Shown one piece after another: positions 1 through 64,000 of a stretch of 64,000 nucleotides of DNA (positions are counted from its first letter, which is position 1; every line of letters starts with the position of its first letter). Location of the stretch: assembly GCF_000143415.4 (NCBI RefSeq), contig NW_003314353.1:443559-507558 (forward strand), in the 5' to 3' direction. The DNA comes from Selaginella moellendorffii. Its lineage: Eukaryota; Plantae; Lycopodiophyta. The notes beneath the pieces were generated by a model. That model was not told the origin of the DNA. It worked only from the letters and a program-made list of their open reading frames with translations, and did not search any database. Made by a program: the position numbers and the translations under genes.

Positions 1-589
1 AGAATTTTGACCTCAGTATTACCACAACAAAATCAAGGAAATCATCCTCCTCAGCAAAATCAAAAAAATTAAAGACCTCTAAAAGCAAGAAATATCAATA
101 TTAAACTAGTCCAAGATGAACACTATGAAAATGAACCTGAGATATGAGCTTTAACTCGAAGTCAAAAAGAACACTACAATCTTGAAGACAACCTCTACGA
201 AGAAATTGAAGAATAACAACCCCAAAACAAAGTACAAGAAATCTCAAGACACAAATGGCAACAAAGCAAAAAGCTAGTTGACATAATCTAGTAAAACCTT
301 CAACAACAACTTGAAATTGAAGATAATCAGGAAAATGTGATATAGACTCTATCAAGAAAAGAGGAACAATTAAAGCTCATCACCAACATTCTTTGACAAT
401 GTATCACATTCACCCTCCAAGAGCTTTTACATGTCACTCCATACTTGAGAAATAACTTCTCAAGATATGTCAAGCATCACCACTAACAAATTCAACTCAA
501 GTCAAGAAAAAGATTAGTAACTCTTCATCCCACAAGACCCACATCTAACCTGGCAACTTCGACTAAAATGTACCATACATCCTAATCAT

Positions 590-1740
590 GATAGGAAAGA
601 ACAAAGTCCCACAAACAATCATCAACGGTGGTGCAAATATCAACATTATTAAGTATTCAACCTGCAAAGTAATAGGACTTGGGCCAACACCTTACACCCT
701 TCAATGTCAAGATGGCTGACAATTGAAGTGTACAACCATCAGGAATCGTGTCCAATATTTCTATCAAGATCAAGGATCAAGAATTTAAGGTAACTTTCAT
801 CATGCTCAAAATGGCAAAAGACTAAAGTTCCTATGAAGTACTCCTCAGATGAACTTGGCTCAAGATAGCTGATGTCATTATATACTGGCAAAAGAACACA
901 ATTACCTTTGGAGAGCATCAAGAAGCCCCTCAAATCTCCACAATTACAGCAAAGAAGATCCAAAGAAATTTTGACCAATCATCATCAAATAATACAATTG
1001 GAATGAAGGTCTTGACAACGAAGAAGCACAAATCTTGAAGGTATATACTAGAGTTAAAGCCTCTCATCGAAGTTGATCTCAACCGAGTCATCCTGAAGAA
1101 TAGTACACACTACACAACAAACCCTAATACTCAAAGAAACAACCTTGAAGGCAAATTCCCAAGTCACGAAAACTTGATACCCATCAAAACACCAACTAAA
1201 ATAAAAAAGCAACAAGATCGACCAAGAATCAAACCTGAACAATTTCAACCAATTCATCAATAAATCCATTTTGAAGAAAACCCAACACTTCAACAAGAAG
1301 GAACTCGACTCACATCAATGCTCAATTTTGAAAAGCCAACTGAAGAAATTGACTTAGGAACTGAAGATCAAACCAAAGAAGCTCTACATCACCAAAGACC
1401 TTGACCTTGACTTCAAGACAAAAGCAATCAATCTTCTCAATAGATACAAAGAAGTTTTTGCTTAGTCATATACATATTTGTGAGGAATTCCTCTCGAGAT
1501 CTACATGCACCGAATCAAGCTTCTACCTTAAACTACACCAAGAAAGCAAGTAGCCTATCGAATGAACCCCAATATGCAAGTGAAATTTAAAGAAGAACTT
1601 GACTAGCTCGAGAACACCAGCTTCATCTACCCAATTCAAAACCTATAATGGCTATCACCACTTGTTATTATCCCAAAAAAAAGTGGCAAACTTAGAGTTT
1701 GTGTCAATTACAAAAAGCTCAACAATGCAACTTGAAAAAA
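590..1740 (+). mobile_element. Heavily decayed Ty3/Gypsy pol remnant (protease and RT N-terminus)
   Basis: Broken frames give IINGGANINII (protease DxG-like) near 620 and WLSPLVII.KK.GKLRVCVNYKKLN (RT) near 1650-1730; many stops and frameshifts. Confidence 0.7.
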
Positions 1741-1879
1741 CATATGTATATGGGATATCGTCATGCAACCGAGAAGCTGCATAGGTCTTTCTATTAGCTA
1801 AAGATGCAACATAATGTTATCTAGTATGTGTGTAGTTGTGTTTGGTGCCAAGCTCGTAACACTCCCCCTCATATTGCAG

Positions 1880-2200
1880 AAGGATAGTTGGAGTCAATTA
1901 CAGTTTCCCATCCATTTGAGTTGGTAGCATTAGATTTAATGCGGCCTTTTCTATAGTCAACTATTGGCAATGAGTATGTCATTATTGCTTCTAATTACTT
2001 GACTCATTATATAGAAGTTGGTGCTCTTGCTAGTGCATCTACAACTACCACTAAATACTTCCTCCTCAATCGAGTGGTGTTCTAACATTCCTGTCTAGAA
2101 AGATTTCTTTCGAATAATAGTCCCATATTTACAGTTGAGATATTTCATGTCTTGATGTCTCAATTGGGGATATGCCTTCATGAGTCCTTATCATCCACAG
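1880..2200 (+). mobile_element. Decayed retroviral-type integrase core fragment
   Basis: PFELVALDL..., GNEYVIIASNYLTHYIEVGAL and LSNNSPIFT (SDNG-like) motifs. Confidence 0.6.
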
Positions 2201-2673
2201 TCAAAAGGGTGCCACATGGTAGTGGATGAAGCAGAAGCTAAACGAATGTAACACATTTGAAGTAAAAGTTTCGACTTAGATAGTCAAGAGTGGGAGTGGA
2301 ACTCCAAACAAAGTGCTCGAGGAACGAACACGAAGTAAGCAGTAAATGAGTCTCTAGAAAAGGGACACAAGAGGACCAATATATAACACGTAGAAGTGTC
2401 AAGATGGAGTCCAAAATGGAGTCTGAGAAGGAGTCCAAGATGGAGTCTGAGAAGGAGTCCAAGATGGAGTCTGAGAAGGAGTCCAAGATGGAGTCTGAGA
2501 AGGAGTCCAAGATGGAGTCTGAGAAGAAGTTCGAGATAGACCCAAAAAAGAGCCTAAGATGGACCCAAGAAGAAGTCCGAGATGGAGTCCGAGATGGACC
2601 CGAGAAAGAGTTTGAGATGGACTTGAGATGGAGTCCGAGATGGACCTAAGATGGAGTTTGAGATGGAGTTCGA
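2201..2673 (+). mobile_element. Truncated old LTR fragment of the 50187-57933 LARD family, with a 24-bp tandem array
   Basis: Aligns by eye to ~50222-50870; about five copies of GATGGAGTCTGAGAAGGAGTCCAA at ~2403-2527. Confidence 0.85.
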
Positions 2674-2854
2674 GGTTAAGACTATAACACATATGTTTTT
2701 GGGCCACTGAATGAAGGAACAGAGCCAAATTCCCAAGTATGGAGCCTAAGGCAACGAAACCGAAACATAGAGCAACTCCTAAGCATACAGCTAAAGGAGC
2801 GTAAGGACAGGAGTATAAAGAGACTTGGAACAATCCTAGAGCATCTAGCATCCC

Positions 2855-2954
2855 NNNNNNNNNNNNNNNNNNNNNNNNNNNNNNNNNNNNNNNNNNNNNN
2901 NNNNNNNNNNNNNNNNNNNNNNNNNNNNNNNNNNNNNNNNNNNNNNNNNNNNNN
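2855..2954. other. Assembly gap (100 N)
   Basis: Run of N. Confidence 1.
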
Positions 2955-3184
2955 TTGGGAAAATGGGGGGCCTAACGAAAAAATATGGGTTCTCCCCCAA
3001 CCAGCAGGGTAAAAAATTGGGGTTTAGACCCAACCGGGTTGCAAAGTAAGGCCAACCCTCCAACCGGGGGTTAGCCCAACCCCCAAGTGGGTGGGCCATG
3101 TTTAACCTCCCCCCTTTCCTTTTTAAAAATTGGGAAACCCCAATTTTCCCTTTTTCCCCCCCCCCCCCCCCCCCCCCCGCCCTA

Positions 3185-5439
3185 TCAGGAACACATGCTT
3201 TGGGCTTTCACCCTTAGTACCAGGAGTTAGTCTCTGGGACAAGTTCAAAACTTACTAAATATAGAATGTCCCTAGATTGCGAATTTAGACACAGGACGAA
3301 CACAATTGTTCTCTAAGATAAGCTCAAAACTTACTAAATATAGAATGTCCCTAGATTGCTAATTTGGACACAGGACGAACACCATTGTGTTCAAGACAAT
3401 CTCTACATTTTGTAGATATTCCAAATGAGTAAATCTAGACACTTTCCATAAATAGCATTTAGGACCAGAATGAGACTAACACAAAGGGCATAATAGCAAG
3501 AGTGTTTGGCAAACACAGTAAGTTATCATCTAACAAATCTTAAGGGACCAATCTTAATATCGCAAGGGTTCTTGATACTAGCAAATGCAAGCCAATGACA
3601 TAAGTTTCTCAAACCAGGCTGAGTATGCTCAACAAAAAACACATAGGGTTCCTACTTTATGTTCATCCAATTTCATTACATGGTTTTTGACCAGTTTCTC
3701 AACTAACTCAAGTGGGAACTGATAATGGGTCTAGCAATACCAACCTCCTACAATTGTGGCAGTAAAGAAAGAATATCTAAAAGGATTAGCTAATAGGTAA
3801 CTTTCAATATTTGAAGTCACATTTGCGACACTCTTCCCCCCTTAGGGAAAATCAACGTCTTTGTCGATACATACTCGAGTCTAGACTATTAGCAAGGAAA
3901 GAACTCTAGAAAAAGTTCACAGTGATCACACTATGTGATAAATGCACCAACTTAAATGAGTTAAGGTAACTTTTTGGTCTAACACAGATGCACTACCAAC
4001 CCAAACACTTTCTGGCCATCGCCGACAAGGAAATGACTAATAGAGTTAACGACCCTTGTTGCTTTGGGTGTCACCTAGCTTACAAAAGTGTGATATGCCT
4101 CTACCTATAGAGACATAAAGAGAGAAGCCAAAGGCCCTAACTCTCTTGAGCAAAGAAACCAAACTCGTTGGTAAGGTTTAGATAGACTATTGTAAACAAG
4201 TAGTTAGAGTTGTTTACACGGTCATGCCCTTTTGAACGATATAAAAAACATCAACAGAGAGGCAGGTAATATATAGTAGCTACCCCATGACTAAAGATTT
4301 CAAAATGCACTTGAAGTGCCAAAGCCAGTTTGCCTATACTGGCCTAAATTCAAAGATCAATAAATGGACAATATCAAAGTTAGAGATAATGATATTTTAG
4401 AGACTTAATTATCAATGAATAAAGCTTAGATTAGAACACAAAAGTATTCCAAGTAAGTTATCATCTGATAAACCAGTACTAGAGCACATGACCCACCAAG
4501 ATCACTATAGCTGGAAACCATAGGATTTACTATCTAACAAAATTCAATAGCTAATGTATCATTAATAAAACTCAATGATAAAACTTAACTATCAAAGATT
4601 TCATATAGCATGCTAAACAACTTATAAAATACAACTAAAGAACACAAAGTATTATTGACTGGTAAGAAAGATGCTTGTGAATGTATCACCCAAAGATAAT
4701 AACATTCAATCTATCAAAACCAACTATAGCAACAATCAATAAAACAAAGTGAATGCCACAAATTAACAAACACTTGTTTATGCCAACTATCGCACTAGCC
4801 AATCTATATAGATCCTAGTCAACAATACCAAGGAACCAGAGTTGCTTAAGCAAGTATTGGCAACATTCTATTGATGTCTTAAACCCAAGAGACCAATCCA
4901 GAGCAAACTACAAAGAACATCTAGTAATGTGAAAAGCCATAAACTATCAAAGAAAATAACTAACTATCATGAAAGATCATCAATTATCCCATCAATAAAG
5001 AGATACATAATCATTATCGAAGAAAGAGTCCACCATTCCGAAAAACAACAAACCATTTTAAATCAACAATAATCAAGCAAAACTCTTAACGAGAACAATC
5101 AACTATCCCAAGATAATAATCATTCATCACCAATGATTGTTAGATGCAAAAGTTAACTTCAATATTGAAGTTAATAAGTCAAAATGCCTTCCCCAACAAC
5201 TTTAAACAAATTGACCGCAAGCATAAGAATTCAAGAAACTAAAGCTCGAAAAAGTCTATAACCATGTTTTGCCTAACAATGATCACAAGTCTTGCATGAA
5301 CTAACTTTAATGCTAAAGAAAAAATCATGTTACAACCCACAATATCCTCTTCAACACATTCATAAACTAAATTTCATAATGCAAAGTTAATGAAGAACAT
5401 TTCTACATCAATCCAAAAGCCAAGCACAACAAAGCTATA
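3185..5439 (-). mobile_element. Decayed LTR retroelement: 3' LTR bounded at 3830, PPT, then degenerate internal region
   Basis: ...TTTGCGACA at 3830 is followed by CTCTTCCCCCC (PPT on the minus strand); 3690-3830 is homologous to 61800-61940; the internal part is A/C-skewed with no intact ORF. Confidence 0.5.
3243..3395. repeat. ~79-bp tandem duplication within an LTR-like segment
   Basis: AAAACTTACTAAATATAGAATGTCCCTAGATTGC...GACACAGGACGAACAC occurs twice. Confidence 0.9.
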
Positions 5440-7902
5440 TGACTTGGTCAAAGTGACCAAGTGGAAAGGACACCTAAAGGAAATGAATAGTGTCAAGGCA
5501 ATGGTATGGTGAGTCTAAGAAAGTAGTCTCTAGTAAAAACCCATAAGAGGGTCACAAAGTTGGGCTGTGGATAGAGCCCATAACAAAAAATGTTAAAGAG
5601 ATTTACTAGGGGGAATACCTTCCAAACTTGGCAAAGCAAAATCTTTGCTATGGAATCGAAAGAATACCTCGAGGATGAAGGTAGTGATCCTATGTTGCTT
5701 GGTGCAATAATCAAAGGATAGGAGCAAAAGACTAGTGGCCAAGAAAGAGCCATACAAATCATTGGAAGGAATCCAAATGGCAAAGTTATGGGAGGAACAC
5801 TAATGTGTTGGACGTTAACGGATTGTGGGAAAAGCAATATATTTCTAAGGATGGATTCCCAAATACTCCGATTTGGTGAAAGTGGGAGCTTCAAGGGAAG
5901 GAGCAGCAAGGTAACTAAATGATAAGGCTGTGGACAACCTTAGCATAAATTATGATAACTGAAACTTAATGTCAAAGGTGGCACGAAATAAAAGAGAGGA
6001 TGGACTGGGAAGTAGAGTTTGCACAATATGTGCAATACAAGTGTCAGAAACACCTAGGAAATTGATTTTGGGAAATCAAAATTAAAAGTTCCAAACTGCA
6101 ATAGTTATATCGATAAAAGTTAAAACTACTCGAGAATGAGTAGTGGGATTGAGATAGTGAATATGTCTCTAACGAGTTTAGCAAAAACTAAAGCAATAAA
6201 GGAAGAGAATCACCACAAGTGGTCAAATGAGTCTCTATGTTAGAGAGACTATGCTCTTTAAAGGATAGACAAAGCATGGTGGGCCTTAAGTGTCAAACCA
6301 TTGACAAATATTAGCTTGGTGCTAAAGATGGAAAGAGTAATACTTGATGGTATTACTTTATAAAATGATTTATCATTCGATAAGGACATCAAACTTTATC
6401 TATGGGTGATGGAGTTATGAGACACAAATCCCTAAGCCCCAAAGTGGAGTCAAAAGGGTGCCATGTGGTAGTGGTTGAAATAGAAGTCAAATGAGTATAA
6501 GACGTTTAGACTAAAAGCTCTGACTTGGATAGTCAAAAGTGGGAGTGGAACTCCTAACGAAGTGCTTTAGGAACGAGCACGAAGTAAGCAGCAAGTGAGT
6601 CTCTAGAAAAGGGACACAAAAGGACCAATACATAACACATGGAAGTGTTGAAATGGAATCTGAGATGGAGTCTGAGAAAGAGTCTAAGATGGAGTCCAAG
6701 AAGGAGTCCAAGTTAGACCCAAGAAGGAGCCCGAGATAGACATGAGAAGGAGTTCGAGATGAAGTCCAAGATGGACTTAAGAAGGAGTTCGAGATGGACC
6801 CGAGATGGAGTTCGAAATGGAGTCCGAAATGGACCCGAGATGGAGTCCAAAGTCGAGTCCGACTCTGACTCTAACTCCAACTCCAACTCCGACTTCTAGT
6901 CTGACTCCGACTCCGACTCCGAGGGTGAAATCCCAAAGCATTCATCTCCCAGACCCTGGGGGATTTAGTGAGCTCCAAAAGTATAGTAGGGGGAGGACTC
7001 CAGTGAAGCCAATTTAGCTAGGAAAGACTAGTATAACCAAAGAAGGCTATACCCACATGGTGGGTGATAATAAAACCACTGAGGAGTCCAAAGCTAGAGT
7101 GAATATGGACAGACAAGCAAGGTAATTTGGTGAAGTATTCAAGAGTTGGCTTTAGCTCCCCCTGGAGATTGAATGGTCAATGCTCTCAATCAAAGTGTAG
7201 GTGGCACTACCTACTTGGATACCTAGCATGGCTTATCGGAACTTCACTCTAGCCACATGGCTAGGGCACCTAAAAGCAAAAGGTGGGGAAAGTATCCACG
7301 AGGCTTGCGTAGGGCCATGGTGTTTCAAAATGTCATCCCCAAAGTCCCAGACCGTGAAAAGAAGGAGGAGTAGTCCTCTAGTATAATGACCAAAGATACG
7401 GTCACATAATAAGGACGTCCCAAAGGACAATGGGACTTAGTGGTCGGGCCTTTGGGCCTTGCCCCAATGGCAATGTTAGCAAGCACAACCATCAATGAGG
7501 ACTTGGTGGGAACATTAGAGAAGGGTGTTCCCCATGACTTCAAGCATCCTAAGGATGCTACGGTGTGGTCATGGGATGACCACTCATGGATAGATGGCTC
7601 AGTCTTTGAGAGATGGGACTATGAGGTAGGTGGTCTTAGACCACCGGTATGACAAAGATGAATGGGTATTGCCTTAGTATAACGAGCTGATATATTGGTA
7701 GTACCTTTGGGTGTCAGTCAAGGGATCAAACACATGGAGTATTGGACCAAGTGCAAAAGCTAAGTGGCATAGATGCCATTCACAGGGCTAACAAGTCCCT
7801 AAGTCCAGAATAGGACTTATGGAGGTTATGAGTGAAACTCCTTTAACTAGTCAGAGGCGTGATTAAGTGACTAAAGTAGAATGGAAAAATTAGTTGCTTA
7901 TA
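5440..7902 (+). mobile_element. Old 5'-truncated copy of the LARD family: 3' internal region, PPT and 3' LTR (6416-7902)
   Basis: Colinear with 55097-57933; termini mutated TG>TA and CA>TA; shorter internal tandem array (~6645-6925). Confidence 0.92.
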
Positions 7903-8314
7903 GATTCCCTGCTAAGTGGAAGGGACCATATTTACAGTAAGTTGGACCACAAGTTTATAAGGTTCGGCATAACATCCAACAAGCTGATCCTCCAAAAATT
8001 GTGTAGCTAAAACGCTTCATAAAAAGGGATCAAGAACAACTAGCACCAGCTATAGATCCACCAATACCACATCCTAATGTTCCTCTAGATCTCGGCCTGT
8101 CCACAGGAAAACCATGATTGTCTTCCATCATTTCGAGAAAAGGGGATGATATGAGGTCCACGTGTATGGCTACAATGCTATATGTTAATATTAGTATAGT
8201 GGGATTTTGGTAACTGTTAGATTGGTTTCAATTCGGACCATTCACTCATGTATATAACCTATGGTTTTATGGCTAATTGATATGCATATTTCTGTATTCC
8301 ATTTCTATATTTCA

Positions 8315-8795
8315 TACACTCACACACACACACACACACATACATATTTTAGAAAAATACATAATACATATTTTCTTTCATGATTTTATTTAAAATAAGA
8401 TTTGTATATATGGAAATTATGGTTGCTTGCAAGTTCCCTGCTTAGTGGAAGGGACCATATGTATCAAACACATACATTTGTGATATGTATATATATATGT
8501 GTGTGTGTATATGTATATATATGTGTATATGTGTATGTGTGTATGTATGTATATGTATATATATACACCTTATAAACTTGCTGTCCAACTTACTTTAAAA
8601 GTTGTGTGTGTGTGTGTATGTATATATGTGTATATACTTATCGCCTGTGTATATATAAGATAGCGTAGGATATGCCCCCAACTACCCGGGATTACATCGA
8701 ACTAACTAGTGGCATAGTAGAATCTTTTAAAGCCTAGACTGCAAGTTTAGGATCCCAATCAAATACCAAATTGTATATATATATATATACATGTA
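8315..8795. repeat. Compound (CA)n/(TG)n/(TA)n microsatellite cluster
   Basis: Read directly from the sequence. Confidence 0.85.
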
Positions 8796-8799
8796 TGAC

Positions 8800-9990
8800 T
8801 TTTACCTAGGTAACATATAGACTGTACATATTTGGGATTAAATTTAGTCTTTCCCTTTTTATATATAAACAATATTTAAACCCTACCTATTTCTATATCC
8901 CAAAACACTCACATCAGAGGCATTACAATTTGGTAAAGCTTTTTGGCAATGCTTTACTAAGTGTTTAGGATTGTATTTTTTATTTTTATTTCTTCATTTT
9001 ATTTAAGATTTATATCTATGTTATCTTTTTACTAGATTTAGGATTGCATTTATTAAATTTATTCTTCCTTTTCAATTTCCATTATATTCTCTTTTTTACC
9101 ATACCACACGCAATATATTAGTGTGTTGTTGTCACCAACTTCCATATGATGTGATTATATAATGACTTATATTCTTGATGTCTTGTCATATGTTCAAGGA
9201 TCAAGCGTATGGGAAGACAATATGTATGACCTTGAGTGGATTTTGAATTATAATGAGAAATTTAATTATTATGGAAATAACTTTGGAGAGAAGTTGGAAG
9301 TTTTATAAAGTGTCAATCATTTAATCTCTCATTAGATTCTTTCTCTTTGCCTTCTACTTTTTCCCAGCATTTTCTTTTGTTTTTACCATTGCCACTCTTT
9401 AGATTTCTAGTGTTTTTTCCTCATCTACAATTTCATTTTCCTAGCATATTGATATTTGTGATTCTTATGATTCTCATTCTCAATCTAATATTGAGTTAAG
9501 TATTTTTTATACTTCTCATACTAATCTGGATGTTAAGTATGTATGTGAAGTTGAGAATCTTGCTTTTATTTCTTTGGCAAAATCTTTTATCAATTCTAAC
9601 TTTAAGTATAGTTAAGTCAATAGTTTTGGGTGTAAGTGCTATTGAGAGTATTTGTTTTACTGTTGTTGTTAAAGAGTTTATATATTCCTTTGAAAGTGTG
9701 AACTTTTCTATTAATTGTTTTATCTTAAGTGTTGATTTGTGTATTGAGGAGGTTGATGAATCTTTGAATCATTTTGTGGCGGCTAAAGTATTTTATAATA
9801 GCAAATACTTTATTTTCTTTTCTTTGAGTATATTTACTTTTTCATATTTCCCCACTTTTGCCTTAACAACTATTGAATATTCCTCTTTTCATACTTATTT
9901 TTCCACATTTTTTCTTTTACAGTATATTTTCCTTAATTTTTCTTCCTTTCTCATCTTTGCCCTGATATTTTTTTTTTCTTCATAAAAAGG
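8800..9990 (+). mobile_element. AT-rich old LTR-element fragment (LTR end near 8927 plus internal sequence)
   Basis: Homologous to 49590-50100, 57960-58830 and 62600-62750 (e.g. TTTGGGATTAAATxTAGTCT; TGTTCAAGGAT...TATGGGAAGACAAT); ...ATTACA ATTTGGT LTR/PBS-like junction. Confidence 0.7.
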
Positions 9991-11499
9991 GTAAAGATGA
10001 TGAATGTCTAAAAACATTATCATTTTGAGAAAGTTTACATTAAATATTTATGATTCATAAATATAAATATTTATGATTTATAATTATAAACTTCTGTTAG
10101 CTACTATGCTTTATAAGTGTCTAAGAAACTATTGAAAATCAATCTATAATATATATTTCTCTCTATATTAAAAACATTTATTAAATATTATTTTAATTTT
10201 AATTTTATTAAGAAATAGATTTTAAGTTAGATTTATTTTTATATTTATCTATCTATTTTTGAGTTTATTAGTATTTAATTTTAATGTATTCCCATTATCT
10301 TTGTATGTTTTGTTCTAATATTTCAAAACTAAATCAATTTATTTAATTTTATATTTATATATTTATAAATATATTTTTACTAAATTGTATCTTTCTTTAT
10401 AATATTTAAGACATTGCCTAATTTAAAAGTGAGTGCCAACAGTTGATCATTAAGTTATGTAAAAACAAAGATGATGGCCATTATTACATAAATTTATTGA
10501 TATAATTTATTTAATTTGGTTTTATTGATGAAAAAAGCATTTAGTTTGTATTTATATAGAAAAATAAATTTGTTTTACCATAAACTATATCTATTAATTA
10601 AATATTAAAATATAGTTGATAAATACTTTGAAGGTTCTCTTATGTATTTTTTTAAGATTCAATATTATTTTTAATTTTTTTAAAAAATAGAGAAACTTTT
10701 AATTTAGTTATTAAAGTTTTTTATTAATTAGTTGACAAAAGAGTTGATACCACCTACACAACTCTTTGGAGTTAAATTTGTATTTTCATTTTGCTAAAGT
10801 ACATTTTAGTGGTGATGCCAAAAACAATAGAAGATACATTTAATACCAAAATTTTAAATCATCCAAATATTATAAACATTCAATCATAGCATTAGATGTA
10901 GATCATAAATTTAAAGTAAAAATAATTACTAATAATTTTAATCATAAATTAAAGAATTAAAAATATATTTAAATAAAATAATTTTTAAAGATATTAGTGA
11001 CTTGAAACAACCAAAAATTTAAAGAAAATATATTACAATATATTTCTAATATATTTCTCATTTAATAGTACTAAAAAATATTCTACTTAAATTTTTTTAT
11101 CATTTTTAAAACATTAGTTAAGTTATAGGTTTGCTCTGGTATTCAAATAATTTAATGGAATATACTAAAATATTTTTCTGCTCTACCAACTCTCCACATG
11201 CCCAAAAACAAGTGAGCAAGGGTATGGAACTATAAAAGTCACTTTGCTAAGCAGAGTGTGTATAATAATCAGGTGATGTCTTGGATGTTGACACTATGAG
11301 GCACTCTTAGATTGGTTAGTGTTGAGGTTTTGCAGTGCATTGCCATTGATAGATTCGACTTGCTTGCCAATAAACGATAGAGAATTGTAGATTAATCCTG
11401 TATAGAAGCTTGAGTTTTCATAAGAAAAGAAAGACCCGCATTTGCACAGGTAACTCATGGCTTCAGGCCGACCTGATGCTAAGCTCTTCTCCTTCGGAT

Positions 11500-11930
11500 T
11501 GGCGGGAGAGATTTATCACCTAGGAAGCAATGCAAAAGGAGATGTTCTTCACTTCAGGAAACCCCCTCTACTTTCTCTATAGGGATTCTGCCCACTTGGA
11601 AGTTGCCATGATCCCAAGGATACCAAGTTCTACATGGATTTCATGAACTTTGCGATGATAAACTCAAGAGCTTGGCAGGCTGCTTCCATGGATCTGTGGA
11701 GGAGAACCTCCAGCTGTTTAGAAGGATGCTCAAGGAGTGTGTCAAGCTGGACTACGTTCTTTCCTTTTTCTTTGTTTGTTCCATATCTTGTTTTTTCAGG
11801 GATGGGCAAAGAGGTGATTAGAGGATTCATATGAGAAGATCATGAGATGTAGAGTGACTTCCATAGCCACGAGCTTCACACCTCAAAGTTCCACCATCAG
11901 CAGCAGCACGGGAATGCGTTGGAATTAAAT
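11500..11930 (-). pseudogene. Possible F-box-associated domain gene fragment
   Basis: ADGG...NPL..SLP spacing resembles plant F-box-associated repeats; frameshifted. Weak. Confidence 0.25.
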
Positions 11931-12087
11931 GAAGCTCTACTTGTCGCTTCAAGTTGACGCATGTAGTAAGTTTATACTAATTATCTCTAATTTGCAAAGC
12001 AATTTTATAACACAAGCACTTCTCAATATCAAATGAATTATTTTGTGATGATCCAATGAAACCATGAAATAATAGACTCTAACTTGC

Positions 12088-12242
12088 TTAGTTCTTGATG
12101 CAGAGGTCCTTGCTCCATTTCCAGTCAAACTGGCATTGGTGGCACTTGTTGTTGTACGAGTACCAATTGCTCGAGCAACTCATGCACTTGCTTCCACTCC
12201 ACTTCCATCTGGAGAGGCATTGGTGGCAATTGTTACTATACT
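12088..12242 (-). pseudogene. 3' half of a secreted Cys/Trp-repeat peptide gene split by the Gypsy element
   Basis: *YSNNCHQCLSRWKWSGSKCMSCSSNWYSYNNKCHQCQFDWKWSKDLCIKN*; in frame with 20458-20620 once the element and one TSD copy are removed. Confidence 0.8.
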
Positions 12243-12247
12243 AGTAT

Positions 12248-12480
12248 TGTTATGATCTGGTGCAAAAAGATAGAGATCTAGTCTTCTTAGACTACACTAC
12301 ACCTCCTCTTGAGATTCCTCACCACCCAACCACCCCCGAGCTACCTCAAAAGCTCCACTGCGCCGCTGCTCCACTGTGAGCCTTAAGGTAGGTTTAATCC
12401 CTTACCCTAACATGCCTTAATATACCCTTGAGCCTCCCTTTGACCAATGTTGACCACATGGTCAAAGCTGGTGCCTAACA
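12248..12480 (-). repeat. 3' LTR of the Gypsy element
   Basis: Direct repeat of 20234-20457; adjacent PPT. Confidence 0.93.
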
Positions 12481-13160
12481 AGTCTTCCTCCCCAACAAAG
12501 TCCTTATCCCAAGGACAAATTGTACCAGTGATCACCCTTTTTAGGGAACCCTACTCAAACTCTTAGTCCATCTTCCACAGCCGTATACATCAAGGAGGCC
12601 TTGGGCCTATCACTTCGAGATAATACACCTTTCAACTAGTTGATATAAAATACCAGATGAATTTTCACCCTAGCTAGCAGCCGCACCCAATAAGCTACTT
12701 TACCAATGCGCTCCAACACTTCATATGGACCAGCATATCGATGGGAAAGTATATTACTCTTCCCTATTCGTAAAGGCACTAAGGTGTTCCACCGCTCACT
12801 TGATAGAAAGATCACTCGCACGAAGACAAAATCACCCACCTTATATTCCCAGAATTGGCAATGCTCATTAGCAAACTTCTTCGCTCTATCTTGAGTTGCT
12901 TGCAAATTTTGTTTACACACCACCAAAATTTTATCAAGTTCTGTGGCTAGATCAGTTGCATCACAATCAAGCTTATCTTGAATGTCCTTACTCAAATGCA
13001 ATCCCAACTCCACTACTGTTCGAGGATGCCTTCCAAACATGGCAAAGTAAGGATTTAGCTTGGTTCCACTATGTTGGCTATTGTTGTAAGAAAATTACAC
13101 TAACAGAATATATAAATCCCACTGTCCTTACATTTGACCAACACTACAACATAGCATATC

Positions 13161-13354
13161 TGTAAGCAACCAAAGAGAACGACTCAAGAGATGATCCATG
13201 AGGTTCAAATATAAAGGGAAAGGGCCTATGAATAAAAGTGCACCCCCTTTTCCAATCGGTTAAGGGTCTTGGGATACTTAGGGTTAAATGTCTTTGGGTT
13301 TGAATAGTACTGGGTTGAGTGACCTCCCGGGAAGTCCAAACTCAAGAGCTTACA
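13161..13354 (+). mobile_element. Cassandra-like solo LTR carrying a 5S rRNA-derived segment (~13282-13337)
   Basis: TGTAAGC...GCTTACA termini; perfect TSD ATATC (13156-13160 / 13355-13359); GGTTAAATGTCTTTGGGTTTGAATAGTACTGGGTTGAGTGACCTCCCGGGAAGTCC resembles the plant 5S internal control region. Confidence 0.88.
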
Positions 13355-14108
13355 ATATCCTCCACTACCTGATTCACACGCTAGGTTTGCCCATCCATCT
13401 GAGGATGATCTCCATTTGAAAGTTTCAAAATCACTTGCATAACCTTCATAAAGCTCTTCCAAAATCCATTTATGAACTTTGAATCTTAATCACTTATGAT
13501 GTCTTTTGGCAAACCAAAATCAAAAAAAACCTTCTCCAAGTAGATTGCAGCCAAGTCTAAGGCAATGACAGTCTTCTGAAGAGCCAATAACTGCACATAC
13601 TTCATCAACTGATCCACTATGACTCATACTTGCTCTTTTTACCTCTGTATTCATAGCAAACAAGTGACGAAGTCCATAGAAATATTACACCAACAGCTTT
13701 GAGGAATAGGTAAAGGTTGCAAAAGTCCCCTCGGCTTCTCCTGTGGCACTTTAACCCGCTGATAGAGCTCACATGATTTACAATACTCGAGGATATTAGC
13801 CTTCATATTCCTCCAATTAAAATTGCACTTAATCAACTCATATTTCTTCTTCCCCCCAAAATGACTAGCCTTTGGACGATCATGATAGTGGAATAAAACT
13901 TGAGTAATTAACGCATCCACCTGTGGCAAATAAACATGGCCATTGTAGTAAAGAATCCCATCCACCAATGAGAAAGGGGCAAAGGGGTCAAAAAAGCAAA
14001 AGTTCTTTGTGAAGAATTATAAAAAAAACCCTACAATCAAGTGATCACTCCTTTAGCCAATTGGCTTAGAGTGTAAGGGATAGGATTTTAGCATTTCTTT
14101 GATACCAA

Positions 14109-14381
14109 TGTTAGGATCTTATCCCTTACACCCTAAGCCAACTGACTAAAGGGGTGATCACTTTATTGTAGAGCCCTTTCTTTATCCTATTATTCTGACC
14201 TGATGCCTAACAATCCTCCCCTTCTTAAGGAATGATTGTCTGTGATCATACTTAGGTCACCCTTTGGTCATCATGGTCCTTCTCTTAGGGTCTACCAAAT
14301 CTTGGTTCTCCCTCTAGAATCACCATGTTGGATATTCCTTCAAAATATTCCTACCTCATTTGTTAGCCATGAGAGTCGAAC
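14109..14381 (-). mobile_element. TRIM-like unit: 104-bp LTR (14109-14212), PPT and internal domain
   Basis: Inverted copy at 16826-17097; PBS TTGGTATCAAAG on the minus strand at 14097-14108; PPT GGGGAGGAT adjacent to the LTR. Confidence 0.8.
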
Positions 14382-14582
14382 TTTGAATCCCATGGAGCAA
14401 TGCTATTCCACATATGAGCAAAAGTTACTCTTTATTGTTCATGCTTTATGGACGTGGCGGCATTATCTTTATGGTGTAATGTTCGTGGTGTTGAAGGATC
14501 ACAAACCACTTGTGTATCTTTTCACACAAAAGGAGTTGAACACTAAGCAAGCTCATTGGATGGTCAACCTCATGAAGTTTGG

Positions 14583-15172
14583 TGTAACGCACCCTATATC
14601 TCTCCCCTTAAGCGAATTGGAAAAGGGGCAATTGCTTGATAAGAAAGCCCTTAGTGGCTATTTTATCCCCATTTATCCCCCAAGGTTCCAAGGATCCATG
14701 GTGACAGTATATCTAAATCTCATCTTATAATCACATACGCTATACTCACCCCCCTTTTAGAGATGTTAATGTCCTCATTAACTATTGACTAACAACCCTT
14801 ACTGAGCCAAAGGGAACCAGCACCTCCATTTCCGCACTGAATCTATCAATCCTTCCATTGTGTAGACTAACTATTCCATGTGAGGGAACTAATCATCCAC
14901 CCATACCGCAGTCCCACGGTGGATACCTTTGTCCATGGATGTTCCACCAAGAGGAAGGACATACGCATGGATGCCCAATACATACGATTTCAAGTTTAAG
15001 GGTAGGAATATATCTTGCTCAGGGGTATATTATATTTTTAAGTAGCCACTAATCAATGGGAATCAAACCCGTGCCATTTGCTTCGATACCACATATTGCG
15101 CACCCTATCTAGGTTCTAAGGATCCACGGTGATAATATATCTAAACCTCATCCCATGATCACATGCGCTACA
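14583..15172 (-). mobile_element. TRIM (590 bp), second family
   Basis: Perfect TSD TTTGG (14578-14582 / 15173-15177); LTRs 14583-14744 and ~15094-15172 (internally deleted); PBS TGGTATCGAAGC at 15080-15091 on the minus strand; PPT AAAGGGGGGTGAG. Confidence 0.88.
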
Positions 15173-15828
15173 TTTGGGGAGTTTCCTATTGAGCATTATC
15201 CGGGAAAATCAAATGTGGTGGCGAATGTTTTATCATGTGTTTGTCATGTGACGTCATTACAAACACAGTTTGTCATCATTTGAGTAAAGTGGTCAGTGAG
15301 TTTGAGCAGTTGGTTAAGCATGCTCAGGCTCAGGATACTGAAGTGGCCTCTTTGCAAGACCAAATGGAAGCCCCTTTCTCATTGGTGGATGGGATTCTCT
15401 ACTACAATGGTTGTGTATATTTGCCACAAGTGGATATGTTAATTACTCAAATTTTATTCCACTACCATGATCATCTAGAGGCCGGTCATTTTGGGGGGAA
15501 AAAGACATATGAGTTGATTAAGTGCAATTTTAATTGAAGGAATATAAAAGCTGATATCCTCGAGTATTGTAAATCATGTGAGCTCTGTCAGCGGGTTAAA
15601 GTGCCACAGGAGAAGCCGGGGGGACTTCTGCAACCTTTACCTATTCCTCAAAGCCATTGGTGTAGTATCTCTATGGACTTCATCACTTGTTTGCCACGAA
15701 CACAGAGGCAAAAGAAGCAAGTATGGGTTATAATAGATTGGTTGATAAAGTATGTGTAGTTATTAGCTTTTCAGAAGACTGTCATTGCCTCAAACTTGGC
15801 TATAGTCTACTGGAGAAGGTTTTTCCTG

Positions 15829-15928
15829 NNNNNNNNNNNNNNNNNNNNNNNNNNNNNNNNNNNNNNNNNNNNNNNNNNNNNNNNNNNNNNNNNNNNNNNN
15901 NNNNNNNNNNNNNNNNNNNNNNNNNNNN
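15829..15928. other. Assembly gap (100 N)
   Basis: Run of N. Confidence 1.
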
Positions 15929-16809
15929 GCAAAATTAAGTGTGTAAATCAGTGGGTGGAGGATATGCCATGTTATAGCATGGTTAAAGGCAAGGACAGTG
16001 GGATTTATATTTTCCAATGGTGCAATTTGCTTACAACGATAGCCAATACAGTGGAACCAAGCTAAGTCCTTACTGTGCCATGTTTAGAAGGCATCCCCAA
16101 ACAGCAGTGGAGTTGGGATTGCATTTGAGTAAGGAAGTTCAAGATAAGCTTGATTCTGAGGCAATTGATCTGGCCATAGAACTTGATAAGATTCTAGTGG
16201 TGTGCAAACGGAATTTGCAGGTAGCTTAGGATAGAGCAGAGAAGTTTGCTAATGAGCGTCGCCAATTCCGGGAATATAAGGTGGGTGATCTCGTCTTTGT
16301 GCGAGTGATCGTTCCATCAATTGAGCGGCAGAACACCTTGGTGCCTTTACAGACAGGGAAGAGTGATAAACTTTCCCATCGATATGCTGGTCCATATGAA
16401 GTGTTGGAGCACATTGGTAAAGTGGCTTATCAAGTGCGGCTGCTAGCTGGGGTGAAAATTCATCTGGTATTTTATATCAACCAATTAAAAGGTGTACTAT
16501 CTCAGAGTGACGGGCCCAATGCCTCCTTAATGTATACGGTTATGGAATATGGACCAAGAGCTTGAGCAGGGTTCCCTAGAAAGGGTGATCACCAGTACAA
16601 TTTGTCCTTGGGACAAGGACTTTGTTGGGGGATATATTAAGGCATGTTAGGGTAAGGGACTTAACCTACCCTAGAGCTCACAGTGGAGCGGCGGCACAGT
16701 AGAGCTTTTGAGGTAGCTTGGGGGTGGTTGGGTGGTGAGGAACCTCAAAAGGAAGTATAGCATAGTCTAGGAAGACTAGATTTCTATCTTTTTGCACCGG
16801 ATTATAACA

Positions 16810-17097
16810 TTAGTATTGGAGCCTAGTTCGATTCTCATGGCTGACAAGTGGGGTAGGAATATTCTGAAGGAATATTCAACCTAGTGGATCTAGAGGGAGA
16901 ACCAAGATTTGGTAAACCCTAAGAGAAGGACCATGGTGACTAGAGGGTGGCCTAAGTATGATCACAGACGATCATTCCTTAACGAAGGAGGATTGTTAGG
17001 CATCAGGTCAGGATAATAGGATAAAGAAAGGGCCCTACAATAAAGTGATCACCCTTTTAACCAATTGGTTTAGGGTGTAAGAGACAGAATCCTAACA
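16810..17097 (+). mobile_element. TRIM internal domain (degenerate PBS to PPT) and 104-bp LTR (16994-17097)
   Basis: TTAGTATTGGAGC PBS-like motif directly after the Gypsy LTR copy; GAAGGAGGAT PPT; TGTTAGGCA...CCTAACA. Confidence 0.8.
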
Positions 17098-17146
17098 TTT
17101 CTCTGATACTAATGTTAGGATCCTATCCCTTACACCCTAAGCCAAC

Positions 17147-20100
17147 ATCCTAAAGCATCTTGAGTCTGAGCACACTCAACCAACTACCTAAACTTGCTGA
17201 CCACCTTACTCAAATGATGATAAAACTGTGTTTGTAACGTTGTCATATGACGAACACAAGATAAAGCATCTGCCACCACATTTGATTTTCTCGGATGATG
17301 CTCAATAAAAAAATTCCCCAAACATCATGAGTTTGACCATCCAATGAGTTTGCCTAATGTTCAACTCCTTCTGTGTGAAAAAGATACACAAGTGGTTTGT
17401 GATCTGTCAACACCACGAACACTGCACCATAAAGATAGTGCCACCATGTCCGCAAAGCATGAATAATAGAGAGTAACTCTTGCTCATATATGGAATAGTG
17501 TTATTCCATGAGATTCAAAGTTCAACTCTCATATGCAATAAGCTGCCCCTCTTGCATGAGAACTCCTCCCAGTGCATAACCACTCACATCACATGTCACC
17601 TCGTAAGGTTTCGATGGATCAGTAATGCGAAGCACTAGAGCCTTGCTCAACAATCGTTTCAGTGCCACAAAACTCTCCTCTTGTGGCTTCTTCCACTTAA
17701 ATGGCACATTCTTGCACAACAACTGTGTCAAAGGAATCGCCACCTCTGCAAACTTATGCTAGAAATGTTAGTAGTAACTAGCCATACCAAAAAAGCTGCA
17801 TAACTTGGCCACTGAAGTTGGTGTAGGCCAATTCTCCACCACAGCCACCTTCCTTGGATCTGTCTTGACACCTTTAGATGTCACAATATGGCCTAGATAT
17901 TCCACCTCCAACTTTGCAAATTCACATTTGCTCTTCTTCGCATAAAATTTGTTGTTACGGAGTAACAAAAGAACCTTGCGCAAATGCATTTTATGCTCCT
18001 CCATATTTTTGCTGAAAACAAGAATATCATCCAAGAAAATTTCCATAAATTCATAAAGATAATGCCTAAATACCTTTGTCATCAACCGAGTAAATGTGGC
18101 TGGTGCATTCATCAAACTAAACGGCATAACTATAAACTCAAAATGCCTGAAGCTTGTGTTGAATGCTATCTTAGAGATAGATGCAACATCAATCGCAATC
18201 TGATAATATTGACTCCTCAAATCAATCTTGGTAAACACTCATGCTTCACCAAGCTTGTTTAGGATATCATCCACACGTGGCATCGGCATTTTATCCTTCA
18301 TTGTCTTTTTGTTCAAGGCACAGTAGTCAATACACATCTGCATTGAACCGTCCTTCTTCCTCACAAGCAAGACTGGAGCACCAAATAGAGACTTACTTGG
18401 TTATATAAATCCAAACTCAAGTAACTCCTTGACTTGTCATTAAACTTTTTGCTCTTCCATATAACTTAACCGAAATAGATACTGGTAAATTGGCCGCGTC
18501 CCCGGCTCCAACATAATCCCATGCTCCACACCTCGTAATGGAACCCATGAAGAAGTTCAAATGGAAAAACATCAGAAAACTCGTTGAGTACATCCTATAC
18601 TACTGCTTCTCCCCCACACGTGTCTTGGTCCCCCAAGTCACAAATAAATAGCAAGTAACTTGAAAATGCTTTTCGATTACGACAAACCCGCTTCAAAGAT
18701 GTAGTAGAGAGCATAACAACTAGAGGTTGAACTCCCTCTCCAAACCACACATCTTTAACACCACCGTACTTTAACAAGACACGCTTAATACTTCACTTTA
18801 TCTCTAGATCCACCTTCACCAACCATAGCATCCCAAGAATGAAATCCACACAATGAATATCCATAAGATAAAAAGTCTCCATAAATGTGGTTTTGCCAAC
18901 CAACACTTCTAGCCCCTCAACACAAGCATCGAAATGCTAAATAGAAGTAGTTGCACCTTCCACTGTGTATAGAAGATCTCCTTGTGTGACCAGGCCATGC
19001 TCCGCAACAAACTTTGCCAAAACAAAGTTATCATCGCTCCCACTATCCAGTAAAATCCACATTGAACCGCCACGGAACATGCCCTCCAACTTTAAAGTTG
19101 ATTCACAAGTATCTTCAAACTCCATTTTATTCCACACACAATTAAGTTGATGAGCAACAATCGAAAGCTTTTTCCTCCAACCAGAATGGTCGTCCCCATC
19201 ATCCTCATGCTGCAAAGTTTGCAACTTTTTAGTATCTAACTTACCGTCAGTGCCATTTTTCTTGCCCTGCTGTTTGTTCTTCAGCTGTGGACAATTAGTC
19301 TTGTAGTGTCCAAGCTTGCCGCAATGATAACAACCCTGTCTATAATTCTTCACAAAGAACTTCTGCTTCTTGGACCCCTTTGCATCCGAAGTAGTCACCA
19401 TAGACTTCAACTTGTAGTGTTTGTTCCTATCCTTGTGTCCACGATGATCATCATGATGATTCTCGACAAAAGGACTCCACGAATGTTTGCAAGACTTGTG
19501 CTTATCATTGTCAAGTCGACGAACTGCATCAAAGAACTCCTCCATAGGCTGAGAATGACGCAAGTGTTGCCGCATGCTCTCACTATAAAGGCCATCAATG
19601 AAGTAGGATTTGTTCTTATCTGGATCCTTCGTTGGAACACAACTAATCAAGTAAGTAAACTTCTCAATATAGTCTCCGAGCATCCTTGCTAGAAATGTCG
19701 AAGTTTTGTGCTAGCATTCTCCACATCGTAGTGAGGGGAAAAACATAAATGGAAAGCAACCTCAAACTTATCCATGGTAAACACTGATGGTTTCTTATCC
19801 TCAACACGAGACTCCTCAAGTCAATTCCACCACCGAAGACTCATATCACTCAAAACCATTGGAATAGCCACTAAAGCCTCTACATCCGGAGTTCCCCTAG
19901 TAGCCAAGATCTTCTTCATATTGGCTAGCCAAGCAAGACACTTGTCCACACCACCATCACCGGAAAAGGTTGGAATCTTGAGTTGATCTACCAAGGAAGG
20001 CTTCACATCTAGCCTCAAGTGCCTTTAACACGCCCACACATGACATCCATCATGCCATGCATCTCGTCTTGCATCTCTTACTGATTTCGATTAAGGGATC

Positions 20101-20210
20101 GCAACTCGTAAACATCATCTTGAATGGTCAAAATCTCTGCAGCTCCATTGGCACCATCATCAGCACCACTATTGATAATAGGATTCCAGCCTTCAGCTTG
20201 GTCAGCCATC
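17147..20210 (-). pseudogene. Gypsy gag-pol (gag, zinc knuckle, protease, RT, RNase H), broken by stops and frameshifts
   Basis: ORF pieces 19821-20018, 18937-19683, 17768-18238 and 17522-17743 carry canonical motifs. Confidence 0.92.
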
Positions 20211-20233
20211 AAAACCTCCTCCTCTAATACTAA

Positions 20234-20457
20234 TGTTATGATCTGGTGCAAAAAAATAAAGATATAATCTTCTTAAACTATATTATGTCTCCTCTTAAGG
20301 TTCCTCACCACCCAACCACCCTTGAGCTACCTCAAAAGCTCTATTATGCCACCGCTCCACTGTGAGCCTTAAGGTTAAGTCCCTTACCCTAACATGCATT
20401 ACCCTTGAGCCTCCCTTTGACCGACGTTGACCACGTGGTCAAAGCTAGTGCCTAACA
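20234..20457 (-). repeat. 5' LTR of the Gypsy element
   Basis: Direct repeat of 12248-12480; followed on the minus strand by a degenerate PBS. Confidence 0.93.
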
Positions 20458-20620
20458 AATACCATCCTTTGGGACACTAGATGCACTTTTGGCTGTCCCA
20501 GTTCCATCCAAATATGCATTGCTTCTGGGCTGCTGCATTTGTGATGCCACCAACGTCCACTCCAACCAGGAGGATTGTCACAAACATGGTCAGAAGCATC
20601 AGCTGTGACTTGCTCACCAT
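20458..20620 (-). pseudogene. 5' half (signal peptide and first repeat) of the split Cys/Trp-repeat peptide gene
   Basis: MVSKSQLMLLTMFVTILLVGVDVGGITNAAAQKQCIFGWNWDSQKCI*CPKGWY. Confidence 0.8.
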
Positions 20621-21071
20621 GATCAATATCGTTTATCTAGAAATGTAAACTGATTTTTTTTCTTGTATCTCTTCTTTCACTTGAAATGCTTTACTGTGAT
20701 GCTGCCAGAGTGGTCTCGATTTAAAGTATGGAGGCCGAGTCCAAGTAAAGACTGCTATGCACACATAGTTTACTGCTTCTCCAGCGCAACATGTCGTGTT
20801 TGTGTTTGACTGACGGGGTCAATTGACTGGTGTTGATAATATTTTCCAAAGTTTGTGCATTGGATCTACACACACAATGTTGTGTCTTCCATTTCCCATG
20901 TTTATTTATCATTGTAAAAACTAAGGTCATGGATTAATATTGGTTAGAAATAATGTATCTCAAGGAATAACCATTTTAATTTACAAAGAAATTGTTTAAC
21001 TCCCCTTTTATCTAAACTTAGATTTGAACGGTTTAGATTATCTCTGCGAGTTTAGGGTTTTACACGTGGCT

Positions 21072-22085
21072 ATGGACCTGCGCTGGTTCCGGCGGGACGG
21101 CGAGGAAGGCTTGGATGTTCGTATTCCTCTTTGCAATGGTAAGCTGGATCTGCTCGCCATCGCCCGGTCTTTAGGCGGCTTAGATCCCGCGGAGCTCTCC
21201 CTCTGGCTCTCGCCTTCGTCTCGACGCGAAGAGGTTTTCCATCCTCTCCCTCTCAACTACAGGACGGGCCTCTCGTCCCTCACTTGGGACGAGCTGATCA
21301 AGGAGCTCGGCTGTATCCATTTCGACGCCATCGCCTCGCTCCCCGACGCCAAGACGCGGCAAAATGCGGCGATCATCCAAGGCATCAAGCACGAGAAGGA
21401 GCCGGCTTGGATGGCGAAGCTGTCCGGGATTTGCAGAGGTAGGATCGACGCGGACTCGCTGCTGTGCCACAAATTCATGCTCGTCTTTCGCTACCATTTG
21501 GACGTGAACGATCCAAACGTCGTCGCCATCGACAAGGAGCACGATCACCAGGGCTTGATGACGCAAGAAGAAGAAGAGCTCTACATCAATCGTCACCTCC
21601 CTCAAGCTCAAGCCCACGAGATTGTGCGCGAGATCTCTCAACTTTTGCCACAGTCGTCATACCGGTGGCTGGATCCGGAGGAGATCGACAGCAAAGTGGA
21701 GGTTTTCCGCGCTATCAACTTGGACGTGGAGGTGAGGAGCAAGAGCTCGGCCGTTCTTGCACATGGAAGCGACCCTGTTCTTGGGATCGAGGTCTTCAGT
21801 GAGCTGAGCCGGCAGGGATTGAACAGATGCGAGTTGGAATTCTACCTGTGGGCGAGGTCGTCCAAGCTCCCGTTTTTGCAGCTGGTGACTGATTTCAATA
21901 GCGCCGTCGTGTTCTACTATCGGTTTCCACGCACAGGATCTATGAGCTGCGACACAATGTCGTACGCCACCTTGAAGAAGCTCGTGAAGGTGATCACGTC
22001 GAGCTTACCTCGCAATAGTTCGGAGTTTGAGATGGCTTGGTCCATTCTGGGCTGGAAACGCTTCGGAGACGAGGATGAGTGGTAA
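21072..22085 (+). CDS. Intronless 337-aa protein of unknown function; local multigene family, possibly with an inactive PD-(D/E)xK-like C-terminal domain
   Basis: Uninterrupted GC-rich ORF from ATG 21072; paralogues at ~29600-30110 (-) and 40273-41304 (+). Confidence 0.75.
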   Translation: MDLRWFRRDGEEGLDVRIPLCNGKLDLLAIARSLGGLDPAELSLWLSPSSRREEVFHPLPLNYRTGLSSLTWDELIKELGCIHFDAIASLPDAKTRQNAAIIQGIKHEKEPAWMAKLSGICRGRIDADSLLCHKFMLVFRYHLDVNDPNVVAIDKEHDHQGLMTQEEEELYINRHLPQAQAHEIVREISQLLPQSSYRWLDPEEIDSKVEVFRAINLDVEVRSKSSAVLAHGSDPVLGIEVFSELSRQGLNRCELEFYLWARSSKLPFLQLVTDFNSAVVFYYRFPRTGSMSCDTMSYATLKKLVKVITSSLPRNSSEFEMAWSILGWKRFGDEDEW

Positions 22086-22581
22086 CGTTAGAAGAAAGCA
22101 TAGAAGCTTTAAAGTTGTTTGAGACTTTCCTGTTCGAAATAAACCTTAGCCGAGAGAGAGAAAATGCGACGATCACACCTGAAAGAGCGCTGATGGTTGT
22201 GAGCGATCCATATCCACAATCCAATTTTGACAAGAGAGGTCATCTTTCAAAGCTATAGCTGTTTGGGTCTCGAACGTTGTCCGACAATCCTTCTTCGATA
22301 AGTTAAAGGAGAAGAGCCCGTCGATTTGAAGAATTGGGTGCTCTTGATATATACGTACTCTCCGCACACCACAAATGCAAAACAAGACATGGAACTTCCA
22401 AGCAAGGATTTTCACAAATACATATTCGAATGTTTCTATTTCCATAATCTACCGGAAAACATCATGGCTTCGTTCTCCAGGCACGCTCTTGCAGCGTTTA
22501 ACCTCCGTCGGACTTCTTCTGCAGACCATTCGCAAGCATGGTGACCAACAACAATCTCAAGAAGAGGTTGCCAGAAAACTT

Positions 22582-23379
22582 GTAAGACTTGAATAAAAGG
22601 TTGCAATACCTGAAGCCATGATGCAACGGCTGCTACATTAGGCACCATTGGACTCATTCTTATAATTTGCAAGCTCATGGGGCCGTTGGGCTGCTGCTTT
22701 CATAGCCACCTTTACCGGCCGCATATCGTAGCTTAGTTCTAGCAAACAACCTCTCTCTTTATCTCCAACCTGCACCAGACTGTTATAAGAAAGATATTGG
22801 GATGTCAGTATACATACCATATGAAGCTCATCTATAACTACGACTGCTAGTTCGGACAGCCGCCCGTCCTTACCAGCTTATTGATGAGTGAGTTCGCTTT
22901 TGATGGTACAAACTGCAAGTGAAGTATCTGGAGGTAGCATTTTACTCCCGTGAGTCCCAAAATATCCATGGACACAACATGTTTCAGTACCGCCTCTAAA
23001 TGCTCTGTCTAGCAAAGTAAAAACCAGTTGACGTTTTGACAAAACAAAACCAAGCATACCTTCTCAGAACACAATGCGACATATGGTAAAACCAGCATTG
23101 CCATTTTCCCTGTCGCCAGCACTCTTTTTAACATCAAAATTCTGCTCTCGCCTGGACTGTCAAAAGTTTTAAGGATTACCATAAAAGAAAACTAAATAAG
23201 AAATCTCAAGCACCTTGTTGAGGCACAGCAAACAAGACTTTTACCATCCAAAACTCCATCAAGGCGTAGACAATCAACCTGTAGTTTCTTGTAACTAGAC
23301 ACTAAAATCACAAACAGTTATCTTACCTGCCATTGATACAGTCTTCTAACCCCTTTCCGAAAGTATCCTTCACATAATT
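22582..23379 (-). pseudogene. Partial duplicate of the TEB/POLQ-like helicase (motif I-III exons and introns)
   Basis: Near-identical to 27856-28539; VVVIDELHM (motif II); motifs I and III degenerate. Confidence 0.88.
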
Positions 23380-24204
23380 ACGATAGATGTTTGCCAAGTG
23401 GCAACAGACACGGGGCGGTCCTACGTGACAGAACTCTAGTCGTTTGTCAGCAGGATCTTCTAGCGCAGCTAGGGCGACGAGGAGAGAATCGATGATCTCG
23501 CGGCGCTCATCTGCAATCGATCGCGTTTCTCTAGAATGTCGCTGCTTCACTCGAGATATTCGCTGCTAGTCGGAGCCGTGCTTCGCCACTGCCGAGCACA
23601 ATGCCGGATTGCGCTGCGATGCTGTGACGATTTCCAGGCGAGGATCTTGGATAGAGGTAGATTTCTCTCGCAGCATTGTATTTTGACGCTGGTGTTTCTT
23701 CGTTGGTCGCAGGAAGCGAGTGATAAGTGGGAGGAAAAAGCTGCAAGGAGGAATTCTTCATGGATCGTGCCAAGAAAGAGCGTAATTCTTGTCATATAGC
23801 ATTCCATAGGCTGGACTTTGATGAATTCGTCACAGGATTGAGGGGCCTTCACTGTTGCGGCCATCGATCGAAGAACGAAGGCGTTCTCGATGATTCTAAG
23901 AGGAACTTTTCTGTGGTCGCTTTTGAAAAGCATGTAAGTTGTGAAGATACGTAGCTTTTTTCTCGAGAGTTTTAATGCAAAGGCCAAGAATCGTTCGCTG
24001 TTGTAACAATAAAGACGAAGCAAGGAGCTGTGGATGTCGCTGAGAAAATAAGTCCTCCATTAATTCTTCCTGGAAAACATGTAAGAAAGAATTTCTCGTG
24101 TGTTTTCAACTAAAACTTTGTTGCCAGGATTCCAAACCCAAGAGTGTTGAGTTGCCGCGTCCACCTTATCCTGCATTGTGGAAGTTCGGATTATTTCGAC
24201 GTGG

Positions 24205-24370
24205 ACATATAAGCAAAGGATTGAACCTTGATGCTGTCAACAAGAAGAGGATCAGGTATGGCTGGAACGAGTTGCAGAAGCCGGAAGGGACCTCGTTTTG
24301 GAAGCTTGTTCTTGAGCAGTTTGACGATACTCTCCTACTTGCTTTTGCTCTGGCCTTCTCAGAGCTTGAG
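24205..24370 (+). pseudogene. Fragment of an ER-type (P2A/ECA) Ca2+-ATPase N-terminus
   Basis: KGLNLDAVNKKRIRYGWNELQKPEGTSFWKLVLEQFDDTL resembles the SERCA/ECA cation-ATPase N domain; nothing downstream. Confidence 0.8.
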
Positions 24371-24652
24371 CCAGGGAGCTCCACTCAAAGCATTAATTTT
24401 TTGGAACAAACAAGAGCAGCAAGGGTGGAAATTAAATGATGTTTAATAAAACTCCCTTTACTCAAAACTTCATTTCATCCTTTAAGCTTGTAATAAAGGA
24501 AATATTTTAGGTTTTCACTTGTCCTATCAGGAGAGTAGCTAGCAGTGATGCCAAACAAGGACAGCAAGGTGTAAAAGGAGCTCTATCTTCTCCAAAACTA
24601 CCCACTGTTTTGGTCCTTATCCTCCCAACAGAGTGGCCTTAAGTTTGGAAGC

Positions 24653-25510
24653 ATGGATGAGCTGAAGACGTACCTAAAACAGCAGCACCCAACCTGTATA
24701 AAGTGCAATCACGGTGAGTGCAGCAACTTCAACTACTTTAACAATGATAACATCAGCCAGCCAAGATATTGCTGCAGTCTGTGCAAGAAAAAATTCACCT
24801 ATGGTGGAAAAACAAAACTAACCTACATGAAGCAGCCAAGATCAAGCAGCACTCAGAAAGTCGACATGGCACATGAGAATAAAAAGCTCAAACACACTCT
24901 AGTTGAAGATGAGACAAAGAAGGGTTTGCTGGTCCATGAAAGTGAAGTGAAGTAGAGTGGTCAACAGGTTGATAAAGCTGGGGTGGTGATCCAGGTGGAG
25001 GACAAGGAAGATCTTAACATGGATGACTTGGAGGTGGCTAGAATCATGGCATTGGTTGAGGAGAATGAAGTCCCAAACAAGGAGGAACACATCCCTCTTG
25101 CATTCCTTGAGGTGGCAGAAATTGAAGTGAGTGACAAAGAGATGACTGAAATTTTATTGTCAAATCTGGAGGATGTTGATGATAAGGAGATGCTAGATCT
25201 CACATTTTAGTGGACAGAACACAAGGAAGGCTTGGCGGAAATTCAAATTGGCAATGGGGAAACAAGCCAAATCCTCCAAAAGAATGTAGACAATGAGGGT
25301 CTTGTGCTGGAGGGGGATTCTCAGGAGGAGCAGGCAGAGGCAATGGAGGAGGACATTGATTTTGCTCTCGAGCTTGAACAAGATCTCTAGGCCGAAGAAG
25401 ATAAGCGAAAGGAGGAATCCATGATACTCTGGAAAATTGAATTGGAGAAAGCTAAATGTAGTGGTGTTTTTAATGTCAAATCAAATTGGCAGAGTAGTAT
25501 TATTTGTTGA
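24653..25510 (+). pseudogene. Divergent Dof-like zinc-finger gene with acidic C-terminus and three in-frame TAG stops
   Basis: CIKC...NFNYFNNDNISQPRYCCSLCKKKFTYGG versus Dof CPRC...KFCYYNNY..SQPR.FC..C.RYWT.GG; one frame for 286 codons with TAG at ~24953, ~25208 and ~25388. Confidence 0.72.
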
Positions 25511-25633
25511 TTGAATCAACAATCAAATCAGCAAAATCAGGATAGAGAAAAAAAACAAATACCTCCATGTTTAGTGTATAATTTATTAATACTATTATAT
25601 CCAAATACCACTTTTTTGAATTAAAGATGATGT

Positions 25634-29400
<3,767 letters not shown>

Positions 29401-29599
29401 TCACAAACTAAGGATTGCTGTGCCTAAATGTATCGGCATCGAACTTGCAGGGCGTCACAGAGAATGGCAGACTCTTGCTTGGGTCTGCCAGATACCAGCT
29501 GAAAATTCTTTTTACATGTGCAATAACCGTAGTCAGCTCCTCACCTTAAACAGCAACCTAGGTTAAAAGAAGCGACTATATATAGCCGGGCATGTTACC

Positions 29600-30110
29600 A
29601 CCTATTTCGACGCGATCGTGCGACATTGTGTCGCGGATCCTGTGAATAGAAACCGATAGTAGAATCGGGCGCTTGGATGACTTCGCTCACAGGTGGAATT
29701 CCAACTCGCATCTGTTCAATCCCTGCTGGCTCAGCTCACTGACGACTTCGATCCCAAGAACAGCGTTGCTTCCATGCGCAAGAACGGGACCCAATAACAG
29801 CAAAGCTCGGCCATTTTCTCCTCACCTCCACGTCCAGGTTGATGGAGCGGAAAACCACTTCGCTGTCGATCTCCTCTTGACCCATCTTGCAATGCCATGA
29901 TCAACCCCTGGTGATCCTGCTCCTTGGCTATGAAGCAACGTTTGGATCGTTCACGTCCAGCATGAATTCGTGGCACAGCAGCGAGTCCGCGTCTCCTACC
30001 TCTCCTTTTCGTCTCCAGGATGCCTTGGATGATCGCCTTGGTGTTGGGGAGTGACGAAATGGAAGCAAAGGTCCTGGACGAGAGGCTCGCCTGCAGTTGA
30101 GAGGAGACGA
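29600..30110 (-). pseudogene. Deleted paralogue of the 21072-22085 orphan gene
   Basis: Reverse-complement matches such as ...GATCACCAGGGGTTGAT... and GTTCTTGGGATCGAAGTCGTCAGTGAGCTGAGCCAGCAGGGATTGAACAGATGCGAGTTGGAATTC. Confidence 0.88.
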
Positions 30111-30755
30111 AGGCGGGAGCCGTACGGAGTGTAATTAATTTGTAATTGTGACTTTTAAGGGAGGCAAACGGCGTTGACGATGAGATACAAATGTAAGTTT
30201 CAGGTCGCCAGATCGCCTGCTGCCAATGGTTTAGCGTTTAACATTCCACTTTTGATTTAGCTTGGTTTTGATTAATTTCCAGCAAGAGAATCTCTGGGAT
30301 TTAGCTACAGCCATGGGTTTTGTGGCTTCTCAGCAAGCTGCTAGAATTTGTGGTAACCTCTAAAACTTTGCTAGAGAAATATAATTCAAATCCAGTTGTT
30401 CTTTGTTGCGTGTTCTGGGAGGGTCCATTACTCCAAAGAAGTTCCTGGCCGAACCCCAACTTAAGCATGCAATCACCACAACTTAAAGTTCTTCCTTCAG
30501 TCTCAAGCATCTAGACTCTAACAAGGTGAGTCGTTAAGTTTTAGGATCTATCAATGCTGCAGCTCCCATGTAACGGACATACAGCAGTCTCAATGATATG
30601 CTCTCATGGCATCTTCTTCATCCTCGGGTCCAATCCATATTTAAGAATTAGTCGTATTTCATTAGAATAAAAAATTGTGCACGTCACAAGCATTGGAAAC
30701 ATTCATCGTCTCCAATATAAATAATCACATCGTCTATCAAAAATCTCATTAGTTC

Positions 30756-33330
30756 ATGGCTCTCTCAGTTATTCTATACTTTCTTCTAAGTTTAAGTGTC
30801 ATGTATCTCTCAGGTTTAATTACTTTTTCTTATGTAAGCCCGTGTTTGAATTTATTTCCAGGGACGAGACACCCACATTGTCTATTTGGGGAATGTGGAT
30901 AAATCGCTACATCTAGATGCTGTTACTAGCTCCCATCATGCACTCCTTCAAGGCGTTTTCGGAAGGTAAATTCAGCTGCTGTTACTAGCTCCCATCATGC
31001 ACTCCTTCAAGGCGTTTTAGGAAGGTAAAGTTGAAAAGAGTATGAATTCATCCAAATTCGAGTGTGCCAGTGTCAAAGCTGCTAGAGAATCACTGGGTTT
31101 TAGCTACAGGCATGGATTCAGTGGCTTCTCGGCTTGACTAACAGAAGAACAAGCTGCTAGAATCTCTGGTAAACTCTCTTAGAAGTTTTAAAATTTTATC
31201 CACAATTGCAGGCCTCCCCAACGTGTTGTCCGTTTTTCCCAATGAAATCCACACGGTCCATACCACAAACTCATGGGAGTTTCTCGGCCTCTATTGGAAA
31301 GAACTCTTTCTTTGGTGCTAGCGAAGCTACTGAATCATCGTGGCTATGGAAGGAAGCAAAATATTGCAAAGACGTTATCATTGGTGTTTTAGATTCAGGT
31401 ATTTCCCTCTTTGAACTATCTTTTGGGGATTGGTTCCATACCATGATCGGAAAAGCTTTCCGACTCTGGCCATAGTCCTGGAAAAAACCAACATGATAGA
31501 AAAAGGAGCGGAAAGGAACTTGGGAGCAATTCAACCCTTCTCACTGCAACAAGTAATTCAAGAATCACATAGTATGCTAAACATTTGTCTTTCAGGAAAC
31601 TTATCGGTGCCAGATTCTTTTCCCACGGCCTACAAGATGGTCCCAAGGCTTATGCAAAAGCACACCAAGAACTTCTTTCTCCAAGAGATGTTGAAGGGCA
31701 CCGATTCGTAAAAAACACAACTGGCTTGGCCACGCAAAAGGTACTGCAAAGGGTGGCGCTCCACGCCTCGCAATCTATAAGATGTGCTGGAGAAACATTA
31801 CGGACAGCATAGTGCGGTGCCCGGGGTTCTCATACTCTCAGCGCCTTTGATATGGGAATCCACAATGGCGTGGATATCTTTTCTGCGTCGATCGATGGAC
31901 AGCAGCCACTGTCGATTGGTGCGTTCCATGCCATGCAGAAAGGCATTGTGGTGGTGTCTTCGGCTGGAAATTTGGGTCCTCGCTCGGTGCAAAATGTAGC
32001 CCCTTGGGTTATCGCTGTTGGAGCGAGCACTATTGATCAAACCTATTTTGGAGACCTTTATCTTGGCAACAATAAATCATTTCGAGTATTTCTCGTTACT
32101 TATAAAGAACTATTTAAATTTAACTATCTTTGGTTTCTTTGACTAAGCAAAGAACGTTGGCTTGCCAACTTCCAACTTTTCAGCCAGGTAAAATTATTAC
32201 TCTCTAGTTTGAGTTAAACAACTATTAATGCTGCAGCCAATTGTGTATGGGTTGGTCTTTGGATCCCGAGAAAGTCCAGGGCAAGATCGTGGCATGCTTG
32301 AGAGGGCCAATGCATCTAGCATTCCAATCATTCGAAGTTTCTCAAGCTGGTGGAGCTGGGATTATCTTTTGCAACTCCACTCTTGAATTTGATCAAAATC
32401 CAGAAAATGAGTTTCTTCTTTTGAAGAGTTGGACAAGCCATCTTCTCATATATCAAATCTACAAGGTAAAACTGTTATGTTCTGCTTTTCGTTTTTTTAT
32501 CTTTGTGCCTGGCAGCTTTCCTGTAGCGGATATACAGCATCAGATAACATTGAGAAATCAAAGCGTGCTCCTTACATGGCACCTTTTTCATCCTCTGGTC
32601 CCAACATCATTGATCCAGACATACTAAAGGTTTGTCAATGTTTTCTCCCGGTTGTTTTTGAAGATTTTTTGTTCGTTCAGCCCGATATTACAGCTCCAGG
32701 AGTAAATATTCTAGCAGCATACACACAATTCAACAACTCTAAAATAGCATACATGCTTGCATCTGGAACTTCCATGTCTTGTCCTCATGTCACTGGGATT
32801 GTGCGCTACTAAAATCCTATCGTCCCACCTGGAGTCCAGCGGCACTCCTTTGATAATCTTGAAGAACCTATAAAGAATTCATCGCTAGTTCCTGGACACC
32901 CTTTGACTATGGTGGAGGGCACGTAAATCCAAATGCTGCTGCTATATGATGCAGATGACCAAGACTACATTGGATATCTCTGCGGTCTGGGAAACAAACA
33001 GACTGACCTTGAAATCCTCACGCAAACTTCCGACAATCCCATAGATCTCAACTATCCATCCATTTCCATCTCGGATTTGTGCCGCAGCAAACTCGTGCAT
33101 AGGTGAGTGACGAACGTGGATGATCACGCAACGAACTACACGACCGGAGAGTGTGTCGGTGTCTGTTCATCAATCAGTTCTACGGTTCAAGCACAAGGGC
33201 GAGACTAAAGCATTCGAGGTGATATTTAGAGTGGGGGACGACTCAAACATTGATCATTTGTTTTTGGGAAGCTGATATGGAGCAATGGAAAGTATACAGT
33301 CACAAGCCCCATCGCAGTCGAGATGTGCTT
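30756..33330 (+). pseudogene. Subtilisin-like serine protease (subtilase, S8 with I9/PA/Fn3 domains) pseudogene
   Basis: Signal peptide, GFSYRHGFSGFSA (I9), IIGVLDSG (Asp), SPRDVEGH (His motif truncated), [23 protein letters not shown] (Ser), DLNYPSI; stops, frameshifts and a 59-bp tandem duplication at 30919-31029. Confidence 0.92.
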
Positions 33331-33784
33331 GGGTAATCCAATGTTCTCAATTGCTCTAATTAAGAGATTAATTACGAGCATAGGCTTCTAAACACAAACT
33401 TTCCTTACCAACTATATATTTTACTAATGAATCCTTATCAACGGGAGCAAATCTTAGCAACAATTTTATTGCTAACTTGCAAATTCAAGCAATGTTCATG
33501 CTTCATAGCCATCTTATAAGATTGTGCAACATGTGGGGTGCTTTTGTGGTGTTCATGAACTTTACTGGTGGATCAATTAGAGTTGTAAGCTCAATCACAT
33601 GGTGGTGTTGCAATTAATTTTCACACAATTTTAATAATTTTGGAAGAAGCATGAGACCACAATAACACAGATGCAAATTGAAAACTTATCACTCTTAGTC
33701 CTTTAATCTTCAATCTTGAGTACCCACATCCTTTTTGCCAATGCCAAAACTATTTTTGCTTGTCCAACTCACAAAGCATCATGC

Positions 33785-36700
33785 TGTAGGAATAATGATG
33801 AACACGACAAGCAGTCTGAATCGTGATCAGATCTCTGGTGATTTCTGATTTGATTGAAGTTGTATATATATACAGCCATAAATGAATCAATGTGTGTTGA
33901 AGTGAAATTCCGTTGTTCTTGCTCCGCTTTTCTTTCTTGGTATCGGAGCGCTGGTTTCTGAACTCTTTCTTCTCCTTTCTTTGTGCCTCACATCATGAGC
34001 TGCAGCAAAGTTGGATTGATCTTGCTTCAGGGAGTCACTGCCTTTGATGGGAGGAGAGGGTTCAACACTTGGTCCGAGAAAATGATGCGCGTGCTGCAGA
34101 TGGAAGAACTCTGGGAAATCGTTTCACCACCAACAATCACTGCAGATGCTCGTATGCGGCGAGCCCCTGCTGCGTTGGGAGCTTCAACTTCAGTGGAAGG
34201 AGAAGTCGTGGATGAAGAGGCAATTCGTGCCTCTGTTGCAGCAGCTCGACAACAGCTTGATCCAGGGGAACAAGCTGCGCTGGAGAAGAAGGAATCTCGA
34301 GCAAAAGGATTGATTCTTTCTAAGCTTGCAGATGCCCTTATGATGCATTTGCATCATAAGTGTGCTTGTGAGATCTGGGCTCATCTCCACAACAAGTATG
34401 CTGTTCTTTCCCTCTCCAAGATTAGCATGGTCGAGACTTGCATTCGTGAGACCCGTTTTCATCCAGGCGAGAACTTTGAAGAGTTCCTCGCCAAGATGCA
34501 AGATCTGTGGATGGAGCTTGAAGGCAGTCCAGCAGCGTTCAACGAAAGCAAGAAAGTTCTGGCACTTTGCGAGGCCATGCAAGATTCTTCTTTTAGTTCT
34601 TTCGTCCCTACCGTTCGCATGATGTCGCTCAACTTTGAACAAGCTGAGCAAACTTTACGCTCGGAGCTGGCTGCGAGAGGTTTGATTGTGGACTTTGATC
34701 AGAGGCCTTCCCATGTTTTGATCTCACAGTCTACATCAAATGCTTCTGCATCAAGCAATCAGTCAGGGACTGATTCAGCTCTGTGGGCTGGAAATCATCG
34801 AGGCAGAGGAGGCCGCGGAAGAGGAGGACGAGGCAGAGGTCGCGGGTTTAGGGGAAATCCGCAGCAGCAGCAGAATTCAGGGAATTCTGGTAAAGAAGTA
34901 GTAGTTCGGGATTGTTTTGTGGGCAAGAACAAACAGGAATGCTGGACCTGTGGGATGCCAGGGCACTACTCCAAGGATTGCCCAGTTGCAGCTTGGCTGC
35001 AGCGCATGAACATAGGGCTTGTAGCAAATGCTCAGGAAGGGGAAACACAGGAACTTGCGGCATCATCTGAGGTAGCAGTTCCAAACGTTTCTGAAAAACT
35101 GACTATCGATTCAGGTTCAGAGAGACACCTGATGCAAAGCGGGTCGAACTTTGTGCAGTTGCGTGCTGCAAAAGGGAAGTGCATTCGTGTGGGAGATGGA
35201 AGCATTTTACCTGTTCGCGCAACTGGGGATGTGCGAGTTCCACTGGGAAGAAAGTCTCTGCTCTTGAAGAATGCGTGGTATGTTCCAAAGATAGTGAAGA
35301 ATCTGGTTTCTGTAGCCAGGCTTACGGATGAAGGTCTGGATGTGAATTTCTCCAAACATCAATGTCAAGTTCTTGCAAATGGCCGTCCATTACTGCATTT
35401 TCCCAGATGTGGTAACCTGTTTGAGAAGGAGATAGCTTCTGGAGAAAAATCGAATGCTCCTGAGATATGCATGACTGCAGATAGTTCTCTCTGGCATTCT
35501 CGACTTGCACATGCCAATCCCCCTCTCATCAGGCGTATGCAGAAGCAAGAGCTTGTGGATGGCTTCAACGACCACGTTCTTCAAAGTTCAGCAAAATGTC
35601 ACACTTGCATTCTTGGCAAGCAAACCCGTCGTACTTTCAAACCTGCTGTGACCAGAAGCACTCGTCCCTTGCAGCTCATTCACTCAGATGTTTGTGGACC
35701 CATGCGACTGTTTGCTCAGAATGGCACGAAGTATTTTGTGACATTTACAGATGATTTCTCCAGGCACACGGACGTCTTCTTTCTTCGTCACAAAGATGAA
35801 GTCTTTAGCAAATTCAAGCAATTCGTAGTAGAAGCCGAAGTGAAAACTGGTTAGAGGGTTGGTTGTTTACGTACTGATTCAGGAGGGGAATACGTCAACA
35901 AGTCCTTTCAGCAGTTCTGTGCTGAACGAGGAATTCTTCATCAGCGCTCTTGCTCTCATACCCCTCAACAGAATGGAGTCTCTGAGCGCAAGAATAGGAC
36001 AATCATGAACGCAGTTCGGTGCTTCCTTCAAGAATCAGGACTACCAAAATTCCTCTGGGCTGAAGCAGTTGGATCAGCTATGCATGTTCAAAACCTTCTC
36101 CCTCATTCTCGCAATCCCAACAAGATCCCAGAAGAGCTTTGGACTGGTCAAAGACAATTGGTGGTGCATCTCAGGCATTTTGGTTGTTTAAGCTTTGCAA
36201 AAAGGGTGGATGAGCATCTTGGCAAGTTGGAGAGCAGAAGCAAGCTGGCCTTTCTTGTTGGATACGATTCCAATTCAAAAGGATATCGCCTGTACCAGCC
36301 TGGTAATCATCAAATCTTTGTAAGCACTGATGTTCGTTTTGATGAAGGAACACTCTACAAAGATCATGTTCAAGAAGAAGGAAGCTCAGATCAGAACATG
36401 AACTGGACTCCGGAAGAATGGAGTTGGGATGGTGTTGAAGACGGTGATGAAGATGACGATGATCTGACAATCATCTATCCCTCATCTCCTTTAGCAGATG
36501 ATCATCCAACACTAGTCTCTGGATCTTTTCTTCCTGAAGAACAGGGCGATGCTACTCATCGTGCACGAACTGGAGAAGTCGACAGGCTCACACGTGATCT
36601 ACCATTCAATGTGGAGAACTATGGGCAGACATCATCTGGACGATCAGGCAGAGCACCTCATCCCAAGAAATGGTCTTTTGCAGCAACAGAAATAGCTTCT

Positions 36701-38427
36701 GAACCAGTCAACTTTGAGCAGGCGATTCAAGCTCCTGATGCAGATAAGTGGATTTCAGCAATGCAAGATGAGTTGAATTCTCTTGATGAGAACCAGACTT
36801 ATGACTTGGTGGAAGCTCCTGAAGGACGTGAAGTTGTTGGATCACGCTGGGTGTTCAAGCTTCACAGAAATCCTGATGGATCAGTACAGCGTTACAAAGC
36901 AAGACTTGTTGCTCAAGGATATTCACAAGTTCCTGGAGTGGATTTTGATGAGACGTTCTCACCAATTGTGAAGCAGACAAGTATCAGAATGCTTCTGTCT
37001 TTTACAGCGGAGTTTGGTTTGTGCGCACATCACATGGACGTAAAAACAGCCTTCCTTAATGGGAACTTGAAGGAGGAGATATTTATGCGGCAACCCCCAG
37101 GCTTTGAGCTTTTTGGATCACGGTGCTCCGAACTCGTCTGCAAGCTTCGCAAGGCTCTTTATGTCCTTAAGCAGGCTTCCCGTTAGTGGTATGAATGTTT
37201 GGATTCTTTTCTTATGGATCTCGGTATGCAGAGGTTGAACAGCGATGGAAATCTATATCTTCTTCAGCAGGGTGATCACTTTGTTGTGATAGCAGTTTAT
37301 GTGGACGACTGTTTGATTGTCAGCAACAATCACACTGTTTTGAAGGATGTGAAGATCAAGCTTATGAACAGGTTTGTGATGAAGGACTTAGGAGCTGTGC
37401 GGCAGCTGTTAGGGATGGAAGTTGACAGGGATGAAGCAGACAGGACAATCACCCTCACACAGTGCCAATATGTGAAGAAGCTTCTCAACCAGTTCAACAT
37501 GACAAGTTGCAAATCCGTGGCTACACCAGTCGTCACTGGCATCAAGTTCACAAGCAAGATGGATGATTTATTTGATCAGCCCTCGGTCTATCGATCGCTT
37601 GTTGGAGGACTACTCTACCTCGCCAACATGACTCGCCCTGACATCTCCTTTGCCGTTGGTCTCCTCAGCCGATACATGCAGTCTCCGAGTTGTTATCATT
37701 GGCAGATGGTGAAGAGAGTTTTGAGGTATTTGAAAGGAACAGCTGCTCATGGATTGGTTTACAAATGCTCAGGTCAATCCAAACTTGTTCTTCAAGCTTA
37801 CTGCGATGCAGATTGGGCTGGCAACTTGGATACACGACATTCAACCTCCGGAATTTGCTGCATAATTGCTGGTGCTCCAGTTTCATGGGGAAGCAAGAAG
37901 CAAACAACGGTTGCTCTTTCCAGTGCAGAAGCAGAATACGTAGCTGCCAGTACAGCAGCAAGGGAGATCATCTGGCTTCGTCGATTACTTGGAGAACTCA
38001 ATCAACAGCAATCAGATGCGACCATTCTGCATTGCGACAGCAGAAGTGCAATCGCCATGTCAAAGAATCCTGTGTTTCATGCTCGTACGAAACATATAGA
38101 CGTGCAGCATCACTTCATTCGCGAACATGTAGCAGCCGGAGATCTTCACCTGGAATACGTTCCTTCACAGTATCAGTTGGCGGACCTTCTAACCAAGCCA
38201 CTTTCGGAGCTCACATTCATCAAGCTGAGGAATCAACTTGGAGTGTCAAGCACACCCTCAGCTTGAAGGGGGAGTGTAGGAATAATGATGAACACGACAA
38301 GCAGTCCGAATCGTGATCAGATCTCTGGTGATTTCTGATTTGATTGAAGTTGTATATATATACAGCCATAAATGAATCAATGTGTGTTGAAGTGAAATTC
38401 CGTTGTTCTTGCTCCGCTTTTCTTTCT
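33785..38427 (+). mobile_element. Young Ty1/Copia LTR retrotransposon (4643 bp) with TG..CT termini
   Basis: 153-bp LTRs 33785-33937 and 38275-38427 (one mismatch); TSD CATGC; PBS TGGTATCGGAGC 33938-33949; PPT GAAGGGGGAG. Confidence 0.97.
33995..38266 (+). pseudogene. Copia gag-pol polyprotein in a single frame with two premature TAG codons
   Basis: CWTCGMPGHYSKDC, IDSGS, WHSRLAH..CHTC, IHSDVCGP, MDVKTAFLNG, YVDD, YCDADWAG, KHID; TAG at 35852-35854 and 37184-37186. Confidence 0.95.
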
Positions 38428-39129
38428 CATGCCATATCTGAGTATAAATATCAGAAGGCTAACCTGAAAGTTACCTTTGCATTATTGGCAAAAGTAGAGG
38501 GAGGTACAGCATTGTCTTGCAAAGGAAGTTTGCAGCTGGGTGGCGCTTACAGGATGGAGCTCACAGCACCCAGCATAAACCTTGACCTGAGCTTGGACAG
38601 CATGCAGCGTCGATGAGCGGCCCAAAAACAAGAGATCACACCCATGATGTTTGCGGCAGTAGATCTCCCATGGGCAGCACTCCAGGATGCGAGCTCGCAT
38701 GAGCGGCACTCACAATGGAACTCGCAGCGCTCAGCAGCAGCAGCCCATGGGTCAAAACCTTAGTAGTGTCAAATGCGCAACAACTGAAATATTGCCACGA
38801 GAGGAGCCAGCGCCCAAAAGCAAGAGCTCGCAGCCGCTCCCAGAGACACGGGAACTCGCGCCAGCCTCAATGGGCGGCGCTCCAGCAGTGTGGTTGGACT
38901 GTACGGCACCCAGAGACAGTGCTTGCTGAGTGGTGCTCTAGCGCCCATGGGCAGAGCTCATGGGTGGAGCTCACAGCACCGTATGGATAAGCAAGGATGA
39001 GTCATATGTGTAAGTTTTGATGCGATCATGTTTTGCAAAGTAATTAAACTCTAGTAACCAATCAAACAACTCTAATGAGTTATAAATATGATTTAAATTA
39101 GTTTAAAGGGAATAAAATGGATTAAAAAA

Positions 39130-40170
39130 TGTGAATTCATAGAATATAGAAAGGGAATACATATATCAATTAGCCCAAAAACCTTAGTTTATATATAGAA
39201 GTGAGTGGTCTAGATTGAAATTAATCTGACAGCTACCAAAATCCCACTATGCTAATATTAATATCTGGCATCATGAGTTTCCCATGTGGCTCCAAAGGAT
39301 GGCATTACAGTGGTACAATGGTTTAAGCGCAGCCACTTATAGGGATTAGAGTGTTTTCCTAGACATTTTCAAACACATATTTGGATATGTTGGCGATTGT
39401 AATAATGCCTTCTAACAATTGCATTACTGACTCAAATGATCCTTGATGAAGACGATACAATTGTTGAAAAGTATCATCACAATCGTTAGTATGTCCAAAT
39501 GCACATTTGAAAATATCTAGGAGAACACTCCAATCCCCATGAGTGGCTGTGCTCAAACTATTATACCACTGCAACACCATTCCTTGGAGATATGTAAGAA
39601 ACTCATACAAACGTTAAACATCATCCCAAAAATGATATATGGCAATCACTATGAAGTGATCGAACCAATAGTACATATCATCCCTAAAATTTCTGTAAAA
39701 GAACTTTAGCTGAACACGAGGATTAGTGCCAAGAGCAAGAGTTATACCACATGCCATGAATGCTGCCATTAACTGAGTTTTGTTGTTCAATTGCAATCAC
39801 ATAGCATCAAGCAATTGCATCAACTACTGCTCCAGAGTCAAATGAGGAAATTGCTGATCTGCCATAAAGATGAATGAAAAGGAAAGATCAAAAGAAGAGA
39901 AATGAAAAAAAGTTAAAAGAAAAGGAAGATCTAAATAATGCAAAAATTAAATTTAAACCAAAATCCTAAAAGAAAAAAAACAAAAGAAAGGAAATGGAAA
40001 AAATTAGATCTAGACAATGCATATATGAGTGCATGAAATATAGAAAGAGAATACAGAAAATATCAATTAGCCGGAAAACCCTAGTTTATATACAAGAACG
40101 AGTGGTCTGGATTGAAATCAATCCAACAGCTGCTAAAATCCCAATACACTAATATTAGAATACACCATCA
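39130..40170 (-). mobile_element. Small decayed LTR-like element with a gag remnant
   Basis: ~130-bp direct repeats at ~39135-39262 and ~40030-40160 (a further inverted copy at ~8185-8315); gag-like LQWYNSL...DWSVLLDIFKCAF. Confidence 0.65.
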
Positions 40171-40272
40171 TGACCTCACACTTGAATATTTTAAGTATCT
40201 TTTACATTTCTGTTTTCCTAGGGTTCTTTGAAACTATAGGTGATTTGGATAGTGTTAGAGCTTGATAAGGCT

Positions 40273-41304
40273 ATGGATTTTCACTGGTTCCAGTTGCATG
40301 GCGACAATCTTTGGCATGTGCCTTCCTCTCTACAATGGGAAGCTCGAATCACTTGCTGCTTCGAGTTGGATCCAGCAAAGCTCTCCTTCCTAGTTATGGT
40401 GCCGAAATATGAATCAGACAACAAAGACGATGATGAGTACGATCTAAAATTCCATCCTCTCACACTCAATAGCACAACAGGCCTGTCTTGCTCGTCTCGT
40501 CACGGATGTCCTCCTCGTCAGTCTCGGATGCCAAGACCAAGCAGCACGCCGCTGTGATCCACGGCCCATCTCCGCAAGAAATCTCGCCGCTTGGCTGTCG
40601 AGATTGTCGCAGACTTGCATGGGTCTTCTTCTGGTGGAGTCGGTCCTGTGCCACCAGTTCATGTTCATGCTCCACAAAGAGCTTGGCGTCACTGGGTTCG
40701 TGCATAAGGTTTCCAGGGACAAGAAATTGAGTGAGCTCACCTGACACGAGCCTGAGCCCGAGGAGGAGGACTTTTACATCGACCGCCACCTTTCTCGTGA
40801 GCAAAGTGACGAGCTCTTGCGTGGGATTTTCGAGGTTACGGTGCCACACTCGTACCGATGGCTGCAGCTGGAGGAGATCGACGGGGGCATGAGAACTTTG
40901 CGAGTGCAGAGCGTGTGGAGGCGAGGACCAAAAGCTCGGCTGTTCTTGTTTGTAGGAAGTCTGGTGACGCTGTTCTTGGCATTGACGTCGTGAGCCATTT
41001 CAGCCAGTTGAGTTTGAGGAGGTGCGAAGTGGAGTTTTACTCGTGGGCGAGCTCGTCCAAGCTCCCTTTTGTGCAGTTCATCACTGATTTCAGAAGCGGG
41101 GCCGTGCTTTTCTACTGCACTTTCACGCAGGCGAGATCAATGTGCCGCGAGATGATGTCGGTCGGCACCATGATAAAGCTGCTACGGCTCTTTGGCACAA
41201 CGTTGCCCGATTCGGAGTCGGAGCTGGAGTGGTGGCCGCTGGCGTGGAAACGTTTCTCGGAAATAGGTGAGATCTTTCAACTTTGTATACACTGGTGTTC
41301 TTAA
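40273..41304 (+). pseudogene. Frameshifted paralogue of the 21072-22085 orphan gene
   Basis: MDFHWF..., FHPLTLNSTTGLS, RTKSSAVL..., VLGIDVVS, CEVEFYSWASSSKLPFVQFITDF, WKRF. Confidence 0.9.
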
Positions 41305-41599
41305 TACTTTTTGAGACCAAGGAACAAAGAGCATTCCAGTCTGCAAGCTGTGAAACCGCTTTGAAAAGAGAAACAGATTAAAGATTTTTACAGTCAAATA
41401 AAGTGGCACCATAGTGGCCACCGTTACTATGCTTCAGAGCACGATGAATGCTAGTACCACGCACGTCTTCAAGTACCTTACAGTCAATTTTCTATCAAAG
41501 CTTGTTTCTAGCATCTAGCATTGGCTGTTCTAACACTTTCAAGAAGGTGAATATCCACGCAGGAGCAACCAAAGTTTACACGAATCACTGTCAAGCTTA

Positions 41600-41660
41600 G
41601 GTCGACGTGAGAGATGTGGCTGAGGCACACATTCTCGTGCACGAGGGGCCTAGCCCTTGT
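41600..41660 (+). pseudogene. Tiny fragment of a CCR/DFR-like NAD-dependent reductase
   Basis: VDVRDVAEAHILVHE motif only. Confidence 0.45.
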
Positions 41661-41899
41661 GTTGAGCTCTTTCCGGACTATCCAATCTCGAGAAAGTGAG
41701 TGATTAAAAGACCAATGTCTAGCTTTGTTTTGACAATCCTGATCTTTTTTTGTTCTCTTTTGTATCTCCTTTGAATACTTGAACCAAGAAGCAGAGAATG
41801 AAAAGACATTGTCACGAACCCTTTTGTTAACAGTGACGGGTTTCCAGAGAGACGTATCTTGTTTTTTCATAGTTTTCTTTCATAGCTTTGGAATACAGG

Positions 41900-42430
41900 A
41901 TGTGTTTCCGCTTATGGAGTTCCATCATATCAAGGTTTTTGTGGTGCTTAGAATTTATATGGTCTTCATTCTTACTCCAGTATCAGGAAATAGGATGAGG
42001 CTATGTTTATAAAGTTCTCTCTCGTATCTTGGTGAGTTGGCTTTTTACTTTCAATTGCCACAGGCTTGCTTAAAGTTTCCAGCTTCCAGGTTACCATGAA
42101 AACGTAGTGAGCTTGGTTCGAGAATGAATTTCTGTATATCCACATGGAGCTGTAGAACATTCACGAAGAAAACACTGACCGAGGTGACGTCTCAAGTAAG
42201 TATATTCTTTTCTTAGTTTCTCATGACTGCATGGCAGCTCTTATAAATGCACGGCCTCGTTCACGACGTGAAGCCCGACAACATCTACATCGACGAAGGC
42301 GTCTACAAGATTGGCGACTTTGGCCTCTGGCGAGGATGGCGACTCGAGATATCTCCACTATCAAGCCATCCACCAGCTCTTCTTCCAAGCTTGATCAACT
42401 CTCTGATGCATCCACAAATCGAGCTCTTTG
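41900..42430 (+). pseudogene. WEE1: WEE1-like kinase pseudogene fragment
   Basis: HENVV, WFENEFLYIHMEL*, HDVKPDNIYIDEGVYKIGDFG; internal deletions. Confidence 0.75.
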
Positions 42431-43198
42431 AGAGGAAAAAAACTTCTTGGTCGCAGTAACACTAAATTAAACTTTATTGGCATGCAACCTGGATAAAACA
42501 CCATGAAGTATCCAGTCGATCATATCCTTGCAATGGATAACAAGTGGTATCTGAACAAGTCCCTCAAGAAAGAGATATCCTCAGTGGAGTTTCCACCATG
42601 GTACCCGTAAAGTGTCAACCAAAGCTGGAAATTAAGTGCCTCCAAGTTACGTGGATTGAAAGCGCCTACAAGAAGAAGCTTGAAGAGGCTCAGCAATTCA
42701 TCCAGCTCCCACTCTCACCAAGCTCTGGCTTTCAATGAGCTCGTAGTGGCTGCCGATCTTCAGGACTTCCAGGCTCTTCGATTGGAAACTGAGGGAGATG
42801 TCCAGTAAGAAGTGACTAACTTCGAAGGTGGAGTATCGAGGAAAATTTCATAAGTGCTCAAAATGGTGTCCTGCCATGTCCCAGCAAGGTGAAGCTCTTG
42901 AGGCTCCTGCTCGACACCGTGAGGCGGGCCCTGGACAGAACCTCAAAATCCTTGACGTTGAGCCGACATTCGCATTGGCCTCTGGTCAGGCGCCGAGGAG
43001 CGATTCACTAACATGAAGGCTGCTGTAGAATCCCCCGATAATGTGGAGGCTCTCGAGCATGCCCATGCAGGACACCAAGTCCAGAAAAGTGCCCCAGCAG
43101 AATCCCCAATCTACTCATACTTGACTGAATGTGCACACGCAAACCAGATACCTAGAGACATTTATTTGACATTTATTTGCTTCAAACATTTTACTTCC

Positions 43199-43396
43199 CT
43201 ATAGAAACACCATTTGGTCCTGAATTGTTTTTGGCTCAAGCATTTTAACTTGAGGCAGCCTGCAGTGGAGCAAGGCAAAGATGATCCTTGTCCCCACAGA
43301 GAAGAAATGGTACCTATGGTAGAGCTCCTGCCAGCGCTTGCACACGAGAGTGCAGCACGTTGGGGTCGGCCAAATGAAAGCACGAAATCTAGTCAC
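43199..43396 (-). pseudogene. F-box gene fragment
   Basis: CTLVCKRWQEL matches the F-box C-terminal motif. Confidence 0.4.
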
Positions 43397-43657
43397 AAAG
43401 AGGAGGGTTAGGCTGTATTCTAATTTCTTTGTACAATTTGCCTTTTTTTCTTATTTAAATATGTGGTCAAAGGGTTTTAAGAGGGTATTAGGTAGGATGA
43501 AGAATTAGAGAGTAGGCATTGCGGAAAGGAATTACATGGAAGACTTTTTTGTGAATGTTTTTAGCTATAGAGAGTTTAAAATATAAAATTGTCTATATTA
43601 AACTATATACCAATTAAAAAACTTACAGGACATAGAAGGGGTCTTACACATGCTGAA

Positions 43658-44400
43658 ATGTTCAACGGCTATGAAGGTGATGCAGTTGCCAAGTTTTGCT
43701 TGGCAAACATGCTCGCTACCATAGCCAAGAGTATTGCGGAAGGAGGCAAGAGTGCAAGAGAAGCTTTGGAGGAAGTGTTTACAGACATGGACGCACACTT
43801 GCTAGCTGCTGGGACTGATCGTGGCCTAGCGAAGACCAAGATGGAGTTTGAGGAAGAGATTGATTGGAACGATGGCGAGGAGGAGGAGGAGGAGAAAGAG
43901 GTTGGATTGGGCAGCACAGCGGTGGTGGCGCTCGTCTAGGCGCAGCAGAGGTCTCTGGTGGTAGCAAGCGTGGGGGACTCTCGCGCAATCTTGTCTGAAA
44001 AGGGGAGGGCGGTGGAGCTGGCTCGAGCTCATGAGCCCAAGGACCCCAAGGAGAGGTCCCGGATAGAGGCAGCGGGCGGGAAGATCATGCCCAATGGATC
44101 GCTTAGCGATGTGTTAGAATGGTGCACGCTTGCAATGTCACAACCCATTGGCAAGCTCAAGTGCTGCTTTAGACAAGCAGATCGTGATTGCTGTTCCGGA
44201 GGTTGTGGAGATGAGCTCACAAGCGACGACGATTTTCTGGTGTTGAGCTCGGATGGAATCTGGATGGAGGTGATTGTTGACTTTGTGGCGAGCTAGGTGA
44301 GAAAGGAAGTTGAATTGGAAGAAATATGCAAGGTTTGATCCAAAAGGTGGATGCCAATGACAACATGTCCATTGTCATCCTCAACCTTGCAAGAAGTGCT
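43658..44400 (+). pseudogene. Intronless PP2C phosphatase pseudogene
   Basis: FNGYEG..VAKFC (degenerate DGHGG), GSTAVVAL*, VASVGDSRAIL, ERSRIEAAGG, FLVLSSDGIW, DNMSIVIL; in-frame TAGs. Confidence 0.88.
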
Positions 44401-44645
44401 TATTACTAAGACAACCATCTGCTAAGGTCATTTGATAGATTAATTGAAATTGGTGATTTTTTCAAACATTGTAACTTTTATGGTGATAAAAACCATAAAT
44501 TTTGCATGTGACAATGCTCAAGAAGTTAATTCCAGCAAAAAAATAATATTGCTCTTGTAAGTTAGATTTTGTCCATAAGATCAAAAAGTATCCTTTGTTC
44601 TTTTGACCCTTCAGTGATTTCCGGAAGAACCCTAATAAACACCCA

Positions 44646-45077
44646 TCACTGCTGGAGCTGCTGCTCGTATTGGGGCGGCTGCGTCGTCGGCGGAGCCGCT
44701 TGGGCGGCGCTGCCAGCCACGGCAGAATCCGCATAGTACTCCTGCCGCTTCACATTGACCCCAAATTCCCTCAGCGCCGCGGCCAGATCGTCGCTGGTGA
44801 GCACAATCCGCCCGCCGTGCTTGGGATCCTTGGCGCTACCGCCCGAGGAGGGGGCCGCGGCGGCCGATTTGCTGCGGACCTTGCTGTGCTGGAGCGCGTC
44901 CGATGCTACCTCGGACACGAATTTCTGCGTCGCCACAGCCACCAGGCGCGTGAGGCGCGAGTCGTGCGCCTGGAATCCCCCCGCGGCCAAGTAGTACTCC
45001 ACCAGCTCCTCCGGAATCGCGGGAATGTAGTCGTCCAGCGTCGCCAGGAAATCCACTAGCATCGCATCGTCCGCCAT
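44646..45077 (-). CDS. TAF10: Transcription initiation factor TFIID subunit 10, intronless (143 aa)
   Basis: FLATLDDYIPAIPEELVEYYL..GF...D.RL.RLVAVATQKFVSEVASDALQH...VLT.DDL..ALREFGVNVK...YY histone-fold signature. Confidence 0.93.
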   Translation of the reverse strand: MADDAMLVDFLATLDDYIPAIPEELVEYYLAAGGFQAHDSRLTRLVAVATQKFVSEVASDALQHSKVRSKSAAAAPSSGGSAKDPKHGGRIVLTSDDLAAALREFGVNVKRQEYYADSAVAGSAAQAAPPTTQPPQYEQQLQQ

Positions 45078-45271
45078 GGAAAACACTAAACCCCCTCCGC
45101 TCGAGCAGAATAAAATGTTTGGGTAATATTCCCCGCCATCTTGAAGTATATTCTGTCAACTCTTGCTGCAAGTATATTCTGTTAGAGTTTTGAAAGAACA
45201 GGAGATTCTGCGACAAATGCTATGAAAGGGATATTCCGTTTGCTTTAACTCTTAAAAAATATGTAGCAGCT

Positions 45272-48200
45272 TCATCGAGCGAATGAAGCCCTTAGTTGTG
45301 GCGTTTTGCTGGAGTTTCCCACCATTTCCAGCTCCACCTCTCCGTTTTCTCGCATTGCGTATTTCCAAGCCCACGATCGTGAGCTCTCTGGCAATCGCTC
45401 TAGTGTACAAGAAAATCCTGTAGAAGGAACTTCTAGAGTTTAGAGCTCTCGTATCTCAAAACTTTGGAGAGTTTTTACCTGTTGGTCCTGATGGTCTTAC
45501 TCGCATCTTGTGTCCGTCTGGTACTTCAAAGACGTGGGAGCCCTGCAGCATTACAAGGTTCGTTCGTTTCTCGCTAAGAAAAAGATGAGGCTTGCCTTTA
45601 TAACAACGTCCGAGGCATCGAACTCCGAGCAGCCTTTGAGGATGATCTTAAGAGACTCGTGGCGGCTCACTTTGTTCTGCCAGTACACGTTGGTGGAGCA
45701 CTTCCAGTCGATTCCTTGGTTGGAAACTTGGACATTGTGGAAGCGACACCTCCCCAACCTGAAAAGCTTGCCTCAGTGATTGTTTGACATGACCGAGGAA
45801 AGCTTTTACCCCTCGCCGTAGTGAAGTATGCCATCCTTTACGGTTCCCATGATATTTTCCGCCTCTACCACCAAGCTACCACTTACCTGCAAGTAACAAA
45901 AGTTAAGTTATTCTTTGAAGCGTAAATTTGACAATGCTTACATCGACATTGGTCCATGAAAGTTCTGAGATTTCTAACTGCACCTCTGATCCTTTTCGGA
46001 TGGACCCGCCATAAATCTGCGAGACAAGTCTTTTTAGTTTAGCCTCTGAGAGAGACAACAAGAAAGCAAGCAGTGTTACCTTTTGACGAAAGATGTTCCA
46101 CAATGGGCCGATAGCTGGATGTAGAAGAGCAATGAATGGAGGGCCTGTGTCAATGTAGCATTGATTTGATTCCATCTGCATGTTCACAAGCGTGTTGAGA
46201 AGAACAGAAAGTCCTGTTTGTCTCACCTCGTCTATCGCCACTCCACAAGACGTCAGAAGGTCAAACGCATTCCTCGTAATATCAAGAAATGACCCGTCTG
46301 GCGTCTGTCCAGGAAAGAAGCATGATAACACTGCTTTAAGAAATACGAGTGTACCTGGTGGAGTGTTTGATCGTCGAGTTTCCTGCGCCTCTTTGCCGAA
46401 GATGTTACCTTTCTTCGTTGATTGTAAATAATAAAGGTGTCGAGATTATCTGATTAAAAGCAATGTAAAATCTTCAAATTAGACGTCGGATTGTTTCTAC
46501 CGTGATCAATGGACGTCAATTGATGCTGATAATGGTTTTGGAGTGAGTCCGCAATGTTTTGCATTGTGCACTCGATTCTTCCTGCACGAATACTGTTCAA
46601 GAGAACTCTTAATAAACGTAGAGAGAAACCTCAATTCAAACCTTTGATCTACACCGTAGCTGTCCGTAAACGTAACAGGCTTCTTCAAGTTCATTATCAT
46701 CCCAGGCAAAGAAGCACAGTCATTGCGTGATGCCACCTCTTCAACTGACTCAAGGTCCACGAAAAGAACATTTGTGTTTGCAGGAAACCTGGCTTGCATG
46801 CTGTAAAGGAAAGTCAAGTTAAAACCGATGCTGAGCAAAATTATACACATTTCTTGCCTGCCAGTTGAAACTGGGACATCTGCAATACCAAGCCTACTAA
46901 ACTCGGTGTATTCGATGCATGTTGTGCCATATCTCCAGCGGCCATCTTCCGTTTTGCTCTCCATCAGCACGTTGACACCTTCGGCGGCACCAACTTTGCG
47001 GTCACAAGACGCAAAACCAAATTTCTGTTGACAAGCTTGCTTAACCTCCATATCGAAAACGAAAACGTAAAAGTACCTTGTTTTGATGCAAACCAACACC
47101 TGCCAAAGCTAGAAGAGTAACATCAGTAGCTGCAACTGGATTGCTGCACGGAATATATGGTCAAAATCTAAAAGAAACGCAAGATAGATACCTTATTTGA
47201 CGTACCACAGCAGCTTTCCGGTTTTTGTCATAAAACCATTTGAATACTTCTGAATCTTTAGCCAACTTCCAAATGACTCCATGGCCGCCTGGCTTTAGCA
47301 TCGGATCCAACGGACCTCTCACGACCCATTGCACGTTTTCTGCAGCTATTGTGGGCACCAATGGCTGAAATTTGTGTAGTGTGAATCTCTAGCACTAGAC
47401 AAAAAGCTTTCTCACCTGTTCAAAGAGCTGAAAATTATCTCTTCCTCTGCCAAACCATCTGTGGCTTTCGAGTAAGTCTTTTACTCTCTCGTTATTCCGT
47501 TTTGCTGCACTCGTCATGATTGCAACCGGAGTGATCACCTGTGAGCCATATAGCTTAAAGTGGAAGAATTCTCGAGCCTGTAGGAACAGGAAGTGAATTA
47601 GCTCCACATCAATTCAAGGTAGGCTAGAACCTGTAAGTCCCGTATGAGACCTTCCAACAAAGTCCGACCACAATATGGTAGCATTGCCACAGGAAGGCTT
47701 TCACCAGTCACGTCGTCAACAAGTCCCAAGCGGTCACCAGCTCCACCTAGGGGATAAATTTCTCCAATTTCTGCCAAGCGCTGCAGCATAATATCGTCAA
47801 ACCAAAACCTTCAAAAAACAAAAACAAGCGCTTACTTTCACGCCCCAGCCAGCTGCCTGAGTTGCAAAAGCTGTGTCTTTTGAAAGATCTTTTCCTTCCG
47901 GGACGTGATAAAATGACTGTTGAGCACTGCGTGTCGCCGAAAATCCAATCTCCCCAGTTTCGGACGAGCGTATCAGCTCCATCCCGGCCAACTGGTACCT
48001 AGACAGCAAAGTCATAGTTAGCCAGGAGAATCTTACGAGTTTCACCGTGACTTACCCAACAATGCCGCCTATACAATCGTAAAACCGCTCCAGAGAATCC
48101 AACACTCTCACAAAACTCTTGAGCTTCAGCAAAACCTCGCGCTCATCCGGCTCTCCACGCCGGCGTTTTCTCTGCAACTCTGCCGTGACGTCCAAACTCA

Positions 48201-48882
48201 ATGGCCACTGTATCAACTCGGAGGACTTCGCATCTTCAAAGGACTCTATAAGCTGTGTCATAAGCTGGAGCGTTCCCATCAATACACTCTTCTCCGATCC
48301 ATTCACGAAGCTCATACCACCCAGGCCATTGCAACCATTGAGAATTTTCCTGTGATCGTCGGCGACACCACCACCCTCGTCTCCCAAACCAAGGATATGT
48401 CCCTGCCCGATCGCCACAAGGCACTTAAGCAAGTAGAGCTCATAGTCCCCAAGCTTTCTCATCGCCACAGCCACCACCTCATTGCAAAGAGAGCCCTGTT
48501 GGAACGAGAACACTGCCTGGACGCGAGGAAGGCTCCCGACGAGAAGACATCTCTCCCTCAAGCTCTTACACGCCTTTAGCCTCGCCTTTAAATCCGTTAG
48601 CCTCTCCAGCTCCTCCTCCAGCCTCCAATTCTTGCGCGACAGTGAAGAAGAACCCTTGCCGCCGTTACACACGGCGTTCTTCTCCGAGATCGGCGAGAGC
48701 GTCCGGCATTTGGACACCAGCTTCCTGTGCGAGCGGAAATTTCTTGATCGCGATCCATCCCTGTCCAGAATCACACTCTCCGGCCGCGGCCGCAGCAAGA
48801 GAGAGGTCTCCAGCGATCCACAGAGCTCCGTGACGACCGCATTGCCGTGGAACGACCGCTTGGCTGATGTGAGAGCTTCCAT
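45272..48882 (-). CDS. UGP3: UDP-glucose pyrophosphorylase 3 (plastid, sulfolipid pathway), multi-exon
   Basis: Transit-peptide-like N-terminus; FYDCIGGIVG, EIYPLGGAGDRLGL, PYCGRTLLEGLIRDLQ, ITPVAIMTS, KPGGHGVIWKLA, FPANTNVLFVDL, HPAIGPLW; many short GT-AG introns; stop TGA at 45272-45274. Confidence 0.93.
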
Positions 48883-49518
48883 ACGGCCGCTGGAGAAGAA
48901 TCAAGGTTTCAGTACCTGGAATTCTCTACAGAATTGCAATCTCATCCTCGAATGACGACTAGCGATAGAGCCGAGACCTACACCTGGAGAGGGGACTAAA
49001 CCCTATGTTACGCTAACCTTGTTCGTTAGGGGATTCGTATATACCAGACATCCTTCCTCGCATATACCTTATCCGGATTAAGATGCAAACCCTTTATAAA
49101 GAAGAATGAATGTTTAGTTCTAAATAAATATTTAGATGTAAGAATTCAATTATCAACCGAGTTGGCAAAAAAATAATTTATAACTATATATTATTATTTT
49201 GTGTATTTTAAAGATTTTTAAAGATTTTATGAGTGAGAATTTCTAAAAATTTTGGAGTTTAAAAATGCTTAAGACCTGCTTATATTTTAACCCTTTTTTA
49301 TCAAATAATAATAATATATATATTTACAAACTGGTGAAGTATCATAGTCAATATAAATAAGTAATATATCTAGTTTTAAAAAATACTAATTTTAAAATAT
49401 AAAAGTTATTATTAATATTTTTAATGAAAATTTAAATTAGAAATAACTTAATTTTTTATTATTTGAATAAATATTTTTTAAATTTATTACTTATTATGTA
49501 TTTTGTATTTTAACATCT

Positions 49519-49525
<7 letters not shown>

Positions 49526-49590
<65 letters not shown>
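49526..49590. repeat. (TA)n microsatellite, ~32 units
   Basis: Read directly from the sequence. Confidence 0.98.
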
Positions 49591-49592
<2 letters not shown>

Positions 49593-49607
49593 CCCTAGCT
49601 AGGTAAT

Positions 49608-49768
49608 TGTAGTGCATGTGATTATAGCATGAGATTTGGATATACTGTCACTGTGGATCTTTGAAACCTTGGGGGATAAATGAGGATAAAATAACCATTA
49701 AAGACTCTTTCATCAAGCAATTCCCTTTTTCTTGTTAGCTTAAGGGGAGAGAAATAAGGTGCGGTATA
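49608..49768 (+). mobile_element. Solo LTR of the 14583-15172 TRIM family
   Basis: Reverse complement of 14583-14744; TSD GTAAT/ATAAT. Confidence 0.85.
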
Positions 49769-50415
49769 ATAATAACTAATATAATACTATAACATATAGA
49801 TTGTTCATTTGGGATTAAATCTAGTCTATCCATCCTTGTATATAAGCAAAGATTTAAACCCCAATTAATATATCTATTTTTATATCCTAGTCACTCACAT
49901 TGGTGGAAAGAGGTATTACAATTTGTCCCTAAAAGTAAAGTTTTTTGACACTGTTTTGCTCTAGTGGTTAGGATCATGTTTTTTGTTCTTATTTCTTTAT
50001 TATCTTTTAGATCTAGATATATTAGCTTTTTGCAAGATTTAGAACTCTAACTATCATTGTGCTTAGATCTACTCTTTTATGCCACACCATTATCAATTAA
50101 AAAGTATGTAACTTGAAATGTTATTTTGTTAGATTGAACTTTTGGTATTATGGGGTGTGATCATACTAATACTACACCCATCCTTTTGTGAGACACAAAA
50201 TCCCTAGGCCCCAAAGTGGAGCCGGAAGGGCGCCACATGGTAGTGGCCGAAGCGAGAGCCAAACGAGCGTAACACGTTTGGACCAAAAGCTCCGACTTGA
50301 GAAGTCAAGAGCGGGAGTGGAACTCCCAATGAAGTGCTCGAGGAATGAGCACGAAGCGAGCAAAAGGCAAGGCTCCAAAAAGGGACCCAAAAGGACCAAC
50401 ACATGACACGTGGGA

Positions 50416-50884
50416 GTGTCCGAGATGGACTCGAGTTGGAGTCCGAAGTGGAGTCCGAGATGGACCCGAGATGGAGTCCGAGATGGAGTCCAAAGTGGAG
50501 TCCGAGGTGGATCCGAGATGGAGTCCAAAGTGGAGTCCGAAGTGGAGTCCGAGATGGACCCGAGTTGGAGTCCGAAGTGGAGTCCGAGATGGACCCGAGT
50601 TGGAGTCCGAAGTGGAGTCCGAGATGGACCCGAGATGGAGTCCGAGATGGAGTCCGAAGTGGAGTCCGAGGTGGACCCGAGATGGACCCGAGTTGGAGTC
50701 CGAAGTGGAGTCCGAGATGGACCCGAGATGGAGTCCGAGATGGAGTCCGAAGTGGAGTCCGAGTTGGACCCGAGATGGACCCGAGTTGGAGTCCGAAGTG
50801 GAGTCCGAGATGGACCCGAGATGGACCCGAGATGGAGTCCGAGATGGAGTTTGAGATGGAGTCCAAGATCGAGACCGAGACCGG

Positions 50885-50916
<32 letters not shown>

Positions 50917-51032
50917 TCGGAACCGAGACCGAGACCGAGGCCGAGGCCGAGACCGAGCCCGAGCCCGAGTCCGAGTCCGAATCCGAGTCCGAGTCCGAGT
51001 CCGAGTCCGAGTCCGAGTCCGAGTCCGAGTCC
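50416..51032 (+). repeat. GC-rich minisatellite in the 5' LTR (11/12-bp GATGGA(GT/C)CCGA units, then (GACCGA)n and (GTCCGA)n)
   Basis: Read directly from the sequence; copy in the 3' LTR at ~56359-56927. Confidence 0.97.
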
Positions 51033-54000
51033 GGAGCCTGAGAGGGTGAAAGCCCAAAGCGTTCGTCTCCCAGACCCTGGGGGGTTTGGTGAGCTCCAAA
51101 AGTATAGTAGGGGGGAGGACTGCAGTGGAGCCAGTTTGGCCAGGAAAGGCCAGTTTGGCCCAGGAAGGCTGGACCCAGTGTTGGGTGAGGAGCTGCCCAC
51201 TGGGAAGTCCAAGACTAGAGTGAACACAGACCGACAAGTGGGGTAGCTTGGTGAAGTGTTCAAGAGCCGGCTCTAGTTCCCCCGGGAGATCGACTGGCTG
51301 ATGCTCCCAGTCCAAGTGTGGGTGGCACTACCTACTTGGATACCTGTTGTGGCTCAACGGAACCTCGCTCTAAGCCCATGGCTAGAGCACCTAAAGGCGA
51401 AAGGCGAGGAGAGTACCCAGGTGGCTTGCGTAAGGCCACGGTGTTCCGAAATGTTGTCCCAAAGGCCCAGACTGTGGAGAGGAAGAGGCGCAGTCCTCTG
51501 GGGTAGTGACCAAGGACACAGTCGTGTGGTGAGGAAGTCCCAGAGGACCGTGGGACTTAGTGGTCGGGCCTGTGGGTCTCGATCCAGTGGCAGTGTTGGC
51601 AAACACGGCCAGGGGCAGAAAGGGACTTAGTGGGGACTGACAGAGGGATATTGGGGAAGGCTATTCCCCTTGTCGGTGGGCATCCTAAGGATGCTAAGGA
51701 GTGGATCTGAGATGACCACTCACGGATGGTTTGCTTAGTCTTGGAGAGCCAAGACTGTGATGCAAGTGGTAGTGGACTACCAGTGTGGCAAAGGTGATTG
51801 GGCATGGCCTTAGCGTAACGGGCTGCTATGTCGGTGGTACCTTTGAGTGTCGGTCATGGGATCGGACACGTGGAGCACTTGGACCAAGTGCAAATGTTGA
51901 GTGGCATGGATGCCATTCTCGGGGCTAGCAAGTCCCAAGTCCTGGATTGGACTTATGGAGGTTGTGAACGAGACTCCTCCAAGTGGTCGGAGGTGTGGTT
52001 AAGTGACTAAAGTAGAATGGAAAAATTAATCGCTTACAATTTGGTATCGGAGCTGTTCCTTAGTCCGACTTTTATTGGTGCTCAAGTATATCATCACTAG
52101 TGTTGGCATCGGAAGGTCCGAGGAGTGGGCCTATCCTTGAGGAGTAGCAAGTCGGGAAGACATGGCTCTCCATTACAGTTCATGTGTGAACTTGTAGACG
52201 AGGTGGTGGATAGAAAAGGGCCAATAATGGAACGACTTTGGGATCTTGGGAACAGTGCAAGGTTTTCCTCATTGAGTTGAGGATGTGATCCGGATGAGCA
52301 TTTGTCTCAGCAAATTGGCTAAGGTTGTTGTGGTAAACAACTAAAGCTGGGATCACGGGAAAGATAGAGACTCCAAAACAATAAAGGAGTCACAAGATTA
52401 TCCTCATATAGTTGAGGTTGGTGCTCATGAATGTGAGACCAGAGGTAATGACCGTGGGAGGTTAAATACGGAAGAGGACTCAAGTCCTTGAAATGGTAGC
52501 CGGGGCTACCTTTAATAAATGCTGGAACAACCCAAGGAGTTGGGGGGTGTACTTAGAGATGAGTGGTATTCTCATCGCATGGACAAGTAGTCCTAAGGGG
52601 CAAAAGTTGCCCCCAGAGAACAAAATCAAGTGTCGGAGTAACACTTGTGAAAATAGTCCTTTTGAGTAGGACAGGAATGCAGGAAGTGTATTCCAGTGAG
52701 CTAGTGCCTCACAAGTGGGACCTTCCGGGTCTGTGGATGAACCAAGTCCAAAACTGTTGGATGACTCAAGTAGAGTCAAGGAAAGGTCCTAAAAGGACTG
52801 ATTGAAGCATTTGGACTGAGGTGTGTTGTACCCCATGAAGGATGGGGGGGGGGATCATAGGATCCAAGGATGGGAACTGAGGGTATCTCATCGATGGCAA
52901 AATGTGCCATGCTAAAGTTATGGGAAAGGTGTTCCCAGAAGAAAACAACTTTGACACAAAGTTGTGTGTGACCTCTATGGTGCAGTGCTAACGGATGGTT
53001 GGCATGAGAAAGAGCGGGGTTGGTCTTGGCAAAGACTTAAACACGAAGGGGAAGTGTCATAGAGGTAGGCTCGTGGAGCCGATGGTGTGGAGACACCAAA
53101 TGTGCCAAGGTGTAATACCTTGAGGCTATGTTGGTGGGTTCATGAGAACCCCTTGCCAAAGGAATCCCAATGGAAATGGGAATGGCATAGCCTAAGCCGT
53201 AGAGCATGCAATTGGAGTGTGGTGACCCAGATAATGATGGAGGTATGAAAGCACCAAGCAATGAGTTGTAGGACTTGACAACTATGAGGCAACTAAGCAA
53301 GAGGTGCAAAATAACTGGCTAAACGGGTAGAGGGTAGCTACCCAAGACTTCTAGCATAGGGAAGTCAGATATACCCTTACGGGGGATAAGTTGCTTATGT
53401 TGCGATATAGTAAGTCAATGTCATAAAAGGAAATACTCATTGTCAAGAAAGCCATCATTGGGACACCCGAACACTCTAGAACACCAGAAGGTGGTGTTTA
53501 ATGTCGCGAGGGCAATGGATAAAGCCCAAGGGATTAAGTCCTTAGCGAATGATGGATAGAAGGTGCTATCCAAATGTCCAAGGTTGCGGAGACAGGAGAG
53601 GACTGTCTACCCAAGTTGGACAAAGCCAAAAATGGAATTTTGGCAAGGCTAGTGATGGGCATGTAAAGGCCCATAAGCAACAATGTAATCCCACTGTGTG
53701 GGATTATAAGATGAGCATACCCGGATTGAGGAACCACTCCCTGGGCTATTGGGTAGGTTCATCCCTAAGAATACTTGCTAAGGCATGATAGAAAGTGCAA
53801 AGCTATCCTCCTGGTCTGGAGGAGAATGACCAAAGGAAAGGTGTGAAGCCAAAAAGCAAGAAGTAAGGGGATAGAACCGAACCGTAGGAATCAAAGGGCA
53901 TAACCAAGGTTGGTTATGCCAGCTGGGAGTGGAGAATCAAGTGGGGGCTCGAGGGTGTTGCCGCTAGCAACCGTGATGCCATGGAGAGTCTAAAATATGG

Positions 54001-54513
54001 AATTGTCCATGTTAGACTATGTGGCATTTGGAAGGCTTGCAAAAAGGGAGGCCTTAGCAAGCTGAGGGACAGAGTTCCTTCAAGGTTCCCAAAGACGATT
54101 CTAGGTAGTTTAGTACCTAGAAAGGCCAAGTGTAAATGGTTCATGGAACGCGCGAAATCAGAGTGGCGCAGCAGAAGCGTGGTCTTGAAGCTTGCCATGA
54201 GGCAAGGCTATCAAGGTTAGGGAAGTAGTTCCCGAGTGTTCAAAGAGAGGGCTTTGAACGAAAGTCGATGGTCAAGGACTTTCACGCTTATGCAGGAACC
54301 ATGTTACAGTGGTCGGAGGACTTGCCAAGCGAGATTGGCACGTCGGGGGAACAAATACCCTAGTTGAAGGTGATAACTTCAAAAAGGGGGGGGCCATGGG
54401 GCCGAGCATGGAGGAGTCCATGCATGATCACAGACATGTCAAGTGAGAGGACTTGGCAGTGTGGAGGAACTAGGTTCCTAAACTGTAATCTGTAGCGCGC
54501 TTTAAAAATAAGT

Positions 54514-54930
54514 TGGTGCACCGGCGTGGGGAGTCACGCCAGGCATCTTGTGTGATGCCGTCCGTAGATGCATATACGGAGGTTGGGTTCGAGTCCCGAC
54601 CCTCTAGTGCTTGGGTTCGAGTCCCAAATCACTAGGGCGTGGTGATGGTTTGGAATATGAGGACACTCATATTTCGGTGGTCATGGACTCTCAGTGGGGA
54701 GACTGGTTTGGGCACACCGCCAAGCGAGGGATGCCTCGGAGTCGTGATGCATGGTTAGATTGCTTAGTGTGAAAGCTCGGCATATCTAACTTGAACGCTT
54801 TGGTGCAAGTGGCACCAAGGACGTGGTGAGTGAGATGGGGACACCTAATCTCAGTTGCTATGGACCCTTGGCCGTAAGGGCTGGCTTGGGTGCACCGCCA
54901 AGTGTGGGGGATGCCCCCGGGGTCATGGTC
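54514..54930 (+). other. Putative structured RNA / Pol III-like module inside the LARD
   Basis: A-box-like TGGTGCACCGG; abutting hairpins; two GGTTCGAGTCCC B-box/T-loop stems; a duplicated ~110-bp unit with compensatory changes. Confidence 0.55.
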
Positions 54931-56358
54931 AACAACTTAAAAAGTCTAGGAGACTTAACACCTATTGGCAAACCTGTTAAGGTGCCAAGGTTAGATCACT
55001 AGGTGATCTTATGGCCAGAACAAGGATGAGGTCCTTGTGAGGTTAAGGAACAAGGTTCCTAGTTCAAAGCATTGATTTGAACTATTGATAATGGTGTGGC
55101 TTGGTCAAGGTGACCAAGTGGGAAGGACACCTAAGGAAATGAACTACGACAATACAATGGCATTGTGAGTTCAAAGTAGTCTCTAGGAGAGACCCATGGG
55201 AGGGTCACAAAGTTGGGCCGTGGAAGGGGCCCATAGCAGGAAATGCTAAAGAGACCTACTAGGGGTGAGCACCCTTTGGACTTGGCAAAGTGGAGCTTTG
55301 CCATGAAACCAAAAGAATACCTCAAGGAGGGAGGTAGTGATCCGGTGTTGCTTGATGCAACAATCAATGGATAGGAGCAAAAGATGAGTGGCCAAGATAG
55401 GGCCGTGGAATCCCTTGGAAGGAATCCAAGAGGCAAAGTTAGGCGAGGAACACTAATGTGTTGGACGCTAACAAATTGCGGGAAAGGAAGTGTGTTTCCA
55501 AGGAGGGATTCCGAAATGCTCCGATTTGGCGAAAGGGGAAGCTCCAAGGGAGGGAGCGGTAAGGTAGCCAAATGATAGGGCCATGAACAGCCCTAGCATA
55601 AAGTATGATAACTGGAACTTTGGCACGAAATAGAAGAGAGGATGATGGTGTCCTCAAGTAGAGAACTTCCTAGGATGGGAAGTGGAGTTGCACAAAAGGT
55701 GCAAGGCAAGGTGTCGGAGACACCTAGGAAATTGACTCCAAGAAGTCAAAATTCAAAGTTCCAAAGTGCAAAGGTTATATCGATGGAAATTGAGACTACT
55801 CGAGAAAGAGTAGTGGGATTGACTTAGAGAAGGGTCTCTAAGAGGTTTAGCGGGAACTAAACCAATAAAAGGAGAGAACCACTACATGTGGTCCAATTAG
55901 TCTCTAAGTTGGAAAGACTACCCTCCTTAGAGGATGGGCAAGGCATGGTGAGCCTTTGGTGTCAAACCATTGAAGAATATGCAAAAGGCATGGTGAGCCT
56001 TCAATGTCAAACCCTTGACAAATATTGGCTAGGTGCCAAGGATGGAAATGGTAACACGTGCGGGTGTTACTTTATAAAATGGTTTACCGTTCGATGAGGA
56101 CATCGAACTTCGTCTATGGGTGGTGGAGTTGTGAGACACAAAATCCCTAGGCCCCAAAGTGGAGCCGGAAGGGCGCCACATGGTAGTGGCCGAAGCGAGA
56201 GCCAAACGAGCGTAACACGTTTGGACCAAAAGCTCCGACTTGAGAAGTCAAGAGCGGGAGTGGAACTCCCAATGAAGTGCTCGAGGAATGAGCACGAAGC
56301 GAGCAAAAGGCAAGGCTCCAAAAAGGGACCCAAAAGGACCAACACATGACACGTGGGA

Positions 56359-56791
56359 GTGTCCGAGATGGACTCGAGTTGGAGTCCGAAGTGGAGTCCG
56401 AGATGGACCCGAGATGGAGTCCGAGATGGAGTCCAAAGTGGAGTCCGAGGTGGATCCGAGATGGACCCGAGTTGGAGTCCGAAGTGGAGTCCGAGATGGA
56501 CCCGAGTTGGAGTCCGAAGTGGAGTCCGAGATGGACCCGAGATGGAGTCCGAGATGGAGTCCGAAGTGGAGTCCGAGGTGGACCCGAGATGGACCCGAGT
56601 TGGAGTCCGAAGTGGAGTCCGAGATAGACCCGAGATGGAGTCCGAGATGGAGTCCGAAGTGGAGTCCGAGTTGGACCCGAGATGGACCCGAGTTGGAGTC
56701 CGAAGTGGAGTCCGAGATGGACCCGAGATGGACCCGAGATGGAGTCCGAGATGGAGTCCGAGATGGAGTCCGAGATCGAGACCGAGACCGG

Positions 56792-56823
<32 letters not shown>

Positions 56824-56927
56824 TCGGAACCGAGACCGAGACCGAGGCCGAGGCCGAGACCGAGCCCGAGCCCGAGTCCGAATCCGAATCCGAGTCCGAG
56901 TCCGAGTCCGAGTCCGAGTCCGAGTCC
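56359..56927 (+). repeat. GC-rich minisatellite in the 3' LTR, 48 bp shorter than the 5' copy
   Basis: Read directly from the sequence. Confidence 0.97.
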
Positions 56928-59429
56928 GGAGCCTGAGAGGGTGAAAGCCCAAAGCGTTCGTCTCCCAGACCCTGGGGGGTTTGGTGAGCTCCAAAAGTAT
57001 AGTAGGGGGGAGGACTGCAGTGGAGCCAGTTTGGCCAGGAAAGGCCAGTTTGGCCCAGGAAGGCCGGACCCAGTGTTGGGTGAGGAGCTGCCCACTGGGA
57101 AGTCCAAGACTAGAGTGAACACAGACCGACAAGTGGGGTAGCTTGGTGAAGTGTTCAAGAGCCGGCTCTAGTTCCCCCGGGAGATCGACTGGCCGATGCT
57201 CCCAGTCCAAGTGTGGGTGGCACTACCTACTTGGATACCTGTTGTGGCTCAACGGAACCTCGCTCTAAGCCCATGGCTAGAGCACCTAAAGGCGAAAGGC
57301 GAGGAGAGTACCCAGGTGGCTTGCGTAAGGCCACGGTGTTCCGAAATGTTGTCCCAAAGGCCCAGACTGTGGAGAGGAAGAGGCGTAGTCCTCTGGGGTA
57401 GTGACCAAGGACACAGTCGTGTGGTGAGGAAGTCCCAGAGGACCGTGGGACTTAGTGGTCGGGCCTGTGGGTCTCGATCCAGTGGCAGTGTTGGCAAACA
57501 CGGCCAGGGGCAGAAAGGGACTTAGTGGGGACTGACAGAGGGATATTGGGGAAGGCTATTCCCCTTGTCGGTGGGCATCCTAAGGATGCTAAGGAGTGGA
57601 TCTGAGATGACCACTCACGGATGGTTTGCCTAGTCTTGGAGAGCCAAGACTGTGATGCAAGTGGTAGTGGACTACCAGTGTGGCAAAGGTGATTGGGCAT
57701 GGCTTTAGCGTAACGGGCTGCTATGTCGGTGGTACCTTTGAGTGTCGGTCATGGGATCGGACACGTGGAGCACTTGGACCAAGTGCAAATGTTGAGTGGC
57801 ATGGATGCCATTCTCGGGGCTAGCAAGTCCCAAGTCCTGGATTGGACTTATGGAGGTTGTGAACGAGACTCCTCCAAGTGGTCGGAGGTGTGGTTAAGTG
57901 ACTAAAGTAGAATGGAAAAATTAGTCGCTTACACCTTTATGTGTTGCTATTTCCAATTTTTATGGGATGTGATTACACAATTTGTCTTGTTTTTAATGTT
58001 TTGCCATCTTTTATTGATATGGAGTGTAACCATGACATCGATTGGCGAACTATGGATGATACAGTCTAATTCTTGGAGAATGTTCAAGGATTAAATTTAT
58101 GGGAAGACAATGTTTACGAGCTTGATTGGATTTTAGATTGTTTTGATAAGTTTGATTATTATATAGATAGGTTTAGAGATGAAGTGGAGATTTTGCGGGG
58201 TAGATATTCAATTCTTCAATTTTTCATCTGATCCTTTTTTTTACCTTTTTCTCTTTCTCAACCTTTTCTTATTTATCAGTTTGAGCCACCTTTTCATATT
58301 CCTAGTGTTCCTTCCTTATTTGTAATATTTCCTTTTTCTAACACATCAATTATTTTTATTGTTATAATTCTTATTCTCAGTCTAGTGTTGAGTTGAGTGT
58401 TTTCTATCCTCTTCATATTAAATTGAATGTTAAGTATATGCATGAAGTTGAGAATCTTGTTTTTGTTTCATTAATAAAGTCTTTGATCAATTCTAGTGTT
58501 AAATATTCCCATGTTCCAAGAGTTAAGTCACTCTGGCTAGAGTTTCAAGTTGAGTGCATGTCCCTAATTGAGAGTGCCACTGAAAGCCTTTAATTTATTA
58601 TTTTTGCTGAGGAGTTTATGTATTCCCTTAAGAGTATAGACATTATTATTAATTTTTTTGTCTCAAGTGTTGAGTAGTGCATTAAAGAGGTTGAGCAGTG
58701 TGAATCTTTTATTTATATTGTGGTGGCGGAAATATTTTATGATAGGAAGTCTCTTATTTTCCAAGCTTTGAGCACATATCTTTCTTTTAATTTCCTTTCT
58801 TTTTGTCTTTAACATTTTAATTTTCTTTTTCTTTAGAAGGAAGGGGTAGAGGGGATGGATGGGAGTACGACCCTAATGATGGAGTGAGGACAATCTATAG
58901 TGCACGTGGTTTTCACCCTTTATCCTATGGTAATTTATTATAGGATAACCATGAAACAAAACCTAAGCCTTTCATATGCCACATGTTAGATGCCATGTGC
59001 CATATGCTACACGTCCAAGGATAGTGAAGTGAACCCAAGTTTCAGAGACTTAGGCCATTGAATGAAAGAATGGAGCTAAACTCTTAAGTATGGAGTAAAG
59101 GAGCAGAGGTACTAAAGCACAAAACGACTTCTAAGTGTACAACCCAAAGAGCAAAGGGATACAAACACTTCAAGACTTAATAAAATCCAACACTACGGAC
59201 TAAACGCAATTAAATACTATTAACAGAGATAGAATTAATATATTAACATGGAAAAACCATGCAAGTCAAATGATATGATTCTCTGCAACACTATCCAATA
59301 AAGCAAGCCTATCACTGATAAATCTTCATCAAGCGAAGCAAGTGTCAAAAGTCTTCGACAAAGTCTACAAGTAATCACTAATCAAAAACTTATTTTAGGG
59401 TTTAAATTCTAAACCCTAAATCCTAAACC

Positions 59430-61940
59430 CTAAAATGGCAACCAACAACCACCTTTAACAAAATTCAAACACAAAACTCATGTCATCGAATTATATATTT
59501 GTCCAACAAAAACGGGTACAAAATATAAAAACATAGACAAGCACAAACTAAATGACTACTCAAATCCAATCATATAACAATAAGCTCACAAACATATATA
59601 GCCAATATCTCATAGTCTTCACTTTAGTTGCGACTAAGTGTTGATCATGCATAGCTAGCCTCTTTGAAACTAGACTCATATTGGTATATAACCTTTTAAT
59701 AGACAAAGTTATAGTACAGGTACTAACATCTCAACCTAAAAAAACTAAGTTAGACATCATCATCTTCAACCAAGGTATAAGGCTATTAAAACTAAATCAA
59801 GATCAATGAAAGCTCACCATTCTCATAGAGTTTAACGAAATGTAAAGTGTAACCTGCCATCAAATATAATACCATAAAAGAAAGGCATAATGGTCATCTT
59901 TCCAAAAAAAAGTAATAGCCATTTTTTTACATCACCTTTTTAAAAAAGCGCAATAAGCATTTAACTCCATATTTTATCCAACTCAATTGCCTTAGCCATA
60001 AAAAGTTAACATTCCTTTTAAGTCATATCATACAAACTATTTAGTAATGTTTAAGCTAACCAAAGTCAACTCCAACCCTTTCATTAGTTTGTACTAACTT
60101 ACGAAAAAAAATGGTTTTTGAAAAAAATGATTAACAAATTAGCTATTGGAAAAGTCTAAGAAATTTTTTTTTCATCAATCTAGAAATATAAATTCTCAAA
60201 ATTCAACCAACTTCCTACTACCAACAACTTCATATAGGTTTACCTCAACATAGATTCTCATGACCCAACAATATGTTTAAGCATCAAATATCTTGCCCAT
60301 ATTTCTGATATCTAACATTGACATCCGTAAATGCAAATGAATACCAAAAACTTGATTACAAAGACCACATCTTTAGACATCCACATTGCAATAATGGTTT
60401 TCTTTAATCACCTTCAAAATCCAATATGAAACAAAAATATTAATAATAAAAATGATATGGAAAATTAAGCTCTAAGGAAAGTTCTTCGTTATCTCCACTA
60501 ACACAAATGTTAACAAGTTAATACTTTAGTTACACACTTTCTCCATCCAATAATTTATTCCAAGTGCTAAGGGATTTACTAACAAGCTATAGCAAATACA
60601 TGCCATAACCTTTTCCAACACTATAATGAACAAACTCCAAAGGAACCAAGGTACCAATTCAAATTTAGCATAATAGATTATCATCGAGAACCAAGTCAAA
60701 GTTACTTTAATGTTACTATTTGCAAGTAGACTAGCTTCATTTTCAACCATTTTAGGGTTGATCATTGTTTAACCAAATAACTTCATATACATATTACTCA
60801 CGATCACATAGATATGATATATCACAATGACTTGATTATTAATCGAGCAATACATAGCTCACTAATAAAGATTTACAACACTGAACATCACCAACTTTAT
60901 TCATAATATAGACAAGCTCATACCACACTCTTTCCGACCAAACTCAAAATTAATTTTACACCAACCTACTCAAAGAGTAATAATAAAGTTCCTTGAAAAC
61001 AAAATTGAGCATTATAACTGAAGACTTCAATAGCAAACTTAAACAAAATGGTTTAGCACTTCACCACTATCCATCCCACGACTCACCACTTGTAAGACCA
61101 CCATAATTAACATGCATCAAAATTGACACTAATTGCATAATGTAAACATAAGCAATTCATACCTCATTACTAAATCATCTCTCAAAGAAAAAAAATAATT
61201 TATGTGTTTGATTCTTCCTCCTTAATGACTCTTTTTTGGACTTTACTTTGACCAAACCTCAAGTTTACATTTGCACTATCTTCAGTCTAATCCAAGAAAA
61301 GTTTATAAAAGAGCATGACAATGACTACTTGAACCAATAAATTAATCCTTACAGTTGATTGATCCACTTATAATCATGCCTAGGAAGGATCCACTAGTGT
61401 TATACTAAAAAGCTATAGATTAGATTATTTGCCACTCTTCACAAACCCCTCAATATTCACTAAATGATAACTTATTGTATCTACCAAACACCCTTGCTAT
61501 CATGCACCTTGTGTTAGTTTTGTTCAGTCATAATTGTTATTTATAAAATGTGTCTAGATTTGCTAATTTGGCATATTTATAAAATATAGAAATTATCCTG
61601 AACACAATGGTGTTTGTCCCATGCCCAAATTTGCAATCTAACACCATTCTATATTTAGTAAATCTTCCCTGGGTTCCCAACACGAGCAAGTGCAAGTTAA
61701 CAACATAAGTTTCTCATCACTATGATAAGTATGTCTAACTAAATGACAATTTAGGATTTCCTTCCTTAGTGCCTTTCTTGTCTAAGTGCACATGTGATAA
61801 CCAGTTTCTCAATTAATTTAGACAGAGATTGGTAAAGAGTTTAGCAATACCAACCTCTTGTTGTCGTGGCAGTAAAGAAAAAATATTTGAAAGGACTAAC
61901 CAATAGATAATTTTTGATACCTACAGTCATTTGCGATACG
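59430..61940. mobile_element. Highly decayed retroelement relics (RT/INT traces and an LTR related to 3185-3830)
   Basis: IMPF-like RT motif on the minus strand near 59890; 61530-61940 is homologous to 3250-3830. Confidence 0.45.
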
Positions 61941-63734
61941 AGTAAATATGATAATGGAGCGAAGATGAATGACATAGTTTATGGAGTGAGGATGAGCATA
62001 ACAAGTTTGAATGGAACATTTAACCTCAATATAGTGAAGTTAAATGGATGTGATAGTGGAATGAGGACGAGCATAACAAGTTTGAATAGAGCTAGTGCTT
62101 CAAAAAAAAAATTCTTTTGAGAAAGGGATAAAAAGGATATGAATGATAAATAGAGTAAGTCTAATTTTCTATATGCAATGCTAGATAAAGATGAAGAAGC
62201 AAGTTTTATTTATAGTTGTGAGTTTGAGTTAATAGTGATTTTGGAGAATTATCGGCAGGCAAACTTAAAACACGGGATATATCACTTGTTACAAGGGCAT
62301 TTAATAGACTATAGTGGTTATCAAAGAATTTTACTTTAGTTCAAAGTTATGATTTTAAAGTTAATTTAAGCATTTAGCAGTTGCATATACTAATTCATCA
62401 AGATTTTGTAATTAATTGATATTTATATTATAACTTTGGATTTTATTTTAGTCAAGATTGTCAACAGTTTTCTTGGTGATTTTATGAGAGTTTTAAATTC
62501 TTGTGATAATCTATAATCACCTAGTAAAAGCACTTGATTTATTATCATTATCTTTTTATCTTTCGAAGAGGAGGATAGTGTAAAATTTGTAAATATATAT
62601 ATATATTACTTTGGTTAGATAATACATTAATTATAGTCTATTTTGGATTAAATCTAGTTCATCCATTCTTATATATAAGCAAGGGTCTAAACCCCAATTG
62701 ATATATCTTTTCCTATATCCCGAGCACTCATAAGTGGAAATATACCATTATATTGTTATATATCTTCTTATGAATTTATTAATTTGATGCAAATAATATA
62801 ATCACCCTTAAAAAATAAATTTTATTACTTTTATAATATTTATATTTTAGAACTTGAAGAGTGGAAGAAATTTAAGAAATTTAAGACATTTTTAAAATTA
62901 ACAATTCATTTAATTATGGATGAATGTTTGCATTTTAAATAAAAAATAACATAATATATTCTATCGTGATATTTTTGACTGACTTCTTGAAGATAGGAAT
63001 ATATTATTCCTGAAAGACCTTCAGTCTTTTACTCTTTTGTAAGTTCCTTAATTCAATAAATACATTTGATATATATTCAATAAATATATATAAATAAATG
63101 CTATTACTTATAAATTGATGAACCACATCATAGTTATTAAATTTATTTTCTCTTAATAAATTTAACTAAATAGTTGTATGAAAAAATTATGCCTAAATTG
63201 AGATTTTTACATGGTTTCAATGACTGAAATTCTAAATGTTGGCTTGTTGTAAATAAAAAACAGTGAAAATACTCTATGCATCTCATGGTGTTTTAAATTC
63301 TGGGAGATACATCAGGTTTCTGTGAAACCTAAACCCTCACCAACTGAGTTGAGAGATAATATCCAACTTGGTCCATTTCTTTCCTAGTCTTCTCCTGAAC
63401 TTTACAAAGAACTACCTTTATGAGAGCCTTCCCATGCGGTTGTTTCCTTGCGGTGGATCCCTTCCCACACAGCCAATGTGGATCTTCATCCCAGCAAAGA
63501 GCAAAGTGATCCAAGGTAAGAAAACCCGTCACTAGTAACTAGAGTATCTTTAACCCGAACGTCCCTGATATCTAAGAGAATGGATGAAGGCGAATGGAAG
63601 AAATGGATCCAAAAGAGCTTGGATACACAAGGAGATCTTGGTTAATAGAGACACGCAACAAACATAAACACTCACAGACCATTTGCATTTCTGCTTTGAG
63701 CGCTTTAAACAAAATGGTAAGATTCTTTTACTTG

Positions 63735-64000
<266 letters not shown>

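Follow-up and report, generated by a model that had tools for sequence, protein, structure and literature searches.

The window, as we call the whole 64-kb stretch of Selaginella moellendorffii DNA that was analysed, carries on its minus strand two parts of a small cysteine- and tryptophan-rich peptide frame, separated by a Ty3/Gypsy LTR retrotransposon. In the direction of the peptide frame, the features of the locus are the following.

20721 to 20727, minus strand: putative TATA-like box (TTTAAAT), some 100 nt before the ATG, read directly
20480 to 20620, minus strand: first coding piece, 47 codons, with the ATG, a signal-type N-terminus and unit A1
20477 to 20479, minus strand: in-frame TAG in the linker after unit A1; the aligned site of unit A2 has a Ser codon
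20459 to 20476, minus strand: first half of unit B1, six codons, severed by the insertion
12248 to 20457, minus strand: composite, degenerate Ty3/Gypsy LTR retrotransposon insertion
12241 to 12243, minus strand: second in-frame TAG; the aligned site of unit B2 has a Ser codon
12091 to 12240, minus strand: second coding piece, 50 codons, with the remainder of B1 and units A2, B2 and A3
12088 to 12090, minus strand: terminal TAA stop

When 12248-20457 and one copy of the target-site duplication were taken out, translation of the minus strand gave 54 codons (20620-20459), one junction codon and 50 codons (12240-12091), reproducing the single 105-codon frame that the first-pass annotation had described. 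The 54-codon piece comprises Met, the hydrophobic N-terminus, unit A1, a TAG and six residues of B1. The flanks joined directly are out of frame, and the frame comes back only when 5 nt are removed together with 12248-20457; unit B1 then has 13 residues (6 + 1 + 6), the same as B2. Once one duplication copy is deleted the junction codon, at the 12241-12243 site, is TAG too. Because the 105-codon reading thus contains two in-frame TAGs, which appear as asterisks in the first-pass annotation, we call it a frame and not an open reading frame, and because of the same two stops the gene is dead; a full-length product from this locus is impossible. The other reading frames at the locus are full of stops.

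Repeat architecture of the peptide frame

The N-terminus consists of one Lys, about 15 hydrophobic residues and then small ones leading up to the first Cys, and it was assigned as signal-type by eye from these n, h and c regions. It is followed by five units of the form C-x3-W-x-(W/Y)-x4-C, each 13-15 residues long, with two-residue linkers that connect them as CxxC. The units are ordered A(15)-B(13)-A-B-A in one frame, and both the five Cys/Trp units and the 28-residue higher-order period reported earlier are seen in it. In the DNA the 28-residue period shows as an 84-nt repeat (74% identity), and units A2 and A3, only 56% identical in DNA, retain every Cys and every Trp. The mature part (74 residues) contains 10 Cys and 8 Trp, and with 10 Lys and Arg to 3 Asp and Glu it has a net charge of +7. 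The start codon, likewise read directly, has A at -3 and G at +4.

A regular expression for the unit pattern, run on the six-frame translation of the whole 64 kb, matched four times, always at the peptide locus; composition-matched shuffles gave a mean of 0.58 matches per whole window. Four complete units and the one split unit share a single frame. Unit HMMs and tblastn against the 64-kb window detected no further copy, intact or decayed.

The inserted element

The inserted Ty3/Gypsy element is old. Its features, in element orientation and with the target-site duplication at either end, are as follows.

20458 to 20462: right copy of the target-site duplication, AATAC (plus strand)
20234 to 20457, minus strand: 5' LTR, 224 nt, TG..CA
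20222 to 20232: primer-binding site of tRNA-iMet type, just after the 5' LTR, matching at 9 of 12 positions
18940 to 19710, minus strand: gag zinc knuckle
17771 to 18238, minus strand: reverse transcriptase (RT)
13654 to 14016 and 12639 to 13094, minus strand: integrase
about 12482 to 12494, minus strand: polypurine tract, GGGGAGGAAGA, before the 3' LTR
12248 to 12480, minus strand: 3' LTR, 233 nt
12243 to 12247: left copy of the target-site duplication, AGTAT (plus strand)

On the minus strand the element domains run in the order zf-CCHC, RVT_1, Integrase_H2C2 and SH3_Tf2-1, with a Gypsy-type integrase. The two LTRs are 88% identical, differing by 24 transitions and 3 transversions (K2P 0.136). 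The target-site duplication is imperfect, as AGTAT and AATAC agree at 3 of 5 positions and both differences are transitions; a duplication length of 5 nt is needed independently, since exactly that length restores the host frame.

A Gypsy insertion of 8.2 kb had been proposed for this interval. A Ty3/Gypsy element does occupy 12248-20457, but it is not a single element: it is a composite that also contains a partial, inverted copy from that Gypsy family, and this copy holds an assembly gap.

14018 to 17155, plus strand: inverted partial copy, same Gypsy family, within the element
14236 to 14727, plus strand: RNase H of the inverted copy
15193 to 16562, plus strand: integrase of the inverted copy
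15829 to 15928: assembly gap, within the inverted copy's integrase
16630 to 16809, plus strand: third LTR, truncated, in the inverted copy

The two flanks of the gap are colinear with the other element copy (15370-15824 with 13980-13525, and 15961-16630 with 13160-12490), so by this alignment the true length of the gap is probably about 330 nt and not 100 nt. Because the gap lies within the retroelement, the peptide frame is untouched by it. Elsewhere in the window, a Copia open reading frame at 36005-37183 shows 39-55% identity to plant-type Copia proteins.

Searches for relatives

The two pieces of the frame were searched separately, and the structure model was built from the 50-residue piece. 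Pfam searches with each of the two pieces, listing matches down to E 10, returned sub-threshold noise only, no family coming near its cut-off; the best score was 14.1 bits, for the TNFR-like family PF23091, whose cut-off is 33.2, and the furin-like families PF00757 and PF15913 were absent from the listing at that E value. The models for defensin, thionin, hevein, snakin/GASA and LTP were likewise not among the matches at E up to 10, in agreement with the earlier remark that the peptide does not match the plant Cys-rich peptide families. A word-index search of proteins, which here covers lengths of 26-88 residues, gave no candidates for either piece.

With the 50-residue piece, phmmer against 1.84 billion representative sequences found only six proteins, all of them long, unnamed metagenomic CxxC-repeat proteins, one of which carries Furin-like_2 and VSP matches. 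What they have in common with the peptide is a motif of 15-17 residues that is repeated many times in them. We rejected these six as relatives, because the likeness comes down to a single CxxC-x3-W hairpin motif whose matches add up across their many repeats. In the ESM Atlas a furin-like cluster came first at 0.82, which is under the meaningful level, and the sequence search of solved structures (PDB) gave nothing below E 0.17.

AlphaFold run on the 50-residue piece without an alignment placed strands in a hairpin arrangement at low confidence (pLDDT 57.6). Foldseek with this model ranked R-spondin Fu1-Fu2 at the top with E 1.7 and TM 0.32, which is not significant, and a wide fold search with VIA found nothing above Z 2.5. 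Furin-like, TNFR-like and VSP repeats are the sole families to which any search pointed, and all of these leads are weak. In the literature, we found no paper describing such a peptide family. As far as tested, then, the peptide belongs to no described family, which bears out the suggestion of a possibly undescribed one: Pfam, the solved structures and the literature gave no match, and the phmmer matches are at the level of a motif.

Interpretation of the locus

We consider it highly probable that the locus is the pseudogene of a single-exon plant gene for a secretion-type peptide precursor of about 105 residues and five units, and that a Ty3/Gypsy element split it. The ancestral precursor, about 105 residues long, would have carried a cleavable signal peptide followed by the five C-x3-W-x-(W/Y)-x4-C units in A-B-A-B-A order. 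A Ty3/Gypsy LTR retrotransposon would have entered the second unit, B1, several million years ago, and this element may later have gained the inverted partial copy of itself or may have formed together with it. The ancestral product would have been secreted, with a separate disulfide in each unit probably closing it into a beta-hairpin that exposed Trp or Tyr. The resulting cationic ladder of five hairpins (net +7) may have bound an extracellular surface, either microbial membranes or the polysaccharides of cell walls or microbes. That a dead gene for a secretion-type Cys/Trp repeat peptide, split by a Gypsy element, lies here had been proposed from the first reading, and the two TAG codons together with the insertion support it.

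Other readings of the locus have to be weighed against this one. The locus might not be wholly dead if its upstream piece yielded a precursor of 47 residues with a single hairpin, ending at the first TAG. The segment 20620-20480 is indeed an intact open reading frame whose start codon stands in a good context and is preceded by the putative TATA-like box, but the word search of the protein collection found no candidate for this piece, and the locus is surrounded by decayed transposons; we regard such a residual gene as quite improbable. We see still less chance that the two flanks are remnants of separate, decayed tandem copies and not of one split gene. The imperfect target-site duplication would fit such an origin. 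Against it, the half-units complement each other exactly to the 13 residues of B2, exactly 5 nt restores the frame with the A-B-A-B-A order intact, and the unit HMM finds no additional copy in the window.

It is very unlikely, more so than either of these, that the repeats derive, as one exon or a fragment, from some larger repeat protein of furin-like, EGF-like or TNFR-like type, for example from a receptor ectodomain. The long CxxC-repeat proteins that make up the sole phmmer matches, and the weak leads from Pfam, the Atlas and Foldseek to furin-like or TNFR-like modules, do point in that direction. Against it, the frame opens with Met and a signal-type segment and meets a TAA directly after the fifth unit, no additional units occur across the 64 kb, the matches share just the one short, many times repeated motif, and no Pfam model reached its cut-off. 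Hardly credible, and the least probable of all, is a non-coding 84-nt tandem repeat that was never a gene and whose Cys/Trp reading is fortuitous. Such a repeat does exist at the DNA level, but Cys and Trp are kept while the rest diverges, as between A2 and A3, the Met and signal-type segment lie in the same frame as the repeats while stops fill the other frames, and shuffled sequences lack the unit pattern at such a density.

Beyond this locus, we give about an even chance to the wider proposal that the unit of this peptide marks out a class of secreted, cationic tryptophan-hairpin ladder peptides that has yet to be described. The class would consist of concatenated minimal hairpins of furin/EGF type, would perhaps be confined to lycophytes and undergo rapid birth and death, the present copy being one that a retrotransposon put an end to, and its role would lie in defence or in the binding of glycans. 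The value of a dead gene such as this one is that it is a dated member of a putative small-peptide family missed by gene annotation and by the protein databases, that it shows the five-hairpin A-B-A-B-A architecture, and that it records gene loss by retrotransposon insertion. If intact relatives are indeed secreted hairpin ladders binding microbes or polysaccharides, they would form a new scaffold of plant Cys-rich peptides in an early-diverging vascular plant, and the family would be useful for the study of the evolution of plant immunity and as a source of stable peptide frameworks.

Comparison with known systems

The nearest systems are the furin-like and growth-factor-receptor repeats (PF00757, PF15913; R-spondin Fu1-Fu2 and the CR domains of EGFR), grouped here with the related CxxC repeats of protist surface proteins (Giardia VSP, PF03302) and the TNFR-like modules (PF23091). 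Like this whole group, the peptide has CxxC linkers about 10 residues apart and loops that each carry an aromatic residue, in many cases following Gly; a ladder of beta-hairpins closed by disulfides is predicted for it as well. Because the unit resembles the disulfide-closed hairpins of furin-, TNFR- and EGF-like repeats, its scaffold is closer to familiar ones than the first-pass annotation implied. The peptide differs from this group in its units, which are strictly 13-15 residues long and bear the signature W-x-W or W-Y-x-Y, in what is presumably a single disulfide per unit, and in being a tiny stand-alone peptide of secretion type and not part of a large ectodomain. The resemblance, judged at the level of the motif, may be convergent.

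The N-terminal hairpin of long-form C-type lectins (snaclec 7qaj_B) shares the spacing of the B units, C-x3-W-x2-Y-x3-C, including the Pro and Gly of B1. Membership in the C-type lectins was rejected, since the likeness covers 12 residues only (E 0.17), the remainder of the domain of about 120 residues is missing and PF00059 is not matched.

Tachyplesin, protegrin and arenicin, which are disulfide-stapled cationic beta-hairpin antimicrobial peptides, and the Trp-rich antimicrobial peptides come from animals and form one hairpin each, held by two disulfides or by none. By analogy, the units of our peptide may be compared with the tachyplesin-type peptides as short, cationic, aromatic-rich and putatively disulfide-closed; the difference is that a single chain here strings together five hairpins, and we know of no sequence relation between the peptide and either tachyplesin, protegrin and arenicin or the Trp-rich antimicrobial peptides. 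Hevein, defensin, thionin, snakin/GASA and LTP are, like the predicted product, small, secreted, Cys-rich and probably extracellular binders or defence peptides, and hevein, too, uses exposed aromatic residues. From all of these plant families the peptide is set apart by another spacing of its cysteines and by its modular repeat of 14 residues.

Insertion of a retrotransposon into a Cys/Trp-repeat peptide gene

The first-pass annotation, which read the locus as a dead gene, is confirmed: a retrotransposon splits a pseudogene with two stops in its frame, whose product would have been a small, secreted peptide of Cys/Trp hairpin repeats. Its five repeat units, in the order A1, B1, A2, B2 and A3, are distributed over two minus-strand pieces.

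Peptide features (all minus strand)
20620: start codon ATG, followed in translation by a signal-type N-terminus and unit A1
after the signal-type N-terminus: unit A1, of the form Q-C-x3-W-x-W-x4-C
20477-20479: in-frame TAG stop after unit A1
up to 20459: first six residues of unit B1, after the TAG at 20477-20479
12240-12091: downstream piece, comprising the final six B1 residues followed by A2 (15 residues), B2 (13) and A3
12088-12090: terminal TAA, closing the downstream piece after A3

When the two flanks are joined directly, they are out of frame; excision of 12248-20457 together with five further bases yields a single frame of 54 + 1 + 50 = 105 codons. This excision gives B1 the 13-residue length of B2, and A plus B recur with a period of 28 residues, the DNA counterpart of which is an 84-nt repeat of 74% identity. 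The rescue of the frame, the length of B1 and the 84-nt repeat therefore bear out the earlier description of a split 105-codon frame. The two asterisks in its translation are likewise correct and represent two TAG stops, each at a linker or loop position occupied by Ser in the sister unit.

Could chance alone produce such an arrangement? When all six frames of the 64-kb window were scanned with a regular expression for the unit, it matched at the peptide locus four times and nowhere else (the fifth unit, B1, is split by the insertion and left out of this count), and shuffles preserving local composition gave a mean of 0.58 matches per whole window. The remaining two frames of the same strand contain stops throughout. 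A2 and A3 share only 56% DNA identity and retain all Cys and Trp, as would be expected if the scaffold had formerly been under selection. Unit HMMs and tblastn detected no second copy, intact or decayed, within the window.

The insertion is a composite Ty3/Gypsy element

The split had been attributed to one 8.2-kb Gypsy insertion. The LTR pair and Gypsy domains are indeed present, but the insertion is not a single element, since it is a composite within which, at about 14018-17155, the same family recurs as an incomplete copy on the plus strand. This copy shows 87-89% complementarity to the integrase and LTR of the minus strand (12248-13980).

Features of the insertion
12248-12480 and 20234-20457: LTRs with TG..CA ends
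14236-14727, plus strand: RNase H of the inverted copy
15193-16562, plus strand: integrase of the inverted copy
16630-16809, plus strand: truncated third LTR of the inverted copy

In the minus orientation, a tRNA-iMet-type primer-binding site follows the 20234-side LTR (9 of 12 positions match, read by eye, and two of the three mismatches are transitions), and a polypurine tract precedes the 12480-side LTR. On the minus strand, the Pfam matches succeed one another as zinc knuckle, RVT_1, Integrase_H2C2 and SH3_Tf2-1, the arrangement of Ty3/Gypsy elements. The target-site duplication, AGTAT versus AATAC (three of five identical, two transitions), is weak evidence taken alone, and the host frame independently requires 5 nt. 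Alignment of the LTR pair gave 24 transitions, 3 transversions and 9 gap columns, that is, a K2P distance of 0.136; at 1.3e-8 per site per year, a rate often used for plant LTRs but uncalibrated for this lineage, the insertion would be about 5 million years old.

The inverted copy could have originated by nested insertion with deletion, by recombination or as an assembly artefact around the gap at 15829-15928. A segment of about 330 nt is repeated in inverted orientation at 14051-14382 and 16825-17155, bounding the inverted copy, and a small palindrome lies at 14018-14184. The gap flanks are colinear with the uninterrupted copy (15370-15824 with 13980-13525; 15961-16630 with 13160-12490), so that order and orientation are preserved from one side to the other. 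Across the gap, 364 nt of the reference copy stand against only 36 real bases and 100 N, so that by this alignment its true length is probably about 330 nt rather than the nominal 100. The reading frame across the gap is moot because the inverted copy is full of stops. The gap is irrelevant to the peptide frame; it lies within the retroelement, with about 3.6 kb and 4.5 kb separating it from the two peptide flanks.

Other features of the window

A Ty1/Copia element at 33983-38266 (plus strand) has long ORFs and has decayed much less than the Gypsy element. Its first ORF (623 aa) contains gag, a beta-barrel domain and the integrase start, followed by ORFs with SH3 and RVT_2 (393 aa) and the rest of RVT_2 (355 aa); the closest database proteins, of plant-type Copia, are only 39-55% identical (query ORF 36005-37183), in keeping with a plant source. 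At 50172-51315 and 56067-57210, 5895 nt apart, both strands carry overlapping long ORFs in two nearly identical sets, each with a 363-aa minus-strand ORF. The one ORF searched from these sets, 50175-51263, had no Pfam match, and the sets are probably the LTRs of a large non-autonomous element, annotated earlier as a LARD. A further 100-N gap lies at 2855-2954. GC content is 0.29 at 8001-12000, a stretch that adjoins the peptide pseudogene at its 3' end, and 0.31 at 60001-64000, versus 0.38-0.48 elsewhere.

Proposed product

The ancestral precursor would have carried a signal peptide, in which the small residues near positions 25 and 31 are each plausibly followed by a cleavage site. The mature part, about 74 residues long, has a net charge of +7 and includes 10 Cys, 8 Trp and 4 Tyr. 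In the simplest pairing, a disulfide within each unit (C to C+11) would give five stapled hairpins with two-residue linkers and exposed Trp/Tyr. Such a cationic, aromatic-rich, rigid ladder would most plausibly target microbial membranes or cell-wall/microbial polysaccharides. The full product is impossible to make at this locus; at most, the upstream piece might yield a 47-residue precursor with a single hairpin. The dead copy itself is of modest interest, and the family merits study through intact members.

Relation to known families and folds

The two stop-free pieces, each alone rather than as the joined 105-codon reading, were used for database searches. No Pfam model came near threshold for either piece, the best being PF23091, the TNFR-like module of ELAPOR1 (14.1 bits versus a cut-off of 33.2). 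A word-index protein search, covering proteins of 26-88 residues, gave no candidates for either piece. With the 50-residue piece as query, a full phmmer run over 1.84 billion representatives returned six matches, all long (477-1784 residues); five were looked up, and these are unnamed proteins deposited in ENA or JGI/IMG collections. Cysteine-repeat families appear among the Pfam matches of two (one with Furin-like_2 and VSP, the other with a marginal laminin EGF); the remainder have other domains or none. The best match shares one common hairpin motif, CxxC then Q-x-D-W and a closing Cys, in 16 repeats, with a pairwise score of only 27 bits. The top ESM Atlas cluster was furin-like (score 0.82), the PDB sequence search gave no match below E 0.17, and the VIA wide search gave no match.

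AlphaFold without an alignment arranged the strands as hairpins (pLDDT 57.6), and Foldseek found no significant match to this model, its weak top rows including R-spondin Fu1-Fu2, TNFR ectodomains and C-type lectins. A full-text literature search, a limited negative, found no account of such a peptide family, and together with the Pfam result this agrees with the first-pass view that the peptide possibly belongs to an undescribed family. By sequence comparison, the peptide appears to belong to no family among those searched.

Taken as leads rather than tests, the Pfam, phmmer, Atlas, PDB and fold results agree on a disulfide-closed aromatic beta-hairpin as the building block. The peptide falls outside described families, although its cysteine-rich hairpins are of a well-known type. 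The B units, at 12139-12177 and 20459-20476, have a lectin-like spacing at the motif level only: long-form C-type lectins, the top PDB row, carry an N-terminal disulfide hairpin spaced in the same way, C-P-x-G-W-x2-Y-x3-C. By the leads taken together, the peptide units would be disulfide-closed hairpins of the type found in furin-like, TNFR-like and EGF-like modules.
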